Notes under the pieces: generated by a model
Seen by the model: only the letters and a program-made list of their open reading frames with translations
What the model was told of the DNA's origin: nothing
Database searches by the model: none
In this document: one piece after another, positions 1-40,311 of the stretch
Numbering within the stretch: position 1 is the stretch's first letter
Layout of the letters: each line of letters begins with the position of its first letter
Program-made: the position numbers and the translations under genes
Origin: Thermoanaerobaculia bacterium
Lineage (GTDB): Bacteria > Acidobacteriota > Thermoanaerobaculia > UBA5066
NCBI GenBank assembly: GCA_023717585.1
Contig: JAMQPJ010000216.1
Location: forward strand, 1 to 40,311
Length of the DNA: 40,311 nucleotides
Direction: 5' to 3'

Positions 1-1
1 G

Positions 2-370
2 GTGACCCGGCCCGGCGGCGACTCCCGGCTGGAGCTTCACGCCCTGATCGACCGGGAGAGCCCCTCCCGGGCCTCCGGCAGGCTGTCTCCTGACACCCTG
101 ATCGACGGGGAGTGCCTTGACGATTCCCCGGAGCTGACCGACCTGCTTTCCGTCCCTGAGAAGCCCGATCAGGACGCCCTCGGTTCCATCGCTGACGACC
201 TTGAGGTCGTAGATTCCGGCCTTGAGCACCTGCCCGGACGGCGTTTTGAAGGGTTGCAGGAAGTTGACGCCCGCGACGGCGAACTGGTCGCCTTTGAGGA
301 TCTTGTCGGCCGCGAGAGCGCCGCCTCCGGTGAGGGCGAGAATGGCGAGTACCGTGAGTGTTTTCTTCAT
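2..370 (-). CDS. secreted hypothetical protein, N-terminal part only (runs off window start)
   Basis: Absent from supplied track. Reverse complement from ATG at 370-368 reads MKKTLTVLAILALTGGGALAADKILKGDQFAVAGVNFLQPF..., a typical signal peptide. AGGAG lies 7 nt upstream and the frame stays open to position 2. Confidence 0.5.
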   Translation of the reverse strand, partial: MKKTLTVLAILALTGGGALAADKILKGDQFAVAGVNFLQPFKTPSGQVLKAGIYDLKVVSDGTEGVLIGLLRDGKQVGQLRGIVKALPVDQGVRRQPAGGPGGALPVDQGVKLQPGVAAGPGH

Positions 371-573
371 TGCAGAGCTCCTTTCGTGACGTTTCGAATC
401 TCGTCGGTAAACATCGCTCATGTGGCGGGCGCGCGCAACGCCCCCGCATGGCCCGGGCGCGCCGAAGAGCGGTCTGCAGGCGCCATGCGCGAGAAACGGT
501 GCGCCGAGTCACGCATCACCTTCGCGCGCGAGGGCCTGATGAGAGAGGAGCTGCCCGTCGGGTGCATTGCAGT

Positions 574-1314
574 TCAGGCTCGAGGCTTCGAAGGGCTGAC
601 GCCGAGCCCGCGCCGAAGAGCCGCGAGCGCCCCGAGGAGGAGCGTGACCTCGCGGGCGGTGGGTTTTCCGCGGCGCAGGAATGACTCGATCTCTCCCAGC
701 ACTTCGCGAGAGTGGCCGCGGCCCGGGTAGCCGGCCGAAGAGAGGACTTCTTTGAAAGAGAGGAGGAGACGCCGGACCTCCTTCGAGGCTGCCGTCTGCT
801 CTTCGGGTTTCGGTGTTCCGCGCCTTCGGCGCGGGGATTCTTCGAATGGGAAGAGATTCGAGAGAGAGATTGCGACGGACTGGGCGACGTTCAGCGTCGG
901 AAATCCGGCGCTGGTCTCGATGCGGAGGCGCGCGTCGCACATTCTCAGCTCTTCCGTCGTGAGTCCCCCGCGCTCCGGTCCGAACACGAGCGCCACGCGG
1001 CGGCGGGCGAGGAGGAAAGAGGAGATTTCTTCGAATGAGGTGGGAGGCGGCAAGCCGCGCGAGACGCGCCCGCGCAACGACGACAGGGCGATCACGTCGT
1101 CGCCTCGCGCGACGACATCATCCCAGTTCGCGAGGGTCTTCACCCTTCTAAGAAAATCTTCGGCGCCCGACGCGAAAGAGATCGCATCGGGGTGCGCCGG
1201 ATCGGTGCGCGGTCCGAGCAAAGAAATCTCCGCTCCGAAATTCTTCGCCGCGCGCGCCGCCGCGCCGATGTTGCCCGGGTTGTGGGTCCTGACGAGGACG
1301 ACGAGGACGGGCAT
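574..1314 (-). CDS. trmJ: SpoU/TrmH-family RNA 2'-O-methyltransferase (TrmJ-like)
   Basis: Internal Met (1314) of ORF 574..1776. VLVRTHNPGNIGAAARAAKNFG and LVFGPERGGLT...LNVAQSVAI match SPOUT methyltransferase motifs. About 246 aa fits TrmJ. Confidence 0.75.
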   Translation of the reverse strand: MPVLVVLVRTHNPGNIGAAARAAKNFGAEISLLGPRTDPAHPDAISFASGAEDFLRRVKTLANWDDVVARGDDVIALSSLRGRVSRGLPPPTSFEEISSFLLARRRVALVFGPERGGLTTEELRMCDARLRIETSAGFPTLNVAQSVAISLSNLFPFEESPRRRRGTPKPEEQTAASKEVRRLLLSFKEVLSSAGYPGRGHSREVLGEIESFLRRGKPTAREVTLLLGALAALRRGLGVSPSKPRA

Positions 1315-1344
1315 GCGGGGCGATCTTGGGTCAGAATCCGTCCC

Positions 1345-1548
1345 ATGTCGAAGGGACGATCCGAGGACGAGCAGAAGGCCGTCGAGACGATCCTGTGGGC
1401 GCTGGGCCACAAGCTCCAACGCCTGCGGGACGAGTACACGATGAAGGTCCGGCGGGGCGAGGAGCCCGCGGGTATCGAGAAGGGCTTCGACCTCGCGTTG
1501 CGCGAGGTGAACGACCTCCTCCCGCGCCGCAAGCGGCTGAAGGGATAG
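1345..1548 (+). CDS. small hypothetical protein (67 aa)
   Basis: ATG 1345 inside ORF 1192..1548. Charged helical sequence MSKGRSEDEQKAVETILWALGHKLQRLRDEY..., ending 10 nt before the next gene. No family recognised. Confidence 0.4.
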   Translation: MSKGRSEDEQKAVETILWALGHKLQRLRDEYTMKVRRGEEPAGIEKGFDLALREVNDLLPRRKRLKG

Positions 1549-1558
1549 GAAGAGGCCC

Positions 1559-2806
1559 ATGCTCAAGCCCGTCGAGCTCGAGATCGAGCTCTTCTGTCTC
1601 GGAATGCGCGTCGACGAGTCCTGCCGCGTGGACGAGGACGGGCGCCGCATCTCGCGCACGCGCGCCGGTCTCGGCTCGGGCCTCGAGCTCGTCCTGCCGT
1701 CCCCGAAAAAGAAGATCTGGATCAACGTCCCGGTCGTCGAGCCGTTCGCGGCGAAGTCGCCCTTCCTCCTCGTCAAGAGCGGGAGCGGCTACGCGGTTTC
1801 CGACACGCGAACGGGCGACCACTATCCCGTCGAGGTTCCCAAGGAGCCAGGGTGGTACTCGTGGAAGACGACGTCCGGCACGGAGATGAGCCGCGTCGGC
1901 GTCCTGCAGGGGACGTACCTCGGGATCTACGTCTCGAACGCGTGCCTCTACTGGAACCTGCCCGCCTCACCCGCCTGCGCGTTCTGCACGACGGGCCGCA
2001 ACGTGGGCGAGGCGGAGGAGTCGCGCAAGCTGGTCGAGGACGTCATCGAGGTCGCGAAGGCCGCGCGCGACCATTCCGGCTCGATCTTCACGCACCTGAA
2101 CACGGGCTACCACTTCGAGGACGTCGACAAGCTCGAGTCGCTCCACGGCCTGAGGCAGTGCGAGCCATTCGTCAAGGCGATCCGCGCCGAGGTCGGTGGC
2201 TTCATCGGCGTCCAGGCCGTGCCCGTCCCGCGCCGTAAGTTCAAGGAGTACGACGACCTCATCGCGGCCGGGACGGACCACTTCTCCTTCTGCTACGAGT
2301 TCGAGGACCCTGAGGTCTTCGCGAGCCTCTGCCCCGGCAAGGCTCTGACGGTCGGCCAGCCGGCATTCTTCGAGGCGATGGAGTACACGGCGAAGAAGCT
2401 CGGGCCCGGCAAGGTCTCGGGCGAGATCATCGCGGGCCCCGAGCCGATCGACGCGACGAAGCGCGCCATCGACAGGATCGTCAACGCGGGCGCGTTCCCG
2501 ACCGTGTGCATCTTCCGGCCCACGCTCGGGAGCGCGATGGAGCACATCGACCCGCCGAAGCCGGACGAGATGAAGGAAGTCTTCGCGTATCTCTGGCGGG
2601 CGGTTACCCGCGTGGGCCTTCCGGTCGGGATCCTCCCCGGGATCCAGGTCTCGCTCGTCGTCCAGCCCGAGGAGGCCGCCGAGCTCGTTCCGCAGACTCT
2701 CGGGACGCGCCTTTACGAAACGAAGCTCGCCGCGCTGCGCGCGCTCGCAAGGCCCTATGTCGCATGGAAACGCCGGCCGCGAGGAGGTCGGGCCGCGACC
2801 GTCTGA
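1559..2806 (+). CDS. radical-SAM-like protein with non-canonical C-x10-C-x2-C motif (family uncertain)
   Basis: 415-aa ORF with coding-like composition. Cys triad NACLYWNLPASPACAFC, preceded by a ~100-aa N-terminal domain. Exact family not recognised. Confidence 0.6.
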   Translation: MLKPVELEIELFCLGMRVDESCRVDEDGRRISRTRAGLGSGLELVLPSPKKKIWINVPVVEPFAAKSPFLLVKSGSGYAVSDTRTGDHYPVEVPKEPGWYSWKTTSGTEMSRVGVLQGTYLGIYVSNACLYWNLPASPACAFCTTGRNVGEAEESRKLVEDVIEVAKAARDHSGSIFTHLNTGYHFEDVDKLESLHGLRQCEPFVKAIRAEVGGFIGVQAVPVPRRKFKEYDDLIAAGTDHFSFCYEFEDPEVFASLCPGKALTVGQPAFFEAMEYTAKKLGPGKVSGEIIAGPEPIDATKRAIDRIVNAGAFPTVCIFRPTLGSAMEHIDPPKPDEMKEVFAYLWRAVTRVGLPVGILPGIQVSLVVQPEEAAELVPQTLGTRLYETKLAALRALARPYVAWKRRPRGGRAATV

Positions 2807-2885
2807 AACCGCCGCCCGAGACAAAGATCGTCCTGCAGGCCGTCTACGCGCTCCCTGCGGGCCTCGAACCCTCTTCGGACTCTCG

Positions 2886-4286
2886 TCATGGCGATGTCGC
2901 AGGTTTCGGAGGCGGGAAGCTGCGGGGCGGGCGCGCCGGGCCGCCCACGGACCACCAGTCCACCCGGCGCGTCGCGAGCATGAGGGCGGCAAGCAGGGCG
3001 AAGAGCGCGACGGACCCGAGGAGGAGGGCGTAGTCCTCGAGCCGAAGGAGGACGAAGAGGTAGCCGTAGAGCGCCGCGAGCGCTCCCGCCATGACGACCG
3101 CCCGCGCCTTCACGACGAGCACCCAGGCGCAGTAAGCGCTCACGAGACTCGTCGTCGCAGACGCCCCGGCGAGATAGGCCACGCCGAATCCGACGTGCTC
3201 GGAGAGGGAGACGAGGAGCAGGTAGAAGAGGACGAGCGCGAAGCCGACGAAGAGATACTGGAGAGGGTGGAGGCGCAGGCCGCCGAACGTCTCGAAGAGG
3301 GCAAAGGCGAGAAACGTGAGCCCCACGCAGAGGATCGCGTACTTCAGCGCCCGCGTCGCCTGCTGGTACGCGTCGGCTGGAAGGAAGAGGCGCACCCCGA
3401 ACGCGGACTTCGCCACGGCGTCACCCGGAGCGCCGCGGTCGCCGCGCCAGCGCTGCGGATAGCTGCGTCCGAACGAGGACACCTTCCACCCGGCGTCGAA
3501 GCCCTCCGCGGTCACGGTCCGCCGATCGGGAAGAAACGCCCCGAAGAAGCTCGGGGAGGGCCACGGCGACCTGAGCACCGCCTCCGTCGAGGCTCCGAGC
3601 GGAGTCACGGCGAGCGCCTCGGTGCCCTGGAGGCTCACGGTGAATGCGAATCTGTGCGAAAGGGCGCCGGACGCCTGGAGTCCGGGAAGCGGTGCGTGGA
3701 TGCCGGACGGCGCGAGACACGCGGCGCCCGGTCCGGGCCGAAAGGCCGCGGGCGCCCCATCCCAGAGGAGCCGCACCTCCTCGCGAATGCCGCGCGTGTC
3801 CGAAAGGCCCACGGAGAGAAACGCGTCCTTCCAGTGGACGTCCTCGGGCGGAACTCCGAGCGGGCCGAGATCGGGGGCCGGTATCGTCCCGCTCACGGCG
3901 AGCTCGGTGCGGTAGACCACGACCTCGAAGATGCCGCGCCAGCGGCGTTCCGGCACGAGCCGCCCTTCGATTCTCAGAGTGTCCGGGAGAAACGTCGCCT
4001 GCTCGACGCCCACGCGCGTGCGCTCGCGGACGAGGCCACCGTGGGGAGACCCGGGCGACGCGGCGGGATCGACCCAGGATTCCTTCCGCTCGACGCGGAA
4101 CGGCACGACGACGACGGGTCCGACGAGAGTCTGGGCGGTGGCCCACGTCGAAGCCACCTCCGCGATGGCGGCCGTGCGGCGGGCGGCGCGCTCGTCGATG
4201 ACGCCGCGGATCATCTGCAGCGGCACGAGGAGGAGGACGACGAGGGACAGGACGACGAAAGAGCGGGCGAGGAGGGGGAATCGCAT
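2886..4286 (-). CDS. creD: inner-membrane protein CreD
   Basis: Internal Met (4286) of ORF 2886..5402. N-terminal TM, large periplasmic region, and a C-terminal TM bundle with LKYAILCVGLTFLAFALFE...HPLQYLFVGFALVLFYLLLVSLSEH, characteristic of CreD. 466 aa. Confidence 0.8.
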   Translation of the reverse strand: MRFPLLARSFVVLSLVVLLLVPLQMIRGVIDERAARRTAAIAEVASTWATAQTLVGPVVVVPFRVERKESWVDPAASPGSPHGGLVRERTRVGVEQATFLPDTLRIEGRLVPERRWRGIFEVVVYRTELAVSGTIPAPDLGPLGVPPEDVHWKDAFLSVGLSDTRGIREEVRLLWDGAPAAFRPGPGAACLAPSGIHAPLPGLQASGALSHRFAFTVSLQGTEALAVTPLGASTEAVLRSPWPSPSFFGAFLPDRRTVTAEGFDAGWKVSSFGRSYPQRWRGDRGAPGDAVAKSAFGVRLFLPADAYQQATRALKYAILCVGLTFLAFALFETFGGLRLHPLQYLFVGFALVLFYLLLVSLSEHVGFGVAYLAGASATTSLVSAYCAWVLVVKARAVVMAGALAALYGYLFVLLRLEDYALLLGSVALFALLAALMLATRRVDWWSVGGPARPPRSFPPPKPATSP

Positions 4287-4586
4287 GTGTACTTTGCGAC
4301 GCAAAGTAGATTCCAGACCGCACCGGCCGCCGATGGGGAGAAACCGACCCCTGGGTGCTCCGGATCGGAGAAACGCGCGCGCGACGGAGTCCCTCGGGCG
4401 TCCTTGCCGCCGGGAGTTTTCCCGAAAAAGCGATCTCCTGCTTCTCGTCGACCATGATTCAAACGTACTATTCGGGCGCTTAGTGCGGGTTGACCGGGTC
4501 GAGGAGCGCCTGTGGGATGTATCTTCTGGGGTGTGTTGGAACCTCTTGCATGGGAACCGCGGCCCGAACGCTCGTGAGGTGACGGT

Positions 4587-5003
4587 ATGACCCGGGAACA
4601 GATCGCCCTCGTCCGGAAGAGTTTCGATCGCCTTCGGCCGCTTCCGCGAGGCGCGGGACAGGATTTCTACGAGACGCTGTTCGCGTTGGACCCGTCCCTC
4701 CGCCCGCTCTTCTCCACGGATGTCGAGAATCAGGGAGCGATGTTCGTGGTGGCGCTCGGCCTCGCGCTGAAGGGCCTGGATGCCGATGCCGACGTGGACG
4801 CGTCGCTCCAGGAGCTTGGGCGCCGCCATGTGCTGTACGGCGCCAAGGACATCCACTTCGACACGTTCCGCGAGGCGCTCCTCTGCATGTTCGCGCAGCG
4901 TCTCGGCCCCGACTTCACGCCCGAGATGGCCGAAGCCTGGCGCGCCGCGTTCGACCGCATCAGCGCCGTCATGAAAAAGTCGGCGTCCGACGCCCGGGCG
5001 TAG
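4587..5003 (+). CDS. single-domain globin-family heme protein (sensor-globin-like)
   Basis: 138 aa. FYETLFALDPSLRPLF and LGRRHVLYGA (proximal His context) are typical of bacterial globins. Confidence 0.75.
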   Translation: MTREQIALVRKSFDRLRPLPRGAGQDFYETLFALDPSLRPLFSTDVENQGAMFVVALGLALKGLDADADVDASLQELGRRHVLYGAKDIHFDTFREALLCMFAQRLGPDFTPEMAEAWRAAFDRISAVMKKSASDARA

Positions 5004-5106
5004 GAATCCGCTCCCAGGCGGCTCCTTCCGGTCCCGCGCAAATTCCGGTTGCGAAAAGGCGAATGCGCCGGGTAACCTTCTGAGAACAATTCTCAGGAGG
5101 TACTTC

Positions 5107-6072
5107 ATGAGTCGTGCGCCCCTGCGCGTCCTCGCGACGATCCTCGTCGCCCTTCCCCTCACCGCCGCCGCCGCCGGCCCCGAGCGCGACCGGCCCGTCG
5201 TCGCCGCCCTCGACCCGGAGCGCGACCCGTCTACCGCCGCGCCCTTCATCCTCGAGGGGCAGAGCTGGGTGAGCCAGAAGGAGTTCATCGAAAGCGGCGG
5301 CCGGTGCAGCACGCGGCCCGTGGACGAGGAGGAGGCGCTCCTGATCGAAGAGGAGGTCCAGAGCCTTCTCACCGAGAGGGGCGGCCGTTGGGCGCTCGTC
5401 ACGGGCGGGACCGTGAACGTGTACGTTCACGTCATCAACAAGGGCTCAGGCATCGCGAACGGCGACGTACCGGACTCCCAGGTCGCCGCGCAGATCTCGG
5501 TGTTGAACGCCGCCTATACGGCCTCGGGTTGGCACTTCAATGTCGTGTCGACCGACCGGACGACGAACGCGACGTGGTACACGATGACGCCCGGCTCCAT
5601 GGCGGAACGGAACGCGAAGGCGGCTCTGCGGCGAGGCACGGCCGACGACCTGAACATCTACACGGCAAACATCGGACAGAACCTGCTCGGATGGGCGACG
5701 TTCCCATCGGACTACAAGCGCAGTCCGCTCAACGACGGCGTCGTCGTTCTCTATTCCTCGCTCCCCGGCGGCTCGGCCGCGCCGTACAACCTCGGCGACA
5801 CCGCGACGCACGAGGTCGGCCACTGGATGGGCCTCTACCACACGTTCCAGGGCGGCTGTAACGGCAAGGGCGACTACGTGAACGACACGGCGGCGGAGAA
5901 GTCCCCGGCGTTCGGCTGCCCGAACGGGCGCGACTCCTGCCCGAACAAACCGGGGCAAGACCCGATCACGAACTTCATGGACTACACCGACGACGCGTGC
6001 ATGTTCGAGTTCACCGCGGGCCAGGACGCCCGGATGGACGCCCAGTTCACGGCGTACCGTTTCGGTAAATGA
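5107..6072 (+). CDS. secreted zinc metalloprotease, M43 (pappalysin/ulilysin-like) family
   Basis: Signal peptide MSRAPLRVLATILVALPLTAAAA. Extended zincin motif HEVGHWMGLYHTF, downstream NFMDY Met-turn region and conserved Cys pairs. Confidence 0.85.
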   Translation: MSRAPLRVLATILVALPLTAAAAGPERDRPVVAALDPERDPSTAAPFILEGQSWVSQKEFIESGGRCSTRPVDEEEALLIEEEVQSLLTERGGRWALVTGGTVNVYVHVINKGSGIANGDVPDSQVAAQISVLNAAYTASGWHFNVVSTDRTTNATWYTMTPGSMAERNAKAALRRGTADDLNIYTANIGQNLLGWATFPSDYKRSPLNDGVVVLYSSLPGGSAAPYNLGDTATHEVGHWMGLYHTFQGGCNGKGDYVNDTAAEKSPAFGCPNGRDSCPNKPGQDPITNFMDYTDDACMFEFTAGQDARMDAQFTAYRFGK

Positions 6073-6081
6073 CCTGCATCC

Positions 6082-6106
6082 GGGGGGAGATTCCTAATCT
6101 CCCCCC
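6082..6106. terminator. 11-bp perfect hairpin between convergent genes (GGGGGGAGATT-cct-AATCTCCCCCC)
   Basis: Arms 6082-6092 and 6096-6106, read directly. It overlaps the last codons and stop of the sigma-54 activator. No U-run on either side, so it is not a canonical intrinsic terminator. Confidence 0.35.
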
Positions 6107-8220
6107 GGACCCCCCTCGCGCTCCAGCCCGTACTTCTCGATGCGCGAGTAGAGCTGGGCCCGCGTGAGGCCCAGCAGCTTCGCGGCGCGGCTCTTGTTGA
6201 AGCGGGCCTTTCTGAGCGCCTCCTTCACGTAGTCGCGCTCGAGCGACTCGAGGTCCACGCCTGCGGGCGGCAGGAACGGATTCGTCGAGGCGGTCCCGGC
6301 GGCTGCGGCGCGCGGGGCGGAGCGCGTCGCCGGCGGATCCTGACGGGTGACACCGATGGGGAGATCGGCGGCCGTGATGAGGCCGCCGTCGGAGAGAATG
6401 GCGGCGCGCTCGAGCGCATTCCTGAGCTCGCGGACGTTGCCGGGCCACGGATAGGAGAGGAGAAGGTCCTTCGCCTCGCGCGAGACCCCGGGCACGGAAC
6501 GGCCGACCGCCGGGCCGAGCTCGGCGAGGAACATCTCGGTGAGGGGCAGGATGTCCTCGGGGCGCTCGCGCAGCGGCGGAAGATGGATCCCGAACACGGA
6601 GAGGCGGTAAAAGAGGTCTTCCCGGAACTCGCCCTTCTCGATCGCGCGGGCGAGGTCGCGGTTCGTGGCCGCCACGATGCGCGCGTCGGTCCTGAGCACC
6701 TTCGTCCCGCCCAGCCTCTGAAACTCGCGCTCTTCCAGGACCCGGAGGAGCTTCGCCTGCACGGCCGGGCTCATCTCGCCCGCCTCGTCGAGGAAGAGAG
6801 TGCCTCCCGCGGCCTGCTCGATGCGGCCGGCCTTCGCGGCCGTCGCGCCCGTGAAGGCGCCCTTCTCGTATCCGAACAGCTCGGATTCGAGAAGCTGGTC
6901 GGGCAGGGCCGCGCAGTTGAGCGCGATGAACGCGCCCGCCGCCCGCGCCGAGCTCCGGTGAATCGCGCGCGCGACGACTTCCTTCCCGGTTCCCGATTCG
7001 CCCGTGAGGAGAACGGTGGTCTCCGTGGGCGCGACCTTGGCGGCCTGAACGAGAACGTCGCGCCAGCACTTCGAGGTTCCCACGATCCGTCCGAAGCCGG
7101 CCCGCGAGGCGAGCTCTTCGGAAAGCGCCGCCACGCGCCTCTCGAGGCTCTCGGCCTCTGCCCGCGCCTCGGCGGCGCGGCGCGCCTCGCCCGCGAGCCG
7201 CTCGTGCGAAAGCGCGAGAGCGACCTGGTCCGCGACGTGCTGGGCGAACGGAACGTCGTCTTCGCTGTACGTGTTCGGCTTGCGCGAGAGAAAGAGGAGG
7301 CCGCCCGCGAACTGCCAGTGGCCTTCGAAGAAGATGGGGACGCGGAGGAGGGAACGCACGCCGTCGGCGGAGAGATGCCGGCATCTGTCGGAGTCCTTGT
7401 CGATTTCGGCGGAGACGTCCCGAACGATCTCCGTCGCCCAGTTCTCGCGCGCCTGTTCGGCGCGGGTCAGCCGGATCGGCTCGGCCACGTCCGGGAAATC
7501 GCCCCCCGAGACGGCGTAGACGCGCACCGCCGCGCGATCCTCGGTGAGGAGGCCGAGCGCCATCCGGTCGTGCGGGACGACCGGCCGCGCGATCTCCGAG
7601 ATGCGCTCGAAGACGTCCCGCACGTCGAGGGCCTTCGCGAGCGCGGGAGAGAGGGCCTGCAGGCTTTCGTACTTCCGGCGCCGGGCCTTCTCGTCCGCCG
7701 CGAGGCGCGCGTGCGCGACGGCCATCGCGACGACGTCCGCGATCGGCGTCAGGAGCGCCAGGTCGTCGCCGCAGAAGGCGCGCGGCTTCAGGCTGAGGAG
7801 CGAGAGGTTGCCGATCGTCCGCGCGCCGGCGTGGAGCGGCGCGCGCAGCATGGCGCGGACGCCGGAGTCGAGCAGCCTCCGGTCGCGCGGGAACGTCGGG
7901 TCGCACGCGGTGGCGACGTCGTCGATGACGCCGCCCTTGATGAGGATCTCCCACAGGCCGGTCGAGTACTCGGTGCGGGGCACCATCCGCGCATACGCGC
8001 GGCGCGCTTCGTCGCTGATCTCCGCGCCCCCGATCGAGTAGAGGGCGAGGCCGTCGCCCTCGTCGGTGAGCGTGACGGTCATCGCGTCGAACGTGAGGAC
8101 GCGGCCGGCCGCCGTCGCGATCCGATGGAAGACCTCCGGAAGGTCCAGCGTCTCGCCCGCGACGCGGGCGATCTCGGACAGGACCGGCACGAGGTCGGGC
8201 GGGGCGCCGGAAGTGGACAA
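6094..8220 (-). CDS. sigma-54-dependent transcriptional activator (bEBP) with two N-terminal GAF-like domains and Fis-type HTH
   Basis: AAA+ core with GESGTGKE Walker A, GAFTGA sigma-54 contact loop and TLFLDE Walker B. C-terminal [28 protein letters not shown]. Two ~170-aa GAF-like N-terminal modules. Confidence 0.9.
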
Positions 8221-8264
8221 GGGGTCGCCATTCTAGGCCCGCGGCTCGTCTACACTCGGGCCGG

Positions 8265-9725
8265 ATGCCGATTCCCGCTACCGCCGCCGGCCTCGCCGAG
8301 GGGGTGCTCCAGCGCCGCGTTCCCGACGTCGCGCGTGCCATTTCGTGGGCCGAGAGCGGCGACGCCCGCTTTCCCGAGCTCCTCACCGCACTCTTCTCGA
8401 AGACCGGCCGCGCCCGCGTCACGGGTCTCACCGGATCGCCGGGAGCGGGCAAGTCGACGCTCACGGCCGCGCTCGCGCGGAAGGCCCGGGCGGCCGGGCG
8501 AAGGGTCGGTATCGTCGCCGTGGATCCCTCGTCGCCGTTCTCGGGAGGAGCGATTCTCGGCGACCGCATCCGGATGCAGGATCTCTACACGGATCCCGGG
8601 GTGCTCATCCGGTCGATGGCGACGCGCGGGAACCTCGGGGGCCTCGCGCGCGCGACGGCCGACGCCGTGGACGTGCTCGATGCCGCCGGCTACGACGACA
8701 TCCTCGTGGAGACGGTCGGCGTGGGCCAGGACGAGGTGGAGGTCTTCCGCCTCGCCGAGTCCTGCGTCGTCGTCCTGACGCCGGGGATGGGCGACGACAT
8801 CCAGGCCATCAAGGCGGGCCTCATGGAGGTCGCGGACCTCTTCGTCGTGAACAAGGCGGACCGCGACGGCGCCGACCGCGTCGTGCAGGAGATCCTCCAG
8901 ATGCTCGAGCTCGGGGAGCACGGCGCGTGGGTCCCTCCGATCCTGAAGACGGTCGCCACGACGGGCACCGGCATCGACGAGCTGATCGGAAAGCTGGAGG
9001 AGCACCGGAAGTTCCTGGATGGACCTCAGGGTGCGCGCAGGAAGAGCGAGCGAACGAGGATGCGGATCGAGGGGCTCATCAAAGAAGATTTTCTTAGAAG
9101 GGTAGAGAGCCTCAGGGGAGACAGCGGAGCGCTCGAAGCGGTCGCGGCGCGGGTGAACGCACGTATGGAAGACCCCTTGAGTGCCGCGCGCAGTCTGGTC
9201 GGCCGCATCGACCGTGGCTTCGCCGCCGCCGCCGAATCCCCCTCTTCACCTTCTAAGAAACTCCCCTTTTCGGAATTCCTTTCCAAAGAATCCCCCGTTC
9301 CGAAACCAGAAAATCTCGTTTCCCGTATCTCCCACCTCGGCATCGCCGTGAAATCGCTGGCCGAGGGAGGAGCGTTCTGGGACCTCCTCGGCCTCGTCGA
9401 GGAGCACCGCGAGGAGGTCGCGTCGCAGAAGGTCCTGACGTCGTTCCGGGCGGTCGGGGAGTCGCACCTGGAGCTTCTCGAATCGACGTCGCCCGACGGT
9501 CCGATCGCGAAGTCGATCGAGAAGCGCGGGCCGGGGATCCATCACCTGTGCGTCGAGGTGACGGACGTCCGCGCCGCGCTCGGGCGCCTGAAGGCCGCGG
9601 GCGTCCGGCTCGTGAACGAGGAGCCGTTCGACGGCGCTCACGACTGCCTCGTCGCGTTCGTCCACCCGTCCGCGACGGGCGGAATTCTCCTCGAGCTCTC
9701 GGAGAAGAAGGCGAAGGCGGACTGA
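8265..9725 (+). CDS. fusion: MeaB/ArgK G-protein chaperone + methylmalonyl-CoA epimerase (VOC fold)
   Basis: N-terminal part: GSPGAGKST P-loop, DPSSPFSGGAILGDR, ETVGVGQ, NKAD. C-terminal part from ~9318: ISHLGIAVKSL..., GPGIHHLCVEV, GILLELSE, typical of glyoxalase-fold epimerase. Low-complexity linker 9230-9317. Confidence 0.85.
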   Translation: MPIPATAAGLAEGVLQRRVPDVARAISWAESGDARFPELLTALFSKTGRARVTGLTGSPGAGKSTLTAALARKARAAGRRVGIVAVDPSSPFSGGAILGDRIRMQDLYTDPGVLIRSMATRGNLGGLARATADAVDVLDAAGYDDILVETVGVGQDEVEVFRLAESCVVVLTPGMGDDIQAIKAGLMEVADLFVVNKADRDGADRVVQEILQMLELGEHGAWVPPILKTVATTGTGIDELIGKLEEHRKFLDGPQGARRKSERTRMRIEGLIKEDFLRRVESLRGDSGALEAVAARVNARMEDPLSAARSLVGRIDRGFAAAAESPSSPSKKLPFSEFLSKESPVPKPENLVSRISHLGIAVKSLAEGGAFWDLLGLVEEHREEVASQKVLTSFRAVGESHLELLESTSPDGPIAKSIEKRGPGIHHLCVEVTDVRAALGRLKAAGVRLVNEEPFDGAHDCLVAFVHPSATGGILLELSEKKAKAD

Positions 9726-9751
9726 CCCGCCTCAGTTATGGCAGTGTTAAT

Positions 9752-10018
9752 ATGTCGGCCATGAAACAAGGCGCGTCCATGCGGCGCACGACCGTCATGC
9801 TTCCCGCCGATCTCCGGCGACGCGCGTTCCGCCGCGCAAAGGAGCAGGGCGTGTCTTTCGGCGTGGTCGTCCGCGATTCGCTGGACGCCGCGCTGCCCGC
9901 CCTGGAGGGAACCAGCGGCGACGACACGCTGTTCGCGGACGGCGCCGTCTGGCGGGCCCGCGCGCCCCGCGCCCTCGCCCGCGAGCACGACCGTTTCCTC
10001 TACGACTCCGAGCCGTGA
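9752..10018 (+). CDS. vapB: VapB-like antitoxin (ribbon-helix-helix type)
   Basis: ATG 9752 in ORF 9548..10018. RRTTVMLPADLRRRAFRRAKEQGVSFGVVVRDSL looks like an RHH strand plus helices. The stop overlaps the GTG of the downstream PIN gene (GTGA). Exact start uncertain (9752, 9761 or 9779). Confidence 0.7.
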   Translation: MSAMKQGASMRRTTVMLPADLRRRAFRRAKEQGVSFGVVVRDSLDAALPALEGTSGDDTLFADGAVWRARAPRALAREHDRFLYDSEP

Positions 10019-10446
10019 TCTTCGTCGACACCGGCGCGTTCCTGGCGCGGTACGTCGAGGGCGACCAATATCACCGGGCCGCGGTTCGCGCGTGGAAACG
10101 TCTGGAGCGCTCGCCAGGGGCTCTCTTCACGTCCAGCTTCGTCGTGGACGAGACCCTCACGCTTCTCGGGCGGCGGACGACGTACGCGTTCGCGGCAGCG
10201 CGGGCCGACGCGCTGTACGCGTCGCGTGTGCTGACGATTCTCCGGCCGGACGCGGCGGACGAGTCCGCCGCCGTCGAGCTGCTCCGGAAGTTCGCGGACC
10301 AGAAGGTGAGCTTCACCGATTGTGTCTCGTTCGCCCTCATGCGCCGCCACACGCTGAAGAAGGCGTTCACGTTCGACCGCCATTTCGCGGTCGCGGGATT
10401 CGAGGTCTGGCCGGCTACCGGGCCCGAGGCCCGGTCAGGGCGGTGA
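10015..10446 (+). CDS. vapC: PIN-domain toxin VapC
   Basis: MIFVDTGAFLA (first acidic residue), VVDET, and FTDCVSFALM...FTFDRHF, the typical PIN acidic quartet context. 4-nt overlap with the antitoxin. Confidence 0.85.
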   Translation: MIFVDTGAFLARYVEGDQYHRAAVRAWKRLERSPGALFTSSFVVDETLTLLGRRTTYAFAAARADALYASRVLTILRPDAADESAAVELLRKFADQKVSFTDCVSFALMRRHTLKKAFTFDRHFAVAGFEVWPATGPEARSGR

Positions 10447-10493
10447 GGCTGTCGACGTGAGGGGATCGTGATCTCGTTCAGGGGAGGGAAGCC

Positions 10494-10829
10494 CTAGTTC
10501 GGGCTGCCGGCGTCGCCGGCGGGCTGCCGGGGCCCGAGAAAAGCGCGCACGTCGCATCCCACGATCTCGTAGAAGCGCTCGGCATAACTCGAGACGCTGC
10601 CGACGCGCGCGTCTTCGAAGAGCTTCTCGATGCGGTGCAGCGGCACGAAGAGCGTCGAGACGCCCAGCTCGGCCTCGGCTCCCGGCCTCTGCTGCCGGGC
10701 CCAGTCGTCGAAGAGATCGAGCTCGAGGCCGCGCAACGTCATTCCCGCGGGTCCGAGCGCGAGAAGGACGCCCCAGTACTTCTCCTTGGGCTGGACGAGA
10801 TGGACGAGGACGAGGGTGCCGGCGTCCAT
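10494..10829 (-). CDS. hypothetical protein (111 aa)
   Basis: Clean ORF with ATG start, 7 nt downstream of the co-directional secreted-protein gene. No family recognised. Confidence 0.55.
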   Translation of the reverse strand: MDAGTLVLVHLVQPKEKYWGVLLALGPAGMTLRGLELDLFDDWARQQRPGAEAELGVSTLFVPLHRIEKLFEDARVGSVSSYAERFYEIVGCDVRAFLGPRQPAGDAGSPN

Positions 10830-10836
10830 CCGGCCC

Positions 10837-11628
10837 TCAGAAGATCACGCGTGTCACGAAGTACTTCGCCGGGGAGATGCGCCCGTTGAGGAGCGCGTCC
10901 GCGTCGTCGGGGGTGACGTCGAAGCGCGCGGCCGACTCGCCGCCGGCGGTTGCGAGGACAACTTCGACCTTCTCGAGCGGCTTGCCCGCCGCGCGGGACT
11001 CCTTCAGGCCGCGCGCCGAGGCCATGAGCGCGAGAAAAACCTGCTGCTCACTGTCCGTCACGGCCTGCACGCGCAAGGCGGACGGAAGATTCGCGAGCTT
11101 GACGCCCTTCACATTGCTCCCGTCGAGCGCGCGCATGAAGGCATCGCTGACGACCGGGTCGAGGACGACCGGCGGCGCCTCGACGGCCCTGCTGGCCGCC
11201 CGGGGGGGGCGAGTCTGCCGTTCGGTCACGAGCTCTCCGAGCCGCGGCTCCGGGCGGTCGGGATCCGGCTGCCGGCCGTGTGTCTTGATGTAGTCCGAAA
11301 GGGACGGCTTCTTCGCCTCGGGGTTCGGCAGCGTCGAGGTGCCGCGGGTTCCGCTCGGATCGTCGAGCACGTAGGCGCCGCCGAGGCCTTCCCGGTTCGC
11401 CTTTTCGCTGCGCGCCTGATCCCATTCGTCGAGCGCGATCGTCTGGGACGTCCCGAGGGGGGTCATGTAGACGACACGCCGGCCCTGGACGACGGGCTTT
11501 TCGCGCGCCTCGATCCGCGCGCCGTCCCGCGTGTAGATGACGTACGTCGCATCCGCCGGGACGGCCGAGAAGACGGCGAGGGCGAGAGCGGCCGCCGACA
11601 GGAGGGGGGTGCGTGAGACTGTGGACAT
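10837..11628 (-). CDS. secreted hypothetical protein
   Basis: Internal Met (11628) of ORF 10837..12606. MSTVSRTPLLSAAALALAVFSAVPADA signal peptide. The upstream part of the long ORF is antisense to aroF. Confidence 0.7.
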   Translation of the reverse strand: MSTVSRTPLLSAAALALAVFSAVPADATYVIYTRDGARIEAREKPVVQGRRVVYMTPLGTSQTIALDEWDQARSEKANREGLGGAYVLDDPSGTRGTSTLPNPEAKKPSLSDYIKTHGRQPDPDRPEPRLGELVTERQTRPPRAASRAVEAPPVVLDPVVSDAFMRALDGSNVKGVKLANLPSALRVQAVTDSEQQVFLALMASARGLKESRAAGKPLEKVEVVLATAGGESAARFDVTPDDADALLNGRISPAKYFVTRVIF

Positions 11629-11706
11629 CGGGACCTCCGGGAGCCGTCGACGGGGAAGTCGCGGCGGAATGAAGTATAAACGTCGCCGGAAAGAGCAGGC
11701 GGAATC

Positions 11707-12720
11707 GTGCTGATCGTCATGGACCGGAGCGCCACGAGCGCGGAAGTCGAAAGGGTCGTCGCGGCGGCCGAACGCCTCGGTCTCAAGGCTCACCCGATTC
11801 CGGGCGCCCAGCGCACGGCGGTCGGCATCACCGGTAACAAGGGGGCAGTCGGACCCGGTGCCTTCGAGGCCCTGCCGGGCGTCCTCGAGGTCCTCAGCGT
11901 CTCGCATCCCTACAAGCTCGTGTCGCGCGAGTTTCATCCCGAAGACACGATCGTGTCGGTCGGAGGCGTTCTCGTGGGCGGCACGCGCGTCGTGGTCATC
12001 GCCGGCCCCTGCGCGGTCGAGTCGCTGGAGCAGACGCTCACGATCGCGAGGGAAGTGAAGGCGCGCGGCGCGGACGTGCTGCGCGGCGGCGCCTACAAGC
12101 CGCGCACCTCGCCGTACGCCTTTCAGGGCCTCGGAGAGGAGGGCCTGAAGATCCTCGCGGCCGCGCGAGAGGCCACGGGGCTTCCGGTCGTCACGGAAGT
12201 TCTCGACACCGCGCACGTCGAAATCGTGGCTCATTACGCGGACTGCCTCCAGATCGGCGCCCGCAACATGCAGAACTTCGAGCTCCTGAAGAAAGCCGGG
12301 AAGACGGGGAAGCCCATCCTCCTGAAGCGCGGCATGTCGGCCACCCTGGAAGAGTTCCTGCTCGCGGCCGAATACGTTCTCGCCGAGAACAACCCGGGCG
12401 TGATTCTCTGCGAACGCGGCATCCGCACCTTCACCGACTTCACGCGCAACACACTCGACCTGTCGGTCGTTCCCGCCGTCGAGCGCATCTCGCACCTGCC
12501 GATCGTCGTCGATCCGTCGCATGGCACGGGCCGCCGCGAGAAGGTCCTGCCCATGTCGCGCGCGTCCGTCGCCGCCGGCGCCGACGGCATCTCGGTCGAG
12601 GTCCACAACAGGCCCGCCGAGGCGCTCTCGGATGGTCCGCAGGCGCTCACGCCCGACATGTTCGGCGAGCTGATGGATCAGGTCCGCGCCATCGCCGCGG
12701 CGGTCGGGAGAACGACATGA
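11707..12720 (+). CDS. aroF: 3-deoxy-7-phosphoheptulonate (DAHP) synthase, type I-beta with N-terminal regulatory domain
   Basis: GPCAVES, YKPRTSPY, IGARNMQNF, CERGIRTF, VDPSH motifs of the KDO8P/DAHP I-beta family. ~70-aa ferredoxin-like N-terminal extension. GTG start. Confidence 0.9.
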   Translation: MLIVMDRSATSAEVERVVAAAERLGLKAHPIPGAQRTAVGITGNKGAVGPGAFEALPGVLEVLSVSHPYKLVSREFHPEDTIVSVGGVLVGGTRVVVIAGPCAVESLEQTLTIAREVKARGADVLRGGAYKPRTSPYAFQGLGEEGLKILAAAREATGLPVVTEVLDTAHVEIVAHYADCLQIGARNMQNFELLKKAGKTGKPILLKRGMSATLEEFLLAAEYVLAENNPGVILCERGIRTFTDFTRNTLDLSVVPAVERISHLPIVVDPSHGTGRREKVLPMSRASVAAGADGISVEVHNRPAEALSDGPQALTPDMFGELMDQVRAIAAAVGRTT

Positions 12721-13832
12721 GCGGCGCCAGCCCGGGCGCGGTCCTCGTCCTCGAAGACGGCCGGCGCTTCCCCGGGCGGGCGGTCGGGGCGAGAGGAACG
12801 ACCTTCGGCGAAGTCGTGTTCAACACGGGGCTGACGGGCTATCAGGAGACGCTGACCGATCCGTCCTATTGCGGGCAGATCGTCGTCATGACCGCCGCGC
12901 ACATCGGCAATTACGGCCTCAATGGCGTGGACATCGAGTCCTCGCGGATCCAGGTCGCGGGTTTTGCCGCGCGCCACTTTCCCGACCGTTTCTCGAACCA
13001 GCGGGGCCTGGAGGCGATCGGCGAGGGACTTCGCCGGGGCGGTGTCGTGGGAATCGACGGGCTCGACGCGCGCGCCCTCGTGCGGCACCTCCGGACCCGC
13101 GGCGTCATGCGGGGGGCGATCTCCACGGAGGCGGCGTCCGAGGCCGATGCGGGCGCGCTCGTGGAGAAGGTCAAGGAGCAGCCGACGATGGCCGGCGCCG
13201 CTCTCGCCCTCACTGTCGGAACCACACGGCGCTTCGTCTTTCCGCTTCCCGCCGGCGTCGAGCGGAAGGCGCGCGTCGCCGCGGTCGATTACGGCATCAA
13301 GACGAACATCCTCCGGATGCTCGCCGCCCGCGGCCTCGAGCCCGAGGTCTTCCCGGCGACCGCGACGGCCGAGGAACTCCTCGCGGGCGGGTTCGACGGG
13401 TACTTCCTGTCGAACGGGCCGGGCGATCCCGACGCGCTGCCGGGATGCGTCGCGACGGTGAAGCGGCTCGTCGAGTCGGGCAGGCCGGTGTTCGGCATCT
13501 GCCTCGGGCAGCAGCTCCTCGGCCTCGCGATCTCGGGCACGACGTACAAGCTCAAGTTCGGCCACCGGGGCGCGAACCACCCCGTGAAGAACCTCAGGAC
13601 GGGCCACGTCGCGATCACGTCTCAGAACCATGGCTTCGCCGTGGCGGCCGACTCGCTGCCGAAGAACGCCGAAGTCACGCACGTGAACCTCAACGACGGC
13701 ACATGCGAAGGCTTCCGGCTCACGGACAGGCCCGTCTTCGCGGTGCAGTACCACCCGGAGTCCGCCCCCGGCCCGCACGACTCGGACACGCTCTTCGACG
13801 AGTTCGTCGGCCTCGCGGCCCCGCGCATCTAG
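12717..13832 (+). CDS. carA: carbamoyl-phosphate synthase small (glutaminase) subunit
   Basis: FNTGLTGYQETLTDPSY N-domain. GATase triad context GICLGQQLL, HGFAV, QYHPES. ATGA overlap with aroF. No carB follows. Confidence 0.95.
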   Translation: MSGASPGAVLVLEDGRRFPGRAVGARGTTFGEVVFNTGLTGYQETLTDPSYCGQIVVMTAAHIGNYGLNGVDIESSRIQVAGFAARHFPDRFSNQRGLEAIGEGLRRGGVVGIDGLDARALVRHLRTRGVMRGAISTEAASEADAGALVEKVKEQPTMAGAALALTVGTTRRFVFPLPAGVERKARVAAVDYGIKTNILRMLAARGLEPEVFPATATAEELLAGGFDGYFLSNGPGDPDALPGCVATVKRLVESGRPVFGICLGQQLLGLAISGTTYKLKFGHRGANHPVKNLRTGHVAITSQNHGFAVAADSLPKNAEVTHVNLNDGTCEGFRLTDRPVFAVQYHPESAPGPHDSDTLFDEFVGLAAPRI

Positions 13833-13899
13833 TTCGAACGCCGCTTCGAGAGGTCTCTTTTTTTCGAGGAACGGGATTCTCATTTCCACAGGAGGGCCC

Positions 13900-14763
13900 A
13901 TGAAGACAGGAATCCCCGTGTGTCTCGCAGGTATCGTCCTCGCCGCCGGAGCCGTGGCCTTGGCGCCGCGCGCCCTCGCCGCCGAAGGCAAGGCTGAGGG
14001 CACGCTCACCGTCAACGGCACCACGACGAAGCTCTCGTACGCGTACGCGCGCGCCGTGAAGGGCTTCTTCGACGAGAAGAAGGAGGACGTCGAGGTCGTC
14101 CTGAGCGACGTGCCGCTCGAGGCCAAGGCTCTCGAGGACCAGTTCGAACGCATGCGCATGGCGGACGCGGGCAAGCTCCACGCCTTCGAGATCAGGCTCG
14201 ACGCCGAAGGCAAGCCGATCTCCACGTCGTTCCGGGACAACGGCTTCAAGAAGGCGAGCCCGAGCGGCCTCTCCAGCGAGGACGTGTTCACGAAGAAGGT
14301 CTTTGACGGCAAGACCGTCGAGGGGAGCTACAGGAGCGCGAAAGAGAAGGAGTTCTTCGGGGAAATCTACGCCTTCGACGTGGCGTTCCGGGCGGACATC
14401 ACGCACGCGCCGAAGGTCGTGCCGCCCACCGCGGCCGAGACGGCGGCCGCCCGGAAGAGCCCGCAGGCGAAGGTCTACGCGGATTTCCTCAGGGCCATGC
14501 AGAAGGAGGACCTCGGGGCGCTCCGGAAGCTCTTCACGGTGGAGCAGGGGAAGAACCTCGACGATCCGGACGCGAAGAAGATGGTGAAGATGATCAAGAT
14601 GATGACTGCGACGGACATCCAGGTCCTCAAAGTCGTCGAGACGGGCGACAAGGCCGACCTCACCGTCACGGGCAAACAGGACGGCAACGTCACGAACGGC
14701 ATCGTCCACATGGTCAAAGAGGGCGGCTCGTGGAAGGTGCAGCGCGAGGAGTGGAAGAACTGA
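13900..14763 (+). CDS. secreted hypothetical protein
   Basis: Signal peptide MKTGIPVCLAGIVLAAGAVALAPRALAA, GGAGG RBS, 287 aa. No family recognised. Confidence 0.7.
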   Translation: MKTGIPVCLAGIVLAAGAVALAPRALAAEGKAEGTLTVNGTTTKLSYAYARAVKGFFDEKKEDVEVVLSDVPLEAKALEDQFERMRMADAGKLHAFEIRLDAEGKPISTSFRDNGFKKASPSGLSSEDVFTKKVFDGKTVEGSYRSAKEKEFFGEIYAFDVAFRADITHAPKVVPPTAAETAAARKSPQAKVYADFLRAMQKEDLGALRKLFTVEQGKNLDDPDAKKMVKMIKMMTATDIQVLKVVETGDKADLTVTGKQDGNVTNGIVHMVKEGGSWKVQREEWKN

Positions 14764-15992
14764 ACGTCCCCGCCTTCCTCGCGAAGCGGTTCCTGCTCGG
14801 CAGCCGGCGCGGGCTGCCGAAGACGGTTTCGCTCCTCGCCCTCTTCGGCGTCGCGCTCGGGGCGGCCTCGCTCGTCGTCGCGATGGGCCTCATGTCGGGC
14901 TACCGGCACGAGCTCGCCGAGAAGCTCGCGGGGACGAGCGCGGAAGTGATCGCCATGCCCGTGCCCGGCGCGAACGTGGAAGAGCAGCGTTCGGCGCTGC
15001 GCGCCCTTCCGAACGTGGCCGCCGTCGCCCGCACGGCGTTCGCTCCGGCGCTTCTGCTTTCGTCACGAGCTCCCGAGGGCGTCGACGCCCTCGTGAAGGC
15101 GCTCGAGCTGCCCGACGGCCTCACGACCACGAGGCTCCTCGGCGCCGTGCCCGGCCTCGCGAAGTCGTTCGGCGAGCTCGAGGCCAAGGGCGTGACGCCC
15201 GTCCTTCTCGGGGCGGGCCTCGCGAAGCGGCTCGGCGCTTCCCCGGGAGGAACGATCGTCCTCGAAACCTCGTCCGCCGCGCTCGCGGCCGGGCTCGCCG
15301 TGGCGGCGCGCACGCCCGTGACGGTCGCCGCGGTCGTCGAGACGGGCTTCTCCGAGGTGGACGACGGGTGGGTGGTGGTTCCGCTGGTCGTCTTCGAGAG
15401 GCTCGCGCCCCCGGGCGCCAGGCAGGGCGTCTGGGAAATGAAGCTCGTGAAGGCGTCCGCATCGGCGGAGACCGTCGCCGCGGCGCGAAAGCTCCTCGGC
15501 GAAAGCGCGACCGTGCTCGACTGGAAGGTCCTGAACCGCGACCTCTTCGAGGCGCTCGCCGTCCAGCAAACGCTCCTCTTCATCGTCCTGACGCTCATCG
15601 TGGCCGTGGCCGCGGGCACGGTCGTGTCGTCGCTCGTCGTCCTGCTCGCCGAAAAGACGCGGGACGTGGGGGTCCTCGCGGCGCTCGGAGCGTCGCCTGC
15701 GCTCGTGGCCCGCACGTTTCGCCTCTCGGGGATACTCCTCGGCGGGAGCGGCCTCGTCCTCGGCACTCTCTTCGGGCTCGCCGTGTGTTTTCTCCTCACG
15801 GTTTTCCGCGTCGTGCGCTTTCCCCCCGAGATCGCGAAGGTCTACTACCTCACGTGGATGCCGTTCCGGCCCGAGCCTCTTCACGTGCTCGGGATCCTCG
15901 CCGTCGGCCTCCTCCTCGTCCTCGGCGCGTCGGCGCTTCCCGCGCGCCGGGCCGCGCGGATGGATCCGGCGGAAGCCTTGCGCTACGAGTAG
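14730..15992 (+). CDS. LolC/LolE-type (FtsX-like) ABC transporter permease
   Basis: LAKRFLLGSRRG...VSLLALFGVALGAASLVVAMGLMSGY N-terminal TM, periplasmic MacB-like domain, and C-terminal FtsX TM bundle. Start uncertain (ATG 14730 overlaps the upstream gene; CTG 14760 is an alternative). No ATPase partner adjacent. Confidence 0.8.
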   Translation: MEGAARGVEELNVPAFLAKRFLLGSRRGLPKTVSLLALFGVALGAASLVVAMGLMSGYRHELAEKLAGTSAEVIAMPVPGANVEEQRSALRALPNVAAVARTAFAPALLLSSRAPEGVDALVKALELPDGLTTTRLLGAVPGLAKSFGELEAKGVTPVLLGAGLAKRLGASPGGTIVLETSSAALAAGLAVAARTPVTVAAVVETGFSEVDDGWVVVPLVVFERLAPPGARQGVWEMKLVKASASAETVAAARKLLGESATVLDWKVLNRDLFEALAVQQTLLFIVLTLIVAVAAGTVVSSLVVLLAEKTRDVGVLAALGASPALVARTFRLSGILLGGSGLVLGTLFGLAVCFLLTVFRVVRFPPEIAKVYYLTWMPFRPEPLHVLGILAVGLLLVLGASALPARRAARMDPAEALRYE

Positions 15993-16095
15993 CTGACGGG
16001 GATTCTGTCCTTGTTGGAGTAAGGACATGTCGAAGGTCACTACGGGGTCGGTCCTCGCGGTGAACCCGTTTCTCCGGGCGTAGACTTCCGCCTTC

Positions 16096-17547
16096 ATGAA
16101 ACCCCTCGCCGGACGGGTGGTCCTCGCCGCCGACCACGGCGGTTTCGCGCTGAAGGAAGCGATCAAGCGACACCTGGAGGCCGGGGGCGTCGACGTCCTC
16201 GATGTCGGGACGGGCTCGGCGGAGCCGTGCGATTACCCCGTTTTCGCGCGCGCCGCCGGGGAGGCCGTCGCCTCGGGTCGGGCCTGGCGGGGGGTCGTCG
16301 TCGACGGCGCCGGCATCGGATCTTCCATGGTCGCCAACAAGATCCCCGGGGTTCGCGCGGGAATGGCCTTCGACCTGGCCACCGCGCGGAACGCGCGGGA
16401 GCACAACGACGCCAACGTCCTGACGCTCGGCGCCGGCTACCTCGCAGAGGAGCTCGCGCTCCAGATCGTGGACGTCTTCCTGTCCACCGACTGCACCGTG
16501 GAGCGCCACAAGCGCCGTGTCGCTATGATCGACGCCATCGACAAGAGCCGCGGGAACACGCCGGAGGATCCGCGCCGTCCGCTGAGCTCGAGGAGTTCGC
16601 CGTCCATGGCCTCACCCGATTTCGATTCGCTCGTCGGCCGGATCACCCAGATCCTGACCTCGAATCCCTCGCTCCTCGTCCCGCCGACGTGCGGAGGGTC
16701 GATGGCGGGAGGCGACGCCTGCACCGGCTGCCCCATCGGCGGCCACTGCGCGACCCGTTGCGCCGACACGGTCCGTTCAATGATCGCGTGCGTGGGCCCG
16801 GGGTGCCGGGTGTCGGGCGCGCCGGGAGGCGGCGAGGTGCCCAAGGACCTGGCCGGCTTCATCGACCACACTCTCCTCCGCGCAGACGCCACGTACGCGG
16901 ACATCGACAAGCTGTGCGACGAGGCCGCCCAGTTCGGCTTCGCCTCCGTCTGCGTCAACCCGATCTTCGTCAGGCGTTGCGCCGCCCGCCTCGTCGGCCG
17001 CTCCCCGGTCGTCTGCTCGGTTGTGGGCTTTCCGCTGGGGGCCGCGTCCAGGGAGATCAAGTCGCTTGAGGCGCGGCGTGCCATCCGCGACGGGGCGAGC
17101 GAGATCGACATGGTGATCGCGATCGGGGCGCTCAAGTCGGGCGACCTCCGATACGTGGAGGACGACATCCGGGCGGTGGCCGAAACGGCCCACGACGGCG
17201 GCGCGATCCTCAAGGTGATCCTGGAAACAGCGCTCCTGACCGACGACGAGAAAGTGGCCGGCTGCGTGGCGGCCCGCAAGGCCCGGGCGGAGTTCGTGAA
17301 GACTTCGACCGGCTTCTCCACCGGCGGCGCGACCGCCCACGACGTGGAGCTCATGGCGCGGGCCGTCGACCGGAAGCTCGGCGTGAAGGCGTCGGGAGGG
17401 ATCCGGTCGGCCGAAGACGCCGAGAAGCTCATCGCGGCCGGCGCCACCCGGATCGGTGCCTCGGTCGGCGTGAAGATCGTCAAGGAGGCCCGGGGGATCG
17501 CCGCCTCGTCGAAGAGCGGGGCGAAAGAGGCCAAAGGGACGTATTGA
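16096..17547 (+). CDS. fusion: RpiB/LacAB-family sugar-phosphate isomerase + deoxyribose-phosphate aldolase (DeoC), joined by amphipathic helix and 7-Cys linker
   Basis: N-terminal part: [29 protein letters not shown] (RpiB family). C-terminal part: [20 protein letters not shown] (Schiff-base Lys), VKASGGIR (DeoC). Linker holds [17 protein letters not shown] and C-x9-C-x2-C-x5-C-x3-C-x9-C-x4-C. Confidence 0.9.
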
Positions 17548-18182
17548 TGGCCGACCTCCGGAGCTTCGTCTACCTCGACTCGATGCAGCCGCAGGTCGCG
17601 GCCTACATCGGGACGGTTGCCCGTGGTTTCCTCCCGGTCGCCTACGAGGCCTCCCTGATCGTCGAGATCTCGCCCGGCATCGAGATCAACCGCGTGACCG
17701 ACGTCGCCGTCAAGGCGACCGATGTCCGCCCCGGCATGCAGGTCGTCGAGCGGCTCTACGGAATGCTCGAGATTCACAGCCGCTCGCAGGCCGAGGTGCG
17801 GCAGGCCGGCGCTGCCATCCTCGCCGCCCTCTCCCTTCAGGAGACCGACCGGATCAAGCCGCGGGTCCTCTCCTCGCAGGTCATCCGGCGCGTGGACGCC
17901 CTTCAGGCGCAGCTCATCAACCGCGACCGGCAGGGGATGATGCTGGTGGCCGGCGAGTCGCTCTACATCCTGGAGGTCGAGCCCGCGGCGTACGCGGCCT
18001 TCGCGGCGAACGAGGCCGAGAAGGCGGCGGAGATCAACGTGGTGGACGTCCGGATGACCGGGGCGTTCGGGCGCGTCTACCTCGGGGGAGAGCAGCGCGA
18101 CATCGACGTGGCCTCGGTCGCGGCCATCCGGGCGATCGAGTCGCTCACCGGGCGCGACGCGCAGAAGGGCCGGAGGGACTGA
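17547..18182 (+). CDS. BMC-T shell protein, CcmP/CsoS1D-like tandem permuted BMC domains
   Basis: [25 protein letters not shown]...[19 protein letters not shown]...VERLYG...QAQLINR...[22 protein letters not shown] closely tracks CcmP as I remember it. ATG overlaps the upstream stop (TGATG). TTG at 17544 is an alternative start. Confidence 0.85.
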
Positions 18183-18186
18183 GCCC

Positions 18187-18810
18187 GTGATCGACCTCCG
18201 CAGCTACGTCTTCCTCGACTCGCTTCAGGAGCAGCACGCGGCTTTCCTGGGGACGGTCGCGAAAGGCTTCCTGCCCGTCGGCGGACAGGCTTCCCTTTTC
18301 ATCGAGGTCTCACCCGGGATCGCGATCAACCGGCTCACCGACATCGCGGTAAAGACCACCTCCGTCACGCCCGGGATGCAGATCGTCGAACGGCTCTACG
18401 GCCTCCTCGAGGTCCACCACGACGAGCAGGCGGAGGTGCGCCGCGCGGGTGAGGCGATCCTCCGGGAGATCGGCAAGACGGAAGGCGACCGGATCAAACC
18501 CGAGATCCTTTCCTCGACCGTGATCCGGGGCCTCGACGACCGGCAGACGCAGCTCATCAACCGGACCCGCCACGGCCACATGATCGTGGCGGGCCAGTCG
18601 CTCTACATCCTGGAATGCCAGCCCGCCGCGAACGCGGCGCTGGCGGCGAACGAGGCGGAGAAGGCCGCGCGCATCAAAGTGCTGGAGATCGTCTCGTTCG
18701 GGTCGTTCGGGCGGGTCTACCTGGCGGGAGCGGACCGCGACATCGACGTCGCCCTGCCCGCGGCCGAACGGGCGATCCAGGGCCTTTCCGGGCGCGCCGC
18801 GAAGTCTTGA
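18187..18810 (+). CDS. BMC-T shell protein, second CcmP/CsoS1D-like paralogue
   Basis: Clear paralogue of the preceding gene ([25 protein letters not shown]...[19 protein letters not shown]...). GTG start 4 nt after the upstream stop. Confidence 0.85.
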
Positions 18811-18873
18811 GAAAACGTCATGCAACACCGAAGCTCAGAGAAAAGGGTGTAGAACCGAACAGGGAGGATCGAA

Positions 18874-19194
18874 ATGGCTGAAGCACTGGGAATGATCGAG
18901 TGCCGCTCCTTCGCGGCGATGGTCGAAGCGGCCGACGCGATGGTGAAGGCCGCGAAGGTGGAGCTCGTGAGCTACGAGAAGACGGGGGGCGGCTACGTGA
19001 CCGCCATCATCCGGGGCGACGTCGCGGCCGTGAAGGCGGCCGTGGACGCGGGGCAGAACGGGGCGGCGCGCGTCGGCGACATCGTCACGACCCACATCAT
19101 CGCCCGCCCGCACGTCAACGTCGACCTCGTCCTCCCGCTCGGCCGAAAGGCCGAGGTCGAGAAGGAGATCGGCGCGCACGGCGGCAAGAAGTAG
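18874..19194 (+). CDS. BMC-H hexameric shell protein (PduA/EutM/CcmK type)
   Basis: ALGMIECRSFAAMVEAADAMVKAAKVELVSYEKTGGGYVTAIIRGDVAAVKAAVDAG is a canonical PF00936-type domain. GGGAGGA RBS. Confidence 0.95.
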   Translation: MAEALGMIECRSFAAMVEAADAMVKAAKVELVSYEKTGGGYVTAIIRGDVAAVKAAVDAGQNGAARVGDIVTTHIIARPHVNVDLVLPLGRKAEVEKEIGAHGGKK

Positions 19195-19227
19195 GCGGAG
19201 CGGCGGTGAACGGGAGGCGGTGAGGCC

Positions 19228-19545
19228 ATGCTCCTGGCAAAAGTCGTCGGGACCGTCGTGGCGACGCGGAAGGACCCCCGGATCGAGGGGCTCAAGTTCC
19301 TCCTGCTTCGGCAGGTGAACCCCGAGAACCTCAAAGAGGGCGGCTTCGTGGTCGCGAATGACGCCGTGGGCTGCGGCCTGGGCGAGTACGTGCTCTATGC
19401 CTCAGGCTCCTCCGCCCGCCAGACAGAGGTCACGAAGGACCGCCCCTGCGACGCGGTCATCATGGCGATCGTGGACACCTGGGAGATAGGCGGCCAGACC
19501 CTCTTCGAGAAGAGCTCGTCCGAGCACGGGTACAGAGGCGCCTGA
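19228..19545 (+). CDS. BMC-P pentameric vertex protein (EutN/CcmL/PduN type), copy 1
   Basis: [30 protein letters not shown]...AVIMAIVD is the typical EutN/CcmL fold signature. Confidence 0.9.
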
Positions 19546-19564
19546 CCATGGAGCGGGTTGAACC

Positions 19565-20992
19565 ATGAGCTCGGCATACAGCCCCGAGCAGATCCGGCGC
19601 CTGGCCGAGGTCATCGCCCGCGAGATCATGCCGGAAGCGGGCGCGGGGCCCCCGCCGCCTGCGGCCGGAGGCGGTGTCTTCCCGAGCCTCGACGACGCCG
19701 TCGCGGCGGCCGCCGTCGCCTTCAAGGCACTCGATGCTCTCGGTCTCGAGAAGCGACACGAGGTCATCGCATCCATGCGCGACGCCATGCGGCAGAACGC
19801 GCATTCCCTCGCGGCGCTGGCCGTCGAGGAGACGGGGCTGGGGCGCGCCGAGGACAAGGTCCAGAAGAACCTCCTCGTCACGAACAAGACGCCGGGCCCC
19901 GAAGAGCTGACGCCTGCGGCCGGGTCGGGGGACCGCGGCCTCGTCCTCGTCGAGCCGGCTCCCTTCGGCGTCATCGGGGCGATCACGCCGGTCACGAACC
20001 CCTCCTCCACGATCATCTGCAACTCCATCGGCATGGTGGCCGCGGGGAACAGCGTGGTGTTCAACCCGCACCCGTCGGCCAGGCGCGTCTCTCAGGAGAC
20101 GGTCCGCCTGCTCGCCGCGGCGATCGTGAAGGCGGGCGGACCGCCGAACACGGTCACCTGCACGGCCGAACCGACGATCCAGTCCGCGGGCGAGCTGATG
20201 AAGCACCCCCGCGTCCGGCTGCTGGTCGTCACGGGCGGCGGTGCCGTCGTGGCCGCCGCGATGAACTCCGGCAAGCGCGCCATCTGCGCCGGGCCCGGCA
20301 ACCCGCCGGCCATCGTCGACGAGACCGCCGACATCGGGAAGGCCGGACGCGACATCGTCTTCGGCCACTCGTTCGACAACAACGTCATCTGCACGGACGA
20401 GAAAGAGGTCATCGCAGTCGACTCAATCGCCGACGCGCTGAAGGGGGCGATGGTGAAGGCCGGGGCTTTCGAGCTTCCCGCCCGCGACCTCTCGCGCCTC
20501 GAGAACGTGATCTTCGAGAAGGGGGCCGGGCCGCGGGGTCACGCCGTGGTCAACAAGAAATACATCGGCAAGAACGCGTCGGTCATCCTCCGGGAGCTGG
20601 GCATCACGGCGGGGCCCGAGGTGCGAACGATCCTCGTGGAAGTGCCGAACGAGCACCCTCTCGTCTGGACAGAGCAGATGATGCCGGTCCTCCCTTTGAC
20701 GCGCGTGAAGAACGTGAGCGAGGCGATCGACCTCGGCGTCGCGGCCGAGGGCGCGTGCTTCCACACCGCGTCCATGCACTCGCACGACCTCGCGGCCCTC
20801 TCCACGATGGCGCGCCGGTGCAACTGCTCGATCTTCGTAAAAAACGGCCCCAACCTGGCGGGCCTCGGGTTCGGAGGCGAAGGGCACACCTCGTTCACGA
20901 TCGCGTCGCCGACGGGCGAAGGGATGACGAGCCCGCGGTCGTTCTCAAGGTGGCGCCGCTGCACGCTCGTCGACCATTTCCGGATCGTGTGA
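19565..20992 (+). CDS. CoA-acylating aldehyde dehydrogenase (PduP/EutE-like) with N-terminal encapsulation-peptide-like helix
   Basis: FGVIGAITPVTNP, GPGNPPAIVDETADI, and FDNNVICTDEKE (catalytic Cys context) of BMC-associated AldDH. The N-terminus PEQIRRLAEVIAREIM is followed by a Pro/Ala/Gly linker. Confidence 0.9.
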   Translation: MSSAYSPEQIRRLAEVIAREIMPEAGAGPPPPAAGGGVFPSLDDAVAAAAVAFKALDALGLEKRHEVIASMRDAMRQNAHSLAALAVEETGLGRAEDKVQKNLLVTNKTPGPEELTPAAGSGDRGLVLVEPAPFGVIGAITPVTNPSSTIICNSIGMVAAGNSVVFNPHPSARRVSQETVRLLAAAIVKAGGPPNTVTCTAEPTIQSAGELMKHPRVRLLVVTGGGAVVAAAMNSGKRAICAGPGNPPAIVDETADIGKAGRDIVFGHSFDNNVICTDEKEVIAVDSIADALKGAMVKAGAFELPARDLSRLENVIFEKGAGPRGHAVVNKKYIGKNASVILRELGITAGPEVRTILVEVPNEHPLVWTEQMMPVLPLTRVKNVSEAIDLGVAAEGACFHTASMHSHDLAALSTMARRCNCSIFVKNGPNLAGLGFGGEGHTSFTIASPTGEGMTSPRSFSRWRRCTLVDHFRIV

Positions 20993-20999
20993 CGAAGGC

Positions 21000-21605
21000 G
21001 TGATGGAGAAGAGCCCCGGCCCCGCCCTCGCGATGCTCCTCCTCGGCGAGATTCCGCCGGGCCTGCACGTTCTCGACGCGTTGGCCAAGGAGGCGGAGGT
21101 GGTGGTGCTCCAGGCGGGCACGATCCACTGCGGCCGTTACCTGATCCTGTTCGGCGGCGAGGTCGGGCCGGTGGAGCGCTCGTGGCGCCGGGCGCTCGAC
21201 CTCTCGGGCTCGCACGTCGTCGACGAGGTGCTCCTCCCGCACGCCGAGCCTCGCCTCGCGCCCGCGATCGGGACGGGGGTGATCCGCTGGCCCGCCCCCG
21301 GCGACACGCTCGGCGTTCTGCAGGCCACGACTCCGCCGGCTCTCGTCCGCGCCGTCGACGCCGCGCTCAAGGGGGCGCTCGTCGACCTCGTGGAGCTGCG
21401 CGTGGGGGACGGGCTCGGCGGGAAGGCGATCGCGAGCCTCTGGGGCGAGACGCACGACGTGGAGGCCGCGATCGAAATCGCGCGCGCCTCCTTCGAGAAG
21501 ACGAGCGCCGCGGGCGCTTCGACCGCGGTCATCCCGCGGGCGGACCCGGCCGTCCGGGAGGCTCTCGGCTCGGGGAGCCGCTTCTTCAAGGAGTTCCGGG
21601 GATGA
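21000..21605 (+). CDS. BMC-T shell protein, PduT-like tandem BMC domains
   Basis: Two BMC-like halves (ALAMLLLGEIPPGLHVLDALAKEAEV...LILFGGEVGPV and LGVLQATTPPALVRAVDAALKGALV...ASLWGETHDVEAAIE). GTG 21000 or ATG 21003 as start. Confidence 0.8.
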   Translation: MMEKSPGPALAMLLLGEIPPGLHVLDALAKEAEVVVLQAGTIHCGRYLILFGGEVGPVERSWRRALDLSGSHVVDEVLLPHAEPRLAPAIGTGVIRWPAPGDTLGVLQATTPPALVRAVDAALKGALVDLVELRVGDGLGGKAIASLWGETHDVEAAIEIARASFEKTSAAGASTAVIPRADPAVREALGSGSRFFKEFRG

Positions 21606-21889
21606 AATTGGGGAGGGTCATCGGCACGCTGGTGGCGACGGAGAAGCCCGACGCGATGAAGGGGCTCAAGCTCCTGATCGTCCGGCCGCTCACGGCGGAT
21701 CTGAAGGACGACGGCGAGCCGTTCGTCGCCACCGACGCGTCGGCGCAGGCCTCCTCGGGCGACCTCGTCACGTGGGAGGCGTCACGCGAGGCCGCGCTTC
21801 TCCACGACCCGTGGTTCATTCCGGTGGATCACGCCGTCGTCGGGATCGTCGACCAGCACTCCCTCGAGAATCCGGAGCGGGCCCGATGA
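21602..21889 (+). CDS. BMC-P vertex protein, copy 2
   Basis: ATG 21602 within ORF 21182..21889. MKLGRVIGTLVATEKPDAMKGLKLLIVRPL...AVVGIVD. ATGA overlap with the upstream stop. Confidence 0.85.
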   Translation: MKLGRVIGTLVATEKPDAMKGLKLLIVRPLTADLKDDGEPFVATDASAQASSGDLVTWEASREAALLHDPWFIPVDHAVVGIVDQHSLENPERAR

Positions 21890-22173
21890 TCCTCGGACGC
21901 GTCCTCGGAACGGTGGTCAGTACCGTCCAGCATCCCTTCTATGCCGGGAGAAAACAGCTTCTCGTGGGAGCCGTTCTGCCGGACGGAACGCTCGACGGCA
22001 CCCGGTACATCCTCGCGCTCGACATGGTCGGGGCCGGCGTGGGCGAAACCGTCCTCGTGGAGGACGAGGGAAACTCCGCGCGCCAGATCCTCGGCGACCC
22101 GAAAGCGCCGGTGAGGTCGCTCATCGTCGCGATCGTGGACGAAGTGGACGTGCCGGTGCCCGGCGGGGACTAG
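21886..22173 (+). CDS. BMC-P vertex protein, copy 3
   Basis: ATG 21886 within ORF 21772..22173. MILGRVLGTVVSTVQHPFYAGRKQLLV...LIVAIVDEV. ATGA overlap with the upstream stop. Confidence 0.85.
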   Translation: MILGRVLGTVVSTVQHPFYAGRKQLLVGAVLPDGTLDGTRYILALDMVGAGVGETVLVEDEGNSARQILGDPKAPVRSLIVAIVDEVDVPVPGGD

Positions 22174-22188
22174 AGAGAAACCCGGCTG

Positions 22189-22578
22189 TCACTCCCACAC
22201 GCGCTCGACACCGTGTCCGTCGAGCGCTTCGTCCGCGCTGAGAAGACGTGACGACGTCACCCTGGCTGCCGTGAGGATCAGGCGGTCCATCGGATCACGA
22301 ACCGCCGGCAGAGACGCGAATCCGAGCGCCTGTTCGAGATCCAGGGCAAGAACGGCATACCCGTCGTGCGCTGCGAGAGCTTCGGCGACCTGGGCGGGGC
22401 CGGCGCGGAGGCGCCCCTTTTCGTAGAGAAGCGCGACCTCGACGAGCGCGATGGCCGGTATGTAGCAGAGGGCCTGCCCCCGGTCCGCCGAGCGGAAGGC
22501 CCTTCGGGCGGCCTTTCCCAGGCGCTTCTCGTCCATCAAGTGCCAGACGAGGGCGTGCGTGTCCGCGACGAACGTCAC
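22189..22578 (-). CDS. vapC: PIN-domain toxin VapC
   Basis: GTG start (22578) inside ORF 22189..22872. VTFVADTHALVW..., ALVEVALL, PMDRLILTAA: PIN acidic residues. Convergent with the BMC operon end (15-nt gap). Confidence 0.8.
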   Translation of the reverse strand: MTFVADTHALVWHLMDEKRLGKAARRAFRSADRGQALCYIPAIALVEVALLYEKGRLRAGPAQVAEALAAHDGYAVLALDLEQALGFASLPAVRDPMDRLILTAARVTSSRLLSADEALDGHGVERVWE

Positions 22579-22847
22579 GGAATGCGGCGAGAGCGCGGGT
22601 CGAGCGACCGCGAGAGCTCGCGCCGGGCGGCGCGGAAGTCCGAGAGGTCCGGCACGATTCCGCCGTCGAGGACGTTCGCGAGGATCCGGGTCGGGGGGCG
22701 AATCCGCCCTTCGTCCGCCGCGGCGAGACCCGCCTCGACGAGACGCTCCACCTGCTGCGACAGCGAGCGTCCCTCGCGCCGGGCGGCCTGCTCGATGCGC
22801 CCGCGCGTCCGGCGAGGCAGGCGCACCGTGAGAACGGCGTCCTTCAT
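22575..22847 (-). CDS. vapB: RHH/CopG-type antitoxin (VapB-like)
   Basis: ATG 22847 in frame of ORF 22575..23480. MKDAVLTVRLPRRTRGRIEQAARREGRSLSQQVERLVEAGL is a ribbon-helix-helix signature. 4-nt GTGA overlap with vapC. Confidence 0.75.
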   Translation of the reverse strand: MKDAVLTVRLPRRTRGRIEQAARREGRSLSQQVERLVEAGLAAADEGRIRPPTRILANVLDGGIVPDLSDFRAARRELSRSLDPRSRRIP

Positions 22848-22866
22848 GTATGCGAATGTATGCGAA
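22847..22866. repeat. perfect 10-bp tandem direct repeat (TGTATGCGAA x2) at the vapB start, followed by inverted repeat ATGCG-aac-CGCAT (22860-22872)
   Basis: Read directly from sequence. It sits at and just upstream of the vapB start codon on the minus strand, where TA autoregulatory operators normally lie. Confidence 0.5.
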
Positions 22867-22924
22867 CCGCATCGACTCGTCAACGGCCTGAACTCGCGGG
22901 CCCGTTTGCCCGAGAGGGAGGAAG

Positions 22925-23539
22925 CTAGGGCCGCTCCCCCTCCGCGCCGGGCGACCAGTTCACGAGGAGGTGGACCGGTACCTCGCGGGCGGGCCGTGCG
23001 TACGAGAGGACCAGGAAGCGGGAGCCGTCCAGGGAGGGGACGTAGAAGTTCCTCGCGCCGCTCGGCGAGGCCTCGGCCGTAACCGGCTCGAAGAGTGCCT
23101 GCGGGGCGCCCGCGGTGAAGACGGCACCGGTGGTCACCGGCACCGCCATGAGCTTTCCGTCGCTGGCCAGATAGAAGAGCTCCTTGCCGTCGCGCCGCCA
23201 GATCCCCTGATCGCCGCCCGCCTTCGACACCTGCCACTTGCCGCCCGACGGCGGGAAGGTCTGCACGTAGATCTCGGGCCTCCCCGTCTCGTCCGAGGTG
23301 TACGAGAAGAAGCGTCCGTCCGGCGAGAAGGCGGCGTGCGCCTCGTTGGAGGGCGACGTCAGGACCGGCACGGGCTTCCTCTCCCCCGTCACGGGCAGGA
23401 GATAGAGGTCCACCTGGGAGTCGCCGGTCAGGCTTTCGACGAGGAGCGACTTCCCGTCCGGCGCCCAGTCGTCCGGCCACTTGTTCTCGGGCGACTTCCA
23501 GAGCAGCTCCTCCTCCCCGACGCCGGTCGCGGACTTCAC
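22925..23539 (-). pseudogene. 5'-truncated remnant of a TolB-like beta-propeller (paralogue of the C-terminus of the kinase at 23802-26555)
   Basis: Aligns by eye with the last ~200 aa of the neighbouring kinase (DWAPDGKSLLV / DWSPDGRFVAY; FSPDGRFFSYTSDETGRPEIYV / FSPDGRWIAYGSDETGTIEVYV; WRRDGKELFYLASDGKLMAVPV / WRRDGKELYYLAPDRSLMAVPV). It lacks kinase, TM and the first propeller blades. The upstream 30 codons of ORF 22925..23629 look non-coding. Confidence 0.55.
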
Positions 23540-23624
23540 CTGCCGCCCCGGCCGACCCACTGCGCCTGACCGGTCCCCGCGATCAGCCGGCGCGTCTCGG
23601 GGCGGCCGACCTCGCCGAGGAAGA

Positions 23625-23765
23625 TGCATTCAGTCGCTCGGGGCGATCGGCCCGGAGGCGAAAGCGGCCATCCCGGCCCTCAAGTCGATCAGAAAGGAGA
23701 AGGGGCAGCCGGAGTGGATTCGGGGCCTGGCGGATTCCGCGTTGGAGAAGATCCAGTCCAGGTGA
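23625..23765 (+). pseudogene. 3' remnant of a HEAT-repeat (PBS-lyase-type) protein
   Basis: The last ~46 codons of ORF 23481..23765 read IQSLGAIGPEAKAAIPALKSIRKEKGQPEWIRGLADSALEKIQSR, a single HEAT-like repeat. There is no plausible start or N-terminus; the upstream part of the ORF is antisense to the propeller remnant. Confidence 0.4.
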
Positions 23766-23801
23766 CGGCCGCGCTTCCGACTCGGCCGCTCGGCAGACAG
23801 C

Positions 23802-26555
23802 TCAAAGTCCCCGTCGTTTGAGAAGCGTCGGCCAGCCGAGGATGACGCGGACCGGACCATCGGTCGACCCAGCGACGGGCGTGGCAGCGATAAAGCGGTC
23901 GCCGGCTGGGCTCACGTCGTAGTCGAGGACGCCTGAGGCGAAACGGAAGAGCCGGGCTGGCGCGCCCGCGTCGACGACTGCGCCAAGCCGCACCGGCACG
24001 GCCATGAGGCTCCGGTCCGGCGCGAGATAGTAAAGCTCCTTCCCGTCGCGCCTCCACCGTGGCATCTGGCCGCCGCCCGTCGAGAGGCGCGTGCGCTTCC
24101 CGGAGTCGTCTCGGGGCGAGACGTACACCTCGATCGTGCCCGTCTCGTCGGAGCCGTAGGCAATCCAGCGGCCATCGGGCGAGAAGCGAGGGCTGCGCTC
24201 CCCGAACCGGGTCCGAAGATAGGGGACGGGCTTGCGATCGCCGAACAGGGGCAGCAGCCAGATGTCCTCACCTGTCCTTCGACTGCTCTCGGTGTAGGCG
24301 ACGAAGCGGCCGTCCGGCGACCAGTCCTCCGTCTGCTGCACACCCTCGTGCCTGAGAAGCTCCTTCTCGCTTCCGGGCGATCCGGCGTCCATCTCGTAGA
24401 GGTCGGGAGGACCATGGCGGTCCGACCGAAAGGCAACGCGGCGCCCGTCGGGCGACCAGACCGGAGCGTCTTCGGTGAAAGGAAGGAGCGTCAGACGCGT
24501 CGCGACCTTCCGCTCCAGCTCATGGACCCAGACGTCGGCGCTGCCTGTCTTGCGGTCGAAGACGCTGACGGCCAGCCTTCGGCCATCCGGCGATAGACGG
24601 ACGTTTTCCAGGTCGCCCTCCTCCACGAGCGTCGACGTTTCCAGACCGGCACGGTCCAGCCAGGCGACGCGCGAGGGCCGCCGACCCGCCTCGTACGCGA
24701 GCGCGCCGGATTGAGAGACGGAGAATCCTGCGTTGGCCGGGCCGTAGAAATAGTGAAGGCGGTCGACGACGGTGGTGGATTCGTCGGAGAGCTTCAGCGT
24801 CTTCGCGTCGAACGGCTGAGCGAGAAGGGAGCCGTCCCGGACCGACAGGAGGACTCCCGGCGGCGCGTACGCGACGCGCGAGCCGATTCTCGAAACGAGA
24901 GTCGTCTCGGCCGAGCCGAGGTCGCCCGCGCGCAGCTCGTGCAACATCTCCTCCGGCATCGGCACGACCGCCACGAAGAGAAAACGCCTGCCGTCAGGCA
25001 GGAAGTGCGGATAGATGTGCAGCTCTTCCGGCCGCGAAGGATCGGGACGCGTGACGCGCTGCGGCGTGCCGCCGCCGGATGGCACGCGGGAAATGGCCGG
25101 CGCCCCCCGGCCGGCCTCGGAGAAGAGGATCGTCCCATCTCCGCCCCACGTTCCGGGGCCTTCGTGCGGGGCGTCGCAGATCGTCTGCGGCGGCCCTCCC
25201 GCGGCGGGGACTTTCTTGAGCTTTCCCTCGGCAAAGAATCCGATGAAGCGGCTGTCGGGCGACCAGAACGGGGAGTCCGCGTCCTCCGTTCCTTCCATGG
25301 GTTCGGCGGCCAGGCTGTCGAGCCCGCGCAGGTAGAGCCGCGGGAGCCCGCGAGACCAGCCCACGAGGACCAGCCGGCTGCCGTCGGGCGAGATGGCGCT
25401 GTCGGTGGAGACTTCGCTGGACGAGAAGCTCGCTCCCGGCGGCAGCCCGACAGAGAAACGGACGAGGCGCTCCTCGCGAGCGGCGCGAGGTTGCCGCGAG
25501 AAGACGAGGACCGCCACCAGCGCGCCGAGCGCCAACGCCAGAAGAACCCAGGGCAGCGCGCGCGGCCCGCGGCGGCTGACGCCCTCGCCGGCCGGCGCGA
25601 GCCCCGCCTCGGGCAACCGGTCCCTCAGCATCGTCATATCGCGGGCTAGGTCCTGCGTCGAGGCGTAGCGCTCCTGAGGATCTTTCGCCAGGCAGCGCTC
25701 GATGATCCAGCGCAGAGGCATGGGGAGCTGCGCGTTCAGGGAGCCGACCGGCTCCGGCTCCTCCCTCAGGATCGCCGTGAGGGTTTCCACGCCGGTCGGC
25801 TTCCGGAATGGATGCCGGCCCGTGGCCATCTCGTAGAGGATGGAGCCGAAGGAGAACTGGTCGGAGCGGAAGTCGACCGGCTCGCCGCCCGCCTGCTCGG
25901 GAGACATGTACGCCACCGTCCCCACCACGATCCCCGGCTGCGTGTGCCGTGAAGCGGTCTGGGCCGCGGTGAGGTTCCCGGCATCGGTCGGGACGAGCTT
26001 CGCGAGGCCGAAGTCGAGAATCTTCACGAAGCCGTCCGTCGTCACCATGAGGTTCTCGGGCTTCAGGTCCCGGTGCACGATACCGGCCGCGTGGGCCCGG
26101 CCGAGCCCGGCAGCCACTTGCGCGGCGAGCTGCAGGAGCTTCTTGACGGGCAGCGGACCTGGCCTGAGAAAGGCGCGAAGCGTCTCGCCCTCGATCAGCT
26201 CCATGACGAGGAGGTGGCGGCCGGAGGAACCGGAAGAACCGGGGATTTCTTCGAATGAATAGATCGCCGCGATGTTCGGGTCGTTCATCGCGGCAAGAAG
26301 CCGCGCTTCCCGCTCGAAGCGCGCCTTCCGATCTTCCCCTTCCAGGAACGCTTCCGGCAAGATCTTGACCGCGACGTCTCTCGCGAGACGCGTGTCCCTT
26401 GCCCGGTAAACCTCCCCCATCCCGCCCGCCCCGAGCGGCGAAAGGACCTCGTACGGTCCGAGTCGGACTCCCGGCGCGATCGTCACGTTGTTTGACAGGG
26501 ATTCTAGCTGCGAACGAGTCGCGGACGTCTCGTACCCCGGCGCTCCGAGAGCCAC
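23802..26555 (-). CDS. Ser/Thr protein kinase with TM helix and C-terminal TolB-like WD40 beta-propeller
   Basis: LGAGGMGEVYRA, VAVKIL, HRDLKPENLMV, DFGLAK, YMSPEQ Hanks motifs. TM ALPWVLLALALGALVAVLVF. Repeated SPDG/WSPDG propeller blades. Confidence 0.9.
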   Translation of the reverse strand: MALGAPGYETSATRSQLESLSNNVTIAPGVRLGPYEVLSPLGAGGMGEVYRARDTRLARDVAVKILPEAFLEGEDRKARFEREARLLAAMNDPNIAAIYSFEEIPGSSGSSGRHLLVMELIEGETLRAFLRPGPLPVKKLLQLAAQVAAGLGRAHAAGIVHRDLKPENLMVTTDGFVKILDFGLAKLVPTDAGNLTAAQTASRHTQPGIVVGTVAYMSPEQAGGEPVDFRSDQFSFGSILYEMATGRHPFRKPTGVETLTAILREEPEPVGSLNAQLPMPLRWIIERCLAKDPQERYASTQDLARDMTMLRDRLPEAGLAPAGEGVSRRGPRALPWVLLALALGALVAVLVFSRQPRAAREERLVRFSVGLPPGASFSSSEVSTDSAISPDGSRLVLVGWSRGLPRLYLRGLDSLAAEPMEGTEDADSPFWSPDSRFIGFFAEGKLKKVPAAGGPPQTICDAPHEGPGTWGGDGTILFSEAGRGAPAISRVPSGGGTPQRVTRPDPSRPEELHIYPHFLPDGRRFLFVAVVPMPEEMLHELRAGDLGSAETTLVSRIGSRVAYAPPGVLLSVRDGSLLAQPFDAKTLKLSDESTTVVDRLHYFYGPANAGFSVSQSGALAYEAGRRPSRVAWLDRAGLETSTLVEEGDLENVRLSPDGRRLAVSVFDRKTGSADVWVHELERKVATRLTLLPFTEDAPVWSPDGRRVAFRSDRHGPPDLYEMDAGSPGSEKELLRHEGVQQTEDWSPDGRFVAYTESSRRTGEDIWLLPLFGDRKPVPYLRTRFGERSPRFSPDGRWIAYGSDETGTIEVYVSPRDDSGKRTRLSTGGGQMPRWRRDGKELYYLAPDRSLMAVPVRLGAVVDAGAPARLFRFASGVLDYDVSPAGDRFIAATPVAGSTDGPVRVILGWPTLLKRRGL

Positions 26556-26579
26556 GATCGCCGTTCCTGTCAGGGGGTC

Positions 26580-27701
26580 CTAGGCGCGGTGCAGCGGGCA
26601 GGGCGGCAAGTCGGCCGCATCGGTGTCGCCGCGCACACACGTCGAGGGGTCGCAGCGCTGGAGGCAGACGCAGCCGGAGGCCGTGAAGCTCCGGAGCACG
26701 ACGTCGTGCGAAAGATAGTGCGGCGCGTCGGGCTCTTCCCGAAAAAGGGCGGTCGACAGGTACTTCTTGTTGTCGTCCGAGAAGACGGTCACGACGACCG
26801 CGTTGCCGCCCAGCTCATCGAGGACCTTGAGGGCCCCGAGGAAGTTCGCGCCGGAGGAAATCCCGACGCCGAGTCCGAGCTCCCGGGCGATCTTCTGCGC
26901 CATGAGGATCGCGTCGCCGTCGTCGACGGCCACGACCGCGTCGAGGAAGGCGAGGTCCACGATGGACGGGATGAACTCGTCGGAGATCCCCTGGATCCGG
27001 TGCTTCCCGACCTTGTGGCCGGTCGACAACGTCGGCGAAGAGGCCGGCTCGAGCGGATGAACGCGCACTCCGGGCCGGCGGGCGCGGAGCGCGCGGCCGA
27101 CACCCATGACGGTGCCGCCCGTTCCGACTCCGGCGACGAAGGCGTCCGGAATCCGTCCGTCGTAACGGAGCTGCCACCAGATCTCGGCGCCCGTCGTCGC
27201 CTCGTGCGCGTCGGCGTTGTCGGCGTTCGAGAACTGGCGGGGAAGGAAGGCGCCGGGCGTCCGCGCGGCGAGCTCTTCGGCGCGCGCGATCGAACCGAGA
27301 AAGCCGCCCTCCTCCGTGCTCACGGGGCGCACGTCGGCACCGAGGCTCCGGATGAGATCCACGCGCTCGCGGCTCATCCAGTCGGGCATGAAGATGACGA
27401 CCGGGTGGCCGAGGGCACGGCCGATCGCCGAGAACGCGATCCCCGTGTTGCCGCTCGTCGCCTCGATGACGGTGCCTCCGCTTTTCAGGGCGCCTGTCTC
27501 GTAAGCCCGCGTGAGGATGTGAAGCGCCATCCGGTCCTTGATCGAGCCCGTGAGGCTGACGTGCTCGGCCTTCGCGAAGATCCGGCGGGAACGCCCGCGG
27601 AATTCGAGCTCGATCTCGAGGAGGGGCGTGTTTCCGACGAGGCTGTGGATCCCGCGAAGCCGTGCGTCGGCTGCGGCCACGGTGGGGGCGCTCGCGCTCA
27701 C
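26580..27701 (-). CDS. PLP-dependent cysteine synthase/CBS-family enzyme with Cys-rich C-terminal tail
   Basis: [16 protein letters not shown] (PLP Lys), [17 protein letters not shown] motifs of the CysK/CysM fold. An extra ~55-aa tail ends ...[35 protein letters not shown]. Confidence 0.85.
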
Positions 27702-27846
27702 AGGCCGAGGGTACAGCCTGCGGAGCGGGATCTTCCTGACGCAGTTGCTTCATGCGTCACCTTCCGGCGCCGGAAACGAGTGTCGTGCGATCGGGGGCAT
27801 AGAATGATTTTTTCGCGACGGCGTCCCGGACCGGGGAGGAATCGGC

Positions 27847-29331
27847 ATGACGGAAGGCCCGGAGAGAGCGGACACCTCGAGTGCCGGCGTTCCCCTCTGT
27901 GTCGATCTCGACGGGACGCTGATCCGAAGCGATCTCCTCTATGAGGGGCTCGCGCGACTCACGCAGGACGGATTCGGGTCGCTCTTCCTGGCCCCGTTCT
28001 GGCTCTCGAAGGGGAAGGCGGGCTTCAAGAGAGAAGTCGCGAACCGCATCGCGCTCGAACCGTCGATGCTTCCCTACGACCTGCGTCTCCTGGAATTCCT
28101 CCGGAAGGAGAAGGACCGGGGGCGGCGCCTCGTCCTCGCGACGGCGTCCGACCGCATCTGGGCGGAGAGCGTCGCCAAGCACCTCGAGATCTTCGACGAG
28201 GTGATGGGGAGCGACGGCACGACGAACCTCGGCGGCGAGGCCAAGGCGCGGGCGCTCGTCGAGCGGTTCGGAGACCGGGGATTCGACTACGCCGGAAACG
28301 GGGCGACGGACAGGCCCGTCTGGAAGAAGGCGCGCCGGGCGATTGCGGTGAACGCGTCGCCCGCGACCGAGACCGATCTGCGACAGGACGGGAATCTCGC
28401 CGAGCGCTTCCCGCCGTCTCCATTGGGACTGAAAACGATCGTCAAGGCCATCCGCGCCCGCCAGTGGGTCAAGAACCTCCTCGTTTTCATTCCGATCATC
28501 ACGGCGCACAAGCTGCTGGATGCGGGGATCCTCGCCGCAGGCGGCCTGGCGTTCGTGGCGATCTCTCTTTGCGCGTCGAGCATCTATCTCCTGAACGATC
28601 TCGTCGACCTGGAATCCGATCGCCGGCATCCCGAGAAACGGAGCCGGCCTCTCGCGAGCGGCAACCTCGCGATTCCCACGGCGATCCTTCTGTCTCTTTT
28701 CCTGATGGCGGCGGGCCTCGCGATTTCCCTGAGCCTTCCGGCGGACGCCGTGAAGCTCATCGGCGTCTACCTCGTCACGACGACGGCGTATTCCCTTTTC
28801 CTGAAGCGCCGCGTTCTCGTCGACGTCTTCACGCTGTCGTTGCTCTACACCCTCCGCGTCCTCCTCGGCGGCGCCGCGACGGGCCTCCTGCTCTCGCCCT
28901 GGTTTCTCGCTTTTTCGGTGTTCACGTTCCTGAGCCTCGCGTTCTGCAAGCGGGCGTCCGAGCTCGCACGGCTCAAGAAGTCCGAGATGATGGAGGCTCC
29001 GGGCCGGGCTTATTTCACGTGGGATCACCTCACCGTGCAGTCCTGCGGCATCACGAGCGGTTATCTGGCCGCCATCGTGCTCGCGCTCTATCTCCAGAGC
29101 GACACCGTGAGGCGCCTGTACGCGAGCCCGGCGTGGCTGTGGTTGATCGTACCCGTCTTCCTGTACTGGATCAGCCGGATCTGGGTCCTCGTCAACCGGG
29201 GCGTGATGGACGAGGACCCGGTTCTCTTCGCGACGAAGGACCGCGTCACCTGGCTGACGGCGGTCGTCAGCGCGGCCATCCTCGTCCTCGCGACCTACGG
29301 TCCGTTCCATCTGCCCGGCGTGCAGCCGTGA
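27847..29331 (+). CDS. fusion: HAD-like phosphatase domain + UbiA-family prenyltransferase (decaprenyl-phosphate phosphoribosyltransferase-like)
   Basis: N-terminal part: CVDLDGTLI (DxDxT), LATASD, GNGATD. C-terminal part: multi-TM with NDLVDLESDRRHPEKRSRPLASG, the Asp-rich motif typical of the DPPR-synthase branch of UbiA. Confidence 0.8.
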   Translation: MTEGPERADTSSAGVPLCVDLDGTLIRSDLLYEGLARLTQDGFGSLFLAPFWLSKGKAGFKREVANRIALEPSMLPYDLRLLEFLRKEKDRGRRLVLATASDRIWAESVAKHLEIFDEVMGSDGTTNLGGEAKARALVERFGDRGFDYAGNGATDRPVWKKARRAIAVNASPATETDLRQDGNLAERFPPSPLGLKTIVKAIRARQWVKNLLVFIPIITAHKLLDAGILAAGGLAFVAISLCASSIYLLNDLVDLESDRRHPEKRSRPLASGNLAIPTAILLSLFLMAAGLAISLSLPADAVKLIGVYLVTTTAYSLFLKRRVLVDVFTLSLLYTLRVLLGGAATGLLLSPWFLAFSVFTFLSLAFCKRASELARLKKSEMMEAPGRAYFTWDHLTVQSCGITSGYLAAIVLALYLQSDTVRRLYASPAWLWLIVPVFLYWISRIWVLVNRGVMDEDPVLFATKDRVTWLTAVVSAAILVLATYGPFHLPGVQP

Positions 29332-29360
29332 GCGCGCGTCCCGAGTGAAGCGATGTTCGA

Positions 29361-30041
29361 GTGAAGCCTCTCTTCTTCTTCGACCTCGATGACACCCTCG
29401 TCGACCATGGCGCGGCCGAGGAGGGCGCGCATCGCGAGACGCATGCCGCGCACGGCGCGCTCTTCGGGGGGATCGCGTTCGAGGACTGGCTCGCGTCCTA
29501 TCGCCGGAACAACCTGCGCCTCTGGCACGAGTACGGGAAGGGGGCGATCGACCGACCGACGCTCACGGCGCGCCGCTTCGCGCTGCCGCTCGCCGATCTC
29601 GGCCTCGACGCCGCGCACGCGGTCGCGGTCGGAACGTCGTACATGGCCGCCTATGGTCGCAACTGGCGGCTCATCGAGGGCGCCGAGGACGCGCTCGAGC
29701 ATGCGTCGCGGGAGGGAGTCGTCGGAATCCTGTCGAACGGATTCCGGGAGACGCAAAGGGCCAAGATCGCCCGGTTCGGCCTCGACCGATGGGTGCGCCA
29801 CGTGGTTCTCTCCGAGGACGTCGGCGCGATGAAGCCTTCGCGCGCCATCTTCGACGCGGCGGCGAAGGCAGCCGGTGGGGGAGAGCGCCGCCGGCTTTAC
29901 GTCGGGGACTGCTTCGACACGGACGTCGTGGGCGCGAAGGCGGCGGGCTGGTTTCCGATCCTCTTCGACCGCCGCGGCGCGGGCGCGCCCGAGCCCGTCA
30001 TCTTCGTGACGCGGCTCTCCGACCTCAAGCCTCTTCTCTGA
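29361..30041 (+). CDS. HAD-superfamily hydrolase
   Basis: FFFDLDDTLVDH motif I, ILSNG motif II, K...YVGDCFDTDVVGA motifs III/IV. GTG start. Confidence 0.85.
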   Translation: MKPLFFFDLDDTLVDHGAAEEGAHRETHAAHGALFGGIAFEDWLASYRRNNLRLWHEYGKGAIDRPTLTARRFALPLADLGLDAAHAVAVGTSYMAAYGRNWRLIEGAEDALEHASREGVVGILSNGFRETQRAKIARFGLDRWVRHVVLSEDVGAMKPSRAIFDAAAKAAGGGERRRLYVGDCFDTDVVGAKAAGWFPILFDRRGAGAPEPVIFVTRLSDLKPLL

Positions 30042-30045
30042 ATTC

Positions 30046-31563
30046 CTAGCGGACGCCGCTCTTCCCCGGGCCCGAAGGGGGCGTCATGGCCGAGGGGAGC
30101 GTCTTCCTCATCGCGGCGATCACGGGCTCGTTGCCCGGCGGCGGCTGGAAGCCGTGGTGCGTGAGGATGTGCCAGAGCCTGCCGATGACGGCCTCGGACT
30201 GGAGCGGCTTGGCGAGGACGTCGGTCGCGCCCGTCTGGATCGCGAACGCGAAGTGGCTGCGGTCGAGACGGGCCGAGGTGAGGACGACGGGCAGGGCGGT
30301 CGACGAGGCCTGGGCTTTGATCACACGCGTGACGTCGAAGCCGTCCATGCCCGGCAGCGCCACGTCCATGAGGACGAGGTCGACGGTGTCCTGCAGAAGC
30401 CTCTGCAGAGCCTCGGGCCCGTCCTTGGCCTCGAGAGCCCGGCAGCCGTGCCGCCCGAGAACGTCGGCGAGGCGCTTGCGCTCCTTCGCGTCGACCTCGA
30501 CGAGGAGAATGACGGGCGGGCGCGCCTTGATCTCGATGGGGGGCGTCGCGCTCGTTCCGACGGGGAGCGCCGGTGTCGGCATCACAGGCGTCGCCATCGA
30601 CCCGAGCTCGGGATGCGTCCCGCGGCCTGCGAGCGATTGGATCGGAGCGCCCGGCGCGCTCGGAGACGCGGCGGCCTCGACGCTCACGTGCGGCCCGGAA
30701 ACCGCCGGCACCTGACCGGACTCGAAGGGATGAAGCATGGCGAGCTCGGCCTCGAGATCGGCCGCCGTCGCGAAACGCTGCGCCGGTTCCTTCGCGAGCG
30801 CCTTGTAGACGATCGCGACGAGCTCGGGCGAGACGGTGGTCACCTGGCGCAGGCCGTCGGGCGGCTGTTCCGAGACGTGCTTCATCGCGATCACGAGCGG
30901 CGACTCGCCGTCGAAGGGCACCTTGCCGGTCAGCAGCTCGTACGCCATGACGCCGATCGAGTAGACGTCGCTGCGCGCGTCCGTCGGCCTGCCGAGCGCC
31001 TGCTCGGGAGACATGTAGTGGGGCGTTCCCACCATGACGCTGTCGAGCGTCAGCTGCTCGTTCGTCTTTCCGCGCGCGAGGCCGAAGTCCAGGATCGCGA
31101 CGGCCCCGTTCTCCTCGAGCATCACGTTCTGCGACTTGAGGTCGCGATGGATGATGCCGAGCTTGTGCGCCGCTTCGGTTCCGAGCGCGATCTGGCGGAG
31201 GATCGAGATCGCGCGCGCCTGCGGGAGCTTTCCCTCGAGCTGGATGACCGTGCGCAGGTCCTGGCCCGGCACGTACTCCATCGTGATGTAGGGAAAGTCG
31301 TTGCTCATCCCGAAGTCGTGGATGCGCGCCACGTTCGGGTGTTTGATCTTCCGGTTGAGGTTGATCTCGCGCTTGAAACGGAGCAAAAGCTGCTGGTCGT
31401 CGGTCTCCCAGTCGGGAGAGAGAACCTTGATGGCCACGACGTCGTCGAGGTCCAGATCCTGCGCCTTGAAGACGATCCCCATCCCGCCGCGCCCGACGGT
31501 TTCCTGCCATCGGTAACGCGTCAGTCCCTCGAAGAAGCGCTGGCGGAGGCGTTCCAGGTTCAT
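30046..31563 (-). CDS. hybrid Ser/Thr protein kinase with C-terminal response-regulator receiver (REC) domain
   Basis: ATG 31563 within ORF 30046..31677. GRGGMGIVFKA, VAIKVL, HRDLKSQNVML, DFGLAR, YMSPEQ. After a Pro/Ala-rich linker: ILLVEVD...DLVLMDVALPGMDGF...LTS...VLAKPL (REC). Confidence 0.85.
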   Translation of the reverse strand: MNLERLRQRFFEGLTRYRWQETVGRGGMGIVFKAQDLDLDDVVAIKVLSPDWETDDQQLLLRFKREINLNRKIKHPNVARIHDFGMSNDFPYITMEYVPGQDLRTVIQLEGKLPQARAISILRQIALGTEAAHKLGIIHRDLKSQNVMLEENGAVAILDFGLARGKTNEQLTLDSVMVGTPHYMSPEQALGRPTDARSDVYSIGVMAYELLTGKVPFDGESPLVIAMKHVSEQPPDGLRQVTTVSPELVAIVYKALAKEPAQRFATAADLEAELAMLHPFESGQVPAVSGPHVSVEAAASPSAPGAPIQSLAGRGTHPELGSMATPVMPTPALPVGTSATPPIEIKARPPVILLVEVDAKERKRLADVLGRHGCRALEAKDGPEALQRLLQDTVDLVLMDVALPGMDGFDVTRVIKAQASSTALPVVLTSARLDRSHFAFAIQTGATDVLAKPLQSEAVIGRLWHILTHHGFQPPPGNEPVIAAMRKTLPSAMTPPSGPGKSGVR

Positions 31564-31694
31564 AGGTTCGCGCCGGGAGGCCGGTCTGGTGCGTAGGGTA
31601 CAACCTCGGAGCCGATTCGCGTGGCCCGTCAGGGCCGGGCGTAAACTTTCCACCCCTCGAATGCGTCCGAATCTCATCTGTGGAGGATTCGAAG

Positions 31695-33740
31695 ATGAGC
31701 CTGCCGCGCCGCCCAGCCGTCGCCGTCCTCGCGCTCCTGGCGGCCGTCCTCTCGGGGAGAGCGTTTGCCGACGCTTTTGTCGACTCTCTCGCCGACTCTC
31801 TCGCCGACTCTCTCACGGGCGCGGCCGAGCGGGCGTCCGGCGCCGCTAACGCTCAGCGCGGAAACGACTTGGCGTTTGCGACTGGACACCTCGCGCCCGC
31901 CTCGGATTGCGCCTTCGCGGCCTCGCACGTCGATCCGGATGGGCGGGCGCGGCGCGCATCCGTGTCGCGCGTCACACGCGTAATGGCCGCCTCGCACCCG
32001 GCGGGGGCAGCCTCATCCCCCGGGCTCACGGGCGTCGTCAGCCACGTCAGGCGCGTCCTCCAGAACTACGTCGACGAGGAGATCTTCGGAGCGATCGACG
32101 CCGCAGGTGTGACGCCCGCCCCGCCGTCCTCGGACGCGGAATTCCTGCGCCGCGCGACCCTCGATCTGACCGGCCGCATTCCCGACGCGGCCACCGTGAC
32201 GGCGTTTCTCGCGGATCCGGCGGCCGACAAGCGTAGCCGGATGATCGACACGCTCCTCGCTTCGGACGCGTTCGTCGACCGGTGGGCGCAGTTCTTCGAC
32301 GACGTCTTCCGGAACACGTCGAACGCGGACAGCGGCCAGCTCTTCTTCGCGGGCCGGAACGCGCTGCATGCGTACTTCGTCGAGGCGCTCCGGTCGAAGA
32401 AGCCCTACGACCTCATCGCCCGCGAACTGGTCGCGGGGGCCGGACTGAACACCGCGAACGGGCAGGCGAACTTCGCCGTCCGGAACATCCAGCAGAACGG
32501 CCCGGCACAGGACACGTACGACAACCTCGGCGCGAGCGTGGGCTCGGCCTTTCTCGGCACGAACGCGATCTTCTGCACCTCCTGCCACAACGGAAGCGGA
32601 CACCTCGACTCCATCAACCTCTGGGGCTCGACGGTTCGGCGCCAGGACTTCTGGGGCATGTCGGCGTTCTTCGCGAAGACCCGGATCCCGCGAAGCGGGA
32701 CGCAGTTTCCCAACTACACGTACACGGTTCTCGACGACCCGGCGCTTCCCGACTATCGCCTCAACACCACGACGGGAAACAAGACGGACCGGACGAGCGC
32801 GTACTACACGACGGTTCCCGCGGGGATGACGCAGATCGCGCCGGCCTACCTCAGGACGCCGACGAATCCCCCGGGCGGCGCGCCGCAGCCCGGCGAAGGC
32901 TATCGGGCCGCCATGGGCCGCATCTTGACGGCCGATCCCCAGTTCGCGCGCGCGACGGTGAACACGCTCTGGAAGGAGATGTTCACGCTCGGAATCGTCG
33001 AGCCGGCGGACGGCTTCGACCTCCTGCGGCAGGACCCCGCGAATCCGCCTCCCGGCGCCTGGACGATTCAGCCGACGCATCCGAACCTCCTGACGCGCCT
33101 CGCGGACGATTTCACCGGGCACGGCTTCGACCTCCGCTACATCCTCTCGGTCATGGCGAAGTCGAGCGCCTACCAGCTCTCTTCCTTCTATCCGGGCACG
33201 TGGAACGACGCGTCGACGGCGCTCTTCGCGCGCCACTTTCCGCGGCGCCTGAGGGCGGAGGAGCTGTTCGACGCGATCACGAAGGCCACGAACGTTCCGG
33301 CGAGTCTCACCGTGAGCGGCGCCACGGGCCCGGTCGCGTGGGCAGGCCAGCTGCCCGACGTCAACGAGCCGGGATCGTCTTCCATCCGCAACTTCCTCGA
33401 CACGTTCATGCGCGGCGACCGCGACAGCGAGCCGCGTTCGAGCCAATTCTCGATCTCGCAGTCGCTCTCGCTGATGAACGACTCCGTCGTCGTCATTCCG
33501 CGCACGAGAAACAGCGCGGCCGGCTCGGCCGTGAACAAGTTGATCGCCGCGAACGCGACGCCGGCGGTCATCGTGGAAACGCTCTACGTGAGCACGCTCT
33601 CGCGCCGTCCGTCGAGCGACGAGCTCGCGAAGGGCGTCGCGCTGTTCTCGAATCTCGCGGCCGGCCAGACGAAGACGACCGTGGCCGAGGACCTGCAGTT
33701 CACGCTTCTCAACAAGCTCGACTTCATCTTCAATTATTGA
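31695..33740 (+). CDS. secreted DUF1549/DUF1553-family protein
   Basis: Signal peptide MSLPRRPAVAVLALLAAVLSGRAFA. FLRRATLDLTGRIP...DKRSRMIDTLLASDAFVDRWAQFF (DUF1549-like). FCTSCHNGSGH (C-x2-C-H). C-terminal FLDTFMRGDRDS...MNDS (DUF1553-like). Confidence 0.8.
   Translation: MSLPRRPAVAVLALLAAVLSGRAFADAFVDSLADSLADSLTGAAERASGAANAQRGNDLAFATGHLAPASDCAFAASHVDPDGRARRASVSRVTRVMAASHPAGAASSPGLTGVVSHVRRVLQNYVDEEIFGAIDAAGVTPAPPSSDAEFLRRATLDLTGRIPDAATVTAFLADPAADKRSRMIDTLLASDAFVDRWAQFFDDVFRNTSNADSGQLFFAGRNALHAYFVEALRSKKPYDLIARELVAGAGLNTANGQANFAVRNIQQNGPAQDTYDNLGASVGSAFLGTNAIFCTSCHNGSGHLDSINLWGSTVRRQDFWGMSAFFAKTRIPRSGTQFPNYTYTVLDDPALPDYRLNTTTGNKTDRTSAYYTTVPAGMTQIAPAYLRTPTNPPGGAPQPGEGYRAAMGRILTADPQFARATVNTLWKEMFTLGIVEPADGFDLLRQDPANPPPGAWTIQPTHPNLLTRLADDFTGHGFDLRYILSVMAKSSAYQLSSFYPGTWNDASTALFARHFPRRLRAEELFDAITKATNVPASLTVSGATGPVAWAGQLPDVNEPGSSSIRNFLDTFMRGDRDSEPRSSQFSISQSLSLMNDSVVVIPRTRNSAAGSAVNKLIAANATPAVIVETLYVSTLSRRPSSDELAKGVALFSNLAAGQTKTTVAEDLQFTLLNKLDFIFNY
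31779..31814 (+). repeat. 12-bp x3 in-frame tandem repeat (G[TC]CGACTCTCTC) encoding DSLA-DSLA-DSL just after the signal peptide
   Basis: Read directly: gtcgactctctc gccgactctctc gccgactctctc. Confidence 0.9.
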
Positions 33741-33748
33741 GGCGGACC

Positions 33749-35146
33749 ATGAAATCCACGCTTCCGCAGATACTCCCGGTGTCGTCGCCCTATGACGGAC
33801 CGGGCCTTTCCCGCCGGGGATTTCTCGAGCTCGGCGCGGGAGGCCTCGTGGCTTCCTGGTTCCTCCGGCCCCACGCGGCCTGGGCCGAATCGGCGTCTCT
33901 GGCGGTGACCCCGAAGGCCTCGGCGAGGAACGCAATCTTCGTCTTCCTGCCGGGCGCTCCGAGCCAGGTCGACATGTGGGACCTGAAGGAAGGCGCCTGG
34001 CTGCCCTCCGATTTCGCGCCCACGAGCATGGGAGCCGGCGTGAGATGGCCCGCCGGCCTCCTCCCGAAACTCGGCGGCGCACTGGCGGATGTTTCGATCG
34101 TCCGCTCCGTCAGGTCGTCGGCTCTCGTCCATGGGCTCGGACAGACGTGGGTCCAGATCGCCCGGAACCCCACGGGCGCCACGGGCTCGATCGCGCCCCA
34201 TCTCGGGGCCATCGCGGCGCTCGAGCTCGCGCCGCTGAAGGTCGCGACGGACGTCCTGCCGGCCTTCGTCGCGCTGAACACGGGCGGGATCTCGGGGGCG
34301 GGCTACCTGCCCTCGACGTACTCGCCGTTCTCAGTGCGACCCACGGCGACGGGGCTGGCGTCGCTGACGCACCCCGACGGCTCGGCCCGCTTCGCATTGC
34401 GCTGGAACGATCTGCAAAACCTCGACGCCGCGCTGCGCAGCGGACAGCCGATCGGCAAGGACGCCTCGGATGCCGCGGGTTTTTACGACCAGGCGAAGGT
34501 CCTCATGGACAGCCCGGACGTGAATGCCCTGTTCTCGTATTCGACGGCGGACAGCGCGCGCTATGGCAGCACGGCGTTCGGAAATTCCTGTCTCGTGGCG
34601 AAGCAGCTCCTGGCGGGCAACCGGGGTGCGCGGTTCGTGCAGGTGACGCTCGGCAACTGGGACATGCACAGCGGCATCTACACGAAGGGTGCGAACAACA
34701 GCCTCTACGGCATTTGCCCGCAGCTCGACAACGGTCTCGCGGCGCTCCTCGCGGATCTCAAAGCCGCCCCCGGCTCCGTGGCCGGCAAGTCCCTCTTCGA
34801 CGAGACGCTCGTCGTCGCCGCCAGCGAGTTCGGGCGCACGGTCGGAGCGCTCAATGGTCAGGCGGGGCGCGACCACTTCGCGATCAACACCGCCGTCTTC
34901 GCGGGCGGCGGCGTGAAGGGCGGGCAGGTCATCGGCGCGACGGATGCCGCCGGTTCGACCATCACGGACTCCGGGGTGTCCGGCCGGACCGAGCTGCGCG
35001 TCGAAGACATCGCCTGCACGGTCTACTCTGCGCTCGGCATCGACTGGACGATCGAGCGCCACGACGACCCGCTCGGCCGCGGCTTCGAGTACGTCCCGTA
35101 CGCGAAGGACGGCGTGTTCGCGCCGATCGACCGGCTGTTCGGGTGA
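33749..35146 (+). CDS. DUF1501-family (sulfatase-fold) protein with twin-arginine signal
   Basis: ATG 33749 within ORF 32282..35146. SRRGFLELGAGG Tat motif. PGAPSQVDMWDLK and SEFGRT...GRDHF match the DUF1501 signature. The classic partner of DUF1549/1553 genes. Confidence 0.85.
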   Translation: MKSTLPQILPVSSPYDGPGLSRRGFLELGAGGLVASWFLRPHAAWAESASLAVTPKASARNAIFVFLPGAPSQVDMWDLKEGAWLPSDFAPTSMGAGVRWPAGLLPKLGGALADVSIVRSVRSSALVHGLGQTWVQIARNPTGATGSIAPHLGAIAALELAPLKVATDVLPAFVALNTGGISGAGYLPSTYSPFSVRPTATGLASLTHPDGSARFALRWNDLQNLDAALRSGQPIGKDASDAAGFYDQAKVLMDSPDVNALFSYSTADSARYGSTAFGNSCLVAKQLLAGNRGARFVQVTLGNWDMHSGIYTKGANNSLYGICPQLDNGLAALLADLKAAPGSVAGKSLFDETLVVAASEFGRTVGALNGQAGRDHFAINTAVFAGGGVKGGQVIGATDAAGSTITDSGVSGRTELRVEDIACTVYSALGIDWTIERHDDPLGRGFEYVPYAKDGVFAPIDRLFG

Positions 35147-35189
35147 TCGCCGGCGTTCTAAGCTGCGCGCCGTGACGACCCGGAGGCCG

Positions 35190-36101
35190 ATGCTCGCGAC
35201 GCGGGTCGATGCGCCCTTCACCCGCGCGGGCTGGGTCTTCGAGCCGAAGTACGACGGCTGGCGCGTCCTCGCCACGCGCGCCGCCGGCCACGTGGTCCTG
35301 TCGTCGAGGAACGGCGTGGACCTGACGGAGCGCGAGACGGGCATCGCCTCGGCCCTCGCGTCGCTTCCGGGCGGGGACTTCGTCGTGGACGGCGAGCTCG
35401 TCGTCCTCGGGAAGGGCGGCGTGCCGGAGTTCTCCCTGCTTCAGAAGCGGGGGGAGGCGGGCGCCCGGCCGGCGAGCCTCATTCTCTTCGACTGCCTCGA
35501 GAGGGACGGCGCGAGCCTCGTGTCGCGGCCGCTCGCCGAGAGGCGCACCGCCCTCGAGGCTCTCGTCGGCCGCCGTCCGAAGAAGCCGCTCGCACTTTCC
35601 GCGCGGCTGGGACCGGATGGAGAGGCCGCGTTCCAGCGCGCGGTGACGGAAGGCTGGGAGGGCGTCGTGGGAAAGGACCTTTCCTCGCGCTACGAGGAGG
35701 GGCGCCGGTCGCTGCGCTGGCTCAAGGTGAAGGCGCGGCGCGAAGCCGAGTTCGTGATCGGCGGCCTCACGCTGCCGAGGAGCTCGCGCCTTCACTTCGG
35801 GGCGCTCCTCGTCGGCCTTTACCACGGGAAGGACCTGCGCTTCTGCGGCGCCGTCGGTACGGGTTTTTCGGAAGAGACGCTCCTACGGCTTCTCGAGGAG
35901 CTTCAGCCGCTGACGCGCGAGACGTGCCCCTTCGCGGCGATTCCGAAGGAGGCGAAGGACCCGGTCTGGGTCGAGCCGCGCCTCGTCGCGCAGGTCGCTT
36001 ACGCGGAATGGACGGCGGACGAGCGGCTCCGGCAGCCGGCTTTTCTCGGCCTCCGGCGCGACAAGAAGGCGAAGGCGTGTCGGTGGGAGGAGAGGGAGTA
36101 G
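35190..36101 (+). CDS. ATP-dependent DNA ligase (LigD-ligase-domain-like, stand-alone)
   Basis: EPKYDGWR (adenylation Lys motif I), VVDGELVV (III), LILFDCL, EGVVGK (IV), WLKVK (V), then an OB-fold region. GTG 35172 is an alternative start. Confidence 0.85.
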   Translation: MLATRVDAPFTRAGWVFEPKYDGWRVLATRAAGHVVLSSRNGVDLTERETGIASALASLPGGDFVVDGELVVLGKGGVPEFSLLQKRGEAGARPASLILFDCLERDGASLVSRPLAERRTALEALVGRRPKKPLALSARLGPDGEAAFQRAVTEGWEGVVGKDLSSRYEEGRRSLRWLKVKARREAEFVIGGLTLPRSSRLHFGALLVGLYHGKDLRFCGAVGTGFSEETLLRLLEELQPLTRETCPFAAIPKEAKDPVWVEPRLVAQVAYAEWTADERLRQPAFLGLRRDKKAKACRWEERE

Positions 36102-36119
36102 AGGGAGTAGAGGGTCCCG

Positions 36120-37490
36120 TCAGGGCGCGATCGTGATGACTCCGGTCATTCCATCGTGCTGAGGCTTGATGGGAGCGCACTCCGTTTTCGTGCAGAAGAA
36201 GGGCCAGGATCCCACCATGCCGCTGGTCGGCGTGAAATTGACCGTGCACGGCACCTGCGGCGGGAGAAAGTCGCACTGGGTGATGCCCAGGCCGGCGAGG
36301 CCGCCGATCCCGTGAGTCAGGTTCTCGGAAGGGTCGGCTCTGAATGTGATGGCGTAGGCCTGACCCACTTTGAGCGCCACCGAGCCGGGCTGCCAGTCCC
36401 ACGTCGAACCGCCGTGAGAAGAACCGGTCATGGTGATCGCCGTCGGCCCCGCGGCCGCAACGACGACGTCCTTCGTCGCGGTGCTCGCGCCGAACGCGTT
36501 GTCGACGAAGAGCGCCGTCTTGTACGTTCCCGGCGCGGCGTACGTATGCGTGGTCGCACCCGTGATCGTCGCGACGAAATCGCCGTCGCCGAACGCCCAG
36601 AAGCGGTTGACGGGGCTGTTGGACGACGTGTCCGTGAACGTGGCCGCCTGGCCGGCTGTCGGGCTCGGCGGGGTCACGGTGTACGACGCGGCGGGCACGG
36701 GCGCCGATACGTTCGGCTCGGCCGTCATGACGATCGCGAAGGGGTCGCCCGAGGCGTTGTTGATGACCGAGGCGAAGGCGAGGACCGGCTGGTCGCTCGT
36801 GAACTCCAGCCAGAGGTTCGTGTCGTTCGTTCCCGAGACGCCCGGGAAGTCGCCCCAGTTGCCGACCTGCTTGAACCCGTTCGGCGCGAGCGGCCCGATC
36901 GTGGCGGCCGAGACCGACGTGCCGTCGCCTCTGCGGACGTTCGCGTTCACGGTGGCGTCGGATGTGCCGGGGTTCGCGAAGACGACGTTCGTGCGGTAGC
37001 CGCTGTTCAGGTCCACGCTCGAGGCCAGCTGGACGAGCGTGCCGGCCTTCAGGGCGGCCGACGCGTCGAGGCCGGGGAGCCATTGCCCGGAGACCGCGCC
37101 GTTGCCGCACGCGTTGTAGTTGTTGACGGAGGACGAGACGATGATGGCATCTGAGGTCTGGAAGCGGATCGGCCCGAACGCGCCGTCGTCGAGCGTCTTT
37201 CCGAAGAGCGTCCCGACGATGTTGTCGTAGGACTTCTGTGCGCGTGGCGGGATCGTCTCCACGGGCTTCGTGATCGTCTGCCCCGACACCTGGTCGTAGA
37301 GGATCGGCGTCACGTTCACGGGTGCAGTCGTCGGATTGAAGATACGGACGTCGCTTCGAAACTCGGCGCCGCCGACGCCCCGGCGGTAGACGCTCGAAGG
37401 GATCACGACATCGGCCCTCACGGCGCTCGCGGCAAGCACGAAGATCAAAGCGAGAGGTGTGACGAAACGCACGGATGGCGGTGTCCTCAT
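36120..37490 (-). CDS. secreted protein with PKD domain and C-terminal cupredoxin-like domain
   Basis: ATG 37490 within ORF 36120..37670. Signal peptide MRTPPSVRFVTPLALIFVLAASAVRA. PKD-like FTDTSSNSP..WAFGDG...HTYAAPGTYKTAL. C-terminal ..THGIGG...FFCTKTECAPIKPQHDGMTGVITI (His/Cys/His/Met pattern). Confidence 0.75.
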   Translation of the reverse strand: MRTPPSVRFVTPLALIFVLAASAVRADVVIPSSVYRRGVGGAEFRSDVRIFNPTTAPVNVTPILYDQVSGQTITKPVETIPPRAQKSYDNIVGTLFGKTLDDGAFGPIRFQTSDAIIVSSSVNNYNACGNGAVSGQWLPGLDASAALKAGTLVQLASSVDLNSGYRTNVVFANPGTSDATVNANVRRGDGTSVSAATIGPLAPNGFKQVGNWGDFPGVSGTNDTNLWLEFTSDQPVLAFASVINNASGDPFAIVMTAEPNVSAPVPAASYTVTPPSPTAGQAATFTDTSSNSPVNRFWAFGDGDFVATITGATTHTYAAPGTYKTALFVDNAFGASTATKDVVVAAAGPTAITMTGSSHGGSTWDWQPGSVALKVGQAYAITFRADPSENLTHGIGGLAGLGITQCDFLPPQVPCTVNFTPTSGMVGSWPFFCTKTECAPIKPQHDGMTGVITIAP

Positions 37491-37635
37491 CGAGCTCCTC
37501 TTCTGAACGTTTCGCAAAGAACGGGCCGCGCGGCCTGTCCTCCGGGAGTGGCGCCCCGCGGAGTTTCCCACGAGGTTCCGACGGGAATCGACCCCCGGAG
37601 GTTGACGCCGGGTCATTGGATTTACACTCTCGCGC

Positions 37636-38577
37636 GTGAGGTTCTGGACAGGTCGTCGCGTTCTGGTCACCGGAGCGGGCGGCTTTCTCGGGCGCTCCCT
37701 CGTTCGCGCGCTCGAGGCGCGCGGCCCCGCGACGATCCTCGCACCCCGTTCGGCTCAGCTCGACTTGCGCGAGCGCGACGCCGTGCGCGCGTATCTGGCG
37801 CGCGAGAAGCCGGACCTCGTCATCCACCTCGCGGCGGTCGTCGGAGGCATCGGCGCGAACCGCGCGCATCCGGGCCTTTTCTTTTACGAGAACGCGATCA
37901 TGGGGATCCAGCTCATCGAAGAGGCGCGGCGGGCGGAAGTCGGGAAGCTCGTCTGCCTCGGGACGATCTGCGCCTACCCGAAGTTGACGCCCGTCCCGTT
38001 CAAGGAGGGCGACCTCTGGAACGGCTACCCCGAGGAGACGAACGCGCCGTACGGCCTCGCGAAGAAGATGCTTCTCGTTCAGCTCCAGGCGTACCGCGAG
38101 GAGTACGGCTTTCCGGGGATCTACCTTCTTCCCGTGAACCTGTACGGCCCCGGGGATCATTTCGACCTCGAGAAGTCGCACGTGATCCCCGCGATGATCC
38201 GCAAGTTCCTCGAGGCGAACGAGAGCGGCGCACGCGAGGTCGTCCTGTGGGGCGACGGCTCGCCGACGCGCGAGTTCCTTTACGTGGAGGACGCCGCCGA
38301 GGGGATTCTCGCGGCCGCGGAGCGGTACGACGGCGCGGCGCCGGTCAACCTCGGCTCGGGCGAGGAGATCTCGATCCGGGATCTCGCGACGCGCGTCGCC
38401 CGGGAAACCGGATTCGGCGGCGGCATCCGGTGGGACGCCTCGCGCCCGAACGGCCAGCCGCGCCGGAAGCTGGACGTCACGCGCGCGGAGCAGCTCTTCG
38501 GATGGCATTCGCAGGTCTCGCTGACGGACGGCCTTCGGCGGACGATCGACTGGTACAGGGCGGCCGGGAGGGCCTGA
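37636..38577 (+). CDS. fcl: GDP-L-fucose synthase (GDP-4-keto-6-deoxymannose epimerase/reductase)
   Basis: VTGAGGFLG Rossmann motif, [15 protein letters not shown] (YxxxK), [26 protein letters not shown]: co-linear with E. coli Fcl. GTG start. Confidence 0.85.
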
Positions 38578-38670
38578 CGCCGGTTTGATACCGGCGACTA
38601 AACGTCGGTTAGTGGTCAACGAAGTGACACAATTCGGCAGCAACTATCCAGCTTGTGGTTGTTTTGAGCT

Positions 38671-38680
38671 CCAAATTTGG
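38671..38680. promoter_or_regulatory. perfect 10-bp palindrome CCAAATTTGG, ~90 bp upstream of the sigma-54 -24 element (candidate activator site)
   Basis: Read directly. Flanked by a CTCCAAA direct repeat (38669 and 38693). Confidence 0.3.
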
Positions 38681-38706
38681 GTCGATTTTTGACTCCAAAC
38701 ACTTCT

Positions 38707-38718
38707 AGTACATGTACT
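38707..38718. promoter_or_regulatory. perfect 12-bp palindrome AGTACATGTACT, ~45 bp upstream of the -24 element
   Basis: Read directly; self-complementary over all 12 nt. Confidence 0.3.
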
Positions 38719-38759
38719 TAGAATGTAACATGGCAGTCACTCCCATATTCCATGAGTAT

Positions 38760-38775
38760 TGGCATTACTGTTGCT
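38760..38775 (+). promoter_or_regulatory. sigma-54 (-24/-12) promoter TGGCAT-N5-TTGCT
   Basis: TGGCATTACTGTTGCT. The GG (38761-62) and GC (38773-74) elements have exactly the consensus spacing of TGGCAC-N5-TTGCW. It lies ~117 nt upstream of the first DUF4402-like gene, inside an AT-rich island. Confidence 0.6.
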
Positions 38776-38891
38776 AATCACTGTGTCAGTGAAACATAAC
38801 TGACACACCTCACTGGAGCCGGCAAGGCGGCCTAGAGGTATCGACAGAAAAAAGAAGAAAAAGAAGAGCAAAAGAGAAAAAGGAGAATCCC

Positions 38892-39416
38892 GTGAAGAAG
38901 ACACTGATCCCCACCGCTCTGGCCTTCGTCCTCGTCGTGGTCGGCACCCTTTCGGCGGGCAGTGCGTTCGCGCAGGCGAACACCGACACGGAGACCGCCA
39001 ACGCGAGCGCGCGCGTCGTAGCCGCCATCGCGCTCACCAAGACCGCCGACCTGAACTTCGGCGACGTCGTGGCGAGCGCCGCGGCGGGCACTGTCGTGAT
39101 GTCGCCCGCGGGCGCCCGCAGCGCCACTCTGGGCGCGACCCTCGGAAACGCGAACGGCGCAGCCGCGGCAGCGTTTGGCGTGACCGGCGTCGCCGCGGCC
39201 ACGTACGCCATTTCACTCCCCGGCGCTGCGATCTCGATCTCGGACGGTGGTGCCAACACGATGAGCGTGGGCACGTTCACCGGCAGCAAAGCCACCGGCA
39301 CCCTGTCGGGCGCCGGCGCGGACAACTTCACCGTCGGCGCGACGCTGAGCGTCGGCGCAAACCAGGTCGCCGGCAGCTACACCGGCACCTTCAACGTCTC
39401 GGTCAACTACAACTGA
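38892..39416 (+). CDS. secreted DUF4402-like protein (putative fimbrial/surface beta-sandwich subunit), copy 1
   Basis: Signal peptide MKKTLIPTALAFVLVVVGTLSAGSAFA. Cys-free Ala/Gly/Thr-rich body with LNFGDV near the N-terminus and GSYTGTFNVSVNYN at the C-terminus, the pattern I associate with DUF4402. AAGGAG RBS, GTG start. Confidence 0.75.
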   Translation: MKKTLIPTALAFVLVVVGTLSAGSAFAQANTDTETANASARVVAAIALTKTADLNFGDVVASAAAGTVVMSPAGARSATLGATLGNANGAAAAAFGVTGVAAATYAISLPGAAISISDGGANTMSVGTFTGSKATGTLSGAGADNFTVGATLSVGANQVAGSYTGTFNVSVNYN

Positions 39417-39484
39417 ACCGGGAGCGGCGCGAGAGGCTCGCCCTTCCGGGTCCGCCCTTCGGGCGCCTTCCGGGCCCGGCCTTC

Positions 39485-39506
39485 GGGGCGCCCTCCGGGG
39501 CGCCCC
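39485..39506 (+). terminator. GC hairpin GGGGCGCC-ctccgg-GGCGCCCC followed by TCTGGTTTG (possible partial terminator/attenuator after copy 1)
   Basis: 8-bp perfect stem read directly, with only a weak U-tract. Preceded by several degenerate CGCCCTTCGGG mini-hairpin units. Confidence 0.35.
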
Positions 39507-39621
39507 TCTGGTTTGATGGAAGGAAAGACTACGAGCCGCGGGCTGCGAGTCCGCCGGGCGCGACCAGGATGGCAGAATCCCCGGACGGCCATCTGTCCGG
39601 GAACGGTGAACGAGGAGAGAG

Positions 39622-40098
39622 ATGATGAGAGGCTCCGGACGGGCGTCCCTGGTCGCGGCGACGGTCCTGTTCGTGGCCGCCGCGACTCCGTCCGCAGAGG
39701 CCGCGATCAGCCTCACGAAGATCACCGACCTGGCCTTCGGAGACCTCACGGCCGGTGCGTCGGCCGGCACCGTGAGGATCGCGCCGAACGGTAACCGGAC
39801 GAGGACGGGAGGCGTGACCCTGCTCGCAAGCACGTTCGACAACGCGAGCTTCACGGTCGCGACGCCGAGCGGCAATCGCGGCTACACGATCATCCTGCCG
39901 GGCTCGGCGACGCTGACTTCCGGCGGGGGGTTCACGATGACGGTGGACACCTTCAGGAGCAATCCGAGCGGCAGCGGCACGACGAATGCGGCAACCCGCA
40001 CCCAGACGCTCAACGTCGGCGCGACGCTTCAGGTGGGCGCAAACCAGAAACCGGGGACGTACATGGGCACGTTCACGGTGACGGTGAACCAGAATTGA
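39622..40098 (+). CDS. secreted DUF4402-like protein, copy 2
   Basis: Signal peptide ...ATVLFVAAATPSAEA. ISLTKITDLAFGDL and C-terminal GTYMGTFTVTVNQN parallel copy 1. GGAGAGAG RBS. Confidence 0.75.
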   Translation: MMRGSGRASLVAATVLFVAAATPSAEAAISLTKITDLAFGDLTAGASAGTVRIAPNGNRTRTGGVTLLASTFDNASFTVATPSGNRGYTIILPGSATLTSGGGFTMTVDTFRSNPSGSGTTNAATRTQTLNVGATLQVGANQKPGTYMGTFTVTVNQN

Positions 40099-40311
40099 TT
40101 TCCGCCCGCCCCCGCTCCGCCGCGCTCGCCGCGTTCCTGGCCCTCGTCGCCGCTCCGGGTGCCGTGAGCAACTCCGTTTTCACGCCTTCGGGCGAGCGAA
40201 AGAGCGCCGCTTCGCTGACCGTTGCCGCGAACGCACGCGTCGTCGGAGCCCTCGCCATTCACAAGGTGCAGGAGCTGGATTTTGGAGACGTGCGCGTGCC
40301 GGGGGGCGCCG
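40095..40311 (+). CDS. DUF4402-like protein, copy 3 (N-terminal part, runs off window end)
   Basis: Absent from the track. TTG at 40095 overlaps the upstream stop (TTGA). It reads ISARPRSAALAAFLALVAAPGAVS...ANARVVGALAIHKVQELDFGDVRVPGGA, repeating the signal peptide + (I/L)xxxxxLxFGD pattern of copies 1-2. Start codon uncertain. Confidence 0.5.
   Translation, partial: MISARPRSAALAAFLALVAAPGAVSNSVFTPSGERKSAASLTVAANARVVGALAIHKVQELDFGDVRVPGGA

Follow-up and report, generated by a model that had tools for sequence, protein, structure and literature searches.

Which type of bacterial microcompartment is encoded by the nine-gene operon at positions 16096-22173, and which substrate would it process? 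The window analysed comprises the whole 40,311-nucleotide stretch of DNA. With a probability of about 0.8, the locus is a complete single-operon SPU3 microcompartment, most likely for the breakdown of deoxyribose-5-phosphate, in an Acidobacteriota (Thermoanaerobaculia-like) host. It belongs to a catalogued and partly characterised type and is not a new system.

Nine tightly packed genes (g1 to g9) were read as open reading frames on the plus strand between 16096 and 22173, in the order RpiB-DERA fusion, two CcmP-like BMC-T, BMC-H, BMC-P, AldDH, PduT-like BMC-T and two BMC-P. The same-strand arrangement with tiny gaps or overlaps described in the initial annotation was recovered for all nine, together with its three junctions. 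The g1 stop codon and the g2 ATG overlap in a TGATG at 17545-17549, so the start of g2 is more likely at 17547 than at the TTG at 17544. ATGA stop/start junctions were read at 21602-21605 and 21886-21889, and the remaining intergenic gaps measure 4, 63, 33, 19 and 7 nt. The overlapping junctions indicate translational coupling. Because GC3 is 0.90-0.95 across the nine reading frames and dN/dS, calculated against one orthologous locus, stays within 0.08-0.18 in all of them, these are real genes under purifying selection, and chance open reading frames are ruled out.

The upstream intergenic region (15993-16095, plus strand) contains the element GGGCGTAGACTTC, which is conserved in approximately ten Thermoanaerobaculia orthologous loci (alignment A2). 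Within it, a -10-like TAGACT lies at 16081-16086, 9 nt ahead of the g1 ATG, and the element could conceivably serve as a promoter. No Shine-Dalgarno sequence precedes g1 in 15993-16095, and the transcript may therefore have a very short leader or be leaderless. Simple scans identified neither a sigma-70 promoter nor a terminator. The flanking genes agree with those first proposed, a LolC/E permease upstream and a convergent VapBC pair downstream: a MacB_PCD+FtsX permease occupies 14730-15992, and a convergent PIN-domain gene (22189-22872), beginning 15 nt past g9, is preceded by a weak ribbon-helix-helix antitoxin-like reading frame (RHH_5, 4e-05, under Pfam's cut-off). Among the main reading frames of the 40 kb window there was no PduL/PTAC, alcohol dehydrogenase, PduS, TPI or deo gene, and the window is likewise devoid of regulators, transporters and cofactor-recycling enzymes. 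The lack of PduL/Pta, alcohol dehydrogenase and regulator had been remarked on initially; the absence itself holds across the 40 kb, but, like that of PduS, it is typical of SPU3 and does not set the locus apart.

The signature enzyme, g1 (16096-17547), is a 483-residue fusion of an RpiB-like domain (PF02502) and a DERA domain (PF01791), with Pfam matches to LacAB_rpiB (9e-47, residues 8-145) and DeoC (1e-15, residues 256-461). An in-frame TAG five codons upstream makes an N-terminal extension impossible. The RpiB-like domain (residues 8-151; 16117-16548) was compared residue by residue with RpiB of E. coli (1nn4/2vvr) and C. thermocellum (3he8). Asp70 occupies the position of the catalytic Cys66 and Ala72 that of Thr68, whereas the other active-site residues checked are retained: D13, H14, H103, N104, R137 and R141, equivalent to E. 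coli D9, H10, H99, N100, R133 and R137. The aspartate is invariant in 33/33 fusion orthologues, and the same Cys66 substitution has been reported for all SPU RPIs (Dwyer 2024, PMC11585597). The domain scores under the rpiB equivalog cut-off (125.3 < 138.65) and still passes the RpiB/LacA/LacB family models. The initial annotation had treated this half as a working ribose-5-phosphate isomerase, an assignment that the replacement of the catalytic cysteine speaks against. Lacking that cysteine, the domain more probably serves as a scaffold by which DERA is oligomerised or packaged, and is less likely to be a ribose-5-phosphate isomerase.

Between the two domains, a Pro/Ser-rich disordered linker leads into an amphipathic helix at residues ~173-190 (16612-16665), a putative internal encapsulation peptide (EP). 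Its hydrophobic moment of 0.53 is no lower than the 95th percentile for the 14-mers of these proteins, and AF2 places a helix at residues 176-189 with disordered segments on either side. L179, V180, I183 and L187 are invariant (alignment A1), and an internal EP between both domains has been described for SPU3 fusions (Sutter 2021, PMC8217296 Suppl. Data 2). The class I deoxyribose-phosphate aldolase (DERA) TIM barrel follows at residues 250-466 (16843-17493). Its best solved match is 8qps (2e-67), its AF2 pLDDT is mostly >80, and with 247.6 bits the DERA half lies well clear of the 117.3-bit threshold of the NCBIfam deoC equivalog. The catalytic residues D338, K402 (Schiff base) and K431 are invariant in 33/33 orthologues.

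Directly ahead of the barrel lies a Cys-rich stretch (residues 199-237; 16690-16806) comprising C199, C209, C212, C218, C222, C232 and C237, with a C-x2-C-x5-C-x3-C core that includes His217. Among the fusion orthologues, C212 is conserved in 31/33, C218 in 30/33 and C222 in 22/33, and 61 of 72 SPU-type DERA N-terminal extensions carry at least three cysteines within the 60 residues before the barrel. The stretch matched no Pfam family, and the portions available of the Sutter 2021 SPU3 text and of Dwyer 2024 make no mention of it. The motif, which lies between the internal helix and the barrel and recurs in most SPU DERAs, appears to be an unreported detail, and it has no place in the published SPU model.

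The second enzyme, g6 (19565-20992; Aldedh 2e-34), is a CoA-acylating aldehyde dehydrogenase of the PduP/EutE type. It matches the microcompartment-associated AldDH 5jfl at 3e-130 and passes NCBIfam NF011927 (629.7 against a cut-off of 403), and the cysteine in its FDNNVICTDEKE motif aligns to the modified catalytic cysteine of 5jfn. At residues ~5-22 (19577-19630), the amphipathic helix EQIRRLAEVIAREI, with a hydrophobic moment of 0.81 (>99th percentile), is kept in orthologues and followed by a Pro/Gly/Ala linker; it is a candidate N-terminal EP. Both EP assignments, in g1 and g6, are based on amphipathicity and conservation.

The remaining seven genes encode shell proteins, and the initial count of seven shell and two enzyme genes proved correct by Pfam and solved-structure matches. 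The proposed Pfam check succeeded for g1 and g4 to g9; g2 and g3, at 22.0 and 24.8 bits, fell close to the PF00936 cut-off (24.5) but gave strong matches to tandem-BMC structures. These two are CcmP-like double-stacking BMC-T (BMC-Tdp) paralogues with 65% identity, and both score slightly under the NCBIfam CcmP equivalog cut-off of 340 (323 and 308 bits, respectively). The g2 product (17547-18182) matches CcmP (5e-81) and HO-5816 (2e-70) and is nearer to HO BMC-T2 (Hoch_5816); that of g3 (18187-18810) matches CcmP (1e-74), 5v76 (2e-72) and HO-5816 (8e-70) and is nearer to HO BMC-T3 (5v76). The g3 Glu-Arg pair E68-R69 aligns to CcmP residues 69-70 (Glu-Arg), which, following the CcmP and CsoS1D papers, we take to be the pore-gating residues; g2 likewise retains a Glu-Arg pair at these CcmP positions. 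The main shell tile would be the BMC-H hexamer g4 (18874-19194; Pfam BMC 2e-29), with edge motifs KAAK and RPH and HO-5815 as its nearest solved protein (3e-41). The single-layer BMC-T (BMC-Ts) g7 (21000-21605, or from an alternative ATG at 21003 that may be the start) is PduT/HO-5812-like, with two BMC domains (2e-21) and matches to PduT (2e-19) and HO 5dih (2e-18). It lacks the Fe-S pore cysteine: His43 aligns to PduT Cys38, and the neighbouring Cys44 is not conserved in orthologues. Three paralogous BMC-P vertex pentamers complete the set: g5 (19228-19545; EutN_CcmL 4e-27), nearest to the HO shell pentamer 5v74_A1 (3e-34), g8 (21602-21889; 1e-19), with 32-33% identity to g5 and g9, and the last gene of the operon, g9 (21886-22173; 9e-21), with 40% identity to g5.

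The SPU/HO-like metabolosome first suggested was borne out by the DERA signature enzyme, the PduP/EutE-type AldDH and the HO-like shell set, and the comparison of gene order with the microcompartment catalogue allowed the type to be named. Minicystis rosea DSM 24000 carries the identical nine-gene order at 56-90% amino acid identity, and in the tree files of the catalogue its shell proteins (A7982_04319 and A7982_04323 were the catalogued genes compared) carry the label bmcType=SPU3 (main). Genomes of Thermoanaerobaculia/Acidobacteriota and of Polyangiaceae, from two phyla, contain 19 complete loci with this order. Published SPU3 loci encode an AldDH with an N-terminal EP and a fused pfam02502-pfam01791 protein, pfam02502 being N-terminal, and their host phyla include Acidobacteria; the shell consists of one BMC-H, a BMC-P triplet, a CcmP-like BMC-Tdp, and a BMC-Ts without PduS or pore cysteine (Sutter 2021, PMC8217296 Suppl. 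Data 2). The present locus agrees with this description in the enzyme and shell features tested, the BMC-P triplet being compared by gene family and number. The class had initially been regarded as known mainly from locus catalogues and untested, a view overtaken by the SPU3 text of 2021 and, for the enzymes in vitro, by the SPU6 DERA/RPI assays of 2024. The aldolase-isomerase fusion was noted already in 2014 (Axen et al., PMC4207490). SPU6 DERA has been purified, its activity on deoxyribose-5-phosphate measured in vitro (Km reported as 0.104) and a DERA-RPI complex shown, and SPU6 RPI was inactive on ribose-5-phosphate (Dwyer, Sutter, Kerfeld 2024, PMC11585597). A 2025 preprint adds Asgard archaea to the hosts of SPU compartments and describes self-assembly of the shell (PMC12747264).

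From these components a working model can be proposed. With one BMC-H, a single-layer BMC-T, a pair of gated double-stacking BMC-T and three BMC-P, the operon supplies the inventory of the solved Haliangium ochraceum shell, and these proteins are predicted to assemble accordingly. The amphipathic helices at the AldDH N-terminus and between the RpiB-like and DERA domains would recruit the cargo. 2-Deoxyribose-5-phosphate, from DNA or deoxynucleoside breakdown, would enter the shell and be cleaved by the DERA domain to glyceraldehyde-3-phosphate, which would exit to glycolysis, and acetaldehyde; the AldDH would then use NAD+ and CoA to oxidise the acetaldehyde trapped inside, yielding acetyl-CoA and NADH. 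This chemistry is suggested by the intact active sites and the in vitro data on the SPU6 homologue. Since PTAC, alcohol dehydrogenase and PduS, which could regenerate CoA and NAD+ within the shell, are missing from both operon and window, the cofactors would have to traverse the shell. Hypothetically, acetyl-CoA/CoA and NADH/NAD+ might cross, most plausibly via the gates of the CcmP-like proteins g2 and g3, whose pores are large; BMC-Tdp pores were proposed as a large-metabolite route where PTAC is missing by Dwyer 2024 (PMC11585597).

The compartment could be real and yet process a different substrate, the RpiB-like aspartate acting as catalytic base to isomerise another sugar phosphate, with the product of this domain feeding the aldolase or being made by it. 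Many RpiB and DERA enzymes are promiscuous. Apart from Cys66/Thr68, the RpiB active-site residues checked are conserved and Asp70 is invariant (33/33), which argues for selection on the site, and the domain passes its family models. M. tuberculosis RpiB is active with Glu for Cys (cited in Dwyer 2024, PMC11585597), and the same authors leave rare sugar phosphates possible for SPU compartments. Against this, the DERA half scores highly as a deoC equivalog and its triad is intact, SPU6 DERA has a sub-millimolar Km on deoxyribose-5-phosphate, and SPU6 RPI has negligible ribose-5-phosphate isomerase activity (PMC11585597). Deoxyribose-5-phosphate has no C2 hydroxyl, so an isomerase step before DERA is unneeded, and the operon contains no transketolase or other linking enzyme. 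Another substrate is thus considered unlikely.

Assignment to the HO type, whose function is listed as unknown, is very unlikely, even though the inventory of one H, one Ts, two Tdp and three P equals the HO model shell, g4 and g5 have HO proteins as nearest solved matches, and HO proteins rank just after CcmP for g2 and g3 and just after PduT for g7. According to the catalogue sections on HO, the HO and SPU types also have the BMC-P triplet, clades of BMC-Tdp and related AldDHs in common. However, the same sections place the HO pfam01791 aldolase only elsewhere in the genome and give the HO satellite/type II main locus a different aldolase and two BMC-P; an RpiB-DERA signature enzyme within the operon is the defining SPU feature, and the catalogue gives the syntenic locus of Minicystis rosea an explicit SPU3 label. 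A reading of the operon as decaying or silent, or as coding for shell structure alone, with no working metabolosome, would fit the negative promoter and terminator scans and the window's lack of regulator, transporter and cofactor-recycling enzyme. It is extremely improbable given nine intact reading frames with coding-type GC3, low dN/dS (0.08-0.18) in all genes, intact DERA and AldDH catalytic residues, preserved overlapping junctions and a gene order maintained in 19 genomes of two phyla.

Compared with known systems, the SPU3 microcompartment proposed here shares with its subtype the AldDH, the fused RpiB-DERA, the internal and N-terminal EPs, the shell set and the absence of PTAC, as well as a PduT-like BMC-Ts with neither PduS partner nor pore cysteine. 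Two tandem BMC-Tdp occur in this locus and its Thermoanaerobaculia/Polyangiaceae relatives, whereas the SPU3 text names one; Chloroflexia relatives have the same order with a single Tdp, and their RpiB and DERA are encoded separately. The HO shell (PDB 5V74 etc.) uses the same tiles, BMC-H, BMC-T1, BMC-T2, BMC-T3 and three BMC-P, matched here by g4 (HO-5815), g2 (HO-5816), g3 (5v76), g5 (5v74_A1) and g7 (5dih). HO shell genes are spread across several genomic sites, whereas all shell genes and both enzymes of this locus lie in one 6.1 kb operon. The catalogue sections on HO give its main locus no RpiB-DERA signature enzyme and call its function enigmatic. Both g2 and g3 resemble beta-carboxysome CcmP, which like CsoS1D of the alpha-carboxysome is a gated double-stacking BMC-T, about as closely as they do any metabolosome protein; a carboxysome was rejected because the locus lacks RuBisCO, carbonic anhydrase and CcmM/N. 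SPU6 of Chloroflexi bacterium GWB2_54_36, the source of the only SPU enzymes characterised biochemically (Dwyer 2024, PMC11585597), differs in having separate RPI and DERA genes, a C-terminal EP on AldDH, a BMC-Tdp of another clade, a GntR regulator and a EutQ-like protein. It resembles the present locus in the DERA Asp/Lys/Lys triad with N-terminal extension and in an RpiB homologue with Asp for Cys66. SPU6 DERA and RPI associate physically, and in this locus the fusion makes the association permanent.

Nine genes (g1 to g9) were found on the plus strand at 16096-22173, and the coordinates proposed in the initial annotation proved exact, with every open reading frame recovered. The overlapping junctions that it listed (TGATG at 17545 and ATGA at 21602 and 21886) were all read in the sequence, and the other intergenic gaps within the operon measure 4 to 63 nt. 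Because of the TGATG overlap, the ATG at 17547 is the most likely start of g2, in preference to the mechanically listed TTG at 17544. The same overlap, together with an AAAGGGA ribosome-binding site, occupies the last codons of g1, where a near-invariant C-terminal tyrosine was considered as a functional tail motif; conservation of this residue more likely reflects the translation signals of g2. GC3 was 0.90-0.95 in all nine open reading frames, and dN/dS, calculated against one orthologous locus, was 0.08-0.18 for each gene.

Upstream of the operon, the element GGGCGTAGACTTC at 16070-16095 is kept in about ten orthologous loci, and was found at the same position in L001, L002, L006, L007, L009, L011, L021 and L036 of the relatives fetched for comparison. 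It contains a -10-like TAGACT that lies 9 nt before the ATG of g1. As g1 lacks a Shine-Dalgarno sequence, the operon transcript may have a very short leader or be leaderless. A simple scan returned no sigma-70 promoter. A terminator scan returned one site, outside the operon, and shuffled sequences gave more (mean 2.7).

Pfam models identified the products of g1 (LacAB_rpiB at residues 8-145 and DeoC at residues 256-461), g4 (BMC), g5, g8 and g9 (EutN_CcmL), g6 (Aldedh) and g7 (two BMC domains). The Pfam profiles proposed for checking the annotation thus matched seven of the products, while g2 and g3 were borderline for the BMC model, yet clearly tandem BMC proteins when compared with solved structures. 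Four genes of the PF00936 type (g2, g3, g4 and g7) and three of the PF03319 type (g5, g8 and g9) accompany two enzyme genes, and the earlier count of seven shell and two enzyme genes was right.

For both g2 and g3 the best solved-structure match was CcmP (5e-81 and 1e-74, respectively), and both also matched Hoch_5816 of Haliangium ochraceum and 5v76 at about 1e-70, as double-stacking tandem BMC (BMC-Tdp) proteins. Both paralogues keep a Glu-Arg pair aligned to CcmP residues 69-70, a pair that we take to gate the pore in CcmP and CsoS1D. The nearest relatives in the H. ochraceum (HO) model shell were the HO pentamer for g5, the HO BMC-H for g4, T2 for g2 and T3 for g3; from the matches of g2-g5 and g7, the shell inventory is therefore that of the solved HO shell. 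The BMC-P triplet of g5, g8 and g9 shows 32-40% mutual identity, and each member holds its position in orthologous loci. The remaining shell protein, g7, is a PduT-like BMC-Ts in which His43 is aligned to the PduT Fe-S ligand Cys38. An Fe-S PduT built on the adjacent Cys44 was considered and rejected, since histidine occupies the position of PduT Cys38 and residue 44 is C, G or P in different orthologues.

The DERA half of the g1 fusion passed the deoC equivalog model with 247.6 bits (cut-off 117.3), and its Asp/Lys/Lys triad (D338, K402 and K431) is invariant in 33/33 orthologues. The nearest solved structure was the DERA 8qps (2e-67), and identity to solved DERAs is about 60% in alignments judged by eye. 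The RpiB-like half scored below the rpiB equivalog cut-off (125.3 against 138.65). In the alignment it keeps E. coli D9/H10, H99/N100, R133 and R137, with Asp70 in place of Cys66 and Ala72 in place of Thr68, a pattern that is invariant in the fusion orthologues; the Cys66 and Thr68 of a canonical ribose-5-phosphate isomerase B are thus both replaced. Aspartate replaces E. coli Cys66 in all RPIs of sugar-phosphate-utilising (SPU) microcompartments (Dwyer 2024, PMC11585597). In the same study, a truncated SPU6 DERA cleaved deoxyribose-5-P in vitro, the only SPU DERA for which this has been shown, and DERA formed a stable complex with an RpiB homologue that was essentially without activity on ribose-5-P (Dwyer 2024, PMC11585597).

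The second enzyme, g6, matched the BMC-associated acylating aldehyde dehydrogenase (AldDH) 5jfl at 3e-130 and scored 629.7 against NF011927 (cut-off 403), and its catalytic cysteine aligns with the modified cysteine of 5jfn. Both enzymes carry candidate encapsulation peptides (EPs), called by physico-chemical criteria and not with the catalogue EP HMMs. In the AldDH this is the N-terminal helix EQIRRLAEVIAREI at residues 8-21, which has a hydrophobic moment of 0.81, is followed by a Pro/Gly/Ala linker and is conserved in orthologues. In g1, a Pro/Ser-rich disordered linker is followed by a helix at residues 176-189 with invariant hydrophobic positions; in the AF2 model of the fusion (mean pLDDT 72.5, with both enzyme domains confident) this helix lies between disordered segments. 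For SPU3 fusions an internal EP-like sequence is described at this place, between the two domains.

With the fusion protein as query, 224 relatives were recovered from a genome set limited to one per species, and the nine window proteins were mapped onto the 80 loci that were kept. The order fusion, Tdp, Tdp, H, P, AldDH, Ts, P, P was complete in 19 of these, and four further loci have the same order truncated at contig ends. The hosts of these loci are Thermoanaerobaculia/Acidobacteriota MAGs (80-99% amino-acid identity) and Polyangiaceae, including Minicystis rosea DSM 24000 (56-90%), so that a Thermoanaerobaculia-like acidobacterium is the most likely source of the window. Loci from Chloroflexia, Sulfomarinibacteraceae, Calditrichaceae and others show the same order with one Tdp, and in these RpiB and DERA are mostly encoded by separate, overlapping genes. 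Shell proteins of the acidobacterial and the myxobacterial operon (the window against M. rosea and other Polyangiaceae) share 82-90% identity, with a dS of only 0.5-1.0, an estimate that is unreliable under the extreme GC3 bias. The comparison suggests that the whole nine-gene operon may have been transferred between phyla.

Some of the fetched loci depart from the compact layout. Inserts of 0.2-3 kb separate shell genes in L010, L012 and L020 (between the second Tdp gene and BMC-H, or between BMC-P genes), a CCCCAGT-type short tandem repeat lies upstream of the operon in L010, and apparent frameshifts in several genes of L015 and L036 are probably long-read assembly errors. In Terriglobia and Bryobacterales, fusions or adjacent pairs of an RpiB with the aspartate and a DERA were found in L024, L026, L028, L030-L032, L034, L048, L049 and L058, and also in L062, L065, L068, L073, L079 and L080, with the matches at about 10001-11400 in most of the fetched loci. 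These proteins bear EP-like helices and a Cys motif, and some of the RpiB parts have an N-terminal extension of about 70-80 residues. Within 10 kb on either side there are no shell or AldDH genes; the neighbours in L026 include a GH32 glycosidase and a molybdopterin oxidoreductase. Either these loci are satellites of a shell locus farther away, or the enzymes stand alone.

The SPU class was named in 2014, when the aldolase-isomerase fusion was already noted (PMC4207490), and by 2021 the catalogue comprised more than 280 SPU loci from 26 phyla, sorted into seven subtypes (Sutter 2021, PMC8217296). The window contains the sequence features by which the class is defined (Dwyer 2024), namely a DERA with an intact triad, an acylating AldDH and a BMC-P triplet, and the suggestion of an SPU-like metabolosome in the initial annotation was borne out, as the locus fits the catalogue description of SPU3 (Suppl. 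Data 2) feature by feature. The SPU3 enzymes are AldDH, pfam01791 and pfam02502, the latter two fused in 12 loci with pfam02502 N-terminal, and EPs are placed at the AldDH N-terminus and, in the fusion, between both domains (PMC8217296); a later count gives 20 SPU3 loci with the fusion (Dwyer 2024, PMC11585597). In the SPU3 shell a single BMC-H and three BMC-P paralogues are joined by a CcmP-like BMC-Tdp and by a BMC-Ts that has neither a PduS partner nor a pore cysteine, and the hosts include Acidobacteria (PMC8217296). The window has the AldDH and the pfam02502-pfam01791 fusion with no PTAC or PduS among its main open reading frames, and g7 lacks a pore cysteine.

An HO-type microcompartment was weighed as the alternative assignment. 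The shell set matches that of HO, but the first gene of the operon is the RpiB-DERA fusion, whereas the HO type lacks pfam02502/pfam01791 signature enzymes in its main locus, and the SPU3 assignment is preferred. Comparison of gene order with the catalogue, as proposed in the initial annotation, agreed with this: the tree files label M. rosea A7982_04319 and A7982_04323 as bmcType=SPU3 (main), and these genes belong to the locus that is syntenic with the window and shares the nine-gene order at 56-90% identity. By sequence and gene order, then, the locus is assigned as an ordinary added member of the SPU3 subtype. The novelty claimed for it was not upheld, as the published account of SPU3 already covers the fusion, the lack of PTAC, alcohol dehydrogenase and regulator, and the HO-like shell set, and in vitro data exist for the signature enzyme of a sister subtype.

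The operon is flanked upstream by genes for a DAHP synthase, a carbamoyl-phosphate synthase small chain, a DUF4878 protein and a MacB_PCD/FtsX permease, and downstream, in convergent orientation, by a PIN-domain gene and its weakly matching ribbon-helix-helix partner, followed by PD40/WD40 Ser/Thr kinases. The permease and the PIN gene with its partner correspond to the LolC/E permease and convergent VapBC named in the initial annotation. Its statement that the system has no PduL/Pta, alcohol dehydrogenase, regulator or transporter also held among the main open reading frames of the 40 kb window, which likewise yielded no PduS, triosephosphate isomerase, class II aldolase or deo genes. The PTAC and alcohol dehydrogenase or PduS of a complete core were thus found neither within the operon nor among these reading frames.

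Two PIN (VapC-like) genes are present in the window, at 10015-10446 (+) and 22189-22872 (-). The maximal open reading frame of the latter has 227 residues, and since the PIN domain begins at residue 102 the true start is probably internal; an antitoxin-like ribbon-helix-helix reading frame of about 90 residues lies just upstream of this gene on the minus strand (about 22575-22847). At 8265-9725 (+), one reading frame encodes, as a fusion, a MeaB-type GTPase (the chaperone of methylmalonyl-CoA mutase) and a glyoxalase/VOC domain such as occurs in methylmalonyl-CoA epimerases. No link to the operon was seen for a sigma-54 activator with two or three GAF domains at 6094-8220 (-), a small globin at 4587-5003 (+) or a PSCyt2/PSD1 (DUF1549/DUF1553) protein at 31680-33740 (+).

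We infer from these assignments that the seven shell proteins assemble and encapsulate the two enzymes. In the best-supported model, deoxyribose-5-P, the putative substrate in vivo, would enter the shell, where DERA would yield glyceraldehyde-3-P and acetaldehyde, and AldDH would capture the acetaldehyde as acetyl-CoA. Because the locus encodes nothing for internal recycling, CoA/acetyl-CoA and NAD+/NADH would be swapped across the shell by way of the gated pores that the two CcmP-like trimers form. A BMC-Tdp is typically present in SPU types without PTAC (Dwyer 2024, PMC11585597).

Seven cysteines lie at residues 199-237 of g1 (window 16690-16806), after the internal helix and directly before the DERA barrel. 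The core of the motif is C-x2-C-x5-C-x3-C with a conserved histidine, and the fusion orthologues keep C212 in 31/33, C218 in 30/33 and C222 in 22/33. A phmmer search with the 80-residue linker (residues 170-249) against 1.84 billion representative proteins returned 3 matches, the region being too divergent for a single-sequence search, and the breadth of the motif was for this reason judged from the 80 fetched loci. At least three cysteines within the 60 residues before the barrel were found in 61 of the 72 SPU-type DERA N-terminal extensions, from loci of many phyla, and the motif is present in most such extensions, of RpiB fusions and of unfused DERAs alike. C-x2-C-x3-C-x3-C is the common pattern in Chloroflexia, Terriglobia and Bryobacterales, and C-x2-C-x2-C that in Polyangiaceae; plain DERAs lacking the extension and a few SPU clades have no such motif.

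The motif may bind a metal or an iron-sulfur cluster, or may serve as a redox-sensitive disulfide switch, and would in that role govern condensation of the cargo, docking to the shell or the exchange of electrons; we hold this reading tentatively, at perhaps three chances in ten. A pLDDT below 60 over the linker and Cys region of the AF2 model lends a metal site no structural support. Five linker variants, searched against Pfam at E up to 10, matched no family above threshold; the sole match, Fer4_6 in one Terriglobia variant at 16.4 bits (cut-off 25), is not taken as evidence for a ferredoxin fold. The motif is not mentioned in the main text of Dwyer 2024 (PMC11585597) or in the SPU3 text of the catalogue (PMC8217296). 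If it acts in this way, its function would be new to the SPU model, in a class without PduS or internal cofactor recycling, and could account for the insolubility of full-length SPU DERAs on expression in E. coli.

As one more Acidobacteriota example of SPU3, the locus carries little weight by annotation alone. It is a very compact single operon, with a full HO-like shell set and its presumed native cargo in 6.1 kb, and the presence of the same operon in the cultivable M. rosea makes the SPU3 type experimentally accessible. The locus bears on how 'incomplete-core' metabolosomes recycle NAD+ and CoA, and on the roles of the RpiB-like module with its Cys66-to-Asp replacement and of the conserved Cys motif in the DERA extension. 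Set against the published picture of SPU microcompartments, it departs in two respects only, the undiscussed Cys motif and the second BMC-Tdp. The SPU3 text describes one BMC-Tdp, whereas two are encoded here in tandem, a doubling that is common to catalogued relatives.

Follow-up and report, generated by a model that had tools for sequence, protein, structure and literature searches.

Among bacterial microcompartments, the sugar-phosphate-utilising (SPU) type is one of the most widespread. In 20 loci of the SPU3 group RPI and DERA are encoded as a chimera, and the separate SPU6 enzymes were found to form a complex (PMC11585597). An extension of ~70 amino acids featuring an amphipathic helix is common to all SPU DERAs. 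The extension leads to aggregation in E. coli and DERA is soluble once it is removed, while the intra-enzyme helix of the chimeras, which derives from the DERA N-terminal extension, was proposed to act as an encapsulation peptide (PMC11585597). Cleavage of deoxyribose-5-phosphate was demonstrated exclusively for the SPU6 DERA without its extension. The position of the RpiB catalytic residue Cys66 is occupied by Asp in all SPU RPIs, the assayed one (SPU6) displayed negligible activity on ribose-5-phosphate, and a carboxylate serving as base was noted for a M. tuberculosis RpiB variant (PMC11585597). Cysteines or metals in the extension are not discussed in that paper, supplementary tables aside. 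In Hodarchaeales, encapsulation peptides are needed for recruitment to the shell and some of them are predicted to lie between domains, as in the Flav+DERA protein (PMC12747264, a 2025 preprint).

The locus described here was found in a stretch of 40,311 nucleotides (the window) from a member of the Thermoanaerobaculia. It is a nine-gene SPU3-type operon spanning positions 16096-22173 and headed by an RPI-DERA chimera gene (Table 1), with a gene order identical in Thermoanaerobaculia MAGs and in Minicystis rosea. The shell genes code for a BMC-H, one PduT-like and two CcmP-like BMC-T and a BMC-P triplet, and the enzymes are DERA (pfam01791), RPI (pfam02502) and an aldehyde dehydrogenase, in agreement with the definition of SPU compartments (PMC8217296, PMC11585597). 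The chimera in a single ORF and the CcmP-like BMC-T(dp), which here score just under the carboxysomal equivalog cut-off, are SPU3 traits; the SPU3 label rests on gene content rather than on shell-protein HMM colour types (BMC Caller), with an HO-type label as the alternative. The ATG of the first BMC-T gene overlaps the chimera stop codon (TGATG). The aldehyde dehydrogenase has its own N-terminal helix resembling an encapsulation peptide (EQIRRLAEVIAREI; hydrophobic moment 0.81) and would convert acetaldehyde to acetyl-CoA inside the shell. No ADH, PTAC or PduS gene was found within the window.

The results presented below on the chimera's anatomy, on its conservation and on its operon come from this analysis. 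They make it likely that the chimera is a cargo "signature enzyme" of an SPU3-type microcompartment, combining an intact DERA, an encapsulation helix, a metal-binding loop and an altered RPI. The fusion, the Cys66-to-Asp replacement and the internal helix are already published (PMC11585597), while a Cys cluster that follows the helix is the part mentioned nowhere in the literature searched, supplementary tables aside. A four-Cys (Cys4) site and an RPI pocket under selection are the two additions made here; most of the remainder repeats published facts.

Table 1. Features of the chimera gene and of the microcompartment operon (positions in the window).
Feature	Position	Strand	Remarks
RPI-DERA chimera gene	16096..17547	+	483 aa plus stop; operon gene 1; ORF translation, Pfam LacAB_rpiB + DeoC
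RpiB-like domain	16114..16551	+	residues 7-152; PDB RpiB matches E 2e-33; without N-terminal encapsulation peptide
Asp70-Gly71-Ala72 codons	16303..16311	+	equivalent to E. coli RpiB Cys66-Gly67-Thr68; GAC (Asp70) at 16303-16305
Pro/Ser-rich spacer	16552..16614	+	residues 153-173; poorly conserved, indel-rich
Amphipathic helix, putative internal encapsulation peptide	16615..16677	+	residues 174-194
Cys cluster C199-x9-C209-x2-C212-x5-C218-x3-C222-x9-C232-x4-C237	16690..16806	+	all seven codons TGC
Helix-strand element	16762..16833	+	residues 223-246; resembles DERA C-terminal alpha7-beta8; overlaps last two Cys
DERA TIM-barrel domain	16843..17496	+	residues 250-467; D338, K402 (Schiff base), K431; PDB 8qps E 2e-67
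C-terminal tail, disordered, ends in conserved Tyr483	17497..17544	+	pLDDT <50 for residues 457-483
CcmP-like double-stacking BMC-T 1	17547..18182	+	NCBIfam CcmP 324 bits vs cut-off 340; CsoS1D_N annotated in orthologous loci
CcmP-like BMC-T 2	18187..18810	+	NCBIfam CcmP 308 bits; Pfam BMC
BMC-H hexamer shell protein	18874..19194	+	Pfam BMC, E 2e-29
BMC-P pentamer 1	19228..19545	+	Pfam EutN_CcmL, E 4e-27
CoA-acylating aldehyde dehydrogenase	19565..20992	+	Pfam Aldedh; NCBIfam PRK15398 629.7 vs cut-off 403
PduT-like single-layer BMC-T, pore TIHCGRY	21000..21605	+	Pfam BMC, two domains; PDB PduT E 2e-19
BMC-P pentamer 2	21605..21889	+	Pfam EutN_CcmL, E 3e-18
BMC-P pentamer 3	21886..22173	+	Pfam EutN_CcmL, E 9e-21

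Pfam assigns residues 8-145 of the chimera to LacAB_rpiB (E 9e-47) and residues 256-461 to DeoC (E 1e-15). Sequence matches in the PDB set the limits at 7-152 for RpiB and 250-467 for DERA and leave residues 153-249 without any match in that search. These boundaries confirm a preliminary description of the gene, which had recognised an RpiB/LacAB-like part (residues ~1-150) and a DeoC-like part (~245-470). A fold search with the whole model recovered DERA and RpiB and nothing else. Homologous fusions form >120 clusters (65-92% identity), the closest genomes being Thermoanaerobaculia MAGs with 91% identity.

Judged by its sequence, the DERA half is a class I aldolase with intact catalytic residues. 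It passes the curated equivalog threshold of the deoC model (TIGR00126, 247.6 vs a cut-off of 117.3) and its Foldseek TM-score, normalised to DERA structures, is about 0.85-0.88. Both lysine contexts of DeoC reported earlier are present, K402 within FVKTSTGF and K431 within VKASGGIR. D338, K402 and K431 align to D102, K167 and K201 of E. coli DERA, whose numbering may be off by one. The chimera terminates with Tyr483 (conservation of at least 90%), and the E. coli enzyme ends in Tyr as well.

No gaps are needed to align the RPI half with E. coli RpiB (1nn4, 2vvr; offset 4), so that Asp70 corresponds to Cys66 and Ala72 to Thr68. The catalytic base Cys66 and the proton-shuttling Thr68 of RpiB are thus both absent in this alignment. 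The earlier placement of Asp70 (codon GAC) at the Cys66 position was correct, and the replacement is the one published for SPU. D70 is found in 121/121 fusion clusters and in 71/71 sequences of the cross-phylum set, where A72 is found in 70/71. The pocket residues D13, H14, D70, A72, H103, N104, R137, H138 and R141 show no or almost no variation among 72 loci with 47-89% identity, the E. coli equivalents of the kept ones being Asp9/His10, His99/Asn100 and Arg133/His134/Arg137. The protein belongs to the RpiB/LacA/LacB family (TIGR00689, 142.4 vs 88.3) and scores 125.3 with the rpiB equivalog model TIGR01120, under its cut-off of 138.65. The RPI half is probably not a ribose-5-phosphate isomerase. 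The suggestion that it uses a different base or substrate gains support from the fixed Asp70/Ala72 pair, the invariant pocket and the negligible activity of the tested SPU RPI.

Replacement of both Cys66 and Thr68 and the missed rpiB equivalog cut-off would also suit a dead pseudo-enzyme that acts solely as scaffold or packaging partner of DERA, as in the case of the inactive carbonic-anhydrase domain of CcmM. Deoxyribose-5-phosphate, the DERA substrate, has no 2-hydroxyl and cannot serve an aldose-ketose isomerase, which fits this proposal too. The SPU6 RPI, with its negligible ribose-5-phosphate isomerase activity, binds DERA at ~1:1 and a scaffold role was floated by the authors (PMC11585597). 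A pure scaffold is nevertheless doubtful, since the remaining pocket residues are invariant in 72 loci down to 47% identity, Asp70 and Ala72 are themselves invariant, which is unexpected in a relaxed site, and a carboxylate is usable as base according to the M. tuberculosis RpiB variant (PMC11585597). Strict purifying selection of the pocket across phyla, Asp and Ala swaps included, speaks for an "inactive" RPI that continues to bind or convert a sugar phosphate of some kind. From the pattern of conservation, a binding or catalytic partner of DERA that remains under selection is a more likely role for the RPI half than a decayed scaffold.

Between the two enzymes, the preliminary description had delineated a Pro/Ser-rich spacer, a helix at 16615-16665 (residues 174-190) and the Cys residues with the spacing given in Table 1, and all these coordinates are exact. 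Alignment columns 157-163 of the spacer are mostly gapped and its AlphaFold pLDDT is <50 for residues 160-174. In a model of the isolated linker the helix is predicted at residues 174-189 with pLDDT 82-88, and L179, V180, L187, N190 and P191 of the helix segment are invariant. Its hydrophobic moment of 0.52 (rank 16 of 470) makes it only moderately amphipathic when compared to the peptide of the aldehyde dehydrogenase (0.81). An amphipathic helix of ~15-20 residues after a poorly conserved linker is characteristic of encapsulation peptides, but their terminal location is not shared by this one, which is internal (174-194 of 483). The helix sits where the ancestral DERA, before any fusion, had its N-terminus. 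The linker would be the N-terminal extension of microcompartment DERAs, now internal because the RPI gene fused upstream. Farther along the linker, the extension profile aligns to the DERA-domain profile (hhalign, P 1.5e-4, probability 52%, 22 columns) over the helix-strand segment, which is also matched by four DERA PDB chains and in which R227, R238 and G244 are invariant.

The helix most likely serves as an encapsulation or cargo-aggregation peptide for the entire chimera. The earlier suggestion that it may target the fusion to the lumen stands as regards the amphipathic helix itself, is in agreement with the SPU3 proposal (PMC11585597) and has an analogue in Hodarchaeales; targeting in the present protein is what we infer, as are a bound metal and the function of the RPI half. 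It is highly improbable that the chimera is instead a cytosolic bifunctional pentose/deoxypentose enzyme in which helix and Cys segment form a mere interdomain linker devoid of targeting function. Its gene is translationally coupled to the shell genes through the TGATG overlap and the operon is conserved across phyla. Housekeeping DERAs in the same scan have no extension at all (L075, L080, L081), and invariance of L179, V180, L187, N190, P191, C212, R227, R238 and G244 is unlike a passive tether. A cytosolic role would nonetheless account for the internal position and moderate amphipathicity of the helix and for the many Terriglobia/Bryobacterales RPI-DERA loci that have the same extension and no shell genes within 8 kb. 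Due to these shell-free loci, association of the extension with a microcompartment may not hold for every member.

The Cys cluster is, on the basis of the alignments, real and conserved. Half of the chimera's Cys (7/14) fall in 39 residues. C209, C212, C218 and C222 likely form the core site, while C199, C232 and C237 would be an extra set. Among 121 fusion clusters C212 is present in 120 and C218 in 119, and these are the two near-invariant positions in close fusions; C199, C222, C232 and C237 are restricted to the clade of the window. C232 and C237 co-occur perfectly (both in 57 clusters, neither in 64) and Cys totals are bimodal, 4 vs 7-8. In the cross-phylum alignment the core columns are 212, 215, 218 and 222. 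The four-Cys core, typically C-x2-C-x3-C-x3-C, is found in the DERA extension of Acidobacteriota, Chloroflexota, Myxococcota, Planctomycetota and Bacillota, and the plan of helix, Cys loop and helix-strand element is common to fused and unfused DERAs of many phyla. Ligand positions shift by lineage while their count stays at least 4: in the clade of the window C209 was gained and C215 lost, Myxococcota acquired a Cys upstream and no longer have C222, and the core has grown to 7-8 Cys in the Thermoanaerobaculia clade. Of 73 DERAs having an upstream stretch of extension length, 61 carry at least three clustered Cys and 49 at least four, and the loop is missing from 12 (about 1 in 6). The loop is thus dispensable and accessory, because about one sixth of the extensions are without it and some lineages deleted it cleanly. 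Conservation of the seven Cys, put forward earlier as the question for a survey of homologous fusions, holds for a four-Cys core across phyla and in >120 clusters, whereas C212 and C218 alone are near-invariant and the others are clade-specific or shifting.

Most likely the compact loop holds a metal, as an ion or a cluster, which would staple it between two helices, and growth of the ancestral four-Cys loop to seven or eight Cys in this clade would be enough for a second site. Judged from sequence conservation, the earlier suggestion that the cluster could bind Fe-S or Zn is plausible, backed by the conserved four-Cys core and weakened by the migrating positions and the absence of the loop from ~1/6 of the extensions. 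Its likeness to [4Fe-4S] motifs is only marginal. Linker residues 153-249 gave nothing significant in Pfam (E up to 10), PDB phmmer and PDB profile searches; the linker of the window has zero Pfam matches at E up to 10 and other members reach 17 bits vs a cut-off of 25. The spacing in the window is C-x2-C-x5-C-x3-C and not the C-x2-C-x2-C-x3-C-P of Fer4, whose gathering threshold is not attained. This spacing is reminiscent of SPASM but SPASM/radical-SAM models were unmatched. A linker profile retrieved 6 fragments only from a word-indexed database, and its exhaustive comparison to 1.84 billion representatives yielded 14 matches, all RPI-DERA, DERA or fragments except two low-scoring repeat proteins. 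The linker is therefore absent from other protein contexts within the reach of the narrow profile used. AlphaFold pLDDT is <50 at residues 193-216 in the full fusion and in the linker alone, and for this reason the geometry of a metal site is not visible. Structure prediction and profile search of the linker, both advised in the preliminary description, thus delivered the helix but neither an ordered Cys loop nor a family at threshold.

A more specific and rather unlikely reading is that the loop binds redox-active Fe-S for electron transfer or oxygen sensing, with a single [4Fe-4S] in lineages having four Cys and a pair in the Thermoanaerobaculia form with 7-8 Cys. A PDB search with the cross-phylum profile was topped by [4Fe-4S] proteins only (HdrC, E 0.006; FrhG, 0.02; FwdG, 0.05; PsaC, about 0.24), with no zinc finger found in the same search. 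Single members match Fer4_9, Fer4_10 and Fer4_6 at E 0.002-0.006, some contain the exact C-x2-C-x2-C-x3-C-P (P0133), others end in C-P, and the eight-Cys variants read C-x2-C-x2-C...C-P...C-x3-C-P. Against this, every similarity is under the family thresholds, the C-x2-C-x5-C-x3-C of the window is no ferredoxin motif, several lineages lost the loop, and the loop is present in the aerobic Polyangiaceae. On the side of function, cofactor recycling is unaccounted for in a window without ADH, PTAC and PduS, and electron export via Fe-S clusters is documented in other SPU-type compartments (PMC12747264). The loop might then contribute to the removal of electrons from NADH in a compartment without alcohol dehydrogenase, phosphotransacylase and PduS/MNdh; the operon, however, has no flavoprotein to convert the NADH hydride to single electrons. 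An Fe-S relay through the shell via the pore Cys of the PduT-like BMC-T (TIHCGRY vs TICPGKF in PduT) was considered and rejected because the pore Cys and the Cys loop do not co-vary: the pore Cys is not conserved in relatives, close ones having TISGGRY and TIHGGRY, and Chloroflexia have TVHPGKY though their DERAs carry the Cys loop.

The Cys could also be metal-free and engage in disulfide bonds within or between molecules, such as C232-C237 at the CVGPGC turn, with cargo cross-linked or condensed according to lumen redox. C232 and C237 being present together or both absent, the aggregation caused by the DERA extension in E. coli (PMC11585597) and the lack of an ordered loop fold in AlphaFold are compatible with disulfides. 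They are quite improbable all the same: keeping at least four Cys in 10-14 residues while their positions migrate is a typical metal-site signature, the C-P-x-C and C-x-x-C-G knuckles are metal-site motifs, and the cytoplasm of the host bacteria is reducing.

Metal binding by the loop remains our preferred reading, and the conserved, lineage-plastic Cys4 site adjoins the putative encapsulation helix. The only biochemical study made DERA soluble by deleting the extension, so that a metal cofactor could have escaped notice. More tentatively still, the DERA N-terminal extension may be an unrecognised Fe-S module beside the encapsulation helix, holding a single cluster in most lineages and a pair in the Thermoanaerobaculia form with 7-8 Cys. 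Such a module would make the core of the SPU cargo redox-active or oxygen-sensitive, with possible oxygen gating of cargo condensation or a luminal electron carrier where cofactor-recycling enzymes are missing.

The RPI half shares with E. coli RpiB/AlsB the fold (E 1e-29; TM-score about 0.85-0.93) and keeps the phosphate and sugar pocket; it differs by the Asp in place of the base Cys66, the Ala in place of Thr68 and the score under the rpiB equivalog cut-off. The M. tuberculosis RpiB variant makes a carboxylate base feasible and says nothing on the chimera's own activity. Ferredoxin-type [4Fe-4S] proteins (HdrC, PsaC; Pfam Fer4) also have a compact four-Cys run followed by a helix, and some extensions carry the exact motif, but there is one motif per chain in the extension, with variable spacing and matches at E 0.002-0.2 that are below threshold.

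In the Hodarchaeales Flav+DERA (bioRxiv 2025, PMC12747264) DERA likewise stands behind another domain, which is a flavoprotein domain and not RPI. Peptides are predicted there to be terminal or interdomain and peptide deletion abolished recruitment. Electron export is served in the Hodarchaeales operons by MNdh and by a BMC-T with Fe-S and the motif CPGK, in contrast to the window, which has neither.

The SPU6 DERA and RPI of Chloroflexi (PMC11585597) have in common with the chimera the ~70 amino acid extension (helix plus low-confidence segment), the intact D/K/K, the Asp for Cys66 in RPI and complex formation. It is this orthologue, in the literature, that provides the evidence for DERA activity, missing RPI activity and the RPI-DERA complex. 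Its proteins are unfused and its RPI has an N-terminal encapsulation peptide of its own. In the cross-phylum scan, Anaerolineae and Chloroflexia DERAs were found to have a C-x2-C-x3-C-x3-C loop at the matching place. The SPU6 DERA was assayed only after deletion of the extension, by which any metal site would have been removed.

Also among the closest described systems is the SPU3 chimera represented by that of Verrucomicrobia bacterium ADurb.Bin018 (PMC11585597). It has the same order, RPI without encapsulation peptide, DERA extension as apparent linker and DERA, and an operon likewise comprising aldehyde dehydrogenase, a BMC-P triplet and CcmP-like BMC-T proteins; the Cys66 position is Asp in both chimeras. 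The protein of the window differs in coming from another phylum (Thermoanaerobaculia) and in the expansion of its Cys loop to 7-8 residues.

The fusion of an RpiB-like isomerase half (RPI) and a deoxyribose-phosphate aldolase half (DERA, DeoC) is translated from a single ORF of 483 codons. Its Pfam domains, LacAB_rpiB (residues 8-145, E 9e-47) and DeoC (256-461), bear out the two-enzyme architecture first proposed, and PDB sequence searches refine the borders to residues 7-152 for RpiB (3he8, E 2e-33) and 250-467 for DERA (8qps, E 2e-67). The linker between them (residues 153-249) had no match in the PDB sequence searches. The positions initially assigned to its amphipathic helix, to its seven cysteines and to the Asp70 codon were all correct when re-read from the sequence. 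The DERA half exceeds the NCBIfam deoC equivalog cut-off (247.6 versus 117.3) and keeps D338, K402 and K431, which align to D102, K167 and K201 of the E. coli enzyme. A conserved Tyr forms the carboxyl terminus of the fusion.

Features of the fusion, its operon and other genes of the window
Feature	Position (nt)	Strand	Remark
RPI-DERA fusion	16096-17547	+	483 aa
Asp70 codon	16303-16305	+	GAC; from sequence
Amphipathic helix of the linker	16615-16665	+	from sequence
Linker cysteines C199, C209, C212, C218, C222, C232, C237	16690-16806	+	all TGC codons
Second half of the linker	16762-16833		
DERA alpha7-beta8 segment	17416-17481		carboxyl-terminal
Nine-gene operon	16096-22173		co-directional, fusion first
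First CcmP-like BMC-T	17547-18182		324 bits
Second CcmP-like BMC-T	18187-18810		308 bits
PduT-like BMC-T	21000-21605		pore motif at residues 41-47
Downstream PIN-domain gene	22189-22872	-	
Second PIN-domain gene	10015-10446	+	
MeaB-type GTPase fusion	8265-9725		
CreD-domain ORF	2886-5402	-	838 aa

The RPI half aligns without gaps to E. coli RpiB at an offset of four, which places Asp70 at the catalytic Cys66, as the preliminary description had it, and Ala72 at Thr68. It falls short of the NCBIfam rpiB equivalog cut-off (125.3 versus 138.65) and reaches that of the broader RpiB/LacA/LacB family. Across 72 loci of 47-89% identity Asp70 is found in 71/71 and Ala72 in 70/71 sequences, and the equivalents of Asp9/His10, His99/Asn100 and Arg133/His134/Arg137 are also fixed. 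It is possible that the RPI half is a scaffold, an idea raised in PMC11585597. Unlike in a relaxed pseudo-enzyme the whole pocket is kept, which favours a site still under selection for binding or catalysis, with a carboxylate base and a substrate other than ribose-5-phosphate, in agreement with the different base or substrate suggested at the outset. The RPIs at two other loci (L083:7779-8010 and L029:7791-8000) carry an amino-terminal extension of ~70 aa, absent from the window's fusion, in which GAIVTPSARDLAKDRGVKI shows a weak likeness to the motif of the E3-binding (peripheral subunit-binding) domain (Pfam E 0.007, below threshold).

The cysteines of the linker were surveyed, as had been proposed, in 121 clusters of fusions with at least 65% identity. 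C212 (120/121) and C218 (119/121) are near-invariant, like G216, R227, R238 and G244. The clusters fall into a Thermoanaerobaculia-type group, that of the window, with 7-8 Cys, and a Myxococcota-type group with 4 Cys (e.g. CVGGQCVGCGHC); totals within residues 195-240 are bimodal, with one peak at 4 Cys (55 clusters) and another at 7-8 (35 clusters with 7, 19 with 8). C232 and C237 are always jointly present or jointly absent, and both accompany C199.

Comparison of 80 genomic loci from many phyla reveals one common plan in microcompartment-type DERAs, fused and unfused: a helix (consensus LVEAITREVL) leads into a variable loop and a compact run of Cys, followed by a helix-strand element (VRxxxxxGAxR) and the DERA domain. 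In its most frequent form the run reads C-x2-C-x3-C-x3-C, in many cases with a closing C-P, and maps to columns 212, 215, 218 and 222 of the window's protein. In the window's clade Gly has replaced C215 and a new Cys, C209, has appeared; in Myxococcota Arg stands in place of C222 and a Cys has been added upstream; Planctomycetota retain three Cys plus one at the position equivalent to C237. That the count is kept while positions move looks like the mark of a real metal site, and the conserved Cys4 motif, with seven Cys in the window's protein, probably binds metal. Among 73 DERAs with an upstream stretch of extension length, 49 carry four or more Cys within 16 residues, another 12 carry three, and the last 12 no more than two; in most of this last group the loop is cleanly excised (e.g. 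Calditrichaceae, Holophagales, Sulfomarinibacteraceae). The site is accessory, given this excision in some lineages. The scan also covered housekeeping DERAs, and these lack any extension.

The preliminary description proposed that the cluster binds Fe-S or Zn. An Fe-S site is suggested by the top PDB matches of the cross-phylum extension profile, which are exclusively [4Fe-4S] proteins, all below threshold (HdrC E 0.006, FrhG 0.02, FwdG 0.05, PsaC ~0.24), by single extension members that reach Fer4 models, also below threshold (E 0.002-0.006), and by a canonical C-x2-C-x2-C-x3-C-P in one stand-alone member. However, the window's own linker matched neither Fer4 nor other models in the Pfam search, and C-P-x-C knuckles are just as typical of zinc or rubredoxin-type sites. 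Metal binding is probable, and the metal may be Fe-S or Zn. Structure prediction of the region, also proposed there, gave a confident amphipathic helix (pLDDT 82-88) in the AlphaFold model of the linker alone, but residues 193-216 have pLDDT <50 both there and in the full protein.

A relay from an Fe-S site to a pore cluster of the PduT-like shell protein is not supported. The pore motif TIHCGRY has its Cys beside a His, one residue further along than the Cys that ligates [4Fe-4S] in PduT (TICPGKF). The Cys of TIHCGRY varies in close relatives, where TISGGRY and TIHGGRY occur, and is missing from Chloroflexia (TVHPGKY), whose DERAs retain the Cys loop.

The second half of the linker resembles the DERA's own alpha7-beta8 segment (hhalign P 1.5e-4), and the same profile segment is matched by four DERA PDB chains. 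The extension may stem from a DERA 3' end that was partly duplicated.

In the operon the fusion is followed by two CcmP-like BMC-T (shell protein), BMC-H (hexamer), BMC-P (pentamer), aldehyde dehydrogenase, PduT-like BMC-T and two further BMC-P genes. The aldehyde dehydrogenase is CoA-acylating, with a strongly amphipathic amino-terminal helix. The same nine genes occur in the same order in Thermoanaerobaculia MAGs (fusion 91% identical) and Minicystis rosea (70%). The fusion ends in a stop codon that overlaps the ATG of the next gene, the first for a shell protein (TAT TGA TG; TGATG, 17544-17549). This ATG at 17547 is a more likely start than TTG at 17544, and the overlap suggests that cargo and shell are translationally coupled. 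The tandem paralogous CcmP-like genes code double-stacking proteins that score just below the beta-carboxysome CcmP equivalog cut-off of 340 bits, and the locus is non-carboxysomal. No phosphotransacylase, alcohol dehydrogenase, PduS/MNdh or triose-phosphate isomerase was found in the rest of the window.

RPI-DERA fusions or adjacent pairs with the same helix and Cys extension also occur without shell genes within ~8 kb (loci L027, L029, L031, L033-L035, L051-L053, L057, L061, L065, L067-L069, L071, L072, L076, L082 and L083) in Terriglobia, Bryobacterales, Xenobia, Planctomycetota and Anaerolineae; in L029 the neighbouring genes code glycoside hydrolases. Such loci may be satellites or may serve uses independent of a compartment.

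Elsewhere in the window, one gene joins a MeaB-type GTPase to a glyoxalase/methylmalonyl-CoA-epimerase-like domain (Glyoxalase_4), a fusion also present in the related MAG locus L002. The PIN-domain gene directly downstream of the operon, whose place is taken by a TetR gene in L002, codes an Arg/Pro-rich amino terminus of ~100 aa ahead of the PIN domain. The CreD inner-membrane domain is confined to residues 378-816 of its ORF, the amino-terminal 380 aa being either a high-GC over-extension or an unrecognised domain.

The sugar-phosphate utilisation (SPU) compartment is defined by these same two enzymes (PMC8217296), and an aldolase-isomerase fusion was noted in 2014 (PMC4207490). The 2024 characterisation (PMC11585597) described RPI-DERA chimeras in 20 loci of the SPU3 subtype, Asp at Cys66 in all SPU RPIs, negligible ribose-5-phosphate isomerase activity in the tested one, a complex between RPI and DERA, and on all SPU DERAs an amino-terminal extension of ~70 residues. 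As described there, the extension consists of an amphipathic helix and a segment that models poorly, and it renders DERA insoluble; in the chimera it is the apparent linker and may act as an encapsulation peptide. A 2025 preprint (PMC12747264) predicted such peptides, terminal or between two domains, in several archaeal SPU-type cargo enzymes including a Flav+DERA fusion, and their deletion abolished shell recruitment. Three of the four points of the preliminary description are thus re-discoveries of published facts. PMC11585597 mentions cysteines for RPI only and says nothing of zinc, of Fe-S or of metals bound by DERA, and a full-text literature search found no paper describing such a Cys motif in the extension. 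The motif was removed from DERA in the sole biochemical work on these enzymes, and an Fe-S site there would raise its interest. The window's protein, from a Thermoanaerobaculia genome, belongs to the SPU3-type RPI-DERA chimeras, and its unreported part is the conserved Cys4 motif of the DERA extension, here expanded to seven.

Follow-up and report, generated by a model that had tools for sequence, protein, structure and literature searches.

Among the adhesins of Gram-negative pathogens, chaperone-usher fibres are the ones understood best, yet they have barely been studied in environmental phyla. Known ushers such as FimD (type 1 pili) and PapC (P pili) serve as fibre-assembly platforms. Archaic (sigma) chaperone-usher pili are represented by, e.g., Csu of Acinetobacter baumannii and CupE of Pseudomonas aeruginosa (PMC9452303, PMC10104325, PMC4654587), and it is archaic systems that have been reported from many different phyla (PMC9452303). 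The csu genes are ordered csuA/B-A-B-C-D-E, i.e., the major subunit, two minor subunits, the chaperone, the usher and the last (tip) subunit (PMC9452303).

The locus described here has the same gene order and likewise lies outside Proteobacteria. It begins near the end of a 40,311-nt stretch of DNA (hereafter, the window), which is the whole of contig C678 from a Thermoanaerobaculia genome (GCA_023717585.1). In all likelihood, the three DUF4402 genes of the window make up the half nearest the promoter in a six-gene chaperone-usher operon that is split between C678 and another contig, C79. The product of this operon is very probably a surface fibre assembled by the chaperone-usher pathway, and the parts used have diverged so far that standard annotation overlooks the outer-membrane pore. 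The features are as follows:

38760..38775, + strand: candidate sigma-54 promoter of the -24/-12 type (TGGCAT-N5-TTGCT), 117 nt upstream of the copy 1 start
38892..39416, + strand: DUF4402 copy 1, 174 aa, GTG start with AGGAG 8 nt upstream; PF14352 E 1.7e-27
39417..39621, + strand: spacer between copies 1 and 2, 205 nt, its first ~95 nt strongly conserved, with three possible stem-loops
39622..40098, + strand: DUF4402 copy 2, 158 aa; PF14352 E 4e-34
40095..40311, + strand: DUF4402 copy 3, first 72 of 186 codons, the rest on bases 3-346 of the C79 reverse complement
C79, between copy 3 and the usher gene: predicted PapD-like chaperone, 320 aa (PapD_N, hhalign)
C79, between the chaperone gene and copy 4: predicted usher-fold protein, 899 aa (AlphaFold and Foldseek)

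A first-pass annotation of the window had likened these genes to major and minor subunits of a fimbrial-type system, placed any assembly genes beyond position 40311 and proposed an inspection of the downstream contig. When the contigs of the genome were searched with the profile, PF14352 matches were found at the end of C79, which, reverse-complemented, continues C678 with a 2-nt overlap that keeps the reading frame. It carries the C-terminal part of a DUF4402 gene, the 320-aa ORF, the 899-aa ORF, a further DUF4402 gene and, in convergent orientation, the C-terminus of a sigma-54 activator. The expected assembly genes are therefore present, and the chaperone, the usher-fold protein and copy 4 support the fimbrial reading. 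The full order is copy 1, a terminator-like hairpin, copy 2, copy 3, the PapD-like chaperone, the usher and copy 4. The same seven-gene layout, activator included, occurs uninterrupted on single contigs at three orthologous loci (L006, L007 and L008). The join, which rests on synteny, the reading frame and the orthologues, thus appears to be confirmed, because three contiguous orthologous operons carry the same layout.

All four subunits of the operon belong to Pfam DUF4402 (PF14352), a functionally uncharacterised family. They score 97.1 (copy 1), 118.5 (copy 2), 75.2 (joined copy 3) and 34.3 bits (copy 4), all above the gathering threshold of 25.2 bits. The match covers profile positions 2-129 of 129 in copy 1 and 1-128 of 129 in copy 2; the 72-aa fragment of copy 3 alone gives no match, and joined copy 3 matches at E 9.7e-21 over profile positions 1-128 of 129. 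The initial description of three consecutive same-strand, DUF4402-like genes is therefore borne out. It had counted at least three copies in an array: the tandem trio is real, and there are four DUF4402 genes in all, the fourth being a 161-aa, single-domain protein encoded 3' of the usher gene. Its description of the bodies as Cys-free does not extend to full-length copy 3, which has two cysteines (ECAQVSC) past the end of the window. The other particulars hold. The L.FGD motif reads LNFGD, LAFGD and LDFGD in copies 1, 2 and 3, respectively; the shared C-terminal motif ends copy 1 as GSYTGTFNVSVNYN and copy 2 as GTYMGTFTVTVNQN; copies 2 and 3 overlap by TTGA (ATGA in the orthologues); and signal peptides, as judged by eye, are recognisable from a basic n-region, a hydrophobic core and an AxA-type site.

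The N-termini differ in a way that might be informative about subunit roles. Copies 1, 3 and 4 and most family members have an N-terminal extension of alternating small and hydrophobic residues (A/T/V), which in copy 1 reads ANASARVVAA and lies ahead of the Pfam domain. Since the DUF4402 domain begins after this extension, the Pfam model omits the putative donor strand. Copy 2 is the sole copy without the extension, its mature protein beginning AISLTK, and the extension is missing from copy 2 of all close orthologues. Single-pilin operons retain it, and exactly one copy lacks it in each of the two multi-copy operons examined. The C-terminal beta-strand motif is also conserved. Copy 2, being without a donor-strand-like extension, may therefore be a tip or cap subunit. 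Copy 1 is a candidate for the major fibre subunit because it is the first gene and is followed by a terminator-like hairpin.

That hairpin lies in the spacer after copy 1, whose length of 205 nt (39417-39621) had been given exactly. A scan for terminator-like sites found a GC-rich hairpin and a T-rich tail here, and the last of the stem-loops (39485-39506) consists of GGGGCGCCC-TCCG-GGGCGCCCC, followed by TCTGGTTTGA. The same hairpin and T-rich tail are present in the orthologues L008 (TTTTT) and L006; the window's own hairpin has a poor U-tract. Because compensatory changes were found in none of the 34 stem pairs across three sequences, the spacer structure is compatible with the alignment, not proven by it. 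The earlier idea of an attenuator would be compatible with the hairpin and its tail, and a stem-loop after the major subunit gene would resemble the arrangement in the pap and fim operons.

The 320-aa protein appears from sequence comparison to be a periplasmic, PapD-like two-domain chaperone beside the usher. On its own it matches PapD_N at E 0.0037, short of the cut-off, and 44 of the 45 members of its family match this model at E<=0.01. When the family was compared by hhalign with canonical PapD_N chaperones from the same bacterial class, nine in number, the probability was 96.1% and E 3.2e-9 over 167 columns, which run from domain 1 into domain 2; the aligned part is without the signal peptide. 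Family alignments were substituted here, as the profile comparison with the single C77 chaperone or with the C77 SCPU fragment was too weak to use (on contig C77, the genome also has a canonical SCPU and PapD_N locus apart from this operon, where its only SCPU match lies). Homologues of the 320-aa protein are named 'fimbria/pilus periplasmic chaperone' or 'PapD' in their source records. The chaperone profile found no chaperone among PDB sequences.

For the 899-aa protein, the evidence comes from structure prediction. Its AlphaFold model has a pLDDT of 86.1 and a pTM of 0.69, and the top 18 Foldseek matches in the PDB are all FimD or PapC, the best being 3rfz_B (E 5.1e-28, ~900 columns). TM-scores are 0.42-0.54 for full-length comparisons and 0.53-0.54 for the barrel-only entries 2vqi and 3ohn. 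DSSP assigns six strands, then a six-strand insert at 334-400, then 18 further strands, which in the model would correspond to a 24-strand barrel whose plug sits between strands 6 and 7; an N-terminal domain and two C-terminal sandwiches complete the model. The protein is thus predicted to be an outer-membrane usher. Pfam Usher (PF00577) has no match in it or anywhere else in the genome, and only one of 54 relatives matches this model (E 0.008). The usher profile found no usher among PDB sequences, and NCBIfam gave nothing meaningful for copies 1, 2 and 4, the 72-aa fragment of copy 3, the chaperone or the usher.

A pilin-like fold of the subunits is tentatively suggested by structure prediction. 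As the initial checks had proposed, PF14352 was searched and a structure was predicted: the AlphaFold model of copy 2 (pLDDT 87.8) has chaperone-usher pilins as its best PDB matches, namely FimA, Caf1 and CfaB, and the match is weak (E 5.9e-3, TM 0.47). Chaperone-usher pilins dominate the list of matches, and those of highest identity (18-19%) are Caf1 subunits of the Caf1M:Caf1:Caf1 mini-fibre (3dos). Neither the copy 2 sequence nor the copy 2 family profile found a pilin among PDB sequences.

Compared with the archaic class, the operon's chaperone family is detectably related to PapD_N chaperones that adjoin SCPU pilins in the same bacterial class, whereas the operon's subunits match DUF4402 and none of the four copies matches SCPU (PF05229). 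The SCPU pilins aligned here have a Cys pair, which copies 1 and 2 lack; CsuE is a two-domain adhesin, while the last subunit of this operon is a single domain; and the operon's usher escapes Pfam Usher. In profile alignments, the FG motif and a C-terminal strand, Y-x-x-T-V-x-V-x-(Y/F), align in position with SCPU. Homology between DUF4402 and SCPU is not claimed: an initial E of 1.4e-6 (90%) fell to 0.011 after trimming of the signal peptides, whose alignment had largely driven it. With respect to type 1 and P pili, the predicted fold of the usher agrees with FimD and PapC from end to end, plug and terminal domains included, and FimA-type pilins are the nearest match of the copy 2 model; in contrast, sequence identity of the usher to FimD and PapC is 12-16%, with no Pfam or PDB sequence match. 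The system is a strongly diverged variant of the known chaperone-usher pathway. Type V (Bacteroidota lipoprotein) pili were ruled out, as the signal peptides are without a lipobox Cys.

Assembly might proceed as follows. All six proteins would be exported by the Sec system, and in the periplasm each subunit would have its open hydrophobic groove capped by the chaperone. An incoming subunit would, at the usher, displace the chaperone strand with its N-terminal extension (donor-strand exchange), the plug would move, and the growing fibre would be threaded through the 24-strand barrel. Copy 1 would form the shaft; copy 2, because it has no N-terminal extension, would be confined to the distal end as a tip cap; and copies 3 and 4 might be minor subunits that serve as adaptors or terminators. 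Through partial termination or greater transcript stability, the hairpin that follows copy 1 could raise the ratio of major to minor subunits.

Several other explanations must be weighed against this scheme. The same machinery could make a polyadhesin that is thin and flexible, or a layer resembling a capsule or coat (cf. Caf1-type fibres and the Myxococcus Mcu spore coat) instead of discrete pili. The subunits are indeed small single-domain proteins rich in Ala, Gly and Thr, the operon encodes no two-domain adhesin, and the fold matches of highest identity to copy 2 are Caf1 subunits; nevertheless, four differentiated subunits, one of them without the extension, suggest an ordered tip-and-shaft fibre and not a homopolymer. 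We regard a thin-fibre or coat-like product as unlikely, although the observations fit a rod, a thin fibre and a coat alike. It is considerably less probable that DUF4402 proteins are secreted or periplasmic monomers (e.g., binding or coat proteins) which the neighbouring proteins export without polymerisation. Such a role would agree with the weak pilin match of copy 2 and with locus L012, where some DUF4402 genes have no chaperone or usher nearby. Against it stand the role of FimD and PapC in assembling fibres, the conservation of both the alternating extension and the C-terminal strand, and the distribution of the extension: one extension-less copy per multi-copy operon and none in single-pilin operons is what donor-strand polymerisation predicts.

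A last alternative concerns the contigs themselves, namely that the three genes are an isolated array of paralogues, that C79 comes from elsewhere in the genome or from a contaminating organism, and that the locus in the window has no assembly genes. The assembly is a fragmented bin of 687 contigs, with 87.7% completeness and 6.4% contamination, the two contigs are joined by a 2-nt overlap only, and a search for an exact overlap of at least 11 nt between the window end and C79 found none. The in-frame join nonetheless yields a copy 3 of 186 aa that aligns without gaps, at 85% identity, with the 186-aa orthologues in L006 and L008, and the junction VPGGAGSVTV is identical in the joined protein and the orthologues. 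Moreover, the operon is unbroken on three orthologous contigs, one of which (L008) also includes the window's upstream genes, and the convergent sigma-54 activator at the end of C79 is the one found in those operons. An isolated array is therefore highly improbable, and the split operon remains the preferred reading.

The pattern TGGCAY-N5-TTGCW occurs once in the 40-kb window (0.01 matches expected by chance), and the -24/-12 element is kept in place upstream of the L006 and L008 orthologues, where the flanks diverge. The genome has rpoN (contig C241), and a gene for an NtrC-type activator (REC-Sigma54_activat-HTH_8) is convergent to copy 4 at the far end of the operon. These elements suggest that in this genus a sigma-54 promoter and a convergent NtrC-type response regulator drive the operon. 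Sigma-54 control is not general among these loci: no strict -24/-12 site was found in three more distant loci, no activator gene adjoins the G028 operon, and the one-mismatch site upstream of that operon is within chance.

Searches of the literature found no papers mentioning DUF4402 or PF14352, none combining chaperone-usher, Acidobacteria and 'domain of unknown function', and none on the DUF4402 chaperone-usher system described here. If the proposed reading is true, DUF4402 gains a function, annotation pipelines gain the usher and chaperone families that they lack, and studies of donor-strand assembly and protein-fibre engineering gain a minimal, Cys-free, single-domain subunit set. For the source genome, the operon would be a likely regulated adhesion or biofilm organelle. 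It is conceivable, though we put it forward tentatively and as somewhat short of probable, that the DUF4402 loci form a large, unstudied chaperone-usher lineage of their own, equal in rank to the classical, alternative and archaic ones, with its own usher and chaperone families, fibres whose cap is a single-domain subunit lacking a donor strand in place of a two-domain adhesin and, in this genus, a sigma-54 two-component switch. The usher family, although invisible to Pfam and NCBIfam models, comprises about 1,700 clusters at 50% identity (E<=1e-30) and has thousands of metagenome members. Linkage elsewhere also favours the chaperone-usher reading of the operon: DUF4402 genes lie within 3 kb of the usher homologue in five of five further genomes, and in Chitinophaga agri DUF4402 adjoins a clear homologue of the chaperone (E 4e-53).

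The DUF4402 genes at the end of the window very probably belong to a chaperone-usher fibre operon. Three open reading frames run in one direction within 38892-40311, of which copies 1 and 2 span the full Pfam DUF4402 (PF14352) profile (E 1.7e-27 and 4e-34, respectively). This bears out the first-pass annotation of at least three same-strand DUF4402-like genes. Its further details, i.e., the N-proximal L-x-F-G-D, the C-terminal G-x-Y-x-G-T-F-x-V-x-V-N-(Y/Q)-N, the TTGA overlap and the spacer after copy 1, are likewise all found in the sequence. An NCBIfam scan returned no model for these proteins.

DUF4402 genes inside the window
38892-39416, plus strand: copy 1, 174 aa; GTG start 8 bases after AGGAG
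Between copies 1 and 2: spacer, 205 nt
39622-40098, plus strand: copy 2, 158 aa
40095 to window end, plus strand: copy 3, TTG start, 72 codons; overlaps the copy 2 stop (TTGA)

The window is the entire contig C678 of a fragmented bin (687 contigs; completeness 87.7%, contamination 6.4%). A genome-wide DUF4402 search yielded two further matches, both on contig C79 (5197 nt), one of which lies right at the contig end and is missing profile positions 1-20.

Genes on C79, read as the reverse complement
Start: DUF4402 protein, C-terminal 114 residues
Next: 320-aa protein
Next: 899-aa protein
Next: fourth DUF4402 protein (copy 4), 161 aa
End: sigma-54 activator C-terminus, convergent

When C678 and C79 are joined via a 2-nt overlap, copy 3 reads in frame as a 186-aa protein that matches DUF4402 at profile positions 1-128 of 129 (E 9.7e-21). 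This layout recurs uninterrupted at three orthologous loci, L006, L007 and L008, each on a long contig (copy 2 identity 75-76%), and the genes upstream in the window are also present at L008.

Layout of L006, L007 and L008
Gene 1: DUF4402, 167-202 aa as called
Gene 2: DUF4402, 157 aa
Gene 3: DUF4402, 186 aa; 4-nt overlap
Gene 4: protein of 317-324 aa
Gene 5: protein of 891-899 aa
Gene 6: DUF4402, 163 aa
Gene 7: REC-Sigma54_activat-HTH_8, convergent

Joined copy 3 aligns without gaps to the 186-aa orthologues (85% identity), and the junction sequence is the same as in one of them. Because of this gapless alignment and the uninterrupted layout, C79 is taken as the putative continuation of C678. 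The assembly genes anticipated beyond position 40311 would thus be those for the PapD-like chaperone and the usher-fold protein on C79; together with the fourth DUF4402 subunit downstream, they support the earlier fimbrial or surface-fibre reading.

The 320-aa protein itself matches PapD_N below threshold (E 0.0037), and 44 of its 45 aligned relatives match at E<=0.01 (best 1.5e-6); several sources annotate homologues as PapD or fimbrial chaperones. When its family is compared by hhalign with a family of nine canonical PapD_N chaperones, drawn from genomes of this class, the match reaches 96.1% probability (E 3.2e-9, 167 columns), and signal peptides are not involved in it because the alignment starts only at the N-terminus of the mature protein. 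Domain 1 opens with PTR(I/V)VFEG, which aligns with profile position 8; this would be the site of the subunit-anchoring Arg8 of PapD and FimC. By these comparisons, the protein is a predicted remote PapD-like chaperone.

The 899-aa protein has no Pfam Usher match, only weak C-terminal matches to CarboxypepD_reg and SdrD_B; PF00577 is absent from the whole genome, one of 54 relatives reaches Pfam Usher (E 0.008), and the family profile found no usher among PDB sequences. Homologues are annotated at source as 'hypothetical' or 'carboxypeptidase-like regulatory domain-containing protein'. An AlphaFold model built from 54 homologues has high confidence (mean pLDDT 86.1, pTM 0.69), and its top 18 Foldseek matches in the PDB are FimD/PapC ushers (best 3rfz_B, E 5.1e-28, about 900 columns). 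Barrel-only structures 2vqi and 3ohn give target-normalised TM values of 0.53-0.54, and unrelated barrels, such as LptD, lie about 20 orders of magnitude behind.

Strands (DSSP) in the 899-aa model
About 60-200: N-terminal domain
Then: six long strands, followed by a six-strand insert at 334-400
After the insert: eighteen further long strands
About 700-899: two C-terminal sandwiches

In PapC and FimD, the canonical plan is a 24-strand barrel whose strands 6 and 7 are separated by a plug. On our reading of the DSSP list, the modelled protein has this same plan, and by its predicted fold it is an usher. This is a large family, with 1,696 clusters (50% identity) at E<=1e-30 and 3,130 at E<=1e-10. 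In some members, SPOR or LysM domains, which bind peptidoglycan, are found at the N-terminus, consistent with parts of the protein lying in the periplasm. One usher-like homologue, P0276 (1238 aa), has HisKA and HATPase_c at its N-terminus, either because the gene call has merged it with an adjacent histidine kinase or because the fusion is real; this hints at possible two-component control of such loci elsewhere. By the gene calls, the usher ORF and the chaperone gene share 41 nt (C79 reverse complement 1308-1348; locus L009 3850-3890), the same as in L008, against 17 nt in L006. An 849-aa version of the usher (P0241) is also on record, and the real start may lie further downstream than called.

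Turning to the subunits, the model of copy 2 has high confidence (pLDDT 87.8), and its matches to PDB folds are weak (best E 5.9e-3, TM 0.47) and nearly all to chaperone-usher pilins (self-complemented FimA, Caf1, CfaB, HdaB, CS17, FimG, SafD, and PapH). For a possible homology of DUF4402 to SCPU, the domain of archaic-system pilins, profile-profile comparison with twelve SCPU pilins gives E 1.4e-6, which weakens to E 0.011 after signal peptides are trimmed, in the same register, with the FG motif and C-terminal strand still aligned; the aligned SCPU sequences have a Cys pair that copies 1 and 2 lack. Most DUF4402 proteins carry, between signal peptide and Pfam domain, an extension, 12-18 residues long, in which small and hydrophobic residues alternate (e.g., ATATATATIVTP). 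It is present in copies 1, 3 and 4 and in all pilins of the one- and two-pilin operons examined (G059, G022, Chitinophaga), and absent from copy 2 and every close orthologue of it, which begin directly at the domain (AISLTK); in G028, the other multi-copy operon examined, exactly one copy lacks it. In this small sample, the distribution agrees with the prediction of the donor-strand model. As for the roles of individual copies, which we infer, the most fitting role for copy 2 is that of a putative tip cap, since it has no extension and, to our knowledge, a donor strand is dispensable in known systems only in the first-incorporated distal subunit (FimH, PapG, CsuE).

The gene order is the same as in csuA/B-A-B-C-D-E. 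Among the chaperone-usher classes, it is the archaic one, to which Csu belongs, that is found across many phyla (PMC9452303). However, the DUF4402 subunits are not SCPU subunits as defined by sequence, the usher falls outside the sequence-defined Pfam Usher family, and the operon shows no two-domain tip adhesin such as that of Csu. Because of these three differences, it is filed not under Csu/SCPU but as a strongly diverged chaperone-usher variant that works like such a fibre system. The mechanism is familiar, whereas the family is large, unannotated and unstudied; in the library searched, no paper mentioning DUF4402 was found. Separately, on contig C77 of the same genome (G000; L010, 1-1700), an SCPU pilin (PF05229, E 3e-16) is encoded together with a PapD_N chaperone (E 2e-13) at a canonical archaic-type locus, after which the contig breaks off within a SPOR-domain protein whose N-terminus is encoded; therefore, two different chaperone-usher-type systems are present in one genome. 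Two genomes of the same genus (G019, G144) carry the C77-type chaperone, and nothing in them matches the DUF4402-type usher family.

Full-length usher homologues are patchily distributed, in about 15 of 151 genomes of the class. In the five usher-bearing genomes checked, every DUF4402 match lies within about 3 kb of the usher homologue, and each locus has one to five copies. In Chitinophaga agri (Bacteroidota; L011, CP048113, 8001-16516), a DUF4402 gene precedes a clear chaperone homologue (E 4e-53), after which comes, instead of the usher of about 900 aa, a protein of >2,600 aa with no Pfam match on record. The linkage is frequent and not universal, because a locus in an assembly labelled Bacillota (L012, GCA_050261135.1) has two tandem DUF4402 genes with neither a chaperone nor an usher within 8 kb; its Gram-positive phylum label or binning may be wrong, or its subunits may be used differently.

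Concerning regulation, TGGCAT-N5-TTGCT at 38760-38775 is the sole sigma-54 consensus match in the window (0.01 expected) and is kept in both aligned orthologous upstream regions (L006, L008), the flanks of which diverge. The genome has rpoN, and a gene for a response regulator of the NtrC type faces copy 4 in convergent orientation. Sigma-54 control, itself predicted from sequence, would be clade specific because the strict element is missing from the more distant loci searched and the activator from beside the G028 operon, the one distant locus with scanned neighbours. Within the spacer after copy 1, the first ~95 nt are highly conserved, and a G+C hairpin of 8-9 bp, trailed by T-rich sequence, closes this stretch in all three orthologues. 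This candidate attenuator is rated as plausible only, because covariation was found in 0 of 34 pairs and the whole-spacer folding energy is just about 1.7 sd below shuffles. TGACAC/GTGTCA motifs surround the sigma-54 element (38600-38815): GAAGTGACACAATT about 135 nt upstream, and the inverted pair TGTGTCAGTGAAACA...TGACACAC just downstream of the -12 element. All are conserved in L006 and L008, and they could be sites for the neighbouring HTH_8 activator or form a leader hairpin.
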